Source of the DNA: a virus
Taxonomy: Duplodnaviria; Heunggongvirae; Uroviricota; Caudoviricetes
Strand: one strand, 5' to 3'
IMG/VR virus record: IMGVR_UViG_2585427755_000009
Length of the DNA stretch: 27,338 nt
In this document: positions 1-27,338 of the stretch, piece by piece
Numbering within the stretch: position 1 is the stretch's first letter
How the letters are laid out: each line of letters starts with the position of its first letter
The notes under the pieces: generated by a model
What the model saw: only the letters and a program-made list of their open reading frames with translations
Database searches by the model: none
What the model was told of the DNA's origin: nothing
Position numbers and translations under genes: made by a program

Positions 1-1053
1 TTACGGGGTAATGCCAACCGCTGCCGCCACTTTGTCGCCACTTGGCAGCGTTGCCAGAGGATTGAAACGGAGCGCCGTTTCCAGATGATCCGGTGCCAGA
101 TGTGCGTAACGCATAGTCATTTTTATATCGTGGTGTCCGAGAATTTTTTGTAAGGCCAGAATGTTTCCACCCGACATCATGAAGTGCGCCGCAAACGTAT
201 GGCGCAGAACGTGTGTGAGTTGACCGCGAGGGAGCACGATAGACGTTTTTTCCATCACGGATAAAAATTGAAAATAGCAGTCTGTGAAGAAATTGAACCC
301 ATCAAGCGCCATGATCTCTTCGTAAAGCTCTTTACTGATAGGGATGCTTCTGTTTTTCTTCCCCTTCGTTCTGACAAAGGTAATTCGGTATTTGGTCACC
401 TGTGAGCGGGTAAGATTTACGGCTTCACGCCAGCGTGCGCCTGTGCTTAAGCATATCTTAACTACCAGTGCCAGAATTGGGTCCTGACGTTTGCAATCAG
501 CCAGCAATTCAACAATCTGCTCATGGGTAAGCCATGCCATCTCTTTTTCTGCGATGGTGAATTTTCGCATGTTCTCCAGTGGGTTCGGATACGACCATTC
601 GCCCAGACGGGATAGTTCGCTAAAAACACTACTTAGATAGCTTTGCTCCAGGTTAATGGTGACCGGGCTTGCTCCTTTCTTCCATTTCTCGCTGAAGTAG
701 ATCTCGCCTGTCAGGCGTTTATCTCGATAGTGGGCAAACATTTTAGAGGTGAGATCGGTTGCAAGAGGATTGCCCAGAGCGTCAACCATCAACAGCAATT
801 TGTCATAGACATGCTGCCCAGCTGTCAGAGATTTACCATGTAGTTTGAACCATAGCTCAACCACGTCTTTCAGTGTTCGACGATCCACTGATTCACCCAG
901 CCAGGGCTTTGCTTCGGTTTCTTCCATCGTGTGGCGCTCAAAAGCCAGTGCTTCGCCTTTGGTGACGAATTGTTTACGCACACGACGCCCACTTCGTCCG
1001 GCGGGGTAACATTCGCAAAGCCATTTCCCAGTGGTGAGTTTTCGTACTGCCAT
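1..1053 (-). CDS. int: Tyrosine site-specific integrase (P2/186 Int family)
   Basis: ORF terminates at TAA (rc of window pos 1-3). C-terminal catalytic region typical of tyrosine recombinases (LTHVLRHTFAAHF...HHDIKMTMRYAHL). Start placed at ATG 1051-1053, preceded by GGAGGG with 7-nt spacer; N-terminus MAVRKL... resembles my recollection of 186 Int. The longer in-frame ORF to 1209 has no RBS. Confidence 0.9.
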   Translation of the reverse strand: MAVRKLTTGKWLCECYPAGRSGRRVRKQFVTKGEALAFERHTMEETEAKPWLGESVDRRTLKDVVELWFKLHGKSLTAGQHVYDKLLLMVDALGNPLATDLTSKMFAHYRDKRLTGEIYFSEKWKKGASPVTINLEQSYLSSVFSELSRLGEWSYPNPLENMRKFTIAEKEMAWLTHEQIVELLADCKRQDPILALVVKICLSTGARWREAVNLTRSQVTKYRITFVRTKGKKNRSIPISKELYEEIMALDGFNFFTDCYFQFLSVMEKTSIVLPRGQLTHVLRHTFAAHFMMSGGNILALQKILGHHDIKMTMRYAHLAPDHLETALRFNPLATLPSGDKVAAAVGITP

Positions 1054-1241
1054 AAAAAATGCCCTCCAGTAGAGAGCATTTTCACTGTATGTATAACCAG
1101 TGTCAATGTATGAAATCCTACGACCATACATCTCACTGAAGCCATAATTAAGTTGGCTATTCTTTTTGCTATGTGAGCATGTAACTTTTGCGGTTAACCT
1201 GCGGCTCATTTTTATTTTAGACGCAGATATAAAAGCAAAAG

Positions 1242-1433
1242 TTATCGTGAGTTTTTAGTACAGATTTTTTTGGATTTACTAATAGTTCCATCATTGCAAA
1301 CGAATTTGCCATCTGAGGTACAGTGAGAAACACCTCCCTTTTTCCCTGAGCAGGGATAATTTCTAGCATAGGTAGTTAGTGGGTTTAATAACAAAGAACA
1401 TGACAAAACCACAAAAAATACCTTACCAAGCAT
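1242..1433 (-). CDS. Small secreted Cys-rich protein (predicted signal peptide, about 40-aa mature peptide); hypothetical moron
   Basis: 63-aa ORF in an AT-rich segment between int and cI. Hydrophobic N-terminus [23 protein letters not shown] then a probable signal-peptidase site; mature part has 5 Cys and many Lys/Gly. No family recognised. Confidence 0.45.
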
Positions 1434-1448
1434 AGTTTCCTCCCGGTA

Positions 1449-2018
1449 CTATTTAACATACTTGACTGTTAAACTTATAATTTTACCAATTATTTCAATG
1501 TCTTCTATCTTGCATTCGAAGGCTCTGTTTCCACCCTCGACGAAGATTCTTCCACCGGGTAAACGAGTAATGTCACGGATCGTTATTTCGCCATCAATAC
1601 TTATTACCCATTTACCATCACGTATATCATCAAATTCTTTATCACAAATAAATTCAGAATTGTTATCTGTGATGACAAAAGGTTTTTTAAACGTAGAGGG
1701 TAGAAATCCCTTATCAAAAATATAAAAACCGTCTTTCTGCAATGCTCCATCAGACAATAAATATTTTTCTACTTCTATAGTATTTGTATTTGCTGATGCT
1801 TGCTTTGAACCATGCCCTGTTGTTAGCCAATTAAGCGAGGTGCCCGTTTCAAGGGCGCACTGGATTACCCAATCTGCTGGAAAAATATCACGCATATAGC
1901 GCGTTGCCATGGTGCTCTTAGAAACACCTAAATGATCACATAGAGCCTGACGGGTACCGAACCCATATGCTTCAACTAAACGTTCTATGGCTTTCTTACC
2001 GCCGCTATTGAAATCCAC
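1449..2018 (-). CDS. cI: Immunity repressor CI (phage 186 CI-like, N-terminal HTH)
   Basis: Segment ERLVEAYGFGTRQALCDHLGVSKSTMATRYMRD...CALETGTSLNWLTTGHG matches my recollection of 186 CI (DRICEAYGF...CALETGANLQWLLTGEG). Start chosen at GTG 2016-2018 with GGAGG 4 nt upstream, giving 190 aa (186 CI is about 192 aa). The ORF track start at 2105 is also GTG, without an RBS. Confidence 0.8.
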   Translation of the reverse strand: MDFNSGGKKAIERLVEAYGFGTRQALCDHLGVSKSTMATRYMRDIFPADWVIQCALETGTSLNWLTTGHGSKQASANTNTIEVEKYLLSDGALQKDGFYIFDKGFLPSTFKKPFVITDNNSEFICDKEFDDIRDGKWVISIDGEITIRDITRLPGGRIFVEGGNRAFECKIEDIEIIGKIISLTVKYVK

Positions 2019-2163
2019 AAGTCCTCCAAAGAAATCCAAAATTCGTTGACAGATTCCAAAAGCGATCTTAAAGTTGAACCAGAAGTGTTCTTTTGGAGCC
2101 TTCACTACTAATCACGACAAACAACGGCTCGCCACAAGCCATATCTAGAAGGAATGTTGCCTT
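2019..2163. promoter_or_regulatory. Lysis-lysogeny switch region between divergent cI and apl (expected pR/pL promoters and CI/Apl operators)
   Basis: Intergenic position between the divergently transcribed repressor and apl/cII operon. Assignment is by synteny with the 186 switch; individual -10/-35 elements and operators were not resolved. Confidence 0.4.
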
Positions 2164-2367
2164 ATGACACCTAACATTTCAATTACTCTGAATACACCAC
2201 ATGTCACAATCGAACGTTATAGCGAACTGACTGGCCTTTCTATTGATACGATTAACGACATGTTGGCTGATGGCCGACTACCTCGTCATCGTCTTCGTAA
2301 AGACAAAAAACGTGAAAAGGTAATGATTAACCTGGCTGCTCTGACTGTTGATGCTTTGTCTGCTTAA
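2164..2367 (+). CDS. apl: Apl/Cox-type excisionase and switch regulator
   Basis: 67-aa basic protein ([15 protein letters not shown]) with a predicted HTH, first gene of the rightward early operon opposite cI, as for 186 apl / P2 cox. Confidence 0.7.
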
Positions 2368-2431
2368 TAGACGTCTATTTTCGCAATAAGACGCTGAGTT
2401 CGATTTTGCGATAAGTTCGGAGTTGAAAACC

Positions 2432-2941
2432 ATGTTTGATTACCAAGTTTCCAAACATCCACATTTTGATGAAGCCTGTCGTGCATTCGCACTGCGCCAC
2501 AATCTGGTGCAACTGGCAGAACGTGCGGGCATGAATGTGCAGATTCTGCGGAACAAGCTGAACCCAGCTCAACCTCATTTATTAACCGCACCAGAAATCT
2601 GGCTGCTTACCGATCTGACTGAAGATTCAACGTTGGTAGATGGTTTTCTGGCACAGATTCATTGTCTGCCATGTGTACCGATTAATGAGGTAGCAAAAGA
2701 GAAACTGCCGCATTACGTCATGAGCGCAACTGCAGAGATCGGGCGTGTTGCAGCAGGTGCGGTATCTGGTGATGTAAAAACTAGTGCCGGTCGTCGTGAT
2801 GCTATCAGCAGCATTAACTCTGTAACACGACTGATGGCGCTGGCTGCTGTTTCATTGCAGGCCCGTTTACAGGCTAATCCTGCGATGGCGAGTGCAGTTG
2901 ATACCGTGACTGGCCTCGGTGCTTCATTCGGTTTGCTGTGA
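2432..2941 (+). CDS. cII: CII-like lysogeny-establishment transcriptional activator (186 CII family)
   Basis: Start at ATG 2432 with GGAG 9 nt upstream gives 169 aa, the length of 186 CII. Lies immediately downstream of apl as in 186. Confidence 0.75.
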
Positions 2942-2948
2942 GGTGCTT

Positions 2949-3245
2949 ATGCTGACGAAAGAACCATCATTTGCATCGCTGCTGGTAAAACAAAGCCCGG
3001 CAATGCACTACGGTCACGGCTGGATCACGGGTGAGGATGGAAAACGCTGGCATCCATGTCATTCACAAGATGAATTGCTGTCTGAATTGACCACGAGGAA
3101 ACGGAGAAAGTCCAAATGTATGCGGCAGAAAGTGAAGTGGTTTATCAGTTTCGTTACAGAGGGGAGAGTTATTCAGTACCTGAAGATGATTTGCTCTGTT
3201 GCTATCCGTCATTGTCGGGCGATGGCAGTTACTTTTTCACGTTAA
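2949..3245 (+). CDS. Hypothetical early protein (3' extent uncertain)
   Basis: ATG 2949 with GAGGTG RBS overlapping the cII stop. The N-terminal 55 aa look protein-like; the 3' third overlaps the next ORF in another frame and looks low-complexity. Confidence 0.35.
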   Translation: MLTKEPSFASLLVKQSPAMHYGHGWITGEDGKRWHPCHSQDELLSELTTRKRRKSKCMRQKVKWFISFVTEGRVIQYLKMICSVAIRHCRAMAVTFSR

Positions 3246-3340
3246 AGGATGGGACGTTTTTACGGGGAGAGCAGGTTAAAGAGACGATACGAAAAAATGT
3301 ATCTCCTCTTGAGCGTTACCGTAAGAACAAAGAACGATAG
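3116..3340 (+). CDS. Hypothetical early protein
   Basis: 74-aa ORF; ATG 3116 preceded by GGAGAAAG. Composition looks like a real small acidic protein (MYAAESEVVYQFRYRGESYSVPEDD...). Confidence 0.5.
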   Translation: MYAAESEVVYQFRYRGESYSVPEDDLLCCYPSLSGDGSYFFTLKDGTFLRGEQVKETIRKNVSPLERYRKNKER

Positions 3341-3362
3341 CTGCGTTTGGGGGATATGAAGT

Positions 3363-3704
3363 ATGGCAATTAATGGCGCTGCAGCAACTGTTCCATTAAG
3401 CCCCGGTGAACGCCTGAATGGACTTAATCACATTGCAGAGTTAAGGGCGAAAGTTTTTGGCCTGAATATTGAGTCAGAGCTTGAGCGGTTTATTAAAGAT
3501 ATGCGTGATCCACGGGATGTTAATTATGAACGAAATAAACGAGCACTGGCTGCTATATTCTTTATAGCAAAAATTCCAGCTGAACGTCATAGCATCAGCA
3601 TTAATGAGCTGACCACTGACGAAAAGCGGGAGTTGATTAAAGTAATGAATCATCTTCGTGCAGTGGTGAGCTTATTTCCCAGACGGCTAGCCATGCCGAA
3701 TTAA
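3363..3704 (+). CDS. Hypothetical early protein
   Basis: 113-aa ORF; ATG 3363 with GGGGGA RBS 8 nt upstream; within the early rightward operon. Confidence 0.65.
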   Translation: MAINGAAATVPLSPGERLNGLNHIAELRAKVFGLNIESELERFIKDMRDPRDVNYERNKRALAAIFFIAKIPAERHSISINELTTDEKRELIKVMNHLRAVVSLFPRRLAMPN

Positions 3705-3771
3705 CCAATTAATGAAATTCATGGCGTAAACCCGCCGGGCATTCCTTTATCTAAATTCAGGAGAATTGATT

Positions 3772-4005
3772 ATGCGTAATATTGAAACCCTCTCGACTAA
3801 AACCGGACCGGATGACGCAGGACTTAATATTTTACTGACAGAGGCTCGTCTGGAAGAACGTCGGGCAAGCGCTGAAGCAATGGCAGCTCGCCTTGATAGC
3901 CTTGCGTGCCATATCACATCCCGCCAGCTAAACCACGTTGAAGCGGCTGAACTGCTGCGTGTGGCAGCTGAAGCAATCCAGAACGAAGCGCAGGAGATCC
4001 ACTAA
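3772..4005 (+). CDS. Hypothetical early protein
   Basis: ATG 3772 preceded by AGGAG (8-nt spacer); the track start at 3766 is TTG. Its stop overlaps the start of the next gene (TAATG). Confidence 0.6.
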   Translation: MRNIETLSTKTGPDDAGLNILLTEARLEERRASAEAMAARLDSLACHITSRQLNHVEAAELLRVAAEAIQNEAQEIH

Positions 4006-4232
4006 TGGCTGATGCAATGGATCTCGTACAGCAGCGCGTTGAAGAAGAACGCCAGCGTCATATCCGTGCTGCCCGTGCCAAAACGCCGGGCGTGTCCCGC
4101 GTGCTTTGCATTGAGTGTGAAGCGCCAATTCCGCCAGCACGCCGCCGTGCCATTCCGGGTGTGCAGCTTTGCATTACCTGTCAGGAAATCGCAGAGCTGA
4201 AAGGCAAACATTACAACGGAGGTGCTGTATGA
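4005..4232 (+). CDS. TraR/DksA-family C4 zinc-finger protein
   Basis: 75 aa with CxxC-(17)-CxxC (CIECEAPIPPARRRAIPGVQLCITCQ), the usual phage TraR/DksA-like arrangement; translationally coupled on both sides. Confidence 0.7.
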   Translation: MADAMDLVQQRVEEERQRHIRAARAKTPGVSRVLCIECEAPIPPARRRAIPGVQLCITCQEIAELKGKHYNGGAV

Positions 4233-5086
4233 GCACCATCCTGAAATGGGCGGGAAATAAAACCGCCATTATGTCCGAACTGAAAAAGCATCTTCCTGCT
4301 GGCCCGCGACTGGTTGAACCTTTCGCGGGTTCCTGTGCAGTGATGATGGAGACGGAGTACCCCAGCTATCTTGTTGCGGATATTAATCCTGATTTAATCA
4401 ACCTCTATAAAAAGGTTGCTGCTGATTGTGAATCGTTTATATCTCGCGCCAGAGTTTTATTTGAGATCGCAAACAGGGGGGTGGCTTATTACAACATAAG
4501 GCAGGAGTTTAATTACTCAACTGAAATTACTGATTTCATGAAAGCGGTATATTTCCTGTATCTCAATCGTCACGGTTACCGTGGTTTATGTCGCTATAAC
4601 AAGAGCGGGCATTTCAACATTCCCTACGGTAATTATAAAAATCCGTATTTCCCTGAAAAAGAAATTCGCGCATTTGCAGAAAAAGCCCAGCGAGCAACGT
4701 TTATCTGCGCCAGCTTTGATGAAACGCTGGCGATGTTGAAGGCGGGGGATGTGGTGTATTGCGATCCGCCGTATGACGGTACGTTTTCCGGCTATCACAC
4801 TGATGGTTTCACTGAAGATGACCAGTATCACCTGGCATCCGTTCTTGAACATCGGTCATCAGAAGGACATCCGGTCATTGTTTCTAACAGTGATACATCC
4901 CTGATCCGTTCGCTGTATCGCAATTTTACTCACCACTATATCAAGGTAAAACGCAGCATCGGTGTGGCAGCTGGCGAGGGTAAATCAGCAACAGAAATCA
5001 TTGCTGTTTCCGGGCCGCGCTGCTGGGTGGGATTTGATTATTCGCGTGGCGTGGATAGTTCTGCCGTGTACGGAGTACGTGCATGA
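4229..5086 (+). CDS. dam: DNA adenine-N6 methyltransferase (Dam family, GATC-type)
   Basis: Catalytic DPPY motif ([10 protein letters not shown]) and N-terminal AdoMet-binding region (LKWAGNK...EPFAGSCAV). Start ATG 4229 overlaps the previous stop (ATGA). Confidence 0.85.
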
Positions 5087-7497
5087 GCCATGCCGATATG
5101 AACAACTGCTGCGGCTTTAACGAGGCTGCCGCAGCGTTCTCATGGAACAGCCCGAAAAAGGCCATTAACCCTTATCTGGACCCGGCGGAAGTTGCGCCGG
5201 TTTCTGCGCTTTCAAACCTGATCGCTCTGTACGCTGCCGATAACGAACAGGAACACCTGCGCCGCGAGGCACTGAGTGATCAGGTCTGGGAGCGTTATTT
5301 CTTTAATGAATCCCGTGATCCTGTCCAGCGCGAAATGGAGCAGGATAAGCTCATTAGTCGGGCAAAGCTGGCGCATGAGCAGCAGCGTTTTAATCCAGAT
5401 ATGGTCATTCTGGCGGACGTCAATGCCCAGCCTTCCCATATCAGCAAGCCGCTGATGCAACGTATTGAATACTTCAGCAGCCTGGGCAGGCCAAAGGCTT
5501 ATTCCCGCTATTTGCGTGAGACGATTAAGCCATGTTTGGAGCGACTGGAGCATGTACGCGACAGCCAGCTATCTGCATCTTTTCGTTTTATGGCAAGCCA
5601 TGTAGGGCTGGACGGCCTGCTGATTCTGCCTGAAATGAGTCAGGATCAGGTGAAACGCCTGTCTACTCTTGTCGCTGCGCATATGAGCATGTGTCTTGAT
5701 GCCGCTTGTGGTGATTTGTACGCCACCGATGATGTTAAGCCAGAAGAAATCCGCAAGACATGGGAAAAGGTGGCAGCAGAAACCCTGCGACTGGATGTTA
5801 TCCCGCCTGCGTTTGAGCAACTTCGTCGGAAAAGAAACCGCCGTAAACCCGTGCCCTATGAACTCATTCCGGGTTCGCTGGCGCGTATGTTGTGCGCCGA
5901 TTGGTGGTACCGGAAATTATGGAAGATGCGTTGCGAATGGCGGGAAGAGCAGTTGCGTGCTGTTTGCCTGGTCAGCAAAAAAGCATCTCCCTATGTCAGC
6001 TATGAAGCCGTGATGCATAAACGTGAGCAGCGCCGTAAGTCGCTGGAGTTTTTCCGTTCTCATGAACTGGTGAACGAAGACGGCGACACGCTGGACATGG
6101 AGGATGTGGTAAACGCCAGCAGCAGCAACCCGGCGCATCGCCGCAATGAGATGATGGCCTGTGTTAAAGGTCTGGAGCTTATCGTAGAAATGCGCAGTGA
6201 CTGTGCCGTTTTCTACACTATCACCTGTCCGTCGCGTTTCCATTCCACGCTCAATAACGGCAGACCAAACCCGACCTGGACAAACGCGACGGTAAGACAA
6301 AGCAGCGATTATCTGGTCGGCATGTTTGCTGCATTTCGTAAGGCTATGCACAAAGCCGGGTTGCGCTGGTATGGCGTGCGGGTGGCTGAACCGCATCATG
6401 ACGGCACAGTTCACTGGCACCTGTTGTGTTTCATGCGCAAAAAAGACCGCCGCGCCATTACTGCATTGTTGCGTAAGTTTGCCATCCGTGAAGACCGCGA
6501 GGAGCTGGGCAATAACACGGGGCCACGCTTTAAGTCTGAGCTGATAAACCCGCGCAAAGGTACGCCAACAAGCTACATCGCGAAATACATCAGTAAGAAC
6601 ATTGACGGGCGTGGTCTGGCTGGCGAGATCAGCAAGGAAACGGGTAAATCCCTGCGTGATAACGCTGAATACGTTAATGCCTGGGCGTCTCTGCATCGTG
6701 TTCAGCAATTCCGCTTCTTTGGTATTCCGGGGCGTCAGGCTTACCGTGAACTTCGCTTGCTGGCTGGTCAGGCGGCAAGGCAACAGGGTGACAAAAAAGC
6801 AGGTGCGCCGGTACTGGATAACCCGCGTCTTGATGCCATTCTGGCTGCTGCTGATGCTGGTTGTTTTGCCACCTACATCGTGAAGCAGGGCGGCGTACTG
6901 GTTCCCCGTAAATATCACCTCATCAGAACCGCTTATGAAATCAACGAAGAGCCGACCGCCTATGGCGATCACGGCATTCGTATTTATGGCATCTGGTCAC
7001 CCATTGCAGAGGGCAAGATCTGCACTCATGCAGTGAAGTGGAAAATGGTTCGTAAAGCCGTTGACGTTCAGGAGGCGGCAGCCGACCAGGGCGCTTGCGC
7101 CCCTTGGACTCGTGGCAATAACTGTCCCCTTGCTGAAAATTTGAACCAACAGGAGAAAGATAAATCAGCTGATGGGGACACCAGAACGGATATTACCCGC
7201 ATGGATGACAAGGAGTTGCACGATTACCTGCACAGTATGAACAAAAAAGAGCGCCGGGAACTGGCTGCAAGGTTACGTCTGGTGAAACCGAAACGGCGTA
7301 GAGACTACAAACAGCGAATTACAGACCATCAACGACAGCAGCTCGTCTATGAACTGAAGTCCAGAGGATTTGATGGCAGCGAGAAAGAGGTCGATTTACT
7401 CCTTCGCGGCGGCAGTATTCCATCAGGAGCAGGCTTGCGTATCTTCTATCGGAACCAGCGTCTGAAGGAAGATGATAAGTGGCGGAACCTGTATTAA
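5083..7497 (+). CDS. repA: Replication initiation endonuclease (P2 gpA / 186 RepA rolling-circle family)
   Basis: 804-aa protein after dam (ATGA overlap); contains the HUH-type motif [11 protein letters not shown] and the downstream YIAKYISK tyrosine region typical of P2 A protein. Confidence 0.9.
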
Positions 7498-7589
7498 TTA
7501 CGCGGGTTAACAATTCGTGCTCTTAATAATACCAGGAATATCAGGCCGATGAACGTAAAAAAACGTTTTACATCAGTAAGATTATTATA

Positions 7590-7609
7590 TACTGTAAATA
7601 TAAACAGTG
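7590..7609 (+). promoter_or_regulatory. LexA (SOS) box overlapping the promoter of the tum/dinI-like operon
   Basis: TACTGTAAATATAAACAGTG contains CTGT-N8-ACAG (7592-7607) with an AT-rich centre, about 45 bp upstream of the AGGAGG RBS and ATG 7650. Confidence 0.6.
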
Positions 7610-7649
7610 GTTATGTATACAGTATTGCTTTGGTGTCATAGGAGGAAAG

Positions 7650-7838
7650 ATGCAGGACTATTTTTTGGAGTCTTTGAAGCTCCAGCGCATTGATTTTTTT
7701 CTTAAGCTTGTAGCGGCTAGTGAGTGTAGTGATGAAGAGAAGGGGCTGGCTCTGCAGTGGGTTTCTGAATTAACTGATGAACTCATGGCAAAAATCAGAA
7801 CCCACGAATACAACCGCTCAATGGATGTCATCAGTTGA
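7650..7838 (+). CDS. Small SOS-induced protein, candidate Tum-like antirepressor
   Basis: 62-aa ORF with strong RBS (AGGAGG) immediately downstream of the LexA box. Position matches 186 tum; the sequence itself was not recognised. Confidence 0.5.
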   Translation: MQDYFLESLKLQRIDFFLKLVAASECSDEEKGLALQWVSELTDELMAKIRTHEYNRSMDVIS

Positions 7839-7849
7839 GGTGACTTTTT

Positions 7850-8083
7850 ATGCGCATTGAAATAATGATCGATAAAGAGCAGAAGATTAGCCAGTCTACC
7901 CTGGACGCCCTTGAATACGAGCTTTACCGCAATCTGCGCCCCCTGTATCCAAAAACGGTAATTCGCATCCGCAAAGGTAGCTCTAACGGTGTGGAACTGA
8001 CCGGACTGCAACTGGACGAAGAAAGGAAGCAAGTGATGAAAATTATGCAGAAAGTGTGGGAAGACGACAGCTGGCTGCATTAA
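7850..8083 (+). CDS. DinI-family protein
   Basis: MRIEIMIDKE...DALEYELYRNL...KIMQKVWEDDSWLH aligns by eye with E. coli DinI (MRIEVTIAKT...DALAGELSRRI...EILQETWESADDWF). RBS GAGGTGA; second gene of the LexA-box operon. Confidence 0.8.
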   Translation: MRIEIMIDKEQKISQSTLDALEYELYRNLRPLYPKTVIRIRKGSSNGVELTGLQLDEERKQVMKIMQKVWEDDSWLH

Positions 8084-8268
8084 GAAACGTTGCCCCTAGG
8101 AGGATTCATTCTAATGGGGGCTAGTTTGGGCAACGAGTGAAATAAGGCGTAAGGTGGGCGGTCATTTTTATAAGTGATCGTCCGCTTTGTGCCAGAAGCG
8201 AACGTTTCTTCTGCTATCTTTCGTCAATTAGCGAATGGCAGACTAATTTGCAACGGATAATCTGAATT

Positions 8269-8295
8269 TTGTTAGATTATGGGTATTCCTATAAT
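8269..8295 (+). promoter_or_regulatory. Putative sigma70 promoter for the KAP NTPase cargo gene
   Basis: TTGTTA (8269-8274), 15-bp spacer, consensus TATAAT (8290-8295), in the AT-rich leader upstream of the KAP gene. Confidence 0.3.
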
Positions 8296-8404
8296 ATTTA
8301 CCAATAATAACCTTACAATGTACACTACCGATTGAGTTTTCCATAGTTGGCCTTTGGCTCTACTTACCATCTATGTTTATGTATTTTATCAAAATGGACT
8401 AAAA

Positions 8405-10297
8405 ATGCACAATACGTACATCAAAGACTATCTAGAATATTACCTTAGCCTTAAAACTGAACCTCAATACGCCATTATGCTTAAAGGTGCTTGGGGATCA
8501 GGTAAAACTTGGTTCATTGAACGAGTTCTTGAAGAATATAGGCAGAAACATTCAGAGTTCAAATTTCTAAAAGTGAGCTTGTATGGCGTCAACTCTATTG
8601 AGCAGATTGAAGATGAGTTCTATCGTCAACTGCATCCTGTCCTATCAAACAAAGCCCTTATCTTTGGTGCAAATGTACTAAAAAATACGCTTAAGGCTAC
8701 TTTCAAGATCGATCTTAATGGCGATAATAAATCTGACGTAGATGTCAATAGCAATGTTCCCACCATTAATCTTAGCGACTTTACTAGAAAACCAGATGGT
8801 TTTGTGCTGGTCTTTGATGATGTCGAGAGAGCTGGTGTAGATTTACCAATCTTATTTGGATATATAAATCACTTTGTGGAGGTAAACGGATACAAAGCGA
8901 TCTTGGTTGCCAATGAAGATGAAATAATCAATAGAGAAAAGCGAATAAATAATGATGATGAGAAATCTCGCAATGAATACATGAGAACAAAAGAAAAGCT
9001 AGTAGGTAAAACATTTGAAGTAACGTCAGATTTACATAGTGCTTGTAAGATTTTTTTGAACGTAATTAGTAGTTTGCATGTTGCTAATATATTTAAAGAA
9101 GATATGCAGACAATAGAGGACCTCTATGTGTCAGCGAATTATAATAATCTAAGACACTTGAGGCAGTTCTTTCTCGATGTACAACGAATTATTTCCCTTT
9201 TGGGAGATAAATATGTAAGTAACGATGAATTTATAAGGGTGTTTTTTCATCAATTGTTAATTTTTTCGATGGAGTACCGGGGAGGGAATCTTAGTTACGA
9301 GGATTTCAATTCAATCGGCAATGTTAATTATGGTATGTTTTTGGGTAAAGAACGTGTCAAAAGTAAGTATGACATGATTGTCGAGAAATATTCGTCTCCT
9401 GTATTAACCGAGAAGTTACTGGATGGTGCGTCTTGGAGAGAACTAATCTGTGATGGAAAGGTAACGGGTGATCTTCTTGCTCAGTTGGATATTACGCGAT
9501 TTTTTAGAAGCAGCGATTCCCAAGCATGGGAGTATTTGTGGAACTATAGAGAACTAAATGAAACTATGCTTTATGAGCAGTACGCTATTGCTAAGGATAA
9601 CCTGTTTTCAGGTAAGATCACTTCCTTAGGTGAACTTCTGATGACAGCGAGTATTTTGCTGGAAATGGCGAAAGAAGGTCTAACAACAGATGATGTTCAT
9701 GATCTCATAAATGAGACAAAACAGAATATAAATAATTATTATAATAGACTTAGAGCTGAAGATGTACATAAGGAATATGCGCAAACACATTATAACGAAT
9801 TAAGGGCATGGCGTGGTTTAGGTTTTCTTGACAGGGATAGTGATGACTTTAAGCTCATTATTGAACATATTAAAATAGAAAGGAAGAAACGGTTTGATGA
9901 TTCAATTTCGGAATTTGCATTGCAGTTCAGAGATGAGTTACAAAGGGGAAAATTATCGTTGTTATCTGAATTGAGTCATTCTAATAATAGACAGTTAAAT
10001 CTTCATGATGTACCTTTTTTACACTTAGTTCCTGCTGATGTTTTCATTGAAAGCTATAGGAAACTTGATCCAGTTATCATGAGGAAACTGGCATTTAGCT
10101 TACGGAGTCGTTATTCTGATGCGGATGCCAGAACTAGACTGATTGAAGAATATAACTGGTTGATCAACCTAAAAGATATAGCTGTAGATTTCATTAAAAA
10201 CTCAGAAAATAGCGTTTTTCAGGTCTTTCACGTAAAATTTTTCATTGACTATGTACTAACTGACGCAATCAAATTCTTTAGTGATGGGACAAATTAA
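8405..10297 (+). CDS. KAP-family P-loop NTPase
   Basis: Walker A GAWGSGKT close to the N-terminus and a Walker B-like hhhhDDVER (VLVFDDVER), the arrangement of KAP NTPases. About 630 aa, AT-rich relative to core phage genes. ATG 8405; the track start at 8354 is TTG. Confidence 0.8.
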   Translation: MHNTYIKDYLEYYLSLKTEPQYAIMLKGAWGSGKTWFIERVLEEYRQKHSEFKFLKVSLYGVNSIEQIEDEFYRQLHPVLSNKALIFGANVLKNTLKATFKIDLNGDNKSDVDVNSNVPTINLSDFTRKPDGFVLVFDDVERAGVDLPILFGYINHFVEVNGYKAILVANEDEIINREKRINNDDEKSRNEYMRTKEKLVGKTFEVTSDLHSACKIFLNVISSLHVANIFKEDMQTIEDLYVSANYNNLRHLRQFFLDVQRIISLLGDKYVSNDEFIRVFFHQLLIFSMEYRGGNLSYEDFNSIGNVNYGMFLGKERVKSKYDMIVEKYSSPVLTEKLLDGASWRELICDGKVTGDLLAQLDITRFFRSSDSQAWEYLWNYRELNETMLYEQYAIAKDNLFSGKITSLGELLMTASILLEMAKEGLTTDDVHDLINETKQNINNYYNRLRAEDVHKEYAQTHYNELRAWRGLGFLDRDSDDFKLIIEHIKIERKKRFDDSISEFALQFRDELQRGKLSLLSELSHSNNRQLNLHDVPFLHLVPADVFIESYRKLDPVIMRKLAFSLRSRYSDADARTRLIEEYNWLINLKDIAVDFIKNSENSVFQVFHVKFFIDYVLTDAIKFFSDGTN

Positions 10298-10583
10298 TAT
10301 TTTGTTGATTAACATAGGGATATATTATGAGAAGTACTAGGGATGGTCAGCAACATTATTAATGTCCGCTTCGCTCAAAGCAGGCTTTGTGCTTTGTAAG
10401 TACGTATGTTTCGTTTATCAAGCGATCATTCGGTTACTGGATTTCAGTTCCCCCGTAAGTGCATGACTATGCCGCATGAGATCGCATGATCGTTTGCGGA
10501 TCGTTTTTGCTAAGGCCCGCCAGAACTGGTGGGATTTTGCGTAGATCATGCACCTGCATGAAAACCGCTACATAAAGCGGGCA

Positions 10584-10602
10584 GGCGTGGCGGGGATACG
10601 AT
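10584..10602. other. Putative cos (cohesive-end) core of a P2/186-type phage
   Basis: GGCGTGGCGGGGATACGAT matches about 14/19 (P2) and 16/19 (186) of the cos sequences as I recall them. It lies in a 360-bp GC-richer non-coding island between two AT-rich cargo genes, where P2-family cos is expected (between the A side and Q). The comparison is from memory. Confidence 0.3.
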
Positions 10603-10659
10603 TGCGCGCGCAAGCTAAAGTGGCAATAATGAGCATGTAAGGTAAAATTCAAGGAGATT

Positions 10660-11814
10660 ATGATGTATATCTGCGAAAGTCACATTGTTGAATCAAATAT
10701 AAAAAAACTAATTTTTTCGCAAAATATACGAGGTATTTGTGCTTTTTGTTGTGCAGATACTGTTTGTTTAGATACTGATTCTTCAGAAGTACGTAATTTG
10801 TTGAAAGCTATTCTGAGATATCATTATGATGAAGTCGATTACAATACTCATTTTGGAGGGGAGTATTACCCGAGTTTTCTATTGGAAGATGATTTTATTT
10901 TCACCAAGGATATACAGGAGCATGATGAATCTTTTGGGGAACTCGATAGCGAATTGTGGGATATGGCATTTGATAGTGAGGGAATAAATATTTATGCAGG
11001 CTATGGATCTGATGGTCTATATAATACGCCATATATGTCTATCAGAAATGCACATCAGCCATTTTTAGATTCTCTGTCAAAACAGCTTTCAGAAAAGAAT
11101 TACCATGATTTTGAAGGTGAGCTAAGAAGTATTATAAAAGGTTATGGTGATATTTTTTCGAAGATAATAGAAGGAAGTTCTGTGGTATATAGAGCCAGAG
11201 TTGGGACTGCTGGCTATAAAACAGCACTTAGGGGATTTAGCCGTGAAGGAAAGAAAATATTTGTTCCATTTAAAGATAAGGAAATAGGAGCCGTGCCACC
11301 ACTAAAGGCTACTGCTGGCAGGGCTAATAGAGCAGGCGTTTCTTACCTTTATTGTGCTACAGATAGTTATACTGCAATTGCGGAAGTTCGACCTCATCCA
11401 ACAGATGTTGTTTCAATTGGTAAATTTAGAGTTGCAAAAGCATTAAAGGTATTCGATTTTTCTTATCCTAATTTTTTAGAGTTTATTGAGAGTGATGAAA
11501 GTTTATTATCCATGATACCATATGCAAAGATGGCAGGTATTTTTAATACTGCAACTCCACCTTCCTTAGAAGGAAGATATAGTGTGTCCCAACTAATATC
11601 TGATTGTATAAGGAAAGAGGGGTATGATGGTATACAATTTTCAAGTACAGTTGGTAAAGGTAAGAACTTGGTTGTTTTTAATCCTTCATGTATGGAATTT
11701 ATAGATGGTTCATCAAAAGTAATAGAAATTGACAAGGTTCAGTATATTTACGAGGAAAAGCAGGTTGTTGGTATGAATGATCAATGGGAGATTTATTACG
11801 ATGAAGTTGAATAA
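10660..11814 (+). CDS. RES-domain protein with a Cys-rich N-terminal extension (putative NAD+-targeting toxin/Abi effector)
   Basis: C-terminal half carries the three RES landmarks: GRANRAG (Arg), YLYCATDSYTAIAEVRPH (Glu) and DGIQFSSTVGKGKNLVVF (Ser). N-terminal 200 aa has CxxH...CxFCCxxxxC. AGGAG RBS; AT-rich. Confidence 0.8.
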   Translation: MMYICESHIVESNIKKLIFSQNIRGICAFCCADTVCLDTDSSEVRNLLKAILRYHYDEVDYNTHFGGEYYPSFLLEDDFIFTKDIQEHDESFGELDSELWDMAFDSEGINIYAGYGSDGLYNTPYMSIRNAHQPFLDSLSKQLSEKNYHDFEGELRSIIKGYGDIFSKIIEGSSVVYRARVGTAGYKTALRGFSREGKKIFVPFKDKEIGAVPPLKATAGRANRAGVSYLYCATDSYTAIAEVRPHPTDVVSIGKFRVAKALKVFDFSYPNFLEFIESDESLLSMIPYAKMAGIFNTATPPSLEGRYSVSQLISDCIRKEGYDGIQFSSTVGKGKNLVVFNPSCMEFIDGSSKVIEIDKVQYIYEEKQVVGMNDQWEIYYDEVE

Positions 11815-11821
11815 GTGATAA

Positions 11822-11857
11822 TAGCCCCATTGAGAATTTTCATTTCTCTTGGGGCTA
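11822..11857. terminator. Stem-loop, likely bidirectional terminator between the convergent RES-domain gene and portal gene
   Basis: TAGCCCCA / TGGGGCTA outer stem with inner GAGAA / TTCTC stem and 7-nt loop, in the 52-bp gap between convergent stop codons. Confidence 0.45.
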
Positions 11858-11866
11858 ACTTAAATA

Positions 11867-12898
11867 TTAATCAAAGCAATATGAATTGAATGTAATTAAA
11901 TCTTCACCTAGCCAATCATTGACCTCCTCCATCCTTTTTTGTAAAGGTAGCAACTCGTTTCGAACAAACACATTAGCAGCCTTCTCCACATCCCCAAATC
12001 CCCCGACATTATTTGGCATTATCCCCATCATCTGTGGCGGCACGCGGTGTGCTGCCATCATGTCATCGCGACTAACATTTTTGATATTCAGAAATTCATC
12101 CTTCGCCGCGACTTCTGACAACGGGATAATCTGAAGTCCGTCCTTTTTGCCGTTCGGCGAGTACATAAACAGGTTGCGGAAGTTGCCCGGACCTTTGGCG
12201 CTTTTCATCGCATTACGGAGGTTGTTCACATCTTCCTGGTTCTGCGCGGCATCGGTCATGTACATGATGAAGCCTGCATGACTACCGTTAATGTAATACT
12301 TCCGGCGGAACAGCGTGGCGGACTCGTTGAGCAGGGCTGACGGAATGGCAGAAAGATAACCGGGCAGGCCGTAGATCTCCTGGTTGATATCCGGTTCCAT
12401 CAGGTGAAAAATGCTGCCTTTCGTGAACTGATACGGCTGTGTAGTCATGCCGTATTGCACAAACCAGTAGGTATCCAGGTCTAACCCGCGTCGGGTGTAT
12501 TTTGCCAGAGCAGGCTCAAGGGCGATAACTTCACCGAAGCGGTTCGTGCGTTTCTCCAGGTAGGCGTTACCAAATACCAGATAGTCCTGCACAAAACGTG
12601 AAAAAGCCTGCTGGCTGAGCAGCGGGTGAGGGATGTAGGTACTGGTCAGAATGTTGCATTTCACCGCAATTGGTGAGCTGTGATGCACGGCGGCGCGGAA
12701 GGTTCGTGCCAGTCCGTCAAAGCTGACGGGCGGCTCATACCAGCGATCCATCTGTACGCATTCCACATAGTCCAGCAGTTCACGGCGGTCCAGAACAGGA
12801 ACGGGATCGCCAAAGCTGAATGCTTCGGCTGAAGTTTGGCTTTTATGCTTGAGCTGATTCGTCGCCGCAGCGCGGTTTTTCTTACTCTTTCCCATCAA
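11867..12898 (-). CDS. Q: Portal protein (P2 gpQ family)
   Basis: 343 aa, transcribed leftward together with the terminase; size and position are those of P2 Q. Confidence 0.9.
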   Translation of the reverse strand: MMGKSKKNRAAATNQLKHKSQTSAEAFSFGDPVPVLDRRELLDYVECVQMDRWYEPPVSFDGLARTFRAAVHHSSPIAVKCNILTSTYIPHPLLSQQAFSRFVQDYLVFGNAYLEKRTNRFGEVIALEPALAKYTRRGLDLDTYWFVQYGMTTQPYQFTKGSIFHLMEPDINQEIYGLPGYLSAIPSALLNESATLFRRKYYINGSHAGFIMYMTDAAQNQEDVNNLRNAMKSAKGPGNFRNLFMYSPNGKKDGLQIIPLSEVAAKDEFLNIKNVSRDDMMAAHRVPPQMMGIMPNNVGGFGDVEKAANVFVRNELLPLQKRMEEVNDWLGEDLITFNSYCFD

Positions 12899-14661
12899 AA
12901 AATCTCCACAATATTGCTGGTATTGGCGGACTCGCCCTGCAGCGGTTCGTTAAACAGTGCGTGCATTGTTGCCCAGGCCAGATCGGCGTGGCTGGCTTCT
13001 TCGCTGCGGCTGGCTTCATAGGTTGGGCGGTTGCCACTGGCGGTGGTGGCGCGACGGATTGCCATGAATGACTGCGCAATGTCGGTGTGCCCGGCGTCAA
13101 ACTCCAGACGGCGGTGGCTGATAATGTCGTAGGCCTTGAGTACCAGGGCGTTTTTAACGTTGGGGTTGTAGACGAACTCCCGGACGGCAGGAAAGAACGC
13201 TTTCACGTTCTCGTAAACCCCGTGACCGACGCCGGTTGAGTCGATACCTATGTATGTCACGTTGTACTGTTCAGTCAGTTTTTTGATGGCGTCAGCCTGG
13301 GCGCGAAAGTCCATCCCGCGCCACTGGTGACGCTCAAGAATGCGGAACTTACCGCCCGGCACGGCTGGCGGAGCCACCACCACGCACCCGGCGCTGTCGC
13401 CGTTCTGCGTACCTTTTGCCGGGTCATAACCGATCCACACCTCGCGCCAGCCAAACGGGCGCAGCGCCAGTGCATGAAAGTCAGTCCAGACTTCCCAGCT
13501 GTCCACCATGCACGCCTGCAGCTCGCTGAGCGGGAACACGGATGCGAGATCGTCCACAAACTCACACATCAGCAGGTTCTGGTATTCGTCCGGGCTGTAC
13601 TCCATGCGCAGCTGGTCGAGGTCGAACAGGTTACAGCCGCCGCGCACCGCATCTTCCACGGTGACTATCTGGCGGTACTGCCCGTCTGCGCACAGCAGGC
13701 CGGGGGCCAGATTGTTGTGGGACAGGTCGATGTCCACCTTATCGGCTTTGTTGCGCCCACGATTGAACAGCGCACCGGACCAGAACGGATAAGCACTGTG
13801 AGTCAGGCTGGATGGCGTGGAAAAATAGGTCTGTCGCCATTTCTTGTGAATCGCCATACCGGAAGCCACTTTGCGCAGCTCCTGGAATTTCGGGATCCAG
13901 AAATATTCATCCAGATACAGGTTGCCGTGGTAACTCTGGGCCGTGCGGGCATTGGTACCGAGGAAATACAGTGTGGCCCCGTTGGGAAGCACCATCGGAT
14001 CGCCTTTCAGCTCCACTTCCACTTCTTTGGCGAAGTCGATGATGTACTGCTTAAAAACGTGGGCCTGTGCCTTGCTGGCGGAAAGGAAAATCTGGTTACG
14101 TCCGGTCAGCAGGGCGTCAATCAGGGCTTCACGGGCAAAATAGAAGGTCGCGCCGATCTGGCGTGACTTCAGCAGGTTTCGGATGCGGTTGGTTTTTCCG
14201 GCTTCCCACCAGTGGCGCTGGTAGTTGAACATGGAGGAATGGAAGATTTCTTCCAGCTTCTCAATTTGTTCATCGGTGAAAACGTTCTTTTCCGGCTGAC
14301 GGCGCGGGCCTTTGTTGCGGTTGGCGACGTTAGGGTTTAAGTCGGCTTCGTTGCCGCCATTGTTAAACTTGCCGATCCGCGCGTGGCGCTCAGACTGGCG
14401 CGCCAGTAGGTCAATTTCTTTAAAGTCTTTCCCTTCTTTGTGCTCCTTCATAATGAGCTGGCAGTAGCGTGCGGCGGTGGTGAGCTGCATCTGATCCAGC
14501 GGCCCATAGTCACCCCACTTATCGCGTTTTTTCCAGCTGTGAACGGTTGCAACTTTCTCGCCCAGCATTTCAGCAATGCGGGCTACGCGGTATCCCTGAA
14601 AGTACAGCAGCATGGCCTGCCGACGGGGATCGAGATCTGCGGGTGTCAGTGTGGTGTTCAT
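12895..14661 (-). CDS. P: Terminase large (ATPase) subunit (P2 gpP family)
   Basis: 588-aa protein overlapping the portal gene start by 4 nt; P2 P-like size and position. Confidence 0.9.
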   Translation of the reverse strand: MNTTLTPADLDPRRQAMLLYFQGYRVARIAEMLGEKVATVHSWKKRDKWGDYGPLDQMQLTTAARYCQLIMKEHKEGKDFKEIDLLARQSERHARIGKFNNGGNEADLNPNVANRNKGPRRQPEKNVFTDEQIEKLEEIFHSSMFNYQRHWWEAGKTNRIRNLLKSRQIGATFYFAREALIDALLTGRNQIFLSASKAQAHVFKQYIIDFAKEVEVELKGDPMVLPNGATLYFLGTNARTAQSYHGNLYLDEYFWIPKFQELRKVASGMAIHKKWRQTYFSTPSSLTHSAYPFWSGALFNRGRNKADKVDIDLSHNNLAPGLLCADGQYRQIVTVEDAVRGGCNLFDLDQLRMEYSPDEYQNLLMCEFVDDLASVFPLSELQACMVDSWEVWTDFHALALRPFGWREVWIGYDPAKGTQNGDSAGCVVVAPPAVPGGKFRILERHQWRGMDFRAQADAIKKLTEQYNVTYIGIDSTGVGHGVYENVKAFFPAVREFVYNPNVKNALVLKAYDIISHRRLEFDAGHTDIAQSFMAIRRATTASGNRPTYEASRSEEASHADLAWATMHALFNEPLQGESANTSNIVEIF

Positions 14662-14707
14662 GGCACAAACCTACAGCCTTGAATGAAGGCTTTCCCCGCC
14701 TGCGGTT

Positions 14708-14725
14708 TGTGTGGTTGTCGGTACA
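14708..14725. promoter_or_regulatory. Candidate late-promoter activator site (TGT-N12-ACA, Ogr/B type) in the P/O divergent intergenic region
   Basis: TGTGTGGTTGTCGGTACA with partial dyad symmetry about 80 bp upstream of the O start codon. The motif is short and expected several times by chance in a window this size. Confidence 0.35.
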
Positions 14726-14803
14726 AATACCGCGCATTGTTTCACTACCCCCATCACCGCAACCATAAGGCTCCAGTAAGTTATTTCTAACGGAGCACGG
14801 CTC

Positions 14804-15637
14804 ATGACAGTGAAAGCAAAGCGTTTTCGCATCGGGGTGGAAGGTGCCACCACCGACGGACGCGAAATCCAGCGTGAATGGCTGGAACAGATGGCAGCCA
14901 GCTACAACCCGGCGGTGTATACCGCGCTGATTAACCTTGAGCACATCAAGTCTTATCTCCCGGACAGCACCTTTAACCGCTACGGCAAGGTGACGGCGCT
15001 GTTTGCTGAAGAAATCACGGAAGGCCCGCTGGCAGGCAAGATGGCGCTGTATGCCGACGTTGAGCCAACGGAGTCCCTGGTGGAACTGGTGAAAAAAGGC
15101 CAGAAATTGTTCACCTCTATGGAAGTCAGCCCGAAGTTCGCTGATACGGGCAAAGCCTACCTGGTCGGCCTGGCTGCCACTGATGATCCTGCCAGTCTGG
15201 GTACGGAAATGCTGACATTCAGCGCCAGCGCAGCCCATAACCCGCTGGCAAACCGCAAGCAGAATCCCGCCAATCTCTTTACCGCCGCAGAGGAAACGGT
15301 GATCGAACTGGAAGAAATCCAGGATGACAAACCGTCCCTGTTTGCCCGTGTCACGGCGCTGTTTACTAAAAAAGAGCAGTCCGATGACGCCCGGTTCTCT
15401 GATGTGCATAAGGCCGTGGAGTTGGTCGCCACTGAGCAGCAGAACCTGAGCGCACGCACCGAAAAATCCCTGTCTGAGCAGGAAGAACGCCTGTCTGAAC
15501 TGGAGACTGCTCTGCAGGAGCAGCAAACCGCCTTTAACGAACTGGTGAATAAGCTGAGTCATGAAGACAGCCGCCAGGACTACCGCCAGCGTGCAACAGG
15601 CGGTAACGCCCCCGCTGACACTCTGACCAATTGCTGA
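14804..15637 (+). CDS. O: Capsid scaffolding protein (P2 gpO family)
   Basis: 277-aa acidic protein with a coiled-coil-like C-terminus, immediately upstream of the major capsid gene. Confidence 0.85.
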   Translation: MTVKAKRFRIGVEGATTDGREIQREWLEQMAASYNPAVYTALINLEHIKSYLPDSTFNRYGKVTALFAEEITEGPLAGKMALYADVEPTESLVELVKKGQKLFTSMEVSPKFADTGKAYLVGLAATDDPASLGTEMLTFSASAAHNPLANRKQNPANLFTAAEETVIELEEIQDDKPSLFARVTALFTKKEQSDDARFSDVHKAVELVATEQQNLSARTEKSLSEQEERLSELETALQEQQTAFNELVNKLSHEDSRQDYRQRATGGNAPADTLTNC

Positions 15638-15653
15638 TGGAGCACAAAACCTG

Positions 15654-16712
15654 ATGAAGAAGAATACCCGCTTTGCTTTTAACGCTTACCTGCAGCAGCT
15701 GGCGCGTCTGAACGGTGTGGCAGTTGAAGAACTGTCCAGCAAGTTCACTGTAGAGCCGTCTGTGCAGCAGACGCTGGAAGACCAGATCCAGCAATCCGCC
15801 GCATTCCTGACGCTGATTAATGTCACGCCAGTGACTGAGCAGTCCGGTCAGTTGCTGGGGCTGGGTGTTGGCAGCACCATTGCCGGAACCACTGATACCA
15901 CCGCAAAAGAGCGTGAGCCTGTCGATCCGACGCTGATGGTCGATGTGGAATATAAATGCGAGCAGACCAACTTTGACACGGTGCTGACCTACGCGAAGCT
16001 GGACCTGTGGGCGAAGTTTCAGGATTTCCAGGTGCGTATCCGTGACGCCATCGTGAAACGTCAGGCACTGGACCGCATCATGATCGGCTTTAACGGCGTG
16101 AAGCGTGCGAAAACCTCCAACCGTAGCGAAAACCCGCTGCTGCAGGATGTGAACAAAGGCTGGCTGCAGAAAATCCGTGAGGATGCACCGGATCACGTCA
16201 TGGGCAGCACCACCACGGGCGGTGAAACCACACCGGGCGCAGTGAAAGTCGGCAAAGGTGGCGAATATGCCAACCTGGACGCTGTAGTGATGGATGCGGT
16301 CAATGAGCTTATCGACGTGGTCTACCAGGACGATGACGATCTGGTGGTGATTTGCGGTCGTGAACTGCTGTCTGACAAGTATTTCCCGCTGGTCAACAAA
16401 GAGCAGGAAAACAGTGAAAAACTGGCTGCCGATATGATCATCAGCCAGAAACGCATGGGTGGCCTGCAGGCCGTGCGTGCGCCGTTCTTCCCGCCGAATG
16501 CGCTGCTGATCACCCGTCTGGATAACCTGTCCATCTACTGGCAGGAAGATACCCGCCGCCGTTCAGTTATCGACAACCCGAAACGTGACCGGATTGAAAA
16601 CTTTGAATCCGTTAACGAAGCCTATGTGGTTGAGGACTACCGCTGCGCCGCACTGGTGGAAAACATCCAGATTGGCGACTTCAGTGCCGCCGCAGCAGAA
16701 GCCGGAGCGTAA
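15654..16712 (+). CDS. N: Major capsid protein (P2 gpN family)
   Basis: 352 aa; P2 O-N-M order and size. Confidence 0.9.
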   Translation: MKKNTRFAFNAYLQQLARLNGVAVEELSSKFTVEPSVQQTLEDQIQQSAAFLTLINVTPVTEQSGQLLGLGVGSTIAGTTDTTAKEREPVDPTLMVDVEYKCEQTNFDTVLTYAKLDLWAKFQDFQVRIRDAIVKRQALDRIMIGFNGVKRAKTSNRSENPLLQDVNKGWLQKIREDAPDHVMGSTTTGGETTPGAVKVGKGGEYANLDAVVMDAVNELIDVVYQDDDDLVVICGRELLSDKYFPLVNKEQENSEKLAADMIISQKRMGGLQAVRAPFFPPNALLITRLDNLSIYWQEDTRRRSVIDNPKRDRIENFESVNEAYVVEDYRCAALVENIQIGDFSAAAAEAGA

Positions 16713-16715
16713 ACC

Positions 16716-17366
16716 ATGAGCCTGAGTCCCGCACGGCAGCATCGCCTGCGCGTTCAGGCTGAACAGGCCGCCCGTGAGGGCGGCAGCGTTCGCCACGCGT
16801 CGGGCTATGACCTGATGCTGCTGCAACTGGCGGAAGACCGCCGCCGTCTCAAGGGCGTTCAGTCCACGGTGAAAAAAGCGGAAATAAAGGTGGAGCTGCT
16901 GCCGAAATATGCCGACTGGGCAGAGGGCGTCCTGGCTGCCGGAGGCGCTCAACAGGATGACGTGCTGATGTACGTGATGCTGTGGCGCATTGATGCCGGA
17001 GATTATGCCGGGGCGCTGGAGATCGGGCGTCATGCCCTGCGTCATGGCTGGGTGATGCCGCTGGGTAACCGCAACGTGCAGACCGTGCTGGCAGAGGAAA
17101 TGGCAGACGCGGCGCAGAGCGCAACGCTTGCCGCCACCGGCTTTGATGCCGATCTGTTGCTGCAGACGCTGGAGCTGACAGACGGTCTGGATATGCCGGA
17201 CCAGTCACGGGCGCGTCTGCATAAAGCGATTGGCGCTGTCCTGAGTGAAAGCAACCCGGCTTCCGCCCTTAATCATCTCAACCATGCGTTACAGCTCGAT
17301 CCCCGCTGTGGCGTGAAAAAAGACAAACAGCAGCTGGAGCGCAGACTGCGCAATGACAGCCGCTGA
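16716..17366 (+). CDS. M: Terminase small (endonuclease) subunit (P2 gpM family)
   Basis: 216 aa directly after N, as for P2 M. Confidence 0.85.
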   Translation: MSLSPARQHRLRVQAEQAAREGGSVRHASGYDLMLLQLAEDRRRLKGVQSTVKKAEIKVELLPKYADWAEGVLAAGGAQQDDVLMYVMLWRIDAGDYAGALEIGRHALRHGWVMPLGNRNVQTVLAEEMADAAQSATLAATGFDADLLLQTLELTDGLDMPDQSRARLHKAIGAVLSESNPASALNHLNHALQLDPRCGVKKDKQQLERRLRNDSR

Positions 17367-17461
17367 CAGAACGTGCCCCCGCGCACGGGCGACACGGGGT
17401 GGCGAAAGGCACAGCCACATCAAAACCCCGTCCACCGCCCTCTATTTCAGGAGAAAGCAGC

Positions 17462-17926
17462 ATGAAGTTTGTTGCGCCAGAACAGGCACCGGAACAGGCG
17501 GAAATCATCAGAAACACGCCGTTCTGGCCTGATGTGGACCTGTCGGAGTTTCGCAGTGTCATGCGCACTGACGGCACGGTGACGCAGCCGCGTTTAAAGC
17601 AGGTTGCGCTGTCGGCAATTTCGGAGGTCAACGCAGAGCTGTATGAGTTTCGCAGACGCCAGCAGATGCTGGGGTATGTGTCGCTGGCTGAGGTTCCGGC
17701 GGAACAGCTGGACGGCAAAAGTGAGCGCATTCAGCACTATTTCAACGCGGTTTACTGCTGGGCACGCGCCATGCTCAACGAACGATACCAGGACTATGAC
17801 GCCACGGCATCCGGTGTGAAGCGAGGCGAGGAACTGGCGGAATCCAGCGGTGATTTGTGGCGTGACGCCCGCTGGGCCATCAGCCGGGTGCAGGATGCGC
17901 CGCACTGCACAGTGGAGCTTATCTGA
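17462..17926 (+). CDS. L: Head completion/stabilisation protein (P2 gpL family)
   Basis: ATG 17462 preceded by AGGAGAAA; 154 aa; its stop overlaps the X start. Confidence 0.8.
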   Translation: MKFVAPEQAPEQAEIIRNTPFWPDVDLSEFRSVMRTDGTVTQPRLKQVALSAISEVNAELYEFRRRQQMLGYVSLAEVPAEQLDGKSERIQHYFNAVYCWARAMLNERYQDYDATASGVKRGEELAESSGDLWRDARWAISRVQDAPHCTVELI

Positions 17927-18129
17927 TGAAAGTGCGTGCGCATCAGTATGACACGGTGGACGCGCTTTGCTGGCGTCATTACGGGCGCACGCAGGGTGTC
18001 ACGGAGCAGGTACTGAAGGCAAATCCGGGGCTTGCCGAATATGGCCCCTTTTTACCTCACGGGCTGCAGGTGGAGCTGCCGGACATTCCGACCACCACCA
18101 CCGTGCAGACCGTCCAGCTATGGGACTGA
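17926..18129 (+). CDS. X: Tail protein X (P2 gpX family)
   Basis: 67 aa, position and size of P2 X. Confidence 0.8.
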   Translation: MKVRAHQYDTVDALCWRHYGRTQGVTEQVLKANPGLAEYGPFLPHGLQVELPDIPTTTTVQTVQLWD

Positions 18130-18132
18130 ATT

Positions 18133-18348
18133 ATGACGCTTGAGCGAATCAGCGCCTTTATCACGTACTGCATCGCAGTTGTGCTGGCCTGGCTGGGCGA
18201 TTTGTCCATCAAGGATGCCTCAACGCTGGGCGGCCTGATGATTGGTGTGCTGATGCTGGCTATCAACTGGTACTACAAACACAAAGCCTACCAGCTTCTG
18301 CGCGACGGGCAGATCTCGCGGGAGGACTATGAATCCATCAATCGTTAA
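18133..18348 (+). CDS. Holin (small, two predicted TM segments)
   Basis: 71 aa with two hydrophobic helices and a charged C-terminus (KHKAYQLLRDGQISREDYESINR), immediately upstream of and overlapping the endolysin gene. Confidence 0.7.
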   Translation: MTLERISAFITYCIAVVLAWLGDLSIKDASTLGGLMIGVLMLAINWYYKHKAYQLLRDGQISREDYESINR

Positions 18349-18844
18349 ACGCTGCCTTGTCGGGGCCGTGCTGGCTATTGCTGCCACGCTGCCGGGTTTT
18401 CAGCAGCTTCACACCTCCGTGGAAGGGCTGAAACTGATTGCCGATTACGAAGGTTGTCGTCTGCAGCCGTATCAGTGCAGCGCGGGTGTCTGGACCGACG
18501 GCATTGGTAATACGTCGGGCGTCATTCCCGGCAAAACCATTACGGAGCGACAGGCAGCAGAAGGGCTGATCTCCAACGTGCTGCGTGTGGAGCGGGCGCT
18601 GGAAAGGTGTGTGAAGCAACAGCCGCCGCAGAAGGTGTATGACGCTGCGGTGTCGTTTGCCTTCAACGTGGGTACGGGCAATGCCTGCAGTTCCACGCTG
18701 GTGAAATTACTCAATCAGCGGCGCTGGGCGGATGCATGCCGACAGTTGCCGCGCTGGGTTTATGTGAAAGGTGTTTTTAATCAGGGGCTGGATAACCGCC
18801 GTGCGCGGGAGATGGCCTGGTGCCTTAAAGGAGCTGGACTATGA
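18329..18844 (+). CDS. Endolysin, lysozyme-like with N-terminal SAR (signal-anchor-release) segment
   Basis: Gly/Ala-rich weakly hydrophobic N-terminus (CLVGAVLAIAATLPG) followed by an E...D...T catalytic arrangement (ADYEG...WTDGIGNT) typical of phage T4-type SAR lysozymes. Confidence 0.8.
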   Translation: MNPSIVKRCLVGAVLAIAATLPGFQQLHTSVEGLKLIADYEGCRLQPYQCSAGVWTDGIGNTSGVIPGKTITERQAAEGLISNVLRVERALERCVKQQPPQKVYDAAVSFAFNVGTGNACSSTLVKLLNQRRWADACRQLPRWVYVKGVFNQGLDNRRAREMAWCLKGAGL

Positions 18845-19269
18845 CACGTGCGCTGGCGGTAGTGGCGGCGCTGGCACTCGTTGCGCTGGGCTGGCAGTCG
18901 TGGCGGCTTAACAGCGCCAGCCACACCATCGAAATGCAGCGCGCGGCGCTGAAAAGTAAAGCGCACGAACTAACGAAGAAAAATAGCCAGCTGATCAGTC
19001 TGTCCATTCTGGCTGAAACCAACAATCGGGAGCAGGCGCGGCTCTACGCCGAAGCAGAACAGACCAGTGCACTGCTGAGACAACGACAACGCCGGATTGA
19101 GGAACTGAAACGTGAGAACGAGGATTTACGCCGCTGGGCTGATACTCCTTTGCCTGCTGACATTATCCGGCTGCGGAAACGTCCGGCATTCACCGGAGGT
19201 GCAGCTTACCGTCAGTGGTTGTCCGCGAGTGACGCCGTGTCGGCTGGATCAGGCAACGCCGCGCACTAA
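18841..19269 (+). CDS. Spanin inner-membrane subunit (Rz / LysB-like)
   Basis: N-terminal TM segment (LAVVAALALVALGW) followed by a charged coiled-coil region. Confidence 0.7.
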   Translation: MTRALAVVAALALVALGWQSWRLNSASHTIEMQRAALKSKAHELTKKNSQLISLSILAETNNREQARLYAEAEQTSALLRQRQRRIEELKRENEDLRRWADTPLPADIIRLRKRPAFTGGAAYRQWLSASDAVSAGSGNAAH

Positions 19270-19402
19270 CGGTGATCTGAACGCATTGCTGGATGAAACG
19301 GAAGCCGCCTGGGCGGTCTGTGCAGACAAAGTGGACATGATTATTGCGTGTCAGGAGCGAAACAGTGAACAAACCACAATCCCTGCGCCACGCCCTCAAT
19401 AA
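19112..19402 (+). CDS. Spanin outer-membrane lipoprotein subunit (Rz1 / LysC-like), overlapping the Rz gene in the +1 frame
   Basis: Signal peptide with lipobox LTLSGC, Pro-rich mature part; starts inside Rz in another frame and extends beyond it, as in P2 lysB/lysC. GTG start at 19112. Confidence 0.5.
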   Translation: MRTRIYAAGLILLCLLTLSGCGNVRHSPEVQLTVSGCPRVTPCRLDQATPRTNGDLNALLDETEAAWAVCADKVDMIIACQERNSEQTTIPAPRPQ

Positions 19403-19796
19403 AGCGGTGCCTTATGTCCGCAATAACCCGGACAAACTGCATCTGTTTGTGGATAACGGTTCGCTGGTTGCTACGGGGGCCAGCTCCATGTCATGGGAGT
19501 ACCGTTACACCCTGAACGTGGTGATTGAGGATTTCAGCGGCGACCAGAATCTGCTGATGGCTCCGGTTTTGCTGTGGCTGCGGGATAACCAGCCCGATGC
19601 CATCAATAACCCGGCGTTACGGGAAAAGCTATTCACCTTTGAGGTGGATATTCTGCGCAACGATGTCTGTGATATCAGCCTTAACCTGCAACTGACGGAG
19701 CGTGTGCTGGTCAGCACTGACGGCAGTGTGTCGAGTGTTGAAGCTGTAGCGGAACCCGATGAACCTGAAGAAATGTGGACGGTGAAACGTGGCTGA
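19365..19796 (+). CDS. R: Tail completion protein (P2 gpR family)
   Basis: GTG 19365 preceded by AGGAG (7-nt spacer); about 143 aa; the track start at 19344 is TTG. Confidence 0.8.
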   Translation: MNKPQSLRHALNKAVPYVRNNPDKLHLFVDNGSLVATGASSMSWEYRYTLNVVIEDFSGDQNLLMAPVLLWLRDNQPDAINNPALREKLFTFEVDILRNDVCDISLNLQLTERVLVSTDGSVSSVEAVAEPDEPEEMWTVKRG

Positions 19797-20238
19797 ATTG
19801 CAGAAGGTGGACGACTGGCTGAGTGCCTTGCTGGCGAATCTGGAGCCAGCCGCAAGAAGCCGCATGATGCGCCAACTGGCGCAGGAACTTCGCCGGACAC
19901 AGCAGCAGAATATCAGGATGCAGCGCAACCCTGACGGCAGCAGCTATGAACCGCGACGGGTAACAGCACGCAGTAAAAAAGGCCGTATCAAACGTCAGAT
20001 GTTTGCAAAGCTGCGCACCACAAAATACCTGAAAACTGCCGCCAGCACCGACTCTGCCAGCGTGCAGTTTGAAGGCAAGGTGCAGCGCATTGCCCGCGTT
20101 CATCACTACGGCCTGCGCGATCGTGTCAGTCGTAAGGGACCGGAGGTCCGTTACGCAGAGCGTCGCCTGCTGGGTGTAAATGATGATGTTGAAGCAAATA
20201 TCCGTGATATTTTGCTACGTTGGCTAAGCCAATATTAA
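19789..20238 (+). CDS. S: Tail completion / virion morphogenesis protein (P2 gpS family)
   Basis: 149 aa, GTG start overlapping the R stop; P2 R-S synteny. Confidence 0.8.
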   Translation: MAELQKVDDWLSALLANLEPAARSRMMRQLAQELRRTQQQNIRMQRNPDGSSYEPRRVTARSKKGRIKRQMFAKLRTTKYLKTAASTDSASVQFEGKVQRIARVHHYGLRDRVSRKGPEVRYAERRLLGVNDDVEANIRDILLRWLSQY

Positions 20239-20239
20239 T

Positions 20240-20935
20240 TCATGTCAAATATTGATAACTTTTATCAATTTCAAGTTTGTGAAATTTGGTTATCTTTGAA
20301 TCAATGTATAAATCTATGAACATTGCTATCCCTATCATAAATATAAATAGAATGCTTAAATAAATAATGGGGGTGGCAATCATAATTGTAAATTTGTTCT
20401 TGTCTGTAGTTTTTGCTAACTCTTCTTTCTTTTCAGGAATTAGCAAGTAGCTACAAATGAAATCTTTTGTGGCTTGTTGGATTGAAGTGATCTTATCAAG
20501 CTGTGACTTGTCAACACATACATCTGGTGTGATATTCCATTCAGATGTGTATGGTATGTTTTGTGCGTGTTCTGGTTTCATCCAAAAGGAATCTTTTGTT
20601 TCTCTATGTGTGATTTCAACCCAATTTACGGGTTCTTTGGCGATGAAATAGGTAAATTTATAAAAACAAAGTGCTGAGGTCATAATGACTGCAATTCCAA
20701 ATGAGACGATAAATATTTTATGTTTTTTAATATGGGGTTTTGTGCTTAACTTATATTTGCAAAGACTAAGTCTAATAATTGGCTTTGATATTCCAATCTT
20801 TGATATCAAAAAGTCTTCTTCTGGATAGGATGTGTTTAACCATGACCAAAAAGCTGAGATGCCACCTATAAGCCATTTAAATATAAGACCACCAATGGCC
20901 GTAGCTAAAAATGTATTTATTTTATCGATTTCCAT
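20240..20935 (-). CDS. Integral membrane protein of unknown function (AT-rich moron between S and V, opposite strand)
   Basis: 231 aa with 3-4 predicted TM helices. Strongly AT-rich, antisense to the late operon; its stop codon is one base from the gpS stop. Confidence 0.6.
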   Translation of the reverse strand: MEIDKINTFLATAIGGLIFKWLIGGISAFWSWLNTSYPEEDFLISKIGISKPIIRLSLCKYKLSTKPHIKKHKIFIVSFGIAVIMTSALCFYKFTYFIAKEPVNWVEITHRETKDSFWMKPEHAQNIPYTSEWNITPDVCVDKSQLDKITSIQQATKDFICSYLLIPEKKEELAKTTDKNKFTIMIATPIIYLSILFIFMIGIAMFIDLYIDSKITKFHKLEIDKSYQYLT

Positions 20936-20971
20936 ATAGATCCCCTTTTGGTTGAGCTATCTGGGATTATA

Positions 20972-20989
20972 TGTATGAGAGACAGAACA
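20972..20989. promoter_or_regulatory. Candidate late-promoter activator site (TGT-N12-ACA) upstream of baseplate gene V
   Basis: TGTATGAGAGACAGAACA, 47-64 bp upstream of the V start codon, where the P2 V late promoter would be expected. Confidence 0.35.
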
Positions 20990-21035
20990 ATGAAGCGAGG
21001 TTCGTTAAAATAGGAATCACGGGCATTCTTTCTTC

Positions 21036-21614
21036 ATGAATGCACAATTAACCGAAATTATGCGCCTTATCACCAACCTGATCCGCACTGGTGTAGTCAC
21101 CGAAGTGGACCGGGAAAACTGGCTTTGCCGGGTGAAAACGGGCGACCTTGAAACCAACTGGATTAACTGGCTGACGCTGCGCGCGGGTAATGCCCGCACA
21201 TGGTGGAAACCATCGGAAGGTGAGCAGGTGGTGCTGCTGAGTCTGGGCGGCAATCTGGAAACCGCCTTTGCGTTACCCGCCATCTATTCGAATCAGTTCG
21301 CGCCACCGTCGACGTCGGCGGACGCCTGCGTGACAGAACATCCTGACGGTGGCTGGTTTGAATACGAACCCGCCACTGGGCGCTGGTATGTCAGGGGCAT
21401 CAAATCAATGGTCATTGAGGCCGCTGACAACATCACCATGAAAACCAGTGAGTTTGTACTGGAGACTGACCGCACGCGCATTAACAGTGAAGTGGTGATC
21501 AATGGTGGCGTTACCCAGGGCGGCGGAGCGATGAGTTCTAACGGGATCGTGGTTGATGCGCATCAGCATACTGGCGTCCTGAAAGGCGGCGATACAACCG
21601 GAGGCCCGGTATGA
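21036..21614 (+). CDS. V: Baseplate assembly / spike protein (P2 gpV family)
   Basis: 192 aa with a Gly-rich C-terminus; first gene of the V-W-J-I-H-G block. Confidence 0.85.
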   Translation: MNAQLTEIMRLITNLIRTGVVTEVDRENWLCRVKTGDLETNWINWLTLRAGNARTWWKPSEGEQVVLLSLGGNLETAFALPAIYSNQFAPPSTSADACVTEHPDGGWFEYEPATGRWYVRGIKSMVIEAADNITMKTSEFVLETDRTRINSEVVINGGVTQGGGAMSSNGIVVDAHQHTGVLKGGDTTGGPV

Positions 21615-21970
21615 CGCTTTATATCGGGATGAACAATACCAGCGGTAAAGCCATTACTGATATTGACCATCTGCGTCAGTCGGTGCGGGACATTCTACTG
21701 ACACCGCAGGGTAGCCGCATTGCCCGTCGTGAATATGGTTCCCTGCTGTCGACACTGATAGACCAGCCACAAAATCCGGTATTACGCCTGCAGGTCATGT
21801 CGGCAGTGTATGTGGCGCTGAGTCGCTGGGAGCCACGGCTGACGCTGGATTCCATCACCATCAACAGCAATTTTGACGGTTCAATGGTGGTGGAGCTGAC
21901 CGGGCGGCGTAATAACGGTGTGCCTGTTTCCCTTTCCGTATCAACAGGAGCAGAGAATGGCAGTGATTGA
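21611..21970 (+). CDS. W: Baseplate protein W (GPW/gp25 family)
   Basis: 119 aa, overlaps the V stop. Confidence 0.85.
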   Translation: MTLYIGMNNTSGKAITDIDHLRQSVRDILLTPQGSRIARREYGSLLSTLIDQPQNPVLRLQVMSAVYVALSRWEPRLTLDSITINSNFDGSMVVELTGRRNNGVPVSLSVSTGAENGSD

Positions 21971-22865
21971 CCTTTCGCAGTTGCCTGCGCCGCAGATTGT
22001 GGATGTGCCGGACTTTGAGACGCTGCTTGCCGAACGCAAGGCAGAATTTGTGGCGCTTCATCCGAAAGATGAGCAGGAAGCAGTGATCCGCACGCTGGAA
22101 CTGGAATCTGAACCCGTCACCAAATTGCTGCAGGAGAACGCTTACCGTGAGTTGCTTCTGCGCCAGCGCATTAACGAAGCCGCGCAGGCTGTGATGGTGG
22201 CTTACGCGATGGGCAGCGATCTTGACCAGCTCGCTGCCAACTACAACGTGAAACGCCTGACGGTGACGCCTGCTGATAATGACGCTGTGCCGCCCGTTGC
22301 AGCTGTGATGGAAAGCGATGAAGCGTTACGCCTGCGTGTGCCTGCAGCCTTTGAAGGGCTTTCAGTTGCGGGGCCAACTGCAGCTTATGAATTTCATGCC
22401 CGAAGCGCCGACGGTCGGGTGGCGGATGCCAGTGCAACCAGCCCGGCACCTGCAGAGGTGGTGCTGACTGTCCTTAGCCGCGAAGGCGATGGAACTGCAG
22501 AAAAAGACCTGCTGGACGTGGTGGAAAAAGCTCTGAACAGTGAGAACGTCCGCCCAGTGGCTGACCGTCTTACGGTTCGCAGCGCAGAAATCATCCCGTA
22601 TCGCGTGGAAGCCACCATTTTTCTCTATCCTGGACCGGAAGCAGAGCCGGTAATGGCAGCGGCAAAAGCCAGCCTGCAGAAGTACATCGCCAGTCAGACG
22701 CGTCTTGGTCGGGATATTCGCCGTAGCGCCATCTTTGCCGCCCTGCATGTTGAGGGTGTGCAGCGTGTGGAGCTGGCTTCTCCTCTGGCGGATGTGGTCC
22801 TGAACAAAACACAGGCGGCATCATGTACGCAGTGGAGCGTAACCAACGGAGGAACGGATGAATAG
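21957..22865 (+). CDS. J: Baseplate protein J (P2 gpJ family)
   Basis: ATG 21957 (MAVIDLSQL...), 302 aa. Confidence 0.85.
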   Translation: MAVIDLSQLPAPQIVDVPDFETLLAERKAEFVALHPKDEQEAVIRTLELESEPVTKLLQENAYRELLLRQRINEAAQAVMVAYAMGSDLDQLAANYNVKRLTVTPADNDAVPPVAAVMESDEALRLRVPAAFEGLSVAGPTAAYEFHARSADGRVADASATSPAPAEVVLTVLSREGDGTAEKDLLDVVEKALNSENVRPVADRLTVRSAEIIPYRVEATIFLYPGPEAEPVMAAAKASLQKYIASQTRLGRDIRRSAIFAALHVEGVQRVELASPLADVVLNKTQAASCTQWSVTNGGTDE

Positions 22866-23463
22866 TCTGCTGCCACCGGGTTCAACACCACTGGAGCGCC
22901 GACTGGCGCAAACCTGCAGCGGGATTTCTGATCTGCAGGTGCCGCTTCGTGACTTGTGGAATCCGGCAACCTGTCCGGTCAGTTTCCTGCCTTATCTCGC
23001 CTGGGCGTTCTCTGTGGATCGCTGGGACGAGGGCTGGACAGAAAGCGTCAAGCGCCAGGTGGTGAAGGATGCTTTTTATATTCATCAGCATAAAGGGACC
23101 ACCAGTGCCGTGCGGCGGGTGGTGGAGCCGTTCGGCTTTCTGATCCGCATTATTGAGTGGTGGCAGACCGGAGAGGCACCGGGCACGTTTCGCCTGGATA
23201 TCGGCGTGCAGGACCATGGCATCACTGAAGATACCTATCTGGAACTTGAGCGACTGATAAGCGATGCCAAACCATGTAGCCGCCACATGATCGGCATGTC
23301 CATCAATCTGCAGACCAGCGGCCCGCATTGGGTGAGAGCCGCCAGCTATCTTGGCGAAGAAATCACGATCTATCCGTATATCAACGAAACAATTATTTCT
23401 GGCGGCACCGCGCATGAAGGCGGAGCGGTCCATGTTATTGACACAATGAGAGTGAATCCATGA
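22858..23463 (+). CDS. I: Baseplate/tail protein I (P2 gpI family)
   Basis: 201 aa between J and the tail-fibre gene. Confidence 0.85.
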
Positions 23464-24860
23464 GCACAAAATTTTATACCCTGCTGACGGATATTGGCGC
23501 GGCGAAACTTGCCAGCGCCGCCGCGCTCGGTGTGCCTTTAAAAATTACCCATATGGCGGTCGGCGATGGCGGCGGAACATTGCCAACGCCGGACGCAAAG
23601 CAGACAGCACTGGTAAATGAGAAACGCCGGGCTGCGCTGAATATGCTCTATATCGACCCGCAGAACAGCAGCCAGATTATTGCTGAACAGGTGATCCCTG
23701 AAAATGAGGGCGGTTGGTGGATACGTGAAGTGGGCCTGTTTGATGAATCCGGGGCATTGATTGCCGTGGGCAACTGCCCGGAAAGCTATAAGCCGCAACT
23801 GGCTGAAGGCAGCGGGCGCACCCAGACCGTGCGCATGGTGCTGATTACCAGCAGTACGGACAATATCACCCTGAAAATCGACCCTGCTGTAGTACTGGCA
23901 ACCCGCAAGTATGTGGATGATAAGACACTGGAGCTGAAGGTGTATGTGGATGACCAAATGGCAAAACACCTTGCCGCAGCGGACCCACATTCACAGTATG
24001 CACCCAAAGAAAGTCCAACGTTTACCGGAACCCCCAAAGCGCCAACGCCAGCGGCGGGGAATAATACCACGCAGGTTGCGACCACTGCATTTGTTCAGGC
24101 GGCACTGACGGCTCTTATTAATGGTGCGCCAGCCACGCTGGACACGCTGAAAGAAATAGCCGTAGCCATTAACAATGATCCGAAATTCAGTACCACCATT
24201 AACAATGCGTTGGCACTGAAAGCGCCGCTGTCGAGTCCGGCACTTACCGGAACGCCAACAGCTCCCACGGCGGCGCAGTCGGTCAACAATACACAGATTG
24301 CCACTACCGCTTTTGTGAAATCGGCAATTGCAGCAATGGTGGGTTCTGCACCTGCGGCACTGGATACGCTGAACGAACTGGCAGCGGCGCTGGGGAATGA
24401 TCCGAACTTTGCCACGACAATGCTTAATGCGCTGTCAGGTAAACAACCGCTGGACAATACGCTTACCAATTTGAGTGGAAAGGATGTAGCTGGTCTTCTC
24501 ACATACCTTGGTTTGGGAGAAGCGGCTAAAAGGAATGTAGGGACAGGGGCGAATCAGATACCTGATATGGGTAGCTTCACGCTTTCTGTTTCAGGTACTG
24601 GATATCAAAAATTACCATCAGGTTTTATTCTTCAGTGGGGCTCAATCGGCGCACCAGGCATTGCACAGGATGTAGTAACCCATTTCCCGATTGCATTTCC
24701 AAACAGATGTCTGCGTGTTTTGGTCTCACAAGACTACACACCAGATAGCGGGGCTGTTGGTTATATTGCCTGTGCAGGTTTTAGTCCCGACCCGGTTAAA
24801 TTTATATCCAGAGCCAGTACTCCTGGCCTCGGCGCTTCATTTTTAGCGTTAGGCTGTTAA
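23460..24860 (+). CDS. H: Tail fibre protein (P2 gpH-like), current C-terminal variant
   Basis: 466 aa; conserved N-terminal region followed by a distinct C-terminal domain after the hix-like site at 24496-24521. Confidence 0.85.
23514..24522. repeat. Left arm of a perfect inverted repeat of at least 1,009 bp (tail-fibre constant region)
   Basis: Reverse complement of 26330-27338; proteins in all reading frames across the two arms are identical in the ORF track. The repeat reaches the window edge, so the outer limit is unknown. Confidence 0.85.
24496..24521. promoter_or_regulatory. Hin/Gin/Cin-type inversion crossover site (hix/gix-like), left copy
   Basis: TTCTCACATACCTTGGTTTGGGAGAA; its reverse complement TTCTCCCAAACCAAGGTATGTGAGAA matches hixL as I recall it (TTCTTGAAAACCAAGGTTTTTGATAA) at the core AAACCAAGGT and the TTCT/GAA ends. 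It sits exactly where tail-fibre identity ends. Confidence 0.5.
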
Positions 24861-24881
24861 TTTAGCTATATGGAGTGAAAA

Positions 24882-25322
24882 ATGAATTACATATATTCCG
24901 CGACTACAAACTCTTTCTATCCGCTGGAGATGAAAGAGGATTACACTCAAGCTGACTCATGGCCAGATGATGCTGTTGAAGTTGATGAGCAAGTGTATAT
25001 TGAGTTTTCCGGATTACCGCCGAAAGGAAAAATCCGTATCGCTGGAGAAAATGGTTTTCCTGCATGGTCTGAAATTCCACCACCAACACATGAGGAACAA
25101 ATTGCTGCAGCCGAATTGGAGAAGCAGCAATTGATTAATCAGGCCAACGATTATATGAACAGTAAACAATGGCCTGGTAAAGCGGCTATTGGTCGTCTGA
25201 AAGGTGAGGAACTGGCGCAATATAATTTGTGGCTGGATTATCTGGACGCACTGGAACTGGTTGATACCTCCAGTGCTCCAGATATTGAATGGCCTACGCC
25301 TCCGGCAGTTCAGGCCAGATGA
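24882..25322 (+). CDS. G: Tail fibre assembly chaperone (P2 gpG / Mu U family)
   Basis: 146 aa immediately after H; conserved C-terminal DxxxxWP motif region (APDIEWPTPP). Confidence 0.8.
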   Translation: MNYIYSATTNSFYPLEMKEDYTQADSWPDDAVEVDEQVYIEFSGLPPKGKIRIAGENGFPAWSEIPPPTHEEQIAAAELEKQQLINQANDYMNSKQWPGKAAIGRLKGEELAQYNLWLDYLDALELVDTSSAPDIEWPTPPAVQAR

Positions 25323-25887
25323 CATCCGGCGCGGTGCTGGTATCTGTTGCCGTCACCGCGTCAATGTAATCCAGCACAGCGTTAAGTCTGGTTGTTTCTG
25401 CCTGCGTCAGTTTACGTTCGGCCTGTAATTTCAGCTGAATCAGACTAATGGAAGCCATTGCTGCATCAATCAGTGACTGGCGCTGTGCTTCTGCCGCTTC
25501 TACTGCGGCACCGTGTTGTGCCTCAGTATCTGTCACCCATTTCTTACCATCCCATTTATCATATGGCGTTAACGGTGAAAGCGTGACATAACCGTTTTTG
25601 ATGGCACCGATATAATCCACTGTAACAGCAGCACCATTTTCGATTGAGTAAACAGTCTCATTGCGATGGTCTTCTTCATGGCTCCATCCCTTACCTGTAA
25701 ATACTGCCACTCTTCCCGGAATGTTTTCGCCAGGGTCAATTCCAGTGGAACAGGCGGGCATACTTACGCCAGTATTAATATATTCATCAGACCAGCCCGT
25801 ATACTCAGATGTTTCAGCATCATAATAAAAACAACGCATATCGCCCGGCACTGTAGCCAGCCCATTTTTATCAAAAACAGGTTTCAT
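25294..25887 (-). CDS. Alternative tail fibre assembly chaperone (G'), convergent with G
   Basis: 197 aa on the minus strand after H'; C-terminus APDVIWPELP parallels the G C-terminus; the 3' ends of G and G' overlap by 29 bp. Confidence 0.75.
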   Translation of the reverse strand: MKPVFDKNGLATVPGDMRCFYYDAETSEYTGWSDEYINTGVSMPACSTGIDPGENIPGRVAVFTGKGWSHEEDHRNETVYSIENGAAVTVDYIGAIKNGYVTLSPLTPYDKWDGKKWVTDTEAQHGAAVEAAEAQRQSLIDAAMASISLIQLKLQAERKLTQAETTRLNAVLDYIDAVTATDTSTAPDVIWPELPEA

Positions 25888-27338
25888 TATTTAGCCCTCA
25901 CCAGAAAGTTAAATGCGATGTTACGTGGTCTGACGGCTATAAAATTCACACCATCACCCACTGAATTACTGGTGTAATGGTATCGAGAGAAACCCGGCTC
26001 GTGTGCTGATATTCCATCGTGATTAGCAATCGAATGGCCGGACCCCTCTGGATAATTACCTCCAAATTGCGATAAAGATGTTGCTGCCTGCCAGCTTAAT
26101 AATGCTCGTCCACTGTCCGCCCCTCGCCCGTCATCCCAGATACGAATGAAATCACCGCGGGCTTCAGGTAATACCAGCGAAGGAAACACTTTCGCCAGCA
26201 CAGGGTAATCAGTGGCAGAGAATTTCGCGCCGTTGAACTTCAAAAACACCATGCCGGACCAGCTTTCGATTACGGTATCTGGCATTGCAGCGGACGGCCA
26301 GAAGAACGGAACACCAATAGCTGGAGCACCTTCTCCCAAACCAAGGTATGTGAGAAGACCAGCTACATCCTTTCCACTCAAATTGGTAAGCGTATTGTCC
26401 AGCGGTTGTTTACCTGACAGCGCATTAAGCATTGTCGTGGCAAAGTTCGGATCATTCCCCAGCGCCGCTGCCAGTTCGTTCAGCGTATCCAGTGCCGCAG
26501 GTGCAGAACCCACCATTGCTGCAATTGCCGATTTCACAAAAGCGGTAGTGGCAATCTGTGTATTGTTGACCGACTGCGCCGCCGTGGGAGCTGTTGGCGT
26601 TCCGGTAAGTGCCGGACTCGACAGCGGCGCTTTCAGTGCCAACGCATTGTTAATGGTGGTACTGAATTTCGGATCATTGTTAATGGCTACGGCTATTTCT
26701 TTCAGCGTGTCCAGCGTGGCTGGCGCACCATTAATAAGAGCCGTCAGTGCCGCCTGAACAAATGCAGTGGTCGCAACCTGCGTGGTATTATTCCCCGCCG
26801 CTGGCGTTGGCGCTTTGGGGGTTCCGGTAAACGTTGGACTTTCTTTGGGTGCATACTGTGAATGTGGGTCCGCTGCGGCAAGGTGTTTTGCCATTTGGTC
26901 ATCCACATACACCTTCAGCTCCAGTGTCTTATCATCCACATACTTGCGGGTTGCCAGTACTACAGCAGGGTCGATTTTCAGGGTGATATTGTCCGTACTG
27001 CTGGTAATCAGCACCATGCGCACGGTCTGGGTGCGCCCGCTGCCTTCAGCCAGTTGCGGCTTATAGCTTTCCGGGCAGTTGCCCACGGCAATCAATGCCC
27101 CGGATTCATCAAACAGGCCCACTTCACGTATCCACCAACCGCCCTCATTTTCAGGGATCACCTGTTCAGCAATAATCTGGCTGCTGTTCTGCGGGTCGAT
27201 ATAGAGCATATTCAGCGCAGCCCGGCGTTTCTCATTTACCAGTGCTGTCTGCTTTGCGTCCGGCGTTGGCAATGTTCCGCCGCCATCGCCGACCGCCATA
27301 TGGGTAATTTTTAAAGGCACACCGAGCGCGGCGGCGCT
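25887..27338 (-). CDS. Alternative tail fibre protein H' (partial; 5' end runs off the window)
   Basis: N-terminal about 320 aa identical to H, different C-terminal receptor-binding region (GAPAIGVPFFWPSAAMPD...). The reading frame stays open to the window edge. Confidence 0.75.
   Translation of the reverse strand, partial: SAAALGVPLKITHMAVGDGGGTLPTPDAKQTALVNEKRRAALNMLYIDPQNSSQIIAEQVIPENEGGWWIREVGLFDESGALIAVGNCPESYKPQLAEGSGRTQTVRMVLITSSTDNITLKIDPAVVLATRKYVDDKTLELKVYVDDQMAKHLAAADPHSQYAPKESPTFTGTPKAPTPAAGNNTTQVATTAFVQAALTALINGAPATLDTLKEIAVAINNDPKFSTTINNALALKAPLSSPALTGTPTAPTAAQSVNNTQIATTAFVKSAIAAMVGSAPAALDTLNELAAALGNDPNFATTMLNALSGKQPLDNTLTNLSGKDVAGLLTYLGLGEGAPAIGVPFFWPSAAMPDTVIESWSGMVFLKFNGAKFSATDYPVLAKVFPSLVLPEARGDFIRIWDDGRGADSGRALLSWQAATSLSQFGGNYPEGSGHSIANHDGISAHEPGFSRYHYTSNSVGDGVNFIAVRPRNIAFNFLVRAK
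26330..27338. repeat. Right arm of the perfect inverted repeat of at least 1,009 bp (truncated by the window end)
   Basis: Reverse complement of 23514-24522. Confidence 0.85.
26331..26356. promoter_or_regulatory. Hin/Gin/Cin-type inversion crossover site (hix/gix-like), right copy
   Basis: TTCTCCCAAACCAAGGTATGTGAGAA, inverted copy of the site at 24496-24521, at the inner edge of the right repeat arm. Confidence 0.5.

Follow-up and report, generated by a model that had tools for sequence, protein, structure and literature searches.

The window analysed here is a stretch of 27,338 nt, given as one strand, from a virus of the class Caudoviricetes (IMG/VR record IMGVR_UViG_2585427755_000009). 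Its first genes form the lysogeny module of a prophage of the 186 type (P2 family), in which a short ORF lies between the genes for the cI repressor and the integrase (Table 1). On the plus strand beyond cI are an Apl/Cox-like gene, CII, Fil, DUF5347, a Dam-type methylase, gpA, and the late genes. The RefSeq start was used for cI (the mechanical ORF reaches 2105). The integrase gene, int, was likewise taken as 350 aa from the RefSeq ATG of identical DNA (1053-1051), the mechanical 402-aa ORF (1-1209, minus strand) being over-extended.

An earlier note on this DNA, made from its letters alone, had singled out the short ORF as an AT-rich reading frame of 63 aa between integrase and repressor. 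This description was borne out: the ORF is in the list of open reading frames with an ATG start, int and cI flank it, and its GC content is 0.354 vs 0.495 for the window. The product is identical to WP_000900883.1, and RefSeq has a CDS at the matching place. Recent RefSeq annotations already name this CDS "YdcA family protein"; we refer to the gene as ydcA-like.

Table 1. Positions of the lysogeny-module features and of other genes in the window.
Feature	Position	Strand	Basis and remarks
P2/186-type tyrosine integrase (int)	1-1053	minus	Int_N 3.3e-32, Phage_integrase 1.4e-21 (Pfam); downstream end of the lysogeny module
Spacer, ydcA-like stop to int start	1054-1241	none	188 bp, AT-rich, GC 0.365
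ydcA-like CDS	1242-1433	minus	63 codons; ATG start, TAA stop at 1242-1244
Mature YdcA domain (predicted), 40 aa	1245-1364	minus	Family consensus, AF2 model, similarity to Dis2 lobes
Predicted signal peptide, codons 1-23	1365-1433	minus	Hydropathy, family alignment, AF2 helix at residues 3-15
Shine-Dalgarno GGGAGG	1439-1444	minus	Read from sequence; 5 nt upstream of the ydcA-like ATG, within the 15-nt gap
186-type cI repressor	1449-2018	minus	Phage_CI_repr 3.3e-31, Phage_CI_C 4.7e-29 (Pfam); RefSeq annotation of identical DNA
Apl/Cox-like gene	2164-2367	plus
CII	2423-2941	plus
gpA	5083-7497
140-aa ORF	7658-8080	minus	Between gpA and portal gene
KAP P-loop NTPase	8354-10297	plus	PADLOC candidate PDC-S49, 3e-156
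RES-domain protein	10660-11814	plus
Portal gene	11867-12898
DUF6216 ORF, 231 aa	20240-20935	minus	Antisense within late block
First tail fibre	23460-24860	plus
First tail-fibre assembly gene	24882-25322	plus
Second tail-fibre assembly gene	25294-25887	minus
Second tail fibre	25887-27320	minus

The ATG of the ydcA-like gene lies 15 nt past the stop codon of cI (TAG, 1449-1451). The ribosome-binding site is kept as GGGAGG in five E. coli variants and reads TGGAGG in the sixth (L014). A scan for promoters and terminators detected no promoter-like or terminator-like site on the minus strand between cI and the ydcA-like ORF; as nothing of this kind splits the two, they are probably co-transcribed from the lysogenic promoter pL. 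Three plus-strand sites (1453-1481, 1188-1204, and 1343-1356) were dismissed because promoter counts equalled the shuffle expectation and the strand was wrong. A promoter-like site, TTGACA-17-GAAAAT, was seen on the minus strand at 1106-1078, just upstream of the RefSeq start of int. No Rfam family reached its gathering score anywhere in the window, and thus the region is explained by no known RNA. An overlapping 50-aa ORF (1217-1369, minus strand) was rejected as spurious; its frame is the one chosen by PGAP in a frameshift allele described below.

Elsewhere in the window, three accessory genes lie between gpA and the portal gene, where they occupy (7658-11814) a known P2 defence hotspot. The first of them, the 140-aa ORF, had no Pfam or PADLOC match, and the other two encode a KAP P-loop NTPase and a RES-domain protein. 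The DUF6216 ORF runs antisense within the late lysis/tail/baseplate block as a moron-like insertion. At the far end of the window, two pairs, each of a tail-fibre gene and an assembly gene, face each other (23460-27320) in an arrangement reminiscent of a host-range cassette, either invertible or alternative; in the second tail fibre, the N-terminal domain lacks its first 25 profile positions.

Conservation and gene order of the ydcA-like gene

The length of the ORF is by itself weak evidence for a gene: an ORF with an ATG start and 63 aa or more arose in 138 of 2000 shuffles of positions 1053-1448 (about 7%). The pattern of substitutions is far more informative. Between E. coli prophage copies differing by 5-10% in DNA, pN/pS was 0.03-0.13, and even lower in the mature part of the protein; these diverged pairs had 7-14.5 synonymous vs 1-4.5 non-synonymous differences. 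Together with the homology described below, selection is decisive, and the ydcA-like ORF is a real gene under purifying selection.

DNA of the ydcA-like gene was found in 628 of 5426 complete E. coli genomes (about one in nine), derivatives of BL21(DE3) included, and the exact protein is present on at least 1000 contigs, Salmonella and Klebsiella among them. Many related prophages were without the gene, phage 186 and all enterobacterial records of the phage collection among them, and a megablast search with positions 1000-2200 against phage records gave a match limited to the 5' end of int. A frameshift allele was also detected, in which one T is lost from a T6 run in codons 6-7 (E. coli DETEC-P829, L012, 730-935; about 1412-1417 in the window). 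PGAP calls in its place an out-of-frame ORF of 50 aa (WP_250221206.1), which is on six contigs. Since many related prophages do without the gene and a frameshifted copy circulates, the gene is dispensable.

The order int, ydcA-like ORF, cI is colinear in about 590 E. coli genomes. About 530 further E. coli genomes share int and some 60-80 bp upstream of it, and then continue into a different immunity region without a ydcA-like gene. The breakpoint of homology is sharp and falls at 1111-1131 in the window (int-only matches end at positions 312-332 of the query 800-2105). Between int and cI, these prophages of other immunity lack ydcA and encode either a KAP P-loop NTPase (E2348/69) or a DUF4041 protein (MB7671).

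Where the ydcA-like gene is present in 186-like and HP2 prophages, it always stands directly after cI, either 15-50 nt downstream or, in HP2, overlapping the cI stop, and extra cargo lies between it and int. Loci with such cargo were TUM13773, CE10, L015-L019, and L026. For TUM13773, further Escherichia contigs, and Klebsiella, the cargo is a KAP NTPase; for CE10 it is an ISL3 element plus ClbS, and for Hafnia a 347-aa unknown protein. Nothing extra separates the ydcA-like gene from int in the Yersinia prophage or in the window. The YdcA proteins encoded next to cI in Escherichia, Klebsiella, Yersinia, and Hafnia are 61-70% identical to the window protein, a divergence which indicates that the linkage is old. 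The recurrence of the order cI, ydcA-like gene, variable cargo, int likewise indicates that the peptide travels with cI and that the cargo slot is downstream of the peptide. The earlier note had taken the interval between int and cI as a place for lysogenic-conversion cargo. For the interval this view stands, as sibling prophages carry the KAP NTPase, DUF4041, ClbS/ISL3 or 347-aa genes there; for the peptide it does not, because the peptide is linked to cI and is not the variable cargo.

The YdcA family and the encoded peptide

By profile matching, the window protein is placed in the already catalogued YdcA family, and its exact sequence is in RefSeq. It matched NCBIfam model NF007463 (PRK10040.1-2) with 115.8 bits vs a cutoff of 93 (E 5.3e-34) and PHROG 6000 (phrog_6000) from end to end (1.9e-34). 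Precomputed matches to the Pfam family PF27300 "YdcA" exist for the representative of its cluster, P0001 (98% identical to the window protein), and for 56 other homologues; a Pfam-A release older than PF27300 yielded only a sub-threshold chance match (GULLO2-like, 13 bits). An exhaustive profile search recovered 462 clusters at 50% identity (E ≤ 1e-3). Alignment of 223 domains gave the family signature PCSGKKGG[VI]SHC-x(2,3)-GKF[VI]CNDG[ST]xSxSK[KR]xC, located right after the leader, and the window protein has all of the motif positions (C28, C38, C46, C58, K32, F44, G49, S52, S54, and K55).

Most of the family is chromosomal or plasmid-borne across the Proteobacteria, with homologues outside phages in alpha-, beta-, and gammaproteobacteria. 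Contexts included chromosomal housekeeping genes (Moraxella) and plasmids of Acinetobacter (one of them a 3.9-kb MOBQ plasmid), Rhizobium, and Citrobacter; phages of Moraxella, Acinetobacter, and Pseudomonas also carry homologues. A P2-type cI or int adjoins a YdcA-family gene in only seven of 80 species-representative loci, so any function is not phage-specific. The earlier note had pointed to small prophage-encoded peptides as the place to look for relatives; a family was indeed matched (NF007463, PHROG 6000), but it is only partly prophage-borne. The UniRef name for the exact protein is "Conjugal transfer protein", and no conjugation gene adjoins any prophage copy examined. A distant Acinetobacter homologue (L007) adjoins traD and mobA on the 3.9-kb plasmid.

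Another member of the family is E. coli K-12 YdcA (b1419; NF007462/PRK10040; PF27300), which is 57% identical to the window protein over the mature part. The two proteins share their architecture, a leader followed by a domain of about 37-40 aa with four cysteines. They differ in setting, the K-12 gene being chromosomal, between rydC and hokB, and the window gene prophage-borne and linked to cI. They also differ in model: against NF007462, the sister model for K-12 YdcA, the window protein scored 68.5 bits vs a cutoff of 118. In the literature on E. coli ydcA, the function is given as unknown. Most publications that mention "ydcA" concern unrelated namesakes (a B. subtilis rhomboid, ORFs of the gonococcal genetic island, and a plasmid methylase) and were set aside. 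In E. coli W, deletion of ydcA resulted in poor growth with 300 mM 3-hydroxypropionate (PMC7642389), and earlier work cited there found ydcA to be induced at pH 5 under the control of YdcI.

The precursor begins with what is predicted to be a classical signal peptide, as the earlier note had proposed; hydropathy and the family alignment agree on this. The leader has K4, a hydrophobic core from V5 to L16 (maximum of the Kyte-Doolittle 11-mer, 2.77), a proline at -6, and T21-Y22-A23 before R24. Across the family, the hydrophobic leader is variable and ends in a conserved A-x-A, with Ala at -1 in 86% of members and Ala, Ser, Thr or Val at -3. These columns suggest that the Sec pathway and signal peptidase I would produce a cut between A23 and R24. 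The mature peptide predicted in this way has 40 aa (4.3 kDa, pI 9.7, net charge +6.8) with seven lysines, two arginines, and five glycines, in line with the Lys/Gly-rich peptide of about 40 residues that had been expected. The count of five cysteines in that peptide needed correction. Only four (C28, C38, C46, and C58) are in the mature part, each of them kept by 92-97% of the domains in the family; C12, the fifth, sits in the leader, in a column that is Cys in just 13% of the 223 domains. Two disulfides are predicted for the mature peptide. The AlphaFold model, with pLDDT of 82-90 over residues 31-60, consists of the leader helix and a short beta-hairpin.

Likeness to Legionella Dis2 and a possible role in the lysogen

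[quoted passage not shown] Aligning the family by hhalign to a Dis2-like protein without a leader gave an E-value of 1.7e-5 and a probability of 78.6% (52% identity over 21 columns), and thus the similarity to Dis2 does not come from the leader; this Dis2-like protein also carries a precomputed PF27300 match. Chains of Dis2 were the top two matches of a Foldseek search of the PDB, although the structural match was weak, and Foldseek against viral structures returned only noise (best E 0.29). A search with a Dis2 fragment retrieved only two truncated Dis2-like proteins, too few for a Dis2 profile. Judged by sequence E-values near 1e-5 and by a fold match that is itself weak, the YdcA domain appears to correspond to each lobe of Dis2, and this homology is apparently new: Dis2 has been described as having no obvious homologues outside the Legionellales (PMC12716638).

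The domain also occurs in larger proteins. It follows directly after the leader and is joined by a linker to a staphylococcal-nuclease, Endonuclease_NS or type VI secretion system (T6SS) VasL domain (P0116, P0173, and P0091, respectively), and tandem forms with two and three repeats exist (P0065-P0068). One YdcA copy adjoins T6SS genes on a Citrobacter plasmid. Our literature searches turned up no publication on these fusions and repeats. The likeness to Dis2 and the fusions to periplasmic enzymes point to a general periplasmic docking module; the nuclease fusions and the charge would make DNA an alternative ligand. In Legionella, deletion of dis2 had only subtle effects (PMC12716638), and so the docking role itself is unproven.

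Our proposal, to which we give a probability of roughly one half, is that the ydcA-like gene encodes a YdcA-domain protein that is expressed in the lysogen, exported by Sec, disulfide-bonded in the periplasm, and active on the envelope. The gene would be the second of the repressor (pL) operon, transcribed when polymerase reads through from cI, and it would have a strong ribosome-binding site of its own for translation. Sec would export the precursor, from which signal peptidase I would cut the leader after Ala23, and the strongly cationic product of 40 residues would be oxidised in the periplasm to form two disulfides. The oxidised knot would have a small fold like that of each Legionella Dis2 lobe, and this fold may dock on an anionic or outer-membrane-proximal component of the envelope, thereby altering some property of the lysogen's envelope. 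In this scheme, we infer that the gene is co-transcribed with cI, where its leader is cut, that the product forms disulfides and resides in the periplasm, and what its docking role and phenotype would be.

For the phenotype, our best guess, a tentative one, is interference with the entry of foreign DNA or phage, that is, superinfection exclusion; an exclusion factor was also among the possibilities raised by the earlier note. Small periplasmic or envelope proteins of phages that bear signal peptides and exclude superinfecting phages, acting in the envelope of an infected cell or a lysogen, are T4 Spackle, T5 Llp, and Cor of phi80 and N15; the analogy to them is functional only, and we found no relation in sequence or fold between them and the window protein. 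In a more specific version, which we regard as speculative and rather unlikely, the peptide would be a periplasmic gatekeeper: a free single lobe of the Dis2 type, made continuously in lysogens, that excludes superinfecting phages or conjugative DNA by binding incoming nucleic acid or an outer-membrane-proximal site of envelope-crossing machines (phage tail tips, T4SS or T6SS). The hints behind this version are the fusions to periplasmic nucleases, the strong positive charge, the place of the domain in a T4SS, and co-expression with the repressor.

Stress tolerance, as for chromosomal ydcA, ranks slightly below exclusion as a phenotype and is nearly as likely. The corresponding alternative to our proposal is that the gene is a host-fitness moron, the phage copy acting like chromosomal ydcA by helping the envelope against acid or organic-acid stress, to the benefit of the lysogen and without blocking phages. 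We consider this possible, though doubtful. It fits the identity to K-12 YdcA across the mature domain, the 3-hydroxypropionate growth defect of the E. coli W deletion, the induction at pH 5 under YdcI, and the fact that most family members are chromosomal or plasmid-borne, outside P2-type prophages. However, the 3-hydroxypropionate phenotype comes from one report, which gives no mechanism, and was gone in a yieP deletion background (PMC7642389), the phage copy falls in the other NCBIfam equivalog (NF007463, not NF007462), and most E. coli already have a chromosomal ydcA, to which a second copy would add little unless dosage or timing matters.

The earlier note had raised the possibility of a toxin-like peptide or effector, and the mature peptide is indeed small, cationic (+7), and predicted to be disulfide-rich, at a prophage locus that carries accessory genes. 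An exported toxin, bacteriocin, defensin-like antimicrobial peptide or effector on other cells nevertheless seems improbable to us. No gene for immunity, maturation or export adjoins the ydcA-like gene here (the neighbours are cI and int) or in the other contexts examined, a Sec leader delivers to the periplasm only, and the YdcA domain serves elsewhere as a stoichiometric structural subunit of a T4SS and as the N-terminal module of larger periplasmic proteins. The mature sequence is also near-invariant across genera, unlike those of arms-race toxin families, and no defence-protein model of PADLOC-DB v2 matched the ORF at E ≤ 0.01.

More improbable still is a lipoprotein anchored through Cys12. 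The V-L-S-C at residues 9-12 resembles a lipobox, and one homologue (P0047) is labelled "Lipoprotein" by a source, but this candidate is badly placed, with its cysteine only 11 residues from the N-terminus, and unconserved, and nearly all members have, 11 residues further on, the conserved AxA that suits signal peptidase I. Lastly, a chance ORF in an AT-rich spacer, or a spacer that only sets int expression, is effectively refuted, despite the shuffled ORFs of equal length and the frameshift allele, by the low pN/pS, the strong and conserved ribosome-binding site, the family HMM E-values of about 1e-34, and the homologues of three proteobacterial classes outside any phage.

The ydcA-like DNA is found mostly in a 186-like prophage right after the repressor gene, and the product is probably made continuously in the lysogen. 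The position of the peptide in the cI module, with a swappable slot downstream, refines the map of accessory loci in the P2 family. The YdcA family is spread across the Proteobacteria on chromosomes, plasmids, and phages, and the gene offers an inexpensive, clearly delimited way to assign a function to it. Should a phenotype emerge, be it in exclusion, in envelope stress or in the modulation of a secretion machine, a widespread family of orphan small proteins would gain a function.

Compared with known systems, the window protein differs from Dis2 in several respects. [quoted passage not shown] Both lobes carry the motif GG[VI]....G..VCNDG..S, which the window protein has in common with them. 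However, the 124 aa of Dis2 form two lobes, which hold the five disulfides and additional cysteines, whereas the window protein consists of one lobe and has four cysteines in its mature part. Dis2 is a stoichiometric component of its T4SS, present in 13 copies, whereas the window protein adjoins no secretion-system gene; the genes flanking the ydcA-like ORF and every larger annotated ORF of the window are phage or cargo genes, none of them T4SS.

A parallel in gene order is Haemophilus phage HP2/S2 (L002, NC_003315), a distant relation within the P2 family, in which an unannotated YdcA-family gene of 60 aa (2920-3102) comes after cI, as in the window, its ATG overlapping the cI stop. The HP2 homologue is 73.5% identical to the window protein over the mature part and scores 79.2 with NF007463, below the cutoff of 93. 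The record of HP2 annotates pL as the lysogeny promoter. In addition, HP2 has a presumably secreted protein of 254 aa, orf1, encoded between the YdcA-family gene and int, and this protein also begins with a signal-peptide-like sequence. Taking the two leaders together, the lysogeny operon of HP2 would encode two exported proteins before int.

Hotspots of accessory genes in P2-like prophages have been described (PMC9122126; PMC13586616), the second of these papers covering 8165 P2-like prophages. The int-primase interval accounts for about 8% of P2 defence systems. Like the accessory and defence cargo of P2-like phages (old, tin, and fun(Z)), the ydcA-like gene is non-essential, carried by P2-family prophages, and presumably expressed in the lysogen. 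Unlike that cargo, its product is predicted to be exported and not cytoplasmic, and the gene is kept with cI and not swapped. The fixed position as second gene of the cI operon in prophages of the 186/HP2 type, with a variable cargo slot downstream, appears to be new.

Follow-up and report, generated by a model that had tools for sequence, protein, structure and literature searches.

In phage 186, Tum is a LexA-controlled anti-CI factor (PMC7708051), which binds CI and blocks its DNA binding (Shearwin et al. 1998, cited in PMC3121763 and PMC7708051); the inhibition is both reversible and titratable (PMC3121763; PMC7708051). Tum is a protein of 146 aa whose N-terminal half is the antirepressor and whose C-terminal half is DinI-like, and it has been described as resembling an antirepressor-DinI fusion (Lemire et al. 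2011, PMC3121763). The 186 record carries for tum the entry "expression repressed by LexA; inhibits CI DNA binding" and annotates the promoter p95 together with a LexA site, which overlaps the TACTGT −10 hexamer. It also gives an internal GTG with its own Shine-Dalgarno (SD) sequence from which a separate, DinI-only product of 76 aa is made, and says of such truncated DinI-only Tum products that they "modulate SOS induction". In Fels-2 and PSP3 tum is split in two (Lemire et al. 2011, PMC3121763, citing Bunny et al. 2002). Antirepressor activity has been reported for the upstream gene of PSP3 (PMC3121763, personal communication from G. Christie), and loss of LexA has been linked to induction of Fels-2 (PMC3121763). 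The PSP3 record describes tumA as "similar to 5' end 186 tum; UV induction of prophage" and tumB as "similar to dinI and 3' end of 186 tum"; in Fels-2 of Salmonella LT2 the corresponding genes are STM2728 (62 aa), annotated as hypothetical, and STM2726.1 (DinI family), whose annotation notes a similarity to PSP3 TumB. A LexA-repressed operon joining a DinI homologue to a small antirepressor is also present in the prophages Gifsy-1, -2, and -3 (dinI-gfoA/gftA; PMC3121763), where the repressor is not cleaved, the antirepressors can act in trans on several repressors, and induction was not significantly altered when dinI was removed by non-polar deletion (PMC3121763). Our own literature search for TumA and TumB returned unrelated papers only.

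The window, by which we mean the whole stretch of 27,338 nucleotides that was analysed, is a P2/186-like prophage of the Fels-2 type (Peduoviridae); the features discussed below are collected in Table 1. Its putative SOS module consists of an intergenic region and two small genes directly downstream of the P2/186-type replication gene A. The CI repressor of the window is 33% identical to 186 CI, differs in immunity type from that of Fels-2, and is at most 57% identical to that of any phage record; its real start is probably internal to the listed ORF, near position 2027. The match of this CI to Peptidase_S24 fell under the Pfam cut-off (16.1 bits vs 23.3) and no stretch of it passed alone, so that a RecA-stimulated self-cleaving domain is unsupported. 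Between the integrase gene and cI there is a 63-aa ORF on the minus strand (1242-1433), which has a hydrophobic, signal-peptide-like N-terminus and six cysteines; it had no Pfam match and may be a secreted or lipoprotein moron.

Table 1. Features of the prophage and of its putative SOS module, with positions numbered from the first letter of the window.
Feature	Position	Strand	Remarks
Integrase	left edge of window		
CI immunity repressor, 186-type	1449-2105	−	Pfam Phage_CI_repr 3.3e-31, Phage_CI_C 4.7e-29
CII, CP76 family	in window		
Dam-like methylase	in window		
gpA replicase	5083-7497		Pfam Phage_GPA 2e-125; upstream of SOS module
Predicted −35 hexamer TTTACA	7567-7572	+	counterpart of 186 p95; 17 nt upstream of TACTGT
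Putative LexA (SOS) box 1, TACTGTAAATATAAACAGTG	7590-7609	+	core CTGT-N8-ACAG at 7592-7607 (CTGTAAATATAAACAG); its first six bases, TACTGT, are the predicted −10
Putative LexA box 2, CAGTGGTTATGTATACAGTA	7605-7624	+	core GTGG-N8-ACAG at 7607-7622; overlaps box 1 core by one base
SD AGGAGG of tumA	7640-7645	+	read from sequence; kept before ATG in related loci
tumA-like gene	7650-7838	+	62-aa predicted antirepressor; homologous to 186 Tum N-terminal half and PSP3 TumA
SD GAGGTG of dinI-like gene	7837-7842	+	read from sequence; overlaps tumA stop codon
tumB/dinI-like gene	7850-8083	+	77-aa DinI-family protein; Pfam DinI 1.9e-22
Long hairpin, possible terminator (uncertain)	8146-8191	+	variable region after operon; 22-pair stem
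KAP-family P-loop NTPase	8354-10297		647 aa; matches PADLOC defence candidate PDC-S49, 3e-156
RES-domain protein	10660-11814		384 aa

The first-pass annotation had described a LexA box of the form CTGT-N8-ACAG overlapping the promoter of a two-gene operon, and this description agrees with what we observed. The core of box 1 is the sole CTGT-N8-ACAG of the window, and the 20-mer in which it lies matches the LexA consensus at 17 of 20 positions. The bare motif is weak alone, as chance predicts 0.45 copies per window and at least one was present in 34 of 100 shuffles; the longer exact form TACTGT-N8-ACAGT (7590-7608) is less frequent, and the expected number is 0.22 even for a search that tolerates one mismatch. 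The box is convincing, rather, because of its position, its conservation, and its identity of about 90% to colicin operators (see below). With respect to position, the arrangement of TTTACA, 17 nt, and a TACTGT (7590-7595) lying within the LexA box is the geometry of the annotated 186 p95, and TTTACA or TTTCAC occurred at the same spacing in nearly all related loci. Since TACTGT fits TATAAT at only three of six positions, the SOS promoter of the window was not listed by a consensus promoter scan. With respect to conservation, the box and the −35 were kept in 34 of 36 related sequences while the flanking DNA diverged; these sequences came from more than 10 enterobacterial genera, including Escherichia, Salmonella, Citrobacter, Enterobacter, Kluyvera, Serratia, Pantoea, Tatumella, Erwinia, and others. 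We conclude that the promoter ahead of the 62-aa ORF carries a putative LexA operator which overlaps its −10.

A second SOS box, missed in the first-pass annotation, overlaps the first. Its core has a degenerate left half (GTGG), and the box was present in 23 of 34 related loci. The 39 nt from 7588 to 7626, which span both boxes, show an identity of about 90%, over 37-39 nt, with the operators that precede the colicin R and colicin Y genes by 9 bp, as seen when the window sequence TACTGTAAATATAAACAGTGGTTATGTATACAGTA is set against TACTGTACATAAAACCAGTGGTTATGTATACAGTA of colicin Y (see also PMC2994835). By this resemblance the predicted operator, with its two overlapping SOS boxes, belongs to the colicin type, although in the colicins such a pair serves a bacteriocin and lysis operon, whereas in the window it would serve a prophage antirepressor gene. 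Fels-2 shares the double operator; in contrast, 186 and PSP3 each have a single LexA box. In the colicin operators, binding of two LexA dimers results in very tight repression (PMC2994835), and it is a reasonable inference that the double operator of the window would likewise set a tighter or later SOS threshold.

For the first of the two ORFs, which are 62 and 77 aa long and lie where the first-pass annotation had put them, two possibilities had been left open: that it is the antirepressor part of a split Tum, or that it is an unrelated SOS-induced factor. Pairwise BLASTP gave no alignment between the 62-aa ORF and 186 Tum; taken literally, this null result is the lack of similarity to the Tum N-terminus that the first-pass annotation had named as speaking against a split Tum. 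Profile methods, however, show homology. The 62-aa protein falls in phrog_698 (3.6e-38) and also matches phrog_8554 (2.4e-8) and phrog_1993 (2e-3), the last being the family of PSP3 TumA, and aa 1-70 of 186 Tum match the same three families (phrog_1993, 2e-23; phrog_8554, 3e-12; phrog_698, 6.7e-6). When 28 diverse relatives of the window protein were aligned by hhalign with the 186 Tum N-terminus, PSP3 TumA, and 18 relatives of these, the two families matched with a probability of 95.9% (E 5.7e-9) in a collinear alignment of residues 2-44 with residues 2-44, in which the identity was 19%, i.e., remote. Common to both is a pattern in which a helix is followed by a short loop with a conserved Cys and then by a second helix of the form (E/D)-x-x-(L/I)-A-L-x-(W/L)-(I/V)-x-E-(L/I). 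The AlphaFold2 model of the 62-aa protein is a two-helix hairpin (helices 2-23 and 28-61, pLDDT 88), for which a Foldseek search of the PDB returned only generic hairpins with E of at least 0.5. We found nothing for this ORF in Pfam, NCBIfam, or PADLOC, and a profile search of PDB sequences gave no match.

A single-sequence phmmer search of 1.84 billion representatives with the 62-aa protein yielded 66 proteins, most of them short and stand-alone and three of them long, with an unrelated architecture. None of the 66 contained a DinI part, and phmmer alone therefore provided no bridge to Tum. Likewise, among 181 relatives of the window-type TumA, none had a fused DinI part. The median pairwise dN/dS of 0.076 shows strong purifying selection on the gene, and a TumA 100% identical to that of the window occurs in dozens of phages. 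In RefSeq the gene bears the name "hypothetical protein", and PHROGs lists its family, phrog_698, under "unknown function". Some records name it "levan regulatory protein", a label that is probably spurious, and stand-alone homologues of the 186 type are named "Tum protein".

The DinI-like character of the second gene, already recognized in the first-pass annotation, is clear: its 77-aa product scored 79.8 bits against Pfam DinI (PF06183; cut-off 24.2) and matched 1GHH, the structure of E. coli DinI (6.3e-6); this match extends over residues 1-75 and takes in the acidic WED..W helix at the C-terminus. It also aligned to positions 71-148 of phrog_189, the Tum/DinI family, whose 151 positions span the whole of Tum. 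It aligned to aa 71-145 of 186 Tum with 41% identity, so that the description in the first-pass annotation of a Tum of about 146 aa with a DinI-like C-terminal part was correct. The protein is 78% identical to PSP3 TumB. It failed as an equivalog of the chromosomal dinI, for which NCBIfam PRK10597 gave 41.7 bits vs a cut-off of 111, and on these comparisons we class it as a phage paralogue of the TumB/Tum C-terminus type. From its family membership it would be expected to bind RecA filaments and to modulate their co-protease activity. Thus, in the comparison of both ORFs with 186 Tum that had been called for, the 77-aa protein aligned directly, and the 62-aa protein did so by profiles but not by BLASTP. 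Together these results indicate that both ORFs are homologous to halves of Tum, and they favour a split Tum over an unrelated factor.

We then compared the layout of the two genes with those of the described phages. In 186 both parts are fused in one ORF, whereas in the window they are separate. The window and Fels-2 have the same arrangement downstream of a gpA-like gene, with 96.4% DNA identity in the region, 98% identity between the TumA proteins, and 99% between the TumB proteins. PSP3 also has a two-gene split Tum behind a LexA box and after gene A; however, PSP3 encodes a 186-type TumA whose relationship to the window 62-aa protein is only remote, and the two PSP3 genes are in the same frame, with a TAG stop and one further codon between them. 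The description "split by a stop codon" therefore suits PSP3 but not the lineage of the window. In the window, the DinI-like ORF begins 11 nt after the tumA stop; among relatives, the distance from the tumA stop to the tumB ATG ranged from about 10 to 13 nt, with longer spacers in a few loci, and all three values of the tumA/tumB frame offset occurred. Even near-identical prophages differed in the relative frame of the two genes: the T-run at 7845-7849 has five T in the window and four T in both Fels-2 (L001) and the Escherichia sp. MOD1-EC7003 prophage (L005), and the latter is otherwise identical to the window. In spite of this variation in the sequence and length of the spacer, the purine-rich SD of the dinI-like gene was kept in relatives. 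Of 33 related loci, 11 keep the LexA box and tumA but lack the DinI-like gene; loci with tumA but without the DinI-like gene (L010, L014, L020, L024, L028-L035, and L037) have a different sequence after the tumA stop. Because the spacer and the frame offset vary and the dinI-like gene is missing from these 11 loci, tumA and the dinI-like gene are independent cistrons. The variable spacer length and the occurrence of all three frame offsets led us to reject a programmed frameshift or readthrough that would join the two ORFs. A weak hairpin at 7827-7844 (GTCATCAGTTGAGGTGAC, followed by TTTTT) extends across the tumA stop and the dinI-like SD; we considered it as an attenuator or a translational-coupling device and dropped this idea, as the stem is unconserved in relatives; the hairpin probably has no function.

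We propose that these genes probably constitute the SOS-induction module of a Fels-2/186-type prophage, composed of a TumA-like antirepressor of CI and an accessory DinI-like protein. That LexA binds, that TumA interacts with CI, and what the DinI-like protein does we infer, for the window copy, from sequence and by analogy with the described phages. In an undamaged cell, LexA would occupy the double operator, which covers the −10 and the transcription start downstream of gene A, and both genes would be silent. DNA damage would lead to RecA-stimulated self-cleavage of LexA and so free the promoter; the 62-aa TumA-like hairpin protein would then be made, bind the 186-type CI, and block its binding to the operator, as 186 Tum does. 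Inactivation of CI would derepress the lytic promoter and induce the prophage. The 77-aa DinI-like protein, made from its own ribosome-binding site, would probably modulate RecA filaments and SOS timing, as an accessory factor rather than as the inducer. We assign the essential part to TumA, rather than to the DinI-like protein, because 11 of 33 loci lack the DinI-like gene, none of the 181 relatives is a fusion, and the Gifsy prophages tolerate deletion of dinI.

If TumA acts on CI, the two proteins might be expected to diverge together. We compared them in 27 prophages and found essentially no correlation between TumA identity and CI identity (Spearman about −0.07). In the 40 pairs whose TumA proteins were at least 95% identical, the median CI identity was 45% and the lowest value 37%; the N-terminal domain of CI was about 55-60% identical in these pairs, compared with about 26-34% for the C-terminal domain. 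Identical TumA proteins also occur beside CIs that are 43-57% identical. The absence of TumA-CI covariation is unexpected for a specific protein inhibitor unless a conserved CI surface is recognized. It is an observation in favour of a different reading, in which the 62-aa protein is SOS-induced but not directed at CI, and instead has some other conserved host or phage target, or a function unrelated to induction; this reading would also fit the lack of a function in Pfam, NCBIfam, PHROGs (phrog_698), or RefSeq, and a structural model that is a generic helical hairpin without a significant match. Nevertheless, we consider it unlikely. The homology to the Tum N-terminus is collinear from residue 2; the genomic position, the promoter geometry, and the DinI-like partner are those of 186 tum and PSP3 tumA; and the literature both gives the upstream gene of PSP3 an antirepressor activity and ties LexA loss to Fels-2 induction (PMC3121763). 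Moreover, the conserved scaffold of the CI N-terminal domain could be a common target of the near-identical TumA proteins. Recognition by TumA of a conserved CI surface, of which the scaffold of the N-terminal HTH domain is the best conserved, is in our view more likely than a non-CI target.

A reversal of the two roles, with the DinI-like protein as the real inducer (for example, via its activity on RecA filaments) and the 62-aa protein as the accessory, we regard as very improbable. The dinI-like gene does lie within the LexA-controlled unit of tumA, and the DinI-only Tum products of 186 are recorded as modulating SOS induction; against this, the tumA gene and its LexA box persist in the 11 loci without a DinI-like gene, a CI domain that could undergo self-cleavage is unsupported by the Peptidase_S24 score, and induction of the Gifsy prophages was not significantly affected by the non-polar dinI deletions (PMC3121763). 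Finally, 62 and 77 aa together come near the 146 aa of Tum and the ORFs are in different frames, as they would be in the debris of a once-fused tum gene inactivated by frameshift, but we give this pseudogene reading hardly any credence, since each ORF has its own ATG and SD, tumA has the low dN/dS given above, the split form is the rule among relatives (0 of 181 fused) and the layout is present in 1,125 of 5,426 complete E. coli genomes, spacer length and frame vary with neither ORF being lost, and 186 too makes a separate DinI-only product from an internal start.

Returning to the module as an antirepressor of CI with an accessory DinI-like protein, we examined the DNA beyond it. Homology to Fels-2 ends exactly at the stop codon of the dinI-like (tumB) gene, indicating a variable cargo slot between the dinI-like and portal genes. 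In the window this slot holds the KAP NTPase and RES-domain genes, whereas in Fels-2 it holds STM2726 and others; in 186 the next gene in the operon is orf97, which has no counterpart in the window. STM2726 (L001 3663-4394) and 186 orf97 (L002 7605-8336) occupy the same position after the tum genes and both encode 243 aa; when a homologue of orf97 was sought, STM2726 showed no similarity to it. The RNA fold of 8070-8260 had a z of −5.5 and included the 22-pair stem, which is followed by a poor U-tract. A scan for terminators after the operon found none with a good U-tract and only one weak terminator-like site, at 8183-8200.

The split layout is already known from Fels-2 and PSP3, and the module is very common; in the E. 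coli genomes mentioned above, about 21% of those complete, it is annotated as "DinI-like family protein" and "hypothetical protein". As a discovery it carries little weight, as it is the known SOS trigger of Fels-2/PSP3/186-type prophages. Its practical value is for annotation: a reasonable label for the 62-aa gene is TumA-like, a putative antirepressor under LexA control. The Gifsy operons offer a parallel from lambdoid prophages with the reverse gene order, dinI being first, and with antirepressors and repressors of other families. The lack of correlation between TumA and CI divergence, the pairing of near-identical TumA proteins with CIs 37-57% identical, and the greater conservation of the CI N-terminal domain lead us to raise, tentatively and with more doubt than confidence, the possibility that the window-type TumA is a "master key", targeting a conserved surface of the N-terminal domain of 186-type CI rather than an immunity-specific one. 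If so, one TumA could inactivate heteroimmune CIs and cross-induce co-resident Fels-2-like prophages, and the SOS threshold would, through the double LexA operator, be higher and later than the one set in 186 by a single box. Both this operator and the decoupling of TumA from CI may bear on the induction of co-resident P2-like prophages, and we offer them as modest leads.

Follow-up and report, generated by a model that had tools for sequence, protein, structure and literature searches.

A candidate anti-phage KAP-family ATPase of the PADLOC PDC-S49 family, carried as variable cargo beside cos in a P2-like prophage

Single-protein KAP NTPases whose C-terminal regions have no known function have been found to protect E. 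faecalis from phages, with both the Walker B motif and the C-terminal region being needed for this activity (PMC13552941). EF_KAP and three others, from Enterococcus and gut bacteria, are borne on mobile elements as single polypeptides, each with an N-terminal KAP NTPase domain followed by a C-terminal region of roughly 320 residues without known domain (PLoS Biol 2026, PMC13552941). The F plasmid protein PifA also belongs to the KAP superfamily, possessing a Walker A motif of the GAWGSGKT type and an exclusion function carried by a mobile element. Other systems with related ATPases depend on partner enzymes, namely RADAR, in which RdrA acts with the RdrB deaminase, and Qat, in which QatA acts with QatB, QatC and QatD. 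With regard to genomic position, the nearest precedent is that of the old and tin genes of phage P2, non-essential lysogenic-conversion cargo of atypical composition situated between the gene A region and cos. The gpA-cos-gpQ hotspot of such phages is a documented reservoir of defence genes (PMC9122126; PMC9519451).

The gene described here lies on the plus strand of a window of 27,338 nucleotides (the window being the whole stretch of DNA that was analysed). With moderate confidence, it is read as a self-contained accessory cassette in a prophage of the P2/Fels-2 type, its product being a soluble anti-phage ATPase that consists of one polypeptide and falls in the PDC-S49 branch of the KAP superfamily. 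It shares with the EF_KAP group its carriage on a mobile element, its single-polypeptide make-up and its arrangement of an N-terminal KAP NTPase followed by a C-terminal region of similar size; the C-terminal regions of that group are diverse, and the comparison with the present protein is one by description (PMC13552941). The EF_KAP proteins differ in possessing transmembrane helices, one of them inside the NTPase domain, whereas the present protein has none and carries a soluble conserved insert instead (PMC13552941). The hosts also differ, being Gram-positive for EF_KAP and enterobacterial here.

The gene was first delimited as the open reading frame at 8354–10297. This frame is indeed open and intact, with TTG 8354 as the first possible start of the maximal ORF. 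The true start is probably ATG 8405, giving a gene at 8405–10297 (630 aa plus stop). This codon is preferred because nearly all full-length homologues are 600–650 aa in length, the RefSeq annotation of an identical gene (WP_032176113) employs the same start and the PADLOC profile begins in agreement with it; together these speak against a start at TTG 8354. The expected AT-richness of the gene relative to its flanks is evident, with a GC content of 34–37% over 8501–10500 vs 50–55% in gpA and 51–61% in the head genes.

Assignment to the KAP family, which the original prediction had made from motifs and which it had proposed to check by profile, was borne out by Pfam KAP_NTPase (PF07693), the score being 72.3 bits where the gathering score demands 20 (E=5.3e-20), with residues 22–280 aligned to profile positions 4–290 of 293. 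Both predicted nucleotide-binding motifs were located, and their invariance was scored over 40 homologues of 26–89% identity. The Walker A motif GAWGSGKT (8486–8509, residues 28–35) has G28, W30, G31, G33 and K34 invariant, and the Walker B region FVLVFDDVER (8801–8830, residues 133–142), containing the VLVFDDVER of the original prediction, has F137, D138, D139, E141 and R142 invariant. N170 and R250 are conserved too. The protein thus displays a Walker A of the form GxxGxGK[ST] and a Walker B of the form hhhhDD followed by an acidic residue and arginine, resembling the DDxDR signature that Aravind et al. are said to have described in 2004 for the KAP Walker B. Many KAP proteins, though not all, carry transmembrane helices between the two motifs. 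Here the corresponding site is occupied by a conserved non-membrane insert (8639–8788, residues 79–128), in which L80, K83, D103 and P119 are invariant in the 40 homologues, as are the flanking residues H77 and P78. No transmembrane helix was predicted in the protein, the maximum 19-residue Kyte–Doolittle hydropathy being 1.3. It is accordingly classed, as far as can be judged from its sequence, as a soluble variant whose KAP membership stands, transmembrane helices being non-universal in the family.

The large alpha-helical C-terminal region that had been anticipated was seen in AlphaFold2 models (pLDDT 82.9 at full length and 87.5 for the C-terminal half; the insert at residues 79–128 is below 50). 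The modelled fold is that of an ORC/Cdc6-like AAA+ ATPase, in which an AAA+/STAND-like alpha-beta core is accompanied by a helical lid, joined to an all-helical C-terminal half without known fold. This latter region (9305–10294, residues about 301–630) is family-specific and is proposed to be a sensor or interaction module; it evolves much faster than the ATPase core, with the architecture remaining fixed. The nearest structural relatives of the core are Cdc6/ORC and TnsC/MuB, that is, replication initiators and transposition ATPases. A Foldseek search of the PDB with the full model gave nothing beyond low-TM AAA+ matches, and a sequence search of the PDB with the family profile gave no match (best E=0.44). 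No effector domain was recognisable in the protein, whether of a nuclease, NADase, pore or protease.

The link to PifA contained in the original prediction stands at the level of the superfamily and fails at that of the family. An hhalign comparison with PifA of the F plasmid aligned 45 columns, all around Walker A, and the PADLOC PifA model gave no match to the protein at E<=10, whereas a different KAP protein from this slot in related prophages matches that model at 2e-64. PifA is also the longer protein, at 741 vs 630 aa, and the two are unrelated in their C-terminal halves. On the F plasmid pifC lies directly upstream of pifA, and nothing comparable to this repressor gene was found at 8094–8404. 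Membership of QatA was discounted given the absence of a QatA profile match. RdrA, at about 800–850 aa, is larger and is similar at the level of fold only, and neither the window nor 80 homologous loci contained RdrB- or QatBCD-type neighbours.

The family to which the protein does belong, as indicated by profile comparison, is the PADLOC phage-defence candidate family PDC-S49. Its three models matched with E-values of 3e-156, 1.3e-149 and 3.6e-88 over nearly the whole protein, the best alignment joining residues 2–623 to profile positions 5–614 of 624. Length, architecture and single-gene make-up are the same as those of the family, with no structural difference. PDC systems (Payne et al. preprint, 10.1101/2024.01.29.577857) are predicted candidates, nominated because they occur embedded within operons for BREX, DISARM or type I RM. 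Such embedding was found among 80 species-level loci, five of which, all cyanobacterial and lying in type I RM operons, have HsdS/HsdM on one side of the family gene and an HSDR_N-like gene on the other; the P2-hotspot context of the present gene is evidence additional to this. Literature searches for PDC-S49 returned nothing, NCBIfam gave no match for the protein and the sole match in PHROGs was phrog_4740, a family of unknown function. Full-length relatives are present in 241 species-level genomes from many phyla. A tblastn search of deposited phage genomes gave three weak partial matches only, indicating that the family is seen mostly in prophages and uncultivated viral contigs. Several distant homologues lie singly amid housekeeping genes with no defence neighbours.

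The gene stands alone, without a conserved partner, in agreement with the single-gene arrangement originally proposed. When 486 neighbouring ORFs from the 80 species-level loci were clustered, no family occurred in more than five loci, and ten contexts inspected one by one had zero neighbours in common. An HNH_2 gene adjoins the gene in Serratia and Lysobacter and was considered as a partner, but it is absent from the recurrent families of the 80-locus clustering.

The placement of the gene at the equivalent of the P2 old/tin position is upheld by homology breakpoints, a cos-like sequence and the P2 annotation, which are in agreement. Homology to the empty-slot phage 500465-1 ends at 8093, and it is there too that the backbone shared with related phages breaks off, to resume at 10458–10613, a conserved region forming the right edge of the slot. 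Within this region, GGCGTGGCGGGGATACGAT (10584–10602) resembles the P2 cosL sequence GGCGAGGCGGGGAAAGCAC and is flanked by collinear motifs of the P2 cos arms. In the P2 annotation tin and old sit between A and cosR, and on this basis the KAP cassette, between DinI and cos, occupies their position. P2 Old is, like the KAP protein, placed among P-loop ATPase-containing proteins and is an exclusion protein; however, it combines an ABC-type ATPase with a TOPRIM nuclease and has no sequence or domain relationship to the KAP protein. Transcription of old and tin runs leftward and leads away from cos, that of the KAP gene runs rightward and leads towards it.

The cassette itself is about 2.2 kb in length (8204–10370, plus strand) and is comprised of an upstream regulatory region, the coding sequence and a short 3' tail. 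It is preceded by a linker running from the DinI stop (8094–8203), which is common to some other occupied-slot prophages and has a terminator-like hairpin with a T-run at 8183–8200. The flanks shared with an E. coli prophage carrying a PifA-like gene are common only up to 8203 and from 10371 onwards. At the nucleotide level, a lambdoid prophage of Serratia is homologous over 8184–10381 (82.6%) and one of Edwardsiella over 8303–10366. The cassette moves between unrelated phage types, the upstream region included.

Comparison of the locus across related prophages, which had been suggested as a check on the original prediction, revealed the KAP gene to be variable cargo of P2-like prophages and far from universal at this position, with 46 of 5,426 genomes carrying it, or 46 of about 1,284 E. 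coli genomes with the flanks. Elsewhere the slot is empty (500465-1) or holds a 243-aa hypothetical protein (Fels-2), a PifA-like gene (K56-43-un) or a 141-aa hypothetical protein (19KM2415N). In the same or an adjacent slot, related prophages encode PifA-like, AbiU (2.7e-112), SIR2 ThsA/LmuA-like and TIR proteins. The arrangement of DinI, KAP_NTPase (WP_032176113) and RES is included in Table S5 of Rousset et al. (2022), with KAP genes being absent from the table of evaluated systems in that work. The hotspot, the candidate status of the family and the exact gene arrangement are thus already on record, and no new concept is added here.

Position alone is no proof of defence, because partition-like systems, which are non-defensive, account for about a quarter of the loci in the P2 hotspot and a toxin for about 2% (Rousset et al.). 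The gene could instead be a non-defence accessory, acting in counter-defence, control of lysogeny or induction, maintenance of DNA or plasmid state or some other fitness role, at a hotspot that merely tolerates insertions. The affinity of the ATPase core to Cdc6/ORC and TnsC/MuB would suit such a role, as would the lack of an effector domain and the isolation of some homologues among housekeeping genes. Nevertheless, we consider this explanation unlikely, though not negligible. Movement of the cassette among unrelated phage types and its family's presence in type I RM operons fit portable host protection better than a phage-specific replication role, and the slot is dispensable, being empty in phage 500465-1. 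Furthermore, in relatives the slot is shared by recognised defence genes, and related single-protein KAP NTPases are antiviral by experiment (PMC13552941).

The rarity of the gene, its AT-rich foreign character and the lack of any function assigned by NCBIfam or PHROGs could also suggest an inactive remnant or neutral passenger, carried by hotspot recombination and with no current function. This is highly improbable given the state of the gene. Six sampled alleles are all intact, each of exactly 630 codons, with dN/dS values of 0.13–0.36 (mostly 0.2–0.3), which shows purifying selection. The catalytic motifs are invariant in homologues of as little as 26% identity, and the spread of full-length relatives over many phyla likewise speaks against a passenger.

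A gene encoding a RES-domain protein, for which NCBIfam also gave no match, is found downstream on the other side of cos (10660–11814). Both genes lie side by side on one strand, and it was considered whether they form a two-part system, with sensing by the KAP ATPase and with the RES protein as its NAD+-targeting effector. The KAP protein has no effector and RES no Xre antitoxin of the usual kind, and five of the six RES-bearing E. coli genomes have a KAP-type gene next door, drawn from two unrelated KAP families. However, RES is absent from 43 of the 46 E. coli genomes with the KAP gene, its slot being filled there by at least three other contents (a 223-aa hypothetical protein, ParA+SIR2 and a 97-aa hypothetical protein). 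It occurs in none of 80 IMG/VR KAP loci, and the 80 genome loci have no recurrent partner. The PifA-like gene is present in 20 genomes, just two of them with RES, and one RES-bearing prophage has no KAP gene. Since cos separates the two genes, they are at opposite ends of the packaged DNA, and their co-occurrence is explained by a common recombination block of 99–100% identity (10570–12570). A joint system is on these counts a very slight prospect, and the RES gene is separate cargo.

For the preferred reading, that of a stand-alone anti-phage ATPase, a mechanism can be proposed. In the lysogen, the KAP gene would be expressed from its own upstream region and insulated from the early operon by the terminator-like hairpin after dinI. 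The N-terminal 300 residues would act as a nucleotide switch of the AAA+/STAND type, resembling ORC/Cdc6 and having an intact active site (K34, D138/D139, E141/R142), and the fast-evolving helical C-terminal half would act as sensor by recognising some part of a heterologous phage during infection. We infer that such recognition would be coupled with the binding or hydrolysis of ATP and with a change in conformation or oligomeric state, by which phage development would be blocked. The effector step would most likely consist in using ATP to sequester or remodel a factor of the phage or the host, and not in enzymatic destruction, because nuclease, NADase, pore and protease domains are absent. 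Abortive infection and direct interference would fit the sequence alike, and it does not separate them.

A more far-reaching proposal is that PDC-S49 represents mechanistically new 'effector-less' immune ATPases, in which the ORC/Cdc6-like core, the soluble insert (residues 79–128) and the C-terminal helical domain use ATP to capture or remodel a component of phage replication or packaging, without cell killing or degradation of nucleic acid or NAD+. This we regard as doubtful and speculative; in a weaker variant of it, KAP-type genes of this slot may cooperate across cos with the NAD+-targeting RES protein. Should the gene prove protective, one of PADLOC's 145 candidates would gain validation as a single-gene system, and this in the host that is easiest to work with, E. 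coli, and antiviral KAP NTPases with unknown C-terminal regions would be extended to enterobacterial prophages. The cassette is compact and has defined native boundaries. Escaper mutants and structures could reveal an action unlike that of nuclease, NADase or pore effectors, an unusual mode being possible because no effector domain is recognisable.

With regard to expression, the gene had been predicted to have its own promoter at 8269–8295. A candidate sigma-70 promoter is present on the plus strand at 8268–8294, with a -35 element TTGTTA (8268–8273, 4/6 matches), a 15-nt spacer and a perfect -10 element TATAAT (8289–8294). Owing to its 15-nt spacer the site escaped a consensus promoter scan, in which promoter-like sites were no more frequent than in shuffled sequence (10 found vs 15.2 expected). 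A promoter of the gene's own is a plausible candidate, and transcription would then be predicted to begin near 8300. Conservation of the -10 element is confined to the E. coli alleles, in which it reads TATAAT or TATAAA, the corresponding sequence in Serratia and Edwardsiella being ACTAAA.

The window is a P2/Fels-2-like prophage in which genes for an integrase, a CI repressor and a Dam methylase come first, followed by the replication endonuclease gpA (5083-7497), a 62-aa ORF assigned to phrog_698 (7650-7838, plus strand), DinI (7850-8083), the KAP ORF (8354-10297, plus strand), a RES-domain ORF (10660-11814, plus strand) and the portal gene gpQ (11867-12898, minus strand), with the terminase, head and tail genes beyond. 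The 62-aa ORF was retained in all related P2-like prophages and phages examined, namely KE47, NGF1, SFE8, SMN152SH1, K56-43-un, 19KM2415N and Fels-2. The KAP reading frame is open over its whole predicted length; the TTG at 8354 is merely the first possible start. Translation probably begins at ATG 8405, giving a product of 630 aa. This agrees with how RefSeq annotates a 100%-identical gene of E. coli KE47 (WP_032176113), with the 600-650 aa of nearly all full-length homologues and with the start of the PADLOC profile. The Walker A (GAWGSGKT, residues 28-35) and Walker B (FVLVFDDVER, residues 133-142) motifs were found as predicted, and both are invariant in 40 homologues with identities down to 26%. 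The gene is also AT-rich as had been noted, with a GC content of 34-37% against about 50-60% in the flanking phage backbone.

It had been proposed that the gene occupies the equivalent of the P2 old/tin position, and this placement is correct because the P2 annotation has tin and old between gene A and cosR. Backbone nucleotide homology with phages 500465-1 and Fels-2 stops at 8093, directly 3' of dinI, and restarts in a conserved 156-bp piece (10458-10613). This piece contains GGCGTGGCGGGGATACGAT (10584-10602), comparable to the annotated P2 cohesive end GGCGAGGCGGGGAAAGCAC, with collinear P2 cos-arm motifs upstream of it. In P2, the distance from cosL to gene Q is only 167 bp. The locus is really two cargo slots, one either side of cos, rather than a single slot: the KAP gene lies in slot A, between dinI and cos, and the RES gene in slot B, between cos and gpQ. 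The limits of the KAP cassette (~8204-10370) were set against a prophage with a different slot-A gene and against copies of the cassette in other genera.

The expected variability of this cargo was borne out. The slot flanks occur in about 1,284 of 5,426 complete E. coli genomes, of which 46 carry the KAP gene, chromosomal in every case. Among related prophages, slot A is empty in phage 500465-1 (68 bp) and contains a 243-aa hypothetical protein gene in Fels-2, a 141-aa one in strain 19KM2415N, and an unrelated 706-aa KAP protein gene in K56-43-un (PADLOC PifA-like, 2e-64). Slot B encodes AbiU in Fels-2 (2.7e-112), a TIR protein in 500465-1, and ParA with a SIR2 ThsA/LmuA-like protein in SFE8. 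Published work describes the gpA-gpQ interval as a defence hotspot (PMC9122126; PMC9519451). Table S5 of Rousset et al. lists the arrangement 'hypothetical + DinI + KAP_NTPase + RES', with WP_032176113 and WP_077758113, and the systems that they tabulate as evaluated for defence include no KAP entry (PMC9122126). The novelty of the present locus is limited, as the hotspot, the candidate status of PDC-S49 and the exact gene arrangement are already on record.

The RES protein (384 aa) consists of an unassigned 210-residue N-terminal region and a C-terminal RES domain (residues 213-347, Pfam E=2.8e-18). No Xre-type antitoxin gene adjoins its gene, and searches of PADLOC, NCBIfam, PHROGs and PDB sequences gave no match; one possibility is a single-protein defence or toxin, so far undescribed, that targets NAD+. 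The gene was found in just 6 of the 5,426 E. coli genomes, and in five of these slot A is occupied by a KAP-type gene, of the PDC-S49 type in three and PifA-like in two; the two KAP families are mutually unrelated. However, the window shares with K56-43-un, a carrier of the PifA-like gene, a 99-100% identical block (10570-12570) spanning cos, RES and most of gpQ; in K56-43-un (locus L013, 2406-6201) this block lies beside a different slot-A gene. The co-occurrence probably reflects, at least in large part, one recombination block beside a swapped slot A, and functional coupling is therefore rated unlikely. RES is cargo independent of KAP: the two genes lie on opposite sides of cos, RES is missing from 43 of the 46 KAP-bearing genomes, which show at least three other slot-B contents, it is absent from the IMG/VR KAP loci, and only 2 of 20 genomes with the PifA-like gene carry it.

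Assignment to the KAP family was upheld by Pfam (KAP_NTPase, residues 22-280, E=5.3e-20), and PADLOC returned a full-length match to PDC-S49 (E=3e-156). This is one of 145 PADLOC phage-defence candidates, a set selected for the location of its members inside BREX, DISARM or type I RM operons. No other PADLOC model matched even at E<=10, in a library that includes PifA and QatA models, both of which readily match the other slot-A KAP protein. The suggested link to F-plasmid PifA stands for the shared superfamily but not for any closer kinship, since hhalign covers just 45 columns around Walker A. An AlphaFold2 model (pLDDT 82.9) has three parts: an alpha/beta ATPase core with a helical lid (residues ~1-300), an insert between Walker A and Walker B (residues 79-128, window 8639-8788), and a C-terminal half that is all-helical, as foreseen. 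Many KAP proteins, including Enterococcus EF_KAP, have transmembrane helices, whereas none was predicted here. The insert, which stands in their place, is non-hydrophobic, with pLDDT below 50, and strongly conserved (L80, K83, D103 and P119 invariant; H77 and P78 flanking it).

A terminator-like hairpin (8183-8200) lies 3' of dinI. The promoter proposed for the gene has a perfect -10 (TATAAT, 8289-8294) with TTGTTA 15 nt upstream; it was not called by a consensus promoter scan, promoter-like sites are not enriched in the AT-rich cassette DNA, and its -10 is conserved among E. coli alleles only. Lambdoid prophages of Serratia and Edwardsiella carry the same cassette with 100-220 bp of upstream DNA at about 82% nucleotide identity, and because the cassette travels together with this region its autonomous transcription is plausible. 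The motif AATTAxCGAATGGxAG (about 8226-8241) is invariant in the E. coli, Serratia and Edwardsiella cassettes within otherwise diverged non-coding DNA, and may be a regulatory site.

Relatives are spread over 241 species-level genomes (Proteobacteria, Bacteroidota, Cyanobacteria, Desulfobacterota and others) and ~80 IMG/VR viral contigs. The C-terminal half alone retrieved 436 representative clusters, almost all matching at positions ~280-620 of proteins 600-650 aa long; the architecture is thus fixed rather than shuffled. In ten of the ~80 contigs, close relatives (71-98% identity) occupy the same P2-like slot. Many distant relatives (21-38% identity) lie a few kb from divergent gpA homologues, on the opposite strand (IMG/VR loci L117, L126, L148, L156, L170, L180 and others), and several P2-like lineages may therefore have recruited KAP-type genes to this replication-proximal hotspot. 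When 486 neighbouring ORFs from 80 KAP loci were clustered, no partner family exceeded five loci; the group that reached five represents a type I RM operon (HsdS, HsdM, HSDR_N-like) that encloses the KAP gene. Each of six KAP alleles keeps an intact frame of 630 codons, and dN/dS is 0.13-0.36, mostly 0.2-0.3. Against distant homologues, the ATPase core retains 49-54% identity and the C-terminal half 17-18%.

The KAP gene most likely represents a stand-alone prophage-borne candidate anti-phage ATPase. We infer every functional step for this PDC-S49-type protein: the ORC/Cdc6-like KAP core would act as a nucleotide switch, and the fast-evolving helical C-terminal domain would be the likely site at which some foreign-phage component is recognised. 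As the protein has no nuclease, NADase, pore or protease domain, its output would probably be ATP-driven sequestration or remodelling, not enzymatic destruction. Experimental precedent for the proposed role is provided by single-protein KAP NTPases of E. faecalis with unknown C-terminal regions, which depend on the C-terminal region as well as on Walker B and do not show abortive-infection behaviour (PMC13552941). What the original prediction observed is confirmed and its interpretation supported, with the start moved to probably 8405, PifA kept at superfamily level, the promoter still a candidate and the locus redrawn as two slots.

An HNH_2 (PF13391) gene of ~295 aa adjoins a KAP homologue in two unrelated genomes, Serratia (L005, 4794-5693) and Lysobacter (L011, 8264-9148), and is absent from the recurrent neighbour families of the 80-locus clustering. 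In Ectopseudomonas composti (L020, 7240-15557), the KAP homologue is carried by an element with small and large serine recombinases that appears to split a Mg-chelatase/ComM-like gene, a parallel to PMC13552941, where serine recombinases serve as defence markers. Within the window, a second AT-rich island (20001-21000, GC 34-40%) lies among the late/structural genes and encodes, on the opposite strand, a 231-aa DUF6216 protein (20240-20935, minus strand) with no match in PADLOC, NCBIfam or PHROG. The position of this island is consistent with the Z/fun locus, the second P2 defence hotspot (Vassallo et al., 2022).

Follow-up and report, generated by a model that had tools for sequence, protein, structure and literature searches.

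A conserved module, very probably cos, separates two independently exchanging cargo slots in a Fels-2-type prophage

In the gap between two cargo genes of a P2-family prophage lies a conserved 153-bp module (10458–10610) that, judged by homology, is very probably the cos site of this Fels-2-type (Felsduovirus-like) element; the mapping experiment behind the assignment was carried out on E. coli HS phage 1, which is 95–96% identical. Both the cos type and the cos-proximal defence hotspot between genes A and Q are already published, and the feature is a correct call of a known one. What the comparison adds is incremental: the A–Q hotspot resolves into two independently exchanging slots anchored on the module, an architecture of TGCATG repeats, hairpin and palindrome is common to helper phages and satellites, and a GATC pair is conserved in the clade.

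An exact cos position fixes the ends of the packaged genome, with the RES gene at the extreme left and the KAP gene at the extreme right. With it, both cargo slots can be delimited correctly, which aids the annotation of anti-phage genes in Fels-2-type prophages, and it aids the design of cosmids or transducing particles for this terminase type. Such prophages are very common, with a match in roughly 1,280 of 5,426 complete E. coli genomes.

A complete prophage with cargo on both sides of the gap

The window, that is, the whole 27,338-nt stretch of DNA that was analysed, is a complete P2-family prophage whose genes follow the P2/186 order according to Pfam and PADLOC searches. From the left, it carries an integrase (1–1209, minus strand), a Dam protein of the D12 class of N6-adenine methyltransferases (4169–5086, plus strand; PF02086, E = 9e-76), the replication protein gpA (5083–7497) and a DinI/Tum-like protein (7850–8083). 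Annotation of P2 and 186 puts the P2-family replication origin within gene A. The left cargo slot is filled by a KAP-family P-loop NTPase (8354–10297, plus strand; PF07693, E = 5e-20; PADLOC candidate PDC-S49, E = 3e-156), for which the RefSeq start corresponds to 8405. The right slot, between cos and Q, holds a 384-aa RES-domain protein (10660–11814, plus strand; PF08808, E = 3e-18), existing annotation for which is RES family NAD+ phosphorylase.

Beyond the cargo are the portal gene Q (11867–12898, minus strand; PF04860), the large terminase gene P, encoding the gpP ATPase (12895–14661, minus strand; PF03237/PF17289/PF06056), and gene M for the small/endonuclease terminase subunit gpM (16716–17366, plus strand; PF05944), together with the scaffold and capsid genes O and N. 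The packaging genes Q, P and M are all intact in the Pfam search. Between the convergent RES and Q genes stands a bidirectional hairpin (11823–11858; fold −22.2 kcal/mol on the plus strand and −20.5 on the minus strand, z = −3.8 and −3.2).

The cohesive-end core and its flanks align with known cos sites

The 19-nt cohesive-end core GGCGTGGCGGGGATACGAT, or cosN (10584–10602, plus strand), occurs once in the window. The original prediction had singled it out as similar to the P2/186 cohesive ends and had suggested that it marks cos, a reading that is borne out. The window was aligned with sequences made by joining the annotated genome ends of 186, P2, PSP3 and P4. The core is identical to the cos of 186 and PSP3 at 16 of 19 positions and to that of P2 and P4 at 14 of 19, and its flanks are homologous as well: the 40 bp to the left match 186 and PSP3 at 33 positions, P4 at 29 and P2 at 27, and the 8 bp to the right match 186 and PSP3 at seven (6–7 of 8 across 186, P2 and P4). 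The flanks that characterize the P2/P4 cos region, AAAACC..AAGCGGGC on the left and GCGCGC on the right, are present here. The site has gpA/DinI and cargo on one side and Q/P on the other, in the same order as in P2 and 186, and the same element encodes a cognate P2-type terminase (gpP and gpM) and portal.

Closer relatives narrow the comparison further. In E. coli HS phage 1, which is inducible with mitomycin, cos was mapped by read-start analysis after induction and with PhageTerm to 5'-GGCGTGGCGGGGATACGAG-3' (NC_009800, 926016–926034; Zund et al. 2021, PMC8008629, Suppl. Table 4). When this region is compared with the window, GGCGTGGCGGGGATACGAG is the homologous 19-mer, set in a backbone that is 95–96% identical on both sides and a cos block that is 90% identical. 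It differs from GGCGTGGCGGGGATACGAT by one base, at position 19, where the window has T for G, a minority variant found in 9 of 155 loci. Identity to the core of SEN8 is likewise 18 of 19; in that phage, ggcgtggcggggatacgag bears a cos annotation from its authors, and the break in the genome record falls precisely on the predicted nick.

Read as cos, the module would be nicked by the P2-type terminase (gpP and gpM) with a stagger of 19 nt, on the top strand 5' of 10584 and on the bottom strand after 10602, leaving 5' overhangs. The packaged linear genome would then start with GGCGTGGCGGGGATACGAT-RES-Q-P and end with DinI-KAP-GCATGA repeats-AAAGCGGGCA. That the similarity is instead a remnant or a chance match, in a prophage that packages elsewhere or is defective, seems to us extremely improbable. 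Three mismatches to the 186 cos do fall inside the 19-mer, but the same class of 19-mer is the mapped cos of an inducible phage that is 95–96% identical, strong purifying selection acts on the block across about 155 loci, and all packaging genes are intact.

The core and its surroundings also place the site among the known types. In 186 and PSP3 (Eganvirus), a 19-nt 5' cohesive end, GGCGTGGCGGGGAAAGCAT, likewise lies with the tum/DinI region on one side and the portal gene on the other, and these phages share the TGCGCGC right flank, the upstream TGCATG repeats, a CGCCAG..CTGGCG hairpin and TCATGCAnnTGCAT. They differ at core positions 14, 16 and 17 (ATACGAT here, AAAGCAT there), and 186 has no GATC in the region and no cargo between cos and the portal gene, where 196 bp, including 24 of the terminator tW, separate the two. 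The Felsduovirus type (HS phage 1, SEN8, Fels-2, SopEPhi and RE-2010, with GGCGTGGCGGGGATACGAG) has the same module at 87–95% identity, with the GATC pair, the hairpin and the palindrome, and also carries cargo on both sides of cos; the difference lies in the last cohesive-end base and the one that follows, ..GAT|T here as opposed to ..GAG|C there. P2 and P4 (GGCGAGGCGGGGAAAGCAC) have in common with the window a 19-nt G-rich 5' overhang, AAAACCG...AAGCGGGC on the left, GCGCGC on the right and upstream TGCAT repeats, and their cos is described as a conserved region of 55 bp (Ziermann & Calendar 1990, cited in PMC9594776 and PMC3931495). P2 cos also adjoins a defence-gene hotspot (PMC9122126). 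P2 differs in its 14/19 core identity, in old and tin, which are transcribed away from cos, in having no GC hairpin evident by eye and in having no GATC pair.

A sharply bounded module of backbone DNA

The module was delimited with 56 loci gathered with a gpA query from contigs representing one genome per species, to which we added 120 IMG/VR contigs carrying the core; 155 loci were scorable after dereplication. Over 44 genome loci and roughly 110 viral contigs, with many Enterobacterales represented, 10458–10610 (about 54.5% GC) is conserved at 73–95% identity and has sharp edges at both ends, the flanks being unrelated between loci. The nearest relatives, Fels-2, SopEPhi, RE-2010, SEN8 and Klebsiella and E. 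coli prophages, are 87–95% identical over 10458–10613 and share nothing on either side. Relative to the cut, the conserved length is markedly uneven, with about 126 bp to the left as opposed to about 8 bp to the right. From left to right, the module consists of three repeats, GCATGATC-N5-AGGATCG, a hairpin, a palindrome, AAAACC, ..AAAGCGGGCA, the 19-mer and (T/C)GCGCGC.

These boundaries account for the composition of the gap. As had been predicted, the 362 bp between the cargo genes (10298–10659) are less AT-rich than either neighbour, with 45.0% GC compared to 35.0% in KAP and 34.5% in RES. The excess is limited to 10458–10613 (54.5%, close to the 53.7% of the phage late region), and the rest of the gap is cargo-like, at 38.8% GC in 10298–10457 and 34.8% in 10614–10659. 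The GC island is thus backbone DNA, and its apparent richness in GC comes only from the contrast with the AT-rich, horizontally exchanged cargo slots on either side. The segment 10298–10457 (plus strand) is the 3' flank of the KAP cargo and lies outside cos: it is not conserved in the clade alignment and travels with KAP in E. coli genomes, with 10371–10457 also common to locus L063.

A minus-strand ORF of 61 aa (10467–10652) was rejected as spurious, having no Pfam match and a start within the non-conserved flank of the RES module. Some records annotate a 'hypothetical protein' across cos. An Rfam scan of 9800–11200 gave no credible RNA family, its sole match being a snoRNA at E = 0.67, and the IHF consensus has no match within the gap.

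Repeats and symmetry around the cut

Three GCATGA repeats had been noticed on the left of the module, and they are found there at 10461, 10474 and 10484. Two further copies escaped the original prediction, GCATGA at 10556 and the inverted TCATGC at 10546, which brings the count to five in 103 bp compared to 20 in the whole window on both strands (corrected P ~5e-6). In their extended form (G/C)GCATGA, the three direct repeats (10459–10466, 10472–10479 and 10482–10489, plus strand) show at least 90% column conservation across 151 distinct blocks. The fourth and fifth copies form a palindrome, TCATGCA-NN-TGCATGA (10546–10561), which is followed by AAAACC and conserved in the clade; its 2-nt spacer is free, being GG, CC or TG.

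The same arrangement extends well beyond the clade. Equivalent TGCATG triplets recur in P2, 186, P4 and three P4-like satellites with unchanged spacing to cos, and the palindrome reads TCATGCAACTGCATTAAAACC in 186 and similarly in P4 and the satellites. Three TGCATG repeats, a GC hairpin and TCATGCAnnTGCATTAAAA precede cos in 186, P4 and the three satellites, which are divergent and come from E. coli, and P2 has most of these elements. Because they are conserved across P2, 186, P4 and P4-like satellites, the GCATGA repeats are probably terminase-recognition elements, analogous to cosB. P4-like satellites are described as having little in common with their helpers apart from the packaging signal, or cos (PMC9122126, PMC9594776).

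At the cut itself, a partial two-fold symmetry spans 10577–10610, with GCGGGCA|GGCGT on the top strand and GCGCGCA|ATCGT on the bottom. It holds at 9 of 12 positions here, at 8 of 12 in the commonest clade variant and at 6–7 of 12 in P2, 186 and P4. This is the pattern to be expected if the nicking enzyme is symmetric, and it accounts for conservation reaching no further than about 8 bp beyond the cohesive end on the right. Recognition would be asymmetric in layout: specificity would reside in the roughly 126 bp on the left, with their five GCATGA/TGCAT motifs (the palindrome TCATGCAnnTGCATGA among them), and about 8 bp would suffice right of the cut, mirroring the left nick context GCGsGCr|nnCGT. 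A weak inverted repeat abutting the nick, CCGC-N8-GCGG (10565–10580; fold z = −1.2), was discarded as a conserved structure, its third pair being an A–C mismatch in 129 of 151 relatives.

The cos of lambda (cosQ-cosN-cosB) offers a general parallel in its staggered-nick cosN with partial two-fold symmetry and its flanking multi-repeat recognition elements. The lambda overhang is 12 nt long as opposed to 19 nt here. The terminase-binding repeats of lambda (cosB) are found next to its terminase genes, on the left-end side, whereas the conserved repeats of the present module lie on the opposite, right-end side, with about 8 bp conserved on the side of Q and P.

A conserved GATC pair that does not track the phage Dam

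The gap had been credited with four GATC sites within 68 bp, and these are located at 10480, 10488, 10499 and 10544, with a fifth at 10424. They form the densest cluster in the window, where the average is 3.3 per kb (Poisson P = 9e-5 per 68-bp span, about 0.04 when corrected for the number of spans). Two of the four coincide with a direct repeat that had also been pointed out, GATCGTTT at 10488 and 10499. This pair, 11 bp apart within 10488–10502, is present in about 96% of the 155 dereplicated loci while the spacer between the two sites varies (GTTTG, CAAAA); one site overlaps a GCATGA repeat and the other lies within AGGATCG. The remaining two are lineage-specific and belong to the same E. 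coli sub-lineage. GATC at 10480–10483 occurs in 20 of 66 loci with a Dam gene upstream of gpA (Dam+) and in 1 of 19 without one (Dam−), and GATC at 10544–10547 in 22 of 66 and 0 of 19, respectively; most relatives carry GTCATGCA at the latter position.

The phage does encode a genuine Dam (4169–5086), and the cluster had been proposed to couple packaging or gene expression to methylation state. The comparison lends this no support: only two of the four sites are conserved, and these are kept equally in Dam+ (64 of 66) and Dam− (18 of 19) loci. Most likely, the conserved pair belongs to a sequence recognized by a protein and does not serve to sense the phage's own Dam.

A wider form of the idea is a control like that of P1 pac, in which the cluster would tie recognition or cleavage of cos to Dam methylation state, through host or phage Dam and possibly via SeqA, and so couple packaging to replication or timing. 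P1 packages by the headful mechanism with PacA and PacB, its pac has seven GATC-bearing hexamers, and its processing is reportedly regulated by adenine methylation. The window may resemble it in having short GATC-containing repeats clustered beside a packaging cleavage site, four sites within 68 bp of which two are conserved, in a phage that encodes its own Dam. Moreover, one helical turn separates the sites at 10488 and 10499, which equal the GCATGA motifs in conservation while the intervening bases vary, and the two extra sites occur almost only in Dam+ loci (20–22 of 66 compared to 0–1 of 19).

Nevertheless, we regard such control as unlikely. Unlike at P1 pac, there is no correlation with the phage Dam in the conserved pair, and the closest cos homologues have no GATC at all: the cos regions of P2, 186, P4 and the satellites lack the pair and any other GATC, and these elements package without it. 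Dam+ relatives with other cos flanks (L030, L041 and L052) also have zero GATC there, and the site at 10488 merely extends a GCATGA repeat (GCATGATC). The association of the extra sites with Dam is confounded by phylogeny and counts effectively as a single evolutionary event, because it is confined to one E. coli sub-lineage. We give little credence to the specific version in which the pair would be a methylation or SeqA checkpoint, with terminase acting only on fully methylated and not on freshly replicated DNA, and in which the E. coli sub-lineage would have added 10480 and 10544 with its own Dam; if true, it would amount to a P1-pac-like control transplanted into a cos phage.

P4-like satellites with the ATACGA-type cos were sought as a test of whether the GATC pair is needed for packaging, but all 120 core-bearing IMG/VR loci are phages, and the divergent E. 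coli satellites L190–L192 carry a 186-like core, GGCGTGGCGGGGAGAGCAT, with no GATC. The satellite comparison supports the TGCATG architecture only and says nothing on the GATC pair.

A hairpin ahead of cos and a promoter-like site behind it

Between the direct repeats and the palindrome stands a GC-rich hairpin, GCCCGCCAGAACTGGTGGG, followed by a T tract (10515–10538, plus strand; found in a terminator scan; fold −15.9 kcal/mol, z = −2.6), with arms GCCCGCCAG-NN-CTGGCGGGC and then CTTTTG. Over the 151 distinct blocks, the stem is 83–99% paired, the loop is variable (GAAC, GTTC, GGAA) and the CTTTTG tail is conserved. In 186, P4 and the satellites, whose upstream genes run towards cos, this place is taken by GC hairpins with other sequences; inspection by eye shows no evident counterpart in P2, where transcription of old and tin leads away from cos.

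We favour an intrinsic terminator as the most likely reading of 10515–10538, one that would end rightward SOS, early and cargo (DinI/KAP) transcription ahead of cos and thereby shield it. A dyad protein-binding site would fit as well as a terminator, given that the stem shows almost no compensatory change; the stem (10515–10534) is almost invariant, and so little true covariation neither proves nor disproves an RNA structure. On the other side of cos, a promoter scan found a promoter-like GTGGCA-17-TAAAAT that is followed by an AAGGAG ribosome-binding site and the RES ATG (10620–10662, plus strand). This segment is conserved only in the RES-bearing loci L062–L064 and is part of the RES cargo module.

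Two cargo slots that exchange independently

KAP occupies the classical tin/old position and RES the slot between cos and Q, and the two slots swap independently. The full KAP–cos–RES arrangement is found in three complete E. coli genomes, at 99.4% identity; carriers with this identity over 7850–12100 are E. coli KE47, NRZ14408 and LT599825. KAP (about 92% nucleotide identity) and the cos block recur in at least 37 further E. coli genomes, in which the match on the KAP side stops at around 10611 and other genes come next; NGF1, for instance, has a 223-aa hypothetical protein in the right slot beside KAP. RES, in turn, is found in six E. coli genomes and three IMG/VR contigs. It is accompanied by this KAP in three genomes, by an unrelated KAP-family NTPase in two (blastp best E = 0.8, not significant) and by a 141-aa minus-strand ORF in one (L064), and the left slot is empty in L195 and L197.

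The original prediction had taken KAP and RES to be independent and not one operon, on the grounds that cos would place them at opposite ends of the linear genome. Their independence is supported, by separate assortment and by the terminator-like hairpin between them; the position of the cut itself proves little about an operon, because the two genes are adjacent in the prophage and in the circular form and a transcript could still cross cos. That the two are parts of one defence system or operon straddling cos is suggested by their shared plus-strand orientation, 362 bp apart, and by a left-slot KAP-family NTPase, from two unrelated sequence families, in five of the six RES-bearing E. coli genomes. 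We consider it very unlikely and reject a functional pairing: KAP keeps company with different right cargo in the genomes counted above, RES occurs without any KAP in L064, L195 and L197, the KAP1 and KAP2 pairings are not independent (L063 matches 10371–12100 at 97.5% identity), and the hairpin and cos lie between the genes, with RES preceded by a promoter-like site and a ribosome-binding site of its own.

RES had further been predicted to be an insertion between cos and Q, which is correct, albeit ordinary, as this stretch is longer than 600 bp in 107 of 123 related loci. The A–Q (gpA–gpQ) defence hotspot of P2-like phages is described as cos-proximal in portions of Rousset et al. 2022 (PMC9122126) and PMC13586616. 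KAP, as a PDC-S49 candidate, and RES fall in that same variable region, and its low GC and many alternative arrangements recur here. Where those portions describe one hotspot, we find two slots, with the one between cos and Q occupied in 87% of Fels-2-type loci. The cos module may serve as the shared homology through which the two slots are swapped. RES is always paired with the cos variant ..ATACGAT|TGCGCGC, which puts the right-hand exchange point at the final base or two of the cohesive end. Across loci, the left gap ranges from 35 to 3682 bp and the right from 168 to 3524 bp; both slots are occupied in 53 of 107 loci of the clade, and Fels-2, SopEPhi, SEN8 and HS all have genes on both sides of cos.

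Recombination breakpoints around cos

Nine of the 155 dereplicated loci scored for the cos module carry a minority cos variant (..ATACGAT|TGCGCGC, window 10600-10611), with the remaining loci reading ..ATACGAG|CGCGCGC. This variant always accompanies the RES module, both in the RES-bearing E. coli loci L062-L064 and in L195 and L197, where the left slot is empty. As the RES module is constantly found with this form, we place the right-hand recombination breakpoint at the final base or two of the cohesive end.

On the left-hand side, the partner of RES in two genomes is a KAP-family NTPase of 706 aa, other than the KAP of the window and without significant blastp similarity to it (best E = 0.8). 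In one RES-paired case, L063 (E. coli K56-43-un), this second NTPase occupies positions 2408-4528. L063 shares 97.5% identity with the window over 10371-12100, from which we infer an exchange of the left cargo whose breakpoint is at 10371, 87 bp beyond the cos block.

P4-like satellites have the same sharp right-hand edge at cos+26 as phages: the P4 psu-cos junction is matched in 2,440 of 5,426 E. coli genomes, with the match typically ending at cos+26. The core of the divergent E. coli satellites (L190-L192) is 186-like (GGCGTGGCGGGGAGAGCAT), and the cargo adjoining it is different and defence-like (AAA ATPase + HNH, P-loop NTPase).

Cargo genes and their predicted expression

For the KAP NTPase (window 8354-10297), PADLOC gives a match to its candidate system PDC-S49 (E = 3e-156); the start of the gene in RefSeq is the ATG equivalent to 8405 rather than the TTG at 8354. 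Upstream, a near-consensus LexA box (CTGTAAATATAAACAG, window 7592-7607) precedes a 62-aa open reading frame (ORF; 7650-7838) and a DinI/Tum-like gene (7850-8083), an arrangement similar to the p95-tum-orf97 operon of 186, which is under LexA control. In the event of transcriptional read-through, KAP could be induced by the SOS response.

The RES-domain protein is encoded by a single 384-aa gene (window 10660-11814), and no gene for an Xre-type antitoxin adjoins it. The N-terminal ~210 residues of the protein are unmatched in Pfam and, despite the defence-hotspot location, the protein has no match in PADLOC. RES and Q are convergent, and the two genes are separated by a strong bidirectional hairpin (AGCCCCATTGAGAA...TTCTCTTGGGGCT, window 11823-11858; -22 and -20 kcal/mol), probably a terminator common to both and the counterpart of tQ/tW of P2/186.

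Probable annotation and assembly anomalies

The minus strand has a 61-aa ORF that runs across cos (window 10467-10652), and in several public records the cos block is annotated as encoding a 'hypothetical protein' (L063 4865-5029 is one example); these are probably spurious gene calls. The metagenome contig L141 (IMGVR_UViG_3300011853_000021) carries two head-to-head cos modules, at 3448-3472 (-) and 6697-6721 (+), in the order P-Q-cos-DinI | DinI-cos-Q-P. The two copies are alike, not identical, and the doubled cos is most likely an artefact of assembly, either a chimera or an inversion.

Follow-up and report, generated by a model that had tools for sequence, protein, structure and literature searches.

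What is a RES-family protein doing directly beside the cos site of a P2-like prophage? The window, by which we mean the whole 27,338-nucleotide stretch of DNA that was analysed (IMG/VR record IMGVR_UViG_2585427755_000009), is a P2/186-like E. coli prophage with integrase, CI, gpA, portal, terminase, capsid, tail and tail-fibre genes, and the prophage adjoining rcdA/ybjJ in E. coli KE47 is 99.8% identical to it. The RES protein might be the toxin of a toxin-antitoxin (TA) module, one component of a two-gene system formed with the KAP-family P-loop NTPase encoded upstream, or a phage-defence effector that works by itself, and in the last case it might act on the NAD+ pool or as an ADP-ribosyltransferase on protein or nucleic acid.

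The coding sequence occupies 10660..11814 on the plus strand (384 aa, stop included in the coordinates), as given by the ORF list, the RefSeq CDS WP_077758113.1 in KE47 and ~120 full-length homologues, and the identical RefSeq protein is named 'RES family NAD+ phosphorylase'. A Shine-Dalgarno-like AAGGAG, read from the sequence at 10651..10656 (+), lies 3 nt 5' of the ATG at 10660 and 6 nt 5' of a second ATG at 10663, and because the latter spacing is the more suitable, the second ATG is likely the true start. A promoter scan 5' of the gene gave only a weak GTGGCA-17-TAAAAT at 10620-10648, with its -10 element abutting the ribosome-binding site; since the site count fell under the shuffle expectation, we claim no promoter here. 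At its other end the gene is convergent with the portal gene (11867..12898, minus strand), and between the two RNA folding placed a stable hairpin, likely a two-way terminator (11822..11857, unassigned to either strand; -21.4 kcal/mol, z -5.3, 0 of 200 shuffles equally stable), at a position where P2 has its tQ terminator.

The preliminary description of this DNA had taken the gene for AT-rich prophage cargo lying between a cos-like site and the portal gene, and on both points it was right. The GC content of the RES gene is 0.345, against 0.564 in the neighbouring structural genes. A search of the window for the P2 cos 19-mer, either exact or allowing three mismatches, gave no match, and cos was placed by aligning the P2 end junction (the cohesive end with its conserved flanks) to window positions 10555-10609. 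The sequence that aligns with annotated P2 cosL is GGCGTGGCGGGGATACGAT at 10584..10602 (+); this cos equivalent belongs to a stretch of 155 bp that P2-like phages have conserved, and it parts the slot holding the RES gene from that holding the KAP gene. From cos to the end of Q there are 167 nt in P2 and 1264 nt in the window, the RES gene filling the space.

In P2-like phages, one published hotspot of defence genes is the cos-proximal region between gpA and gpQ (Rousset et al. 2022, PMC9122126), and others are the integrase-att region and the Z/fun locus (PMC13586616). The RES gene sits within the gpA-gpQ hotspot, on the gpQ side of cos. In this it recalls old and tin of P2, lysogenic-conversion exclusion genes that are likewise non-essential, AT-rich cargo beside cos and expected to exclude phages, but those two genes are located on the opposite, gpA side of cos and encode proteins unrelated to the one studied here.

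Assignment to the RES family, which the preliminary description had made from three short motifs, was secure. All three motifs are present in the order given, and the Pfam RES domain (PF08808) scored 66.9 bits over aa 213-347 (E 2.8e-18; cut-off 23.2); the same profile is matched by all 43 aligned homologues. An AlphaFold2 (AF2) model of the protein (pLDDT 93.6, pTM 0.88) consists of a beta zinc ribbon (aa 1-38), a helical domain (~39-166), an alpha/beta RES domain (~167 to ~365) and a short C-terminal tail. The RES region of the model has the ART-like fold of the solved RES toxins, and its best solved matches were the toxins MbcT, NatT, ParT and the Res protein of P. putida.

Proteins of the RES clade conserve R, E and S together with Y and N (PMC9503650). 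That residue set is complete in the RES (ART-superfamily) catalytic domain (aa 167-365; 11158..11754, +), as R221, E242, S329, Y231 and N336, and with it R178 and R180, all of them invariant in the alignment of 43 homologues, as are N223 and R244 and, further upstream, C5, C27 and C30. Along the plus strand the codons concerned are R178-A179-R180 of the YRAR strand (11191..11199), R221 of GRANR to Y231 of YLYCA (11320..11352), E242 of AEVRP (11383..11385), and S329 of FSST to N336 of KNLVVF (11644..11667).

The N-terminal part required more revision. A Cys-rich extension of ~200 aa had been described, and such an extension exists, but because the RES fold begins near aa 167, with the invariant YRAR strand (R178/R180), we put the N-terminal module at ~165 aa. 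Within it, the zinc ribbon (aa 1-38; 10660..10773, +) contains C5-x2-H8 and C27-x2-C30, and AF2 predicts beta strands in it at 3-5, 23-26 and 33-38 (pLDDT ~96). The cluster originally read as CxxH...CxFCCxxxxC survived in its C5-x2-H8, C27 and C30, but C31 and C36 are not conserved among the 43 homologues. Position 8 is Cys in 30 of the 43 and His in the other 13, and because the ligands C5, position 8, C27 and C30 are kept in the alignment, the metal site is best described as a two-knuckle zinc ribbon, C-x2-C/H ... C-x2-C. The helical middle domain that follows (aa 39-166; 10774..11157, +), with AF2 helices at 42-55, 70-74, 83-104, 134-143 and 149-162, is a putative sensor or regulatory domain that resembles HEPN/RES-NTD1 in position and secondary structure.

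RES domains are best known from toxins, and it was reasonable to consider that this protein belongs to a TA-like addiction or persistence module, in which the N-terminal module would be a fused antitoxin, or the antitoxin would be unlinked, and the outcome would be prophage stabilisation or stress dormancy with no sensing of phage. The structurally characterised RES proteins, MbcT, ParT, Res, NatT and VPA0770, are all TA toxins, and given that the antitoxins of RES toxins block the active site, a domain in cis could do likewise. These RES-Xre toxins have 144-250 aa in their solved entries and a separate antitoxin gene, whereas the window's protein has 384 aa, a ~165-aa N-terminal module and no antitoxin gene. 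Indeed, the earlier remark that no antitoxin-like ORF lies upstream was borne out: cos and the KAP NTPase gene are found there, the portal gene lies downstream, and no Xre/DUF2384-type ORF was present beside the RES gene or beside the inspected homologues. The sole small upstream ORF, a 54-aa frame running across cos that is annotated in one relative, was rejected as an antitoxin candidate; it lies within the conserved cos block and is interrupted by an in-frame stop in the window. In addition, none of the antitoxin chains in the PDB complexes of RES TA systems resembled the N-terminal module in structure. The homologues, moreover, occur in defence hotspots and islands, and phage defence has been documented for proteins built in this way (bioRxiv 10.64898/2026.01.28.702374). 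We consider a TA-like module improbable.

The genomic contexts of the homologues, seven of which we compared, bear directly on whether the protein acts by itself. Their surroundings differ and no neighbour is conserved. In one E. coli genome the identical RES protein is encoded behind a different KAP allele, in another an 82%-identical copy follows a small unrelated gene, and the slot between cos and Q also houses two more E. coli homologues, of 74% and 55% identity, behind unrelated upstream genes. In Yersinia proxima the integrase-att slot of a P2-like prophage is used, with host genes on one side of the homologue and the integrase on the other. The Proteus mirabilis homologue is found at the opposite end of the prophage, past ogr, and that of Flavobacterium shares a defence island with genes for NERD, Shedu, an OLD-like ATPase, Mrr and DUF4238. 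The RES protein is thus standalone.

These contexts also addressed the possibility of a two-gene system, in which infection would be sensed by the KAP NTPase and the RES enzyme activated in response. The genes stand next to each other, run in the same direction and are both AT-rich, and a KAP gene lies upstream in five of the six complete E. coli genomes bearing the RES gene (H48-H50 have the window's KAP and K56-43-un another allele; H52 was not inspected). The KAP gene (8354..10297) and the RES gene are nevertheless 362 bp apart, with cos and terminator-like hairpins between them, and because cos lies between, packaging puts one at each end of the genome. The KAP protein also matches a PADLOC candidate that is a single-gene system, PDC-S49 (E 3e-156). 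In many E. coli genomes a KAP gene ~92% identical to the window's is present with no RES gene, the similarity ending just past cos and other genes following downstream; conversely, RES homologues occur with no KAP gene at all in E. coli, Yersinia, Proteus and Flavobacterium. On these contexts the idea of a KAP-RES operon was rejected; a two-gene system is largely refuted by them and appears very improbable; the KAP NTPase (PDC-S49) is an independent neighbour.

The standalone RES protein was compared with published single-protein precedents. HEPN/RES-NTD1 (PF18870) was described as a mostly helical domain of ~100 aa fused to HEPN or RES domains, and some of the NTD1-RES fusions bear an additional N-terminal Zn ribbon (Anantharaman et al. 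2013, PMC3710099). The function of such fusions was reported in January 2026 (Osterman et al., bioRxiv 10.64898/2026.01.28.702374): standalone RES proteins from defence islands, termed aRES, are found in ~4% of genomes and defined as proteins of 300-600 aa in which HHsearch finds RES and PF18870, each with a probability >80%. Three aRES proteins, those of E. coli UC5, K. pneumoniae S_34AVR and E. chengduensis GN04826, were tested in E. coli, where they conferred resistance to a diverse range of phages. After infection they bring about growth arrest and loss of NAD+, which aRES converts to nicotinamide and ADPR-1''-phosphate, a product that the phage NARP1 pathway cannot recycle (bioRxiv 10.64898/2026.01.28.702374). 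Some phages have countermeasures against aRES, either a Macro-domain phosphatase or aRad1 inhibitors, the latter occluding the active site, and active-site point mutations of aRES abolish defence; the UC5 mutants R182A, R184A, R215A, Y225A, E236A and S334A are given in Table S4 of the same report (bioRxiv 10.64898/2026.01.28.702374). That report gives no trigger for aRES, the word 'trigger' being absent from its main text. With the architecture described in 2013 and the function of relatives in January 2026, the preliminary description had overestimated the novelty of the protein.

The likeness to aRES is evident in overall plan. Both have an N-terminal zinc ribbon (CxxC...CxxC in aRES), then a ~130-aa helical domain, then RES, in one standalone protein; both are encoded in defence hotspots, and the 384 aa of the window's protein fall within the aRES length range of 300-600 aa. 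UC5-type aRES is P2 cargo as well, in a slot between tail-fibre assembly and sheath genes, whereas our gene occupies the cos-Q slot. There are clear differences of detail too. Canonical aRES proteins have ~450-500 aa (those tested ~459) and a beta-rich C-terminal extension, at aa ~369-425 in the canonical aRES P0262, and the window's protein is without the ~75-100-aa C-terminal extension of the tested aRES. Its RES domain is ~30% identical to those of tested aRES, the GRMN of aRES is replaced by GRANR, and the beta-hairpin between the YRAR strand and GRANR is longer than in aRES.

At the sequence level, BLASTP against UC5 aRES aligned the RES part only, at 31% identity (E 2e-12), and comparison of the RES domains alone, profile against profile, gave 99.9% (E 1.4e-32). 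For the family profile against UC5 aRES, the match spanned residues ~3 to ~345 (322 columns) at 99.85% probability (E 1e-30). The mutated UC5 residues R182, R184, R215, Y225, E236 and S334 correspond to R178, R180, R221, Y231, E242 and S329, every one of which is invariant among the 43 homologues. Distant homologues that carry both PF18870 and RES (P0086, P0097, P0120 and others) align across >85% of the protein.

The preliminary description had suggested that the N-terminal module might correspond to a HEPN/RES N-terminal domain, and here the evidence depended on how much of the module was compared. With hhalign, aa 1-172 matched PF18870-bearing proteins at 97.6% (PF18870-carrying members of the family left out), and the whole module matched the N-termini of 108 canonical aRES proteins at 97.0% (E 1.2e-10). 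Residues 20-172 of the family matched the PF18870-matched stretches of seven proteins, used as a surrogate for the Pfam profile, at 88.9% (E 2.4e-6), with a reversed control at 0.1%. The zinc ribbon carries the hhalign signal to the aRES N-termini, and the helical part without it gave 1.2% against canonical aRES, 4.9% against PF18870-positive intermediates and 15.9% against a mixed set; after the same removal of the zinc ribbon, the PF18870-positive intermediates still match canonical aRES at 88.7%. HMMER did not detect PF18870 in the RES protein or in close relatives scanned one by one, and the family consensus reached E 0.16 against PF18870 in the right register; the validated UC5 aRES itself falls below the Pfam PF18870 cut-off (21.3 bits). 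The suggestion was right in substance, the whole module matching at ~97%, but the helical part alone gave no significant sequence match with hhalign (1.2-16%).

Predicted structures supplied a second means of comparison. We used the AF2 model of P0262 (pLDDT 81), which is 98% identical to UC5 aRES, and over the first ~185 residues the order of secondary-structure elements is the same in the two models and their positions nearly so: in P0262, beta 6-8, helix 15-24, beta 40-42, helices 43-57, 73-82, 85-99, 125-139 and 146-156, and the RAR strand 180-186; in the window's protein, beta 3-5, helix 12-21, beta 33-38, helices 42-55, 70-74, 83-104, 134-143 and 149-162, and the strand 175-181. Our reading of the profile and model comparisons is that the aRES architecture has apparently been retained while the middle domain has strongly diverged.

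It could be argued instead that the helical domain is a different sensor module set between a shared zinc ribbon and RES, not a diverged HEPN/RES-NTD1, which together with the missing C-terminal domain would make these proteins a separate defence family. Fold comparison with the PDB yielded no solved structural relative for the helical middle domain. A profile of the N-terminal module retrieved 249 clusters (E <= 1e-3) among 1.84 billion representatives, nearly all ~380-410 aa or fragments, and of these matches 10 of 10 scanned carry RES and none HEPN, so that among those scanned the module of this clade is fused to RES only, where the HEPN/RES-NTD1 of Anantharaman et al. is fused to HEPN or RES. 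We regard a separate module as rather unlikely. If it were true, the protein would respond to another phage cue than canonical aRES, and it might escape aRad1-type inhibitors or differ in regulation.

The clade is compact and rare. The majority of the ~120 homologues have 375-410 aa and are alignable end to end, and the RES gene is present in 6 of 5426 complete E. coli genomes. Neither the PADLOC v2 nor the PHROGs models gave a match for the protein, and among NCBIfam models it received only a 12-bit ParT-subfamily match (cut-off 110). No PDB chain was matched at E <= 0.01 when the whole set was searched with a sequence profile, BFVD gave partial ART-fold matches only (TMq <= 0.27) and none for the N-terminal module, and tblastn against 50,697 phage records returned two distant partial RES matches only.

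What the computation established is the gene with its domain architecture and RES fold, the completeness of its catalytic set, its occurrence without a partner gene and its place in a defence hotspot; from homologues, NAD+ phosphorolysis and phage defence would be the expected activities. We therefore favor, as the probable identity of the protein, a standalone abortive-infection effector of the aRES type, carried as lysogenic-conversion cargo by the P2/186-like prophage. The idea of a single-protein sensor-effector in abortive infection, put forward in the preliminary description, is what Osterman et al. found for proteins of the same architecture, and by analogy with these it is supported for the window's protein.

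A mechanism can be proposed on this basis. In the lysogen the prophage would make the RES protein, which we speculate is kept inactive by its N-terminal module of zinc ribbon and helical domain. Some cue from a superinfecting phage might then lift the inhibition, both the sensing role and the trigger being speculative. The activated RES domain, if it behaves as its homologues do, would phosphorolyse NAD+ to nicotinamide and ADPR-1''-phosphate, the NAD+ pool would collapse, growth would stop, and the invading phage would fail to replicate.

RES enzymes can also be protein ADP-ribosyltransferases, ParT being an example. Because of this the chemistry of the RES protein is not certain, and the protein could be a defence effector that acts as a ParT-like ADP-ribosyltransferase on protein or nucleic acid and not via bulk NAD+ phosphorolysis. 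We think a ParT-like activity unlikely, and a phosphorolytic aRES-type effector is the reading that we carry forward.

What was already known, then, is the kind of system, in architecture since 2013 and in function since 2026, and the RefSeq label of RES NAD+ phosphorylase. The novelty lies in the clade, compact, divergent and rare, which in P2-like prophages occupies the cos-Q slot and escapes the PADLOC v2 and PHROGs models. Depletion of NAD+ is among the commonest ways in which bacteria abort phage infection, and RES chemistry, through its ADPR-1''-phosphate product, defeats the main phage pathway of NAD+ repair. The clade would extend the aRES family in three respects: by a compact, sequence-divergent branch of ~250 clusters at 50% identity, by a second P2 prophage slot, directly after cos, and by a putative sensor domain that has diverged past sequence recognition. 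Comparison with the tested aRES proteins could reveal which part of the protein senses infection.

On the gpA side of cos, the window carries a second AT-rich cargo gene, which encodes a 647-aa KAP-family P-loop NTPase (8354..10297, + strand) and occupies the classic old/tin position between the gpA/DinI-like genes and cos. The protein matched PDC-S49, a PADLOC candidate single-gene system (E = 3e-156), and also phrog_4740, a PHROG family of unknown function. The KAP gene is found at ~92% identity in many E. coli genomes, and the genes 3' of cos vary. In the P2-like prophage of E. coli ET665, the same KAP gene is present, but the RES gene is absent from the slot between cos and the portal gene Q (L002 7704-9731), which instead holds genes for an HNH endonuclease and for two hypothetical proteins, of 332 and 105 aa. 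Thus, the cos-Q side of the hotspot exchanges its cargo independently of the gpA-cos side.

A small reading frame runs across cos itself (window 10476..10640, + strand; also L014 4317-4481 and L005 6001-6186). The annotation of strain K56-43-un lists it as a hypothetical protein of 54 aa, and in the homologue P0005 (446 aa as annotated) it is joined in frame to the RES start. Given that a stop codon interrupts this frame in the window, its annotation is probably an artefact arising from the conserved cos block.

Two metagenomic/genomic homologues depart from the usual architecture. P0221 (612 aa) combines the N-terminal module of this clade and the RES domain with a C-terminal HD phosphohydrolase domain, while P0084 (512 aa), annotated as a recombinase, joins a serine-recombinase domain (PF00239) to an incomplete copy of the RES protein and thus may represent a disrupted gene.

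An AT-rich (GC ~0.34) DUF6216 (Pfam) ORF of 231 aa (20240..20935, - strand) separates the virion-morphogenesis genes of the window from its baseplate genes. In the KE47 prophage, which is nearly identical elsewhere, the corresponding position is taken by a GmrSD restriction gene; this interval is therefore a further variable cargo slot. Separately, window 24882..27320 resembles a host-range segment that is invertible or has been duplicated: a facing pair of tail-fibre-assembly (Caudo_TAP) genes (24882..25322, +; 25294..25887, -) precedes a tail-fibre gene in reversed orientation (25887..27320, -).

P0262 (459 aa), which is 98% identical to the experimentally validated antiphage RES protein (aRES) of UC5, is itself the cargo of a P2-like prophage, where it sits between a tail-fibre assembly gene and the tail-sheath gene, the Z/fun slot (L016 6001-7380). 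Two distinct RES defence clades are thus found in P2-like phages, each in a different slot.

Follow-up and report, generated by a model that had tools for sequence, protein, structure and literature searches.

P2-like phages take up foreign genes at three usual sites, the TO region, the Z region and orf30 (PMC3091744). The hotspots named in surveys of this group are A-Q (old/tin), Z/fun and tail-cI, and the interval between genes S and V is not named among them (Rousset et al., 2022, PMC9122126; bioRxiv 10.1101/2024.10.15.618418). Variable loci of P2-like prophages are productive sources of new anti-phage systems, and among the three classical variable regions orf30 has received the least attention. 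In phage P2, the S-V interval encodes Orf30 (NP_046770.1; phrog_2407), a 261-aa protein on the minus strand that is annotated as nonessential. The GC content of orf30 is 0.34, compared with 0.54-0.60 in P2 S and V. The function of Orf30 is given as 'unknown' (PMC3091744), and phage R18C carries a different ORF at the orf30 locus (PMC6823313). A further group of described systems comprises T4 Imm, P22 SieA and HK97 gp15, which are small phage- or prophage-encoded exclusion proteins of the inner membrane (described in part in PMC10883804 and PMC11436027).

The DNA analyzed here, a stretch of 27,338 nt that is referred to as the window, is a P2-like prophage with genes for integrase, CI repressor, replication, capsid, lysis, tail completion, baseplate and tail fibres. 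Between S and V, an ORF of 231 codons lies on the opposite strand (Table 1), and its stop codon converges with that of gpS with a single base, 20239, between them. The first-pass annotation, made from the sequence of the window, had described an AT-rich minus-strand ORF ending one base from the gpS stop. The coordinates agree (20240 and 20238), as does the composition, the ORF having a GC content of 0.315 and a GC3 of 0.30 and the late genes a GC content of 0.56, while the GC3 of S is 0.58 and that of V 0.63. Along the window, the GC content falls from 0.55-0.60 to 0.32-0.33 over positions 20200-21000. The annotation did not recognize the slot as orf30, a variable locus that has long been known in P2-like phages (PMC3091744), or the protein as a member of the named family DUF6216. 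The window gene itself is an ordinary accessory gene of this locus, of a known kind.

Table 1. Features of the S-V interval and its anchor genes, in window coordinates.
Feature	Position	Strand	Basis or remark
gpS, tail completion/virion morphogenesis, left anchor gene	19789..20238	+	Pfam Phage_tail_S, E 4e-43
Exchanged cassette, GC ~0.33	20211..21021		Homology break versus empty-site phages 500465-1 and 4LV2017
CDS, 231-aa DUF6216 protein	20240..20935	-	Stop codon 20240-20242, ATG 20933-20935
Shine-Dalgarno-like GGGGA	20941..20945	-	Sequence; 5 nt before ATG; AGG core kept in 63%-identity allele
Perfect TATAAT -10-like hexamer, candidate sigma-70	20966..20971	-	30 nt upstream of ATG; inferred
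TGT-N12-ACA dyad, putative Ogr/Delta-type activator site of V late promoter	20972..20989		Position and P2 alignment
gpV, baseplate spike, right anchor and first gene of V late operon	21036..21614	+	Phage_base_V and Apex

The closest phages show what the locus looks like when this gene is absent. In Escherichia phage 500465-1, Klebsiella phage 4LV2017 and others, S and V are 95-96% identical to those of the window and the gap between them is only about 70-80 nt, which bears out the earlier proposal that the gene was acquired horizontally. Homology to 500465-1 and 4LV2017 ends at 20210/20225, within the last codons of S, and restarts at 21022, just before the V ATG, with about 79 nt of the empty-site type being replaced by the cassette. 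The last gpS codons belong to the cassette, and the C-terminus of the protein reads ...LLRWLSQY versus ...ILQWLAG in the empty-site type. The short gap of the 500465-1-type phages holds a TGT-N12-ACA dyad of its own. From these alignments, the exchanged unit appears to consist of a new S C-terminus, the ORF and the V promoter region, as would be expected if recombination took place in the genes on either side. For the window gpS, the 80 nearest IMG/VR relatives comprise 77 with an empty gap and three with the insert of the window. Among 5426 complete E. coli genomes, this gpS type is present in 1009 and the insert in 5. The empty gap in the nearest relatives, together with this rarity, indicates an acquired cassette. 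The insert gave no DNA or protein match when compared with 50,697 phage records by BLASTN and TBLASTN.

Thus, the ORF is an extra gene between genes that are otherwise adjacent, and its nucleotide composition is deviant, both of which are hallmarks of a moron in the sense of Hendrix and Juhala. The first-pass annotation had also considered that homologues might turn out to be conserved virion proteins. This does not hold, as sequenced phages whose S and V are 95% identical lack the gene, and Orf30 is annotated as nonessential in P2. These comparisons support the assignment of the gene as an accessory moron for a membrane protein and not as a virion component. Overall, the locus is very probably a horizontally exchanged S-V ('orf30') cassette of a P2-like prophage, encoding an inner-membrane protein with three TMs that belongs to DUF6216.

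Hydropathy analysis (Kyte-Doolittle) of the 231-aa protein identifies transmembrane segments at approximately residues 8-32, 74-98 and 184-210. These segments match the helices of the AlphaFold2 model (pLDDT 87.7, pTM 0.70). Of the three to four helices proposed initially, three are retained and the fourth is not. In the model, the TM1 helix is followed by short helices, the TM2 helix, four beta strands and a short helix with the first cysteine, after which come the helix with the second cysteine and the long helix that holds TM3. In the predicted topology, the N-terminal tail is outside, the loop of residues 33-73 and the C-terminal tail, which ends in KSYQYLT, are cytoplasmic, and the domain of residues 99-183 is periplasmic. 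The periplasmic placement of this two-cysteine domain follows from the positive-inside charge count. C140 and C161 probably form a disulfide within it. The mean identity within the clade of 231-aa proteins is 0.87 for TM1, 0.71 for the tail, 0.70 for the cytoplasmic loop and 0.55 for the periplasmic domain, and it is lowest for TM2, at 0.45. The conservation of TM1 and the loop would fit a conserved host partner as well as phage recognition. At the divergences available for a dN/dS analysis of the periplasmic domain, synonymous sites are saturated.

Comparisons with functional databases returned no characterized relative. No family of PADLOC-DB 2.0 matched the 231-aa protein at E<=10, nor did PHROGs or a sequence profile search of the PDB at the same threshold, and no NCBIfam family matched. 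Three fold searches recovered no known fold and no tie to a known Sie, Abi or defence protein, and no homology to a characterized superinfection-exclusion protein was found. In contrast, Pfam assigns the protein to DUF6216 (PF19723) with 44.7 bits against a gathering threshold of 27.3 (E 1.3e-11), and the alignment places residues 40-203 on profile positions 94-251 of 270. The same name, 'DUF6216 family protein' (WP_001554842.1), is used by RefSeq for the identical locus in five E. coli chromosomes. DUF6216 is an already named but uncharacterized family, and the sources checked for the homologue clusters give no functional name for any relative. A 2026 preprint entitled 'H-NS silences antiviral immunity through 3D chromatin compaction' (bioRxiv 10.64898/2026.09.05.749240) contains the phrase '... 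and DUF6216 genes' once.

A search of 5.8 billion proteins yielded 25 homologue clusters, all from Enterobacterales, with identities of 44-98% to the window protein. PF19723 is present in all 25, the length is exactly 231 aa in nearly every cluster, and 48 alignment columns are invariant. This constancy of length and sequence indicates that the ORF is a conserved coding gene and did not arise by chance. Beyond these close homologues the family is small: when 1.84 billion representatives were scanned exhaustively with HMMER, no more than 30 relatives emerged, with identities as low as about 20%. The sole invariant residues in the alignment of the wide family are A124, W133, C140 and C161, all of which are located between TM2 and TM3. 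The P2-associated clade of 231-aa proteins forms a compact sub-branch of DUF6216, and distant members also occur outside P2-like prophages, for example in another mobile island (L023).

The position of the gene is conserved along with its sequence. In P2-like prophages, relatives with as little as about 20% identity share the length of the window protein and its antisense location between S and V. Members with 63% (P0006), 39% (P0027) and approximately 25% (P0043) identity to the window protein are also encoded antisense between S and V in P2-like prophages, and two further loci of the species-level survey (L110 and L122) have the same arrangement. Intact copies also occur in degraded remnants of Kosakonia, Raoultella and Enterobacter, along with fragments of V, D or ogr and IS elements. 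In the Enterobacter cloacae complex, the gene adjoins ybjL, the chromosomal border gene of the intact prophage in FORC_081, and at this site nothing else is left of the prophage except the region upstream of the gene and 44 nt of V. The index of the assembly collection lists the identical protein in 79 blocks.

P2 Orf30 shares more than the slot with the window protein. Both genes are antisense and AT-rich (GC 0.34 in P2 and 0.32 here), and both proteins possess three TMs, a basic first loop, a domain of four strands and helices with two conserved cysteines, and a basic tail. The first loop contains nine K/R residues in the window protein and 14 in Orf30, and in both proteins the two-cysteine domain is charge-neutral and about 85 aa long. 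The AlphaFold2 model of Orf30 (pLDDT 72) has the same order of secondary-structure elements as that of the window protein. In contrast, Orf30 is 30 aa longer, with a bigger first loop, and lacks the C-terminal YxYLT motif. P2 also possesses a terminator between S and orf30, while none is seen at the S/moron junction of the window.

The sequence relationship between the two proteins is remote. BLASTP of the window protein against Orf30 gave no direct match (E>1), Orf30 has no hit in Pfam, and the window protein does not join phrog_2407 by direct HMM or pairwise comparison. With hhalign, the DUF6216 profile scored 8% (E 0.0042) against the single Orf30 sequence and 27% (E 7e-4) against a profile of five Orf30 sequences. 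The A10 Orf30 profile adds two S-V proteins, from Yersinia frederiksenii and Rahnella, to these five sequences, and its alignment with the DUF6216 profile (A6) reached a probability of 94.1% (E 1.2e-7) over 169 columns with the cysteine pair in register. The strong link is seen only once the Yersinia and Rahnella cargo has joined the Orf30 profile, and the composition of membrane proteins can inflate profile-profile scores. The Yersinia S-V protein (L153) matches both sides, with E values of 1.6e-22 for the Orf30 profile and 9.6e-6 for DUF6216. Its DUF6216 score of 17.0 bits exceeds those of all 500 local shuffles that preserved hydropathy, for which the maximum was 12.9. Additionally, phrog_2407 is weakly matched by 3 of 27 members of the wide DUF6216 family (best E 1.2e-4), and PF19723 likewise by 2 of 7 members of the Orf30 family (E 0.0034). 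At the superfamily level, profile-profile comparison, architecture and slot all connect the two families. Based on this evidence, DUF6216 and P2 Orf30 (phrog_2407) are likely to be remote homologues. Both this link and the finding of defence systems in the S-V slot are new here.

The contents of the slot in other prophages were obtained from a species-level scan with a gpS profile, which recovered 80 loci, in 73 of which V was found. The S-V gap is empty in 41 of the 73 and filled in 32. The cargo of the filled loci is 250-3200 nt long, AT-rich and mostly antisense, and its GC content is 0.31-0.47 for nearly all of them, compared with 0.54-0.64 in the flanks. It includes PARIS (AriA, E 1.6e-44, with AriB), a C5 cytosine methylase with a NotI-like endonuclease, the KAP NTPase PDC-S20 (E 8e-89) and PDC-S31. 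Fic, FRG, HigB toxin, DUF4062 and HEPN_Apea proteins are also encoded there. These contents suggest, as guilt by location, that the slot is used for functions expressed by the lysogen, largely in phage conflict. Like the P2 defence genes old, tin and Z/fun (PMC9122126), the cargo is AT-rich and nonessential and lies between conserved anchor genes. As in the P2/P4 hotspots, cargo turns over by recombination in the flanks, and the S-V slot also holds PARIS, restriction-modification systems and KAP NTPases. It differs from old/tin and Z/fun in being another locus, and the window cargo is a membrane protein without an enzymatic domain. Hotspot slots of the S-V type carry non-defence cargo as well.

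The region between the moron and V contains signals for both strands. Upstream of the ORF, the candidate -10 hexamer TATAAT is preceded at a distance of 17 nt by TTCATT, which matches the -35 consensus at three of six positions. The V late-promoter-like element that the first-pass annotation placed beyond the ORF start is found as the dyad at 20972-20989. Its centre lies 55.5 nt before the V ATG, the same spacing that the P2 record shows from the annotated activator site to the start of V transcription. The V promoter regions of the window and P2 align. The six-base motif of the dyad alone is not significant, so the weight falls on its position and the alignment. The dyad overlaps the spacer and -35 region of the candidate moron promoter. 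TATAAT is kept in the window and in the alleles L002-L005 and L019, and it is absent from L110, L122 and L020. The allele with 63% identity has an identical copy of the block CTTCATTGTT...ATACATATAATCCCA, which is also present in the 39%-identity allele and absent in L110, L122 and L020. Its conservation cannot be credited to a moron promoter alone because these bases also make up the Ogr dyad of P_V. A consensus scan for promoters and terminators gave no excess over shuffles, and TATAAT fell below its threshold. When the S/moron junction was folded as RNA, the z-scores were no stronger than -1.8 and -1.3, marginally better than for shuffles, and no convincing bidirectional terminator follows the stop codon. 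A third hallmark of a moron would be its own promoter and terminator for expression from the repressed prophage; for this, the window offers the candidate TATAAT with a weak -35 and the Shine-Dalgarno-like GGGGA. Activation of the moron by Ogr through the symmetric dyad was also considered and rejected. Only about 45 nt separate the dyad centre from the moron ATG, and with the -55 geometry of Ogr activation the start site would fall inside the ORF.

With regard to function, the slot, which houses known defence systems, and the survival of the gene in remnants give indirect support to a host-beneficial or defence role. The proposal of superinfection exclusion or abortive infection in the first-pass annotation is reasonable but unproven. 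The best-supported mechanism appears to be superinfection exclusion by an envelope protein expressed from the prophage, which is put forward tentatively and with somewhat less than an even chance of being correct. This reading draws on the orientation of the gene antisense to the late operons, its AT-richness, the defence-rich slot, its occurrence as a single gene and its retention after decay of the phage. In the lysogen, the moron would be transcribed from its own sigma-70-type promoter, with the -10 element TATAAT at 20971-20966. The protein would be inserted N-out/C-in, so that the cytoplasm would contain the basic loop 33-73 as well as the conserved tail. The beta/alpha domain of about 85 aa (residues 99-183), probably with a C140-C161 disulfide, would face the periplasm and could hinder genome delivery by incoming phages. 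It might do so by engaging the tail-tip or ejection proteins of the incoming phage or, alternatively, by masking an inner-membrane or periplasmic host factor that the phage needs. The outcome would be exclusion without cell death, as with T4 Imm, P22 SieA and HK97 gp15. After induction, Ogr bound to the dyad overlapping the moron promoter may shut the gene off. Late read-through from S into the antisense strand may also silence it, since no terminator is seen between the convergent stops. For this mechanism we infer the expression of the gene, the topology of the protein, the disulfide and the excluded step, whereas the gene itself, its composition, family, architecture, slot, rarity and persistence in remnants are observed.

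The resemblance to T4 Imm, P22 SieA and HK97 gp15 is one of type, in that all are small inner-membrane proteins and the step proposed here is also DNA entry at the envelope. HK97 gp15 is in addition a moron among tail genes, as is the window gene. However, no sequence or fold relationship of these three to the 231-aa protein was detected, and the absence of a match to any known Sie, Abi or defence protein in the databases named above weighs against exclusion. So does the history of orf30, which has been known since the 1990s with no exclusion phenotype assigned to it (PMC3091744). The confinement of the -10 hexamer to the closer alleles, and a consensus promoter scan with nothing above chance, likewise speak against the mechanism.

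The same observations bear on several other explanations. The gene could encode a lysogenic-conversion factor that acts outside phage defence, on envelope physiology such as stress, bile, colicin or serum tolerance, or signalling. Lambda Bor and Lom follow a comparable logic. The presence of the intact gene in remnants beside ordinary chromosomal genes would be explained, the strong conservation of TM1 and the cytoplasmic loop points to a host partner that is itself conserved, and the lack of a defence-family match in PADLOC agrees with it. This explanation is nevertheless unlikely, given that recognizable defence and toxin cargo dominates the slot in other prophages and that the protein resembles no known virulence or envelope factor. 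An abortive-infection effector would sense infection and then depolarize or permeabilize the inner membrane, leading to cell death before phage release, for which RexB and AbiZ provide the model. The absence of a PADLOC match counts against such an effector, as does the lack of a sensor partner for this single gene in the slot. Moreover, the module that defines the family is the extracytoplasmic two-cysteine domain, with TM2 being the least conserved segment, and remnants that have no obvious antitoxin keep the gene constitutively. A small prophage protein with several TMs would suit this role, as would a hotspot that elsewhere carries the Abi-type PARIS, and in the AlphaFold2 model the long TM3 helix with its conserved flanks could oligomerize. 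On balance, an Abi effector is quite improbable.

The neighborhood of the gene can also be read as a sign of a lytic-cycle accessory, expressed mainly after induction and acting in lysis timing, envelope passage or the sparing of progeny from lysing cells. T5 Llp is an analogue for the last of these roles. The gene sits among lysis, tail and baseplate genes and adjoins an Ogr-dependent promoter with a symmetric dyad. Its orientation antisense to both late operons, and a dyad so close to the ATG that Ogr-dependent transcription would start inside the ORF, make this very unlikely, and so do its absence from 77 of the 80 nearest relatives, the nonessential nature of Orf30 in P2 and the fact that the gene outlasts the rest of the phage in remnants. 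Finally, the rarity of the allele (5/5426 genomes) and the lack of a known function might suggest a spurious ORF or a functionless selfish insert, and the probability of this is negligible. AT-rich DNA gives rise to long chance ORFs less readily than GC-rich DNA. The length of 231 aa is constant over 44-98% identity, the wide family has Cys, Trp and Ala residues that never vary, the score for Pfam exceeds the threshold, and the AlphaFold2 model is confident (pLDDT 87.7). As far as sequence evidence goes, this pattern of conservation already refutes such an ORF or insert.

A broader form of superinfection exclusion would unite DUF6216 and Orf30 in one ancient exclusion superfamily that has co-diverged with the P2-like phages, and would make S-V a third P2 defence hotspot. 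In this form, the periplasmic two-cysteine domain would block envelope penetration or DNA delivery by contractile-tailed phages, perhaps heteroimmune P2-like ones. Although this is rather doubtful, it would, if true, answer the 30-year-old question of the role of P2 orf30 and identify S-V as an unexploited defence hotspot. The DUF6216-Orf30 link already provides a single testable hypothesis for both families. Moreover, the presence of PARIS, restriction-modification systems, KAP NTPases and toxins in the S-V slot of other species offers a strategy for mining cargo with gpS and gpV as anchor genes. About one E. coli genome in five contains a P2-like prophage. The window gpS type alone is present in 1009 of the 5426 complete genomes, and orf30-type genes occur in 464 of the 5426.

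The interval between the tail-completion gene gpS and the baseplate-spike gene gpV is a cross-species cargo hotspot of P2-like prophages. In the species-level survey of these prophages with a gpS profile (loci L104-L183), the interval was occupied in 32 of 73 loci, at approximately positions 3950-7000 within each locus. The recognizable cargo is listed in the table, while several further cargo proteins of the interval had no database matches. The S-V interval is not among the defence hotspots named in the accessible portions of the hotspot literature on P2-like phages (PMC9122126; bioRxiv 10.1101/2024.10.15.618418).

A second type of small membrane protein, of 123 aa with about two transmembrane segments, recurs as S-V cargo in prophages of Serratia silvae and Yersinia alsatica (L138, L180). 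It carries the sequence pattern 'MEE.EFF..G.V..TNARF...' and had no match in PADLOC, the HMM database of anti-phage defence.

AT-rich cargo such as the antisense DUF6216 membrane-protein ORF of the window prophage is a typical target of H-NS, so expression of this ORF in the lysogen may be limited by H-NS. The phrase '... and DUF6216 genes' occurs once in a preprint on the silencing of antiviral immunity by H-NS (bioRxiv 10.64898/2026.09.05.749240).

In the Enterobacter cloacae complex, a P2-like prophage adjoining ybjL is reduced to the DUF6216 gene and a 44-nt gpV stub (L006-L011, 7060-8696), with the flanking genes given in the table.

Positions 8100-11900 of the window correspond to the prophage's classical A-Q (old/tin) hotspot. 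This region is likewise AT-rich, with a GC content of 0.33-0.39, and encodes a KAP-family NTPase and a RES-domain protein. Near this hotspot, a 140-aa ORF (7658-8080, minus strand) had no matches in the family searches. In the related E. coli FORC_081 prophage, which also carries the DUF6216 insert, the A-Q hotspot instead holds a DEAD/DEAH helicase and a hypothetical gene.

Features of the S-V intervals, the Enterobacter remnant and the window prophage
Feature	Location	Position	Strand	Remark
PARIS	L171, S-V			
Type II RM pair	L183, S-V			
KAP PDC-S20	L155, S-V			
PDC-S31	L125, S-V			
Fic	L182, S-V			
HigB	L123 and L175, S-V			
FRG	L118 and L129, S-V			
DUF4062	L180, S-V			
HEPN_Apea	L124, S-V			
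GIY_YIG_2 protein	L006-L011	directly upstream of remnant		200 aa
arsRBC genes	L006-L011	downstream of remnant		
KAP-family NTPase	window	8354-10297	+	647 aa; matches PADLOC candidate system PDC-S49, E 3e-156
RES-domain protein	window	10660-11814	+	384 aa
H-like tail-fibre gene	window	23460-24860	+	N-terminal Phage_tail_fib domain
Second tail-fibre gene	window	25887-27320	-	N-terminal Phage_tail_fib domain

The end of the window (23460-27338) contains two tail-fibre genes in inverted orientation, with two tail-fibre-assembly genes between them. Segments of P2 H align to both strands (24234-24449 and 26618-26403; 23708-23855 and 27144-26997). The region looks like an inverted duplication of an entire fibre gene, which goes beyond an invertible C-terminal cassette. 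At 25879-27273 in the FORC_081 prophage (L001), the tail-fibre invertase (recombinase) gene is broken by IS26; the terminase region contains a partial terminase ORF that is duplicated.

Follow-up and report, generated by a model that had tools for sequence, protein, structure and literature searches.

The tail fiber region of a P2-like prophage

The stretch of DNA analyzed here, 27,338 nt from IMG/VR record IMGVR_UViG_2585427755_000009 and referred to below as the window, comprises the leftmost 27 kb of an Escherichia coli P2-like prophage, running from int to the tail fiber genes. We looked for int, a CI-type repressor, gpA, portal and terminase genes, capsid and lysis genes, and the gene series V-W-J-I-H-G, and found the gene order and hallmark proteins of P2 (Peduoviridae) in the prophage to which the window belongs. 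Pfam searches of the window itself recovered Phage_CI_repr and Phage_GPA as well as Tail_P2_I and Phage_tail_fib. Two relatives, L003 and L004, carry genes identical to those of the window for Terminase, GPO, cap_P2, GPL, tail_X, holin, lysozyme, GpR, tail_S, base_V, GPW, and Baseplate_J, while the genes from the sheath to ogr, which are present in L003, are absent from the window.

The tail fiber gene H (23460-24860, + strand) encodes a Phage_tail_fib N-terminal domain and a Gp53-like_C domain, as identified with Pfam. Its constant N-terminal part, Hc (23460-24495, + strand), is P2 gpH-like and lies outside the invertible segment; the Phage_tail_fib N-terminal domain covers Hc residues 1-150 (E = 2.5e-65), and conservation of Hc is ~95% in every one of 80 related IMG/VR loci. 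The variable C-terminal tip of H, Hv (24522-24860, + strand; Gp53-like_C, E = 1.2e-13), is the one expressed in the orientation shown, which we call A, and is followed by G (24882-25322, + strand; Caudo_TAP, E = 1.9e-38), a tail fiber assembly chaperone cognate to Hv. The opposite strand holds G′ (25294-25887, - strand; Caudo_TAP, E = 4.9e-27), an alternative tail fiber assembly chaperone, and H′, which extends from 25887 to the window edge (- strand) and has a Phage_tail_fib N-terminal domain of its own. Within H′, the alternative and normally silent tip H′v (25887-26330, - strand) is in frame with Hc across the crossover site and is joined to Hc only after inversion. We found no sequence similarity between Hv and H′v, and the likeness between G and G′, which overlap tail-to-tail by 29 nt, is limited to the C-terminal 72 residues (38% identity). 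The convergence of H-G with G′-H′, proposed in the initial annotation, was borne out by the open reading frames and Pfam matches: the constant fiber part lies outside the segment, and the alternative C-terminal parts with their cognate chaperones face each other inside it.

Crossover sites and the two orientations of the segment

A 26 bp hix/gix-like crossover site with the sequence TTCTCACATACC TT GGTTTGGGAGAA is located at 24496-24521 (+ strand; core TT at 24508-24509), and the 26 bp at 26331-26356 (- strand) are its exact reverse complement. The authentic portion of the right site is restricted to its inner half-site and core (26331-26344, - strand; core AA at 26343-26344); the true right site, as found in relatives L001 and L003, reads TTCTCCCAAACC AA CGTTTAAGAAAA. 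The invertible segment between the core dinucleotides (24510-26342, no strand) spans 1,833 bp, or 1,837 bp with the cores included.

To evaluate the hix-like match that had been noted previously, we scanned with the invertase crossover consensus published in Table 3 of Forde et al. (PMC4134206), there quoting Sandmeier 1994, using an IUPAC form, TTYYCNTAAACSTYSGTTTWNRRGAA, that was rendered in this analysis. The only matches in the window were 24496-24521 (+) and 26331-26356 (-), with three mismatches each, compared to zero matches expected by chance (100 shuffles). The same scan of L003, an intact relative, picked up the left site as well as the true right site, which has one mismatch, and a site of the consensus type occurs at nt 1037-1062 of H in 74 of the 80 related IMG/VR loci. 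We conclude that both sites, 26 bp long, inverted with respect to each other and with matching 2 bp cores (TT/AA), are genuine crossover sites of the Hin/Gin family type.

The segment was found in both orientations while its flanks stay fixed. Strain NRZ14408 is represented by two complete assemblies that differ in this respect: CP158426 carries Hc-site-Hv and LT599825 carries Hc-site-H′v, the segment being inverted relative to shared flanks and the junctions exchanged at the core. Seventy-four complete E. coli genomes span a junction of the A type and 72 span one of the opposite, B type. Opposite orientations were also present in prophages whose identity to the window is at least 99.97%, L003 being in orientation A and L095, a draft contig, in orientation B. 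In the orientation B assemblies L095 and L002, H′v forms part of a complete 501-aa fiber gene behind V-W-J-I. The window itself combines the two states: its left junction (Hc-Hv) is that of orientation A, and its right junction (H′v followed by the reverse complement of Hc) is that of orientation B.

We detected no invertase encoded in any of the six frames of the window by tblastn with the Gin-like invertase of a neighbor (best E = 0.9), in agreement with the initial annotation. L003, L094, and L001, on the other hand, have an adjacent invertase gene, which begins 56 nt beyond the right site and encodes a 188-aa protein with the N terminus MLIGYVRVSTNDQ. This protein has the Pfam architecture Resolvase+HTH_7 and matches the Mu Gin structure 3UJ3 over 184 residues (E = 1.4e-92). 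Invertases of this family are small serine proteins with a Resolvase domain, a C-terminal helix-turn-helix, and a catalytic Ser near residue 9-10, and they act together with a Fis-bound recombinational enhancer in cis, usually located within the 5′ part of the invertase gene. The window thus holds a tail fiber inversion module of the Gin/Pin/Cin/Hin type, ~1.84 kb in length and of a kind already known, as had been suggested from the sites and is now supported by the layout and by the occurrence of both orientations in nature.

A perfect inverted repeat that begins at the crossover core

Positions 23514-24522 and 26330-27338 form a perfect inverted repeat (1,009 of 1,009 positions), which is cut by the window edge; our automated repeat search gave 1,014 nt, having run across two mismatches at the inner end. 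The coordinates assigned to this repeat in the initial annotation all hold, as does the placement of the two 26 bp sites at its inner ends. The repeat is located outside the cores, and identity inside the sites is lost within 1 nt. We considered whether a long repeat of the P1 C-segment type, which is situated inside the sites and belongs to the segment, could be a true part of the system, and rejected this because the repeat in the window is outside the crossover sites.

The right-hand arm (26345-27338, - strand), which we regard as spurious, is the reverse complement of 23514-24507, that is, of Hc and the outer half of the left site. It is 100% identical to the left arm and begins exactly after the 2 bp crossover core, at the position where L003 and L001 carry the Gin-like invertase. 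A very recent real duplication would also give an arm that is 100% identical.

Comparison with related prophages placed the point of divergence at the same base. L003 (Logan SRR18346045) has three mismatches to the window over 12,885 nt (99.98% identity) and matches it up to 26344, the core AA, after which L003 continues into the invertase, sheath, tube, tape measure, U, D, and ogr genes. Identity between the window and L003, L005, and L094, which are intact relatives, extends to 26344 and stops there, and the match to L001 (~97% identical) ends at this base as well. The NCBI draft contig JOSJ01000051.1 (77,516 bp; assembly GCA_000713655.1) ends in a sequence 100% identical to window positions 13460-27338 and terminates 1 nt past the window, so that the mirror repeat reaches the contig end.

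The mirror arrangement, defined as at least 80% of 22800-27338 present colinearly, was absent from all 5,426 complete E. coli genomes searched, of which 2,977 gave a match, and from all 50,697 phage records. Database coverage of 22800-27338 stops at 26347 or begins at 24505. The matching E. coli genomes have a median of two matching places each.

Draft assemblies at this locus

Draft contigs related to the window frequently break at the crossover sites. In the set of 80 related IMG/VR loci, the contig terminates 0-8 nt beyond the left site in 14 cases and no more than 120 nt from it in another six, and in two cases it terminates at most 25 nt beyond the right site. The L005 contig ends at 26344, the draft contig behind L094 begins exactly at 24508, and in two Logan assemblies (L097 and L098) the segment alone forms a stand-alone contig of ~1.85 kb. 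The same palindrome as in the window was seen in L016, with a 196-nt arm that reaches a contig end, and in the 48-kb record IMGVR_UViG_2541047905_000004, with arms of at least 9.5 kb whose sole mismatch falls in the inner half-site, inside the segment. The palindrome was seen in draft contigs only, three in all, two of which have an arm that meets a contig end.

The invertible tail fiber loci of P2-like prophages have been found in both orientations together in clonal E. coli cultures (PMC4272514). Forde et al. described 26 bp sites and contigs of alternative alleles that were assembled separately; they screened contig ends for hairpin artifacts and warned of artifactual duplications in phage regions (PMC4134206).

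Origin of the mirror repeat

The initial annotation offered two explanations for the repeat, an assembly artifact from a population of mixed orientation and a long inverted duplication through which RecA could also flip the segment. We favor the former and put at about 90% the probability that the 1-kb mirror repeat is an assembly chimera from a culture holding the switch in both orientations, given the contig end, the near-identical prophages, and the lack of a finished genome with the mirror among those searched. A serine invertase, encoded just to the right of the segment, would exchange strands at the central 2 bp of the two inverted 26 bp sites, and the resulting flip of ~1.84 kb would fuse Hc to Hv (with chaperone G) in one orientation and to H′v (with chaperone G′) in the other. 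The sequenced culture very probably contained orientations A and B together, and we infer that both were represented in the reads of this particular assembly. The assembler would then have entered the segment via the orientation A junction (Hc-site-Hv) and left it via the orientation B junction (H′v-site-reverse complement of Hc) rather than via the orientation A junction (H′v-site-invertase). Such a wrong exit would make the last 994 bases of the contig a backward reading of 23514-24507 and would leave the invertase missing from the window, with the invertase, sheath, tube, tape measure, U, D, and ogr genes presumably placed on another contig.

That the arm ends after exactly 1,010 nt likely reflects a branch in the assembly graph contributed by a second P2-like prophage sharing Hc. 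The same graph would equally come from a real inversion between two prophages. We had considered the contig end (23513/27339) as a means of distinguishing an artifact from such an inversion and rejected it, since both predict a stop at the end of the shared stretch and the contig end alone cannot separate them.

A real inverted duplication is improbable in our judgment: the arm starts after the core and meets a draft contig end, the arrangement is absent from the complete E. coli genomes searched, and near-identical prophages have the invertase and the remaining tail genes at this position. A real mirror could have been made by the invertase itself if the chromosome contained a second P2-like prophage, lying elsewhere in direct orientation, whose left site recombined with the right site of the prophage described here; the intervening DNA would be inverted to give Hc(1)-segment-reverse complement of Hc(2), and the contig would stop where the two prophages cease to be identical. 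A break exactly at the 2 bp core is what a site-specific event would be expected to leave, two related prophages per genome are common (the median of two matching places), and the contig end after the shared 1,010 nt fits this scenario as well as it fits an artifact. We nevertheless consider inter-prophage inversion very unlikely, because its product appears in no complete E. coli genome in our search, the second prophage is hypothetical, and local flipping, frequent as judged from the 74 and 72 finished genomes and the two assemblies of one strain, alone accounts for both junctions. Hin/Gin-type invertases, moreover, need their sites and enhancer on one supercoiled domain, so that long-distance recombination is rare. 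Were it true, a tail fiber invertase would have driven a large chromosomal inversion with endpoints in two prophages.

The least credible reading is a local inverted duplication of the constant fiber region, giving two complete convergent fiber genes that share at least 1 kb and could flip by RecA, for although the H′ frame is open and in phase with Hc across the right site to the window edge and the arms are 100% identical, a duplication has no reason to stop precisely at the crossover core, prophages 99.9-100% identical carry the invertase and tail genes there, our searches of genomes and phage records did not return it, the arrangement was seen in draft contigs only, with the arm meeting a contig end in two of three, and the longer repeats of known systems are inside the crossover sites rather than outside (PMC4134206, Table 3).

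The probable assembly chimera has consequences for repeat surveys. Invertible segments cause draft assemblies to break, or to double back on themselves, exactly at crossover sites, and chimeric contigs of this sort enter public genome and virus collections. When scanning for repeats, a perfect inverted repeat that runs from a recombinase crossover core to a contig end should be presumed an artifact until long reads contradict this.

Comparison with known systems

Tail fiber switches are a textbook bet-hedging device that alters phage host range. The window shares with the Mu G segment and its invertase Gin the architecture Sc | Sv-U / U′-S′v | gin and exchange at a 2 bp core within inverted sites; it differs in being part of a P2-like prophage, in the length of the segment (1.84 kb, compared to ~3 kb for the Mu G segment), and in the fiber and chaperone sequences. 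The P1 C segment with Cin, and Min of p15B, represent the same invertase family and the same purpose of alternating fiber tips. P1 has 0.6-kb inverted repeats inside its cix sites.

The closest counterparts are the tail fiber allele switches of Phi1, Phi2, and Phi4 of E. coli EC958 (Forde et al. 2014, PMC4134206) and of the P2-like prophages of EPEC E2348/69 (Goldberg et al. 2014, PMC4272514). In these, as in the window, the constant 5′ fiber part lies outside and mirror-image 3′ alternatives with their chaperones lie inside, and the EC958 Phi2 sites, TCCTCAATTACCTT GGTTTAGGAGAA and GAGAGATAAACGTT GGTTTGGGGGAA, resemble the 26 bp sites of the window. They have an adjacent invertase gene, as do the near-identical prophages L003 and L094, and coexisting orientations that disturb assemblies. 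We see no essential difference from these switches, Hv and H′v of the window being particular alleles; the switch is already documented in E. coli P2-like prophages and provides little biological news.

The mirror repeat is the exception. EC958 Phi1 and Phi2 contain internal repeats of 227-508 bp (PMC4134206). In contrast to these and to P1, the 1-kb repeat of the window is outside the sites. We know of no system with a 1-kb repeat outside its crossover sites, and such a position is what a chimeric join of the two orientations would give. In this respect the window resembles palindromic or hairpin contig artifacts, in which the same DNA is reused in reverse complement after a branch point; the arm is just ~1 kb, compared to the 48-kb palindrome of IMGVR_UViG_2541047905_000004, because the contig ends.

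Architecture of the fibre switch

Two convergent gene pairs make up the switch at the right end of the window: the plus strand carries H (23460-24860) and G (24882-25322), the minus strand G' (25294-25887) and H' (from 25887 to the window edge). Pfam assigns H a tail-fibre N-terminal domain and a Gp53-like C-terminal domain, H' a tail-fibre N-terminal domain, and G and G' Caudo_TAP. Comparison of the alternative C-terminal tips, Hv and H'v, revealed no detectable similarity, and the likeness of G to G' is confined to the last 72 residues. A tblastn search across the window found no encoded invertase (best E 0.9). The gene calls, Pfam and tblastn results thus agree with the initial annotation, which described convergent fibre modules without a visible invertase.

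The long inverted repeat it reported was also borne out: 23514-24522 and 26330-27338 are exact reverse complements (1,009/1,009 bases), and the window edge truncates the repeat. The 1,014-nt length returned by the repeat search reflects extension across two mismatches just internal to it. At the inner ends lie the proposed 26-bp crossover sites, the left at 24496-24521 (TTCTCACATACC TT GGTTTGGGAGAA) and the right, its exact reverse complement, at 26331-26356. Table 3 of Forde et al. (PMC4134206) gives the crossover consensus of Mu, P1, e14, p15B and S. boydii, and we scanned the window with our own IUPAC rendering of it. Only these two sites matched, with 0 matches in 100 shuffles. Since the consensus picked out both sites and no other, the hix-like assignment withstood comparison with a proper recombinase-site model, which had been named as a way to refute it. 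The switch is a real tail-fibre inversion module of the Gin/Pin/Cin/Hin type in a P2-like prophage, a kind already known.

Prophage context and source contig

The window spans the left portion of a P2-like prophage, from the integrase gene (int, 1-1209, minus strand) through a CI-type repressor, gpA, two cargo genes, portal and terminase, capsid, lysis and baseplate V-W-J-I genes. Genes required by all P2-like phages are absent from it: tail sheath, tube, tape measure, U, D and ogr. The plus-strand cargo genes encode a 647-aa KAP-family P-loop NTPase (8354-10297; matching PDC-S49, a candidate defence family of PADLOC, at E 3e-156) and a 384-aa RES-domain protein (10660-11814); both sit with the replication gene A region on one side and the portal gene on the other, the position that old/tin occupy in P2. 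Between tail genes S and V, the minus strand, opposite to these genes, encodes a 231-aa DUF6216 protein (20240-20935). The S-V gap appears to be a slot for variable cargo (morons), because the related prophage L001 (from NZ_CP158426.1) has a different, 867-nt hypothetical gene there.

A search with the exact H protein led to NCBI draft contig JOSJ01000051.1 (GCA_000713655.1; 77,516 bp), whose end matches positions 13460-27338 at 100% identity. The contig extends one base beyond the window, so the inverted repeat runs into the contig end. Bases 1-3 are exactly the int stop codon, and the right edge (27338), in frame with H', leaves a single base of the contig uncovered; the window therefore appears to be a provirus call cut back to gene boundaries and not an arbitrary slice.

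Canonical right flank and switch activity

A near-identical prophage in the Logan assembly of SRR18346045 (L003) shows 3 mismatches to the window over 12,885 nt; the match runs to 26344, where the right site has its central AA. From 26345 a different outer half-site follows, giving a complete right site of TTCTCCCAAACC AA CGTTTAAGAAAA; the consensus scan matched this true right site and the left site. Beyond it lie a 188-aa Resolvase+HTH_7 protein (N-terminus MLIGYVRVSTNDQ; 184 residues matched to the solved Mu Gin invertase, E 1.4e-92), then sheath, tube, tape measure, U, D, ogr and host DNA. When 22800-27338 was compared with complete E. coli genomes, the best matches covered either 22800-26347 or 24505-27338, never both, and at least 80% of this interval was found in one place in 0 of 5,426 such genomes and 0 of 50,697 phage records.

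The switch is active. In two complete assemblies of strain NRZ14408 the flanks are identical but the segment is flipped: the constant N-terminal part of H (Hc) is followed by the tips as Hc-site-Hv ... H'v-site-invertase in CP158426 (orientation A) and as Hc-site-H'v ... Hv-site-invertase in LT599825 (orientation B). The exchange point is the central dinucleotide, and the outer half-sites remain with the flanks. L003 (orientation A) and L095 (orientation B) show both states in prophages that share 99.97-100% identity with the window, and complete genomes spanning the Hc-Hv and Hc-H'v junctions number 74 and 72, respectively. Both orientations of P2-like prophage fibre loci have been shown experimentally to occur together in clonal E. 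coli cultures (Goldberg et al., PMC4272514).

RefSeq/PGAP calls H'v an 'integrase' pseudogene (incomplete, missing N-terminus), both in its silent-cassette state (L001, 9088-9549) and when fused to Hc (L002, from NZ_LT599825.1, 7383-7850). This label is an annotation error that could mislead recombinase searches.

Three consensus crossover sites occur in some related IMG/VR prophages, at H nt 1037, 2719 and 4625 in L061 and at 1037, 1922 and 3305 in L051, where the invertase gene lies between them on the opposite strand. These layouts suggest multi-segment, shufflon-like fibre switches like the one that Goldberg et al. (PMC4272514) reported for a single EPEC P2-like prophage.

Other draft assemblies at the same locus

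Breakdown at this locus is frequent in draft assemblies. A consensus-type site lies at H nt 1037-1062 in 74 of 80 related IMG/VR loci; 14 contigs stop 0-8 nt past this site, 6 more within 120 nt of it and 2 at most 25 nt past the right site. One contig ends at 26344 (L005), another begins at 24508 (L094), and two consist of the invertible segment alone (L097 and L098). The window-type palindrome occurs in two further drafts. The mirror arm of L016 measures 196 nt and reaches the contig end, and the arms of IMGVR_UViG_2541047905_000004 (48,006 bp; L006/L086/L087) mirror each other over at least 9.5 kb apart from one mismatch, which falls within the segment, in the site's inner half. The latter palindrome is centred on the same invertible segment, its length about twice the int-to-H distance, and the record, counted as a 48-kb virus, very probably results from fold-back during assembly. 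In a separate draft (L092; GCA_018019135.1, DADWLV010000003.1), a partial segment (window 24559-26174) directly abuts the portal/RES/KAP-NTPase region (window 9018-12286) and is joined on its other side to U-D-ogr; this may be what a deletion left of a prophage, or else a further misassembly.

Origin of the 1-kb repeat

The left junction of the window is the orientation-A junction, and the right junction is the left junction of orientation B, reversed. The window therefore equals the left half of A plus the right half of reverse-complemented B, joined inside the shared segment, a molecule that a single intramolecular inversion cannot yield. In the assembly graph of a mixed culture, reads would link the segment end both to the invertase flank and to the reverse complement of Hc, and the graph would contain the path seen in the window. 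Of the two explanations in the initial annotation, an assembly artefact from mixed orientations or a real long inverted duplication, we favour the first, with a probability of about 90% that the 1-kb repeat is a chimera. Separately assembled alternative-allele contigs have been described, with a warning of artefactual duplications in phage regions (Forde et al., PMC4134206). That the arm stops after exactly 1,010 nt could plausibly reflect a graph branch from a second Hc copy in the source genome.

The two readings of the repeat as real structure are, even together, improbable. If the invertase had joined this prophage's right site to the left site of another P2-like prophage, the break would likewise fall at the core and the contig could end where the two prophages diverge, but this reading requires a hypothetical second prophage, and its product has no precedent among the finished genomes searched. 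A local inverted duplication of Hc, the annotation's second option, gives no reason for an end at the 2-bp core and is contradicted by the canonical layout of near-identical prophages; moreover, the longer repeats of known inversion systems lie inside the crossover sites (PMC4134206), whereas the 1-kb repeat of the window lies outside them.
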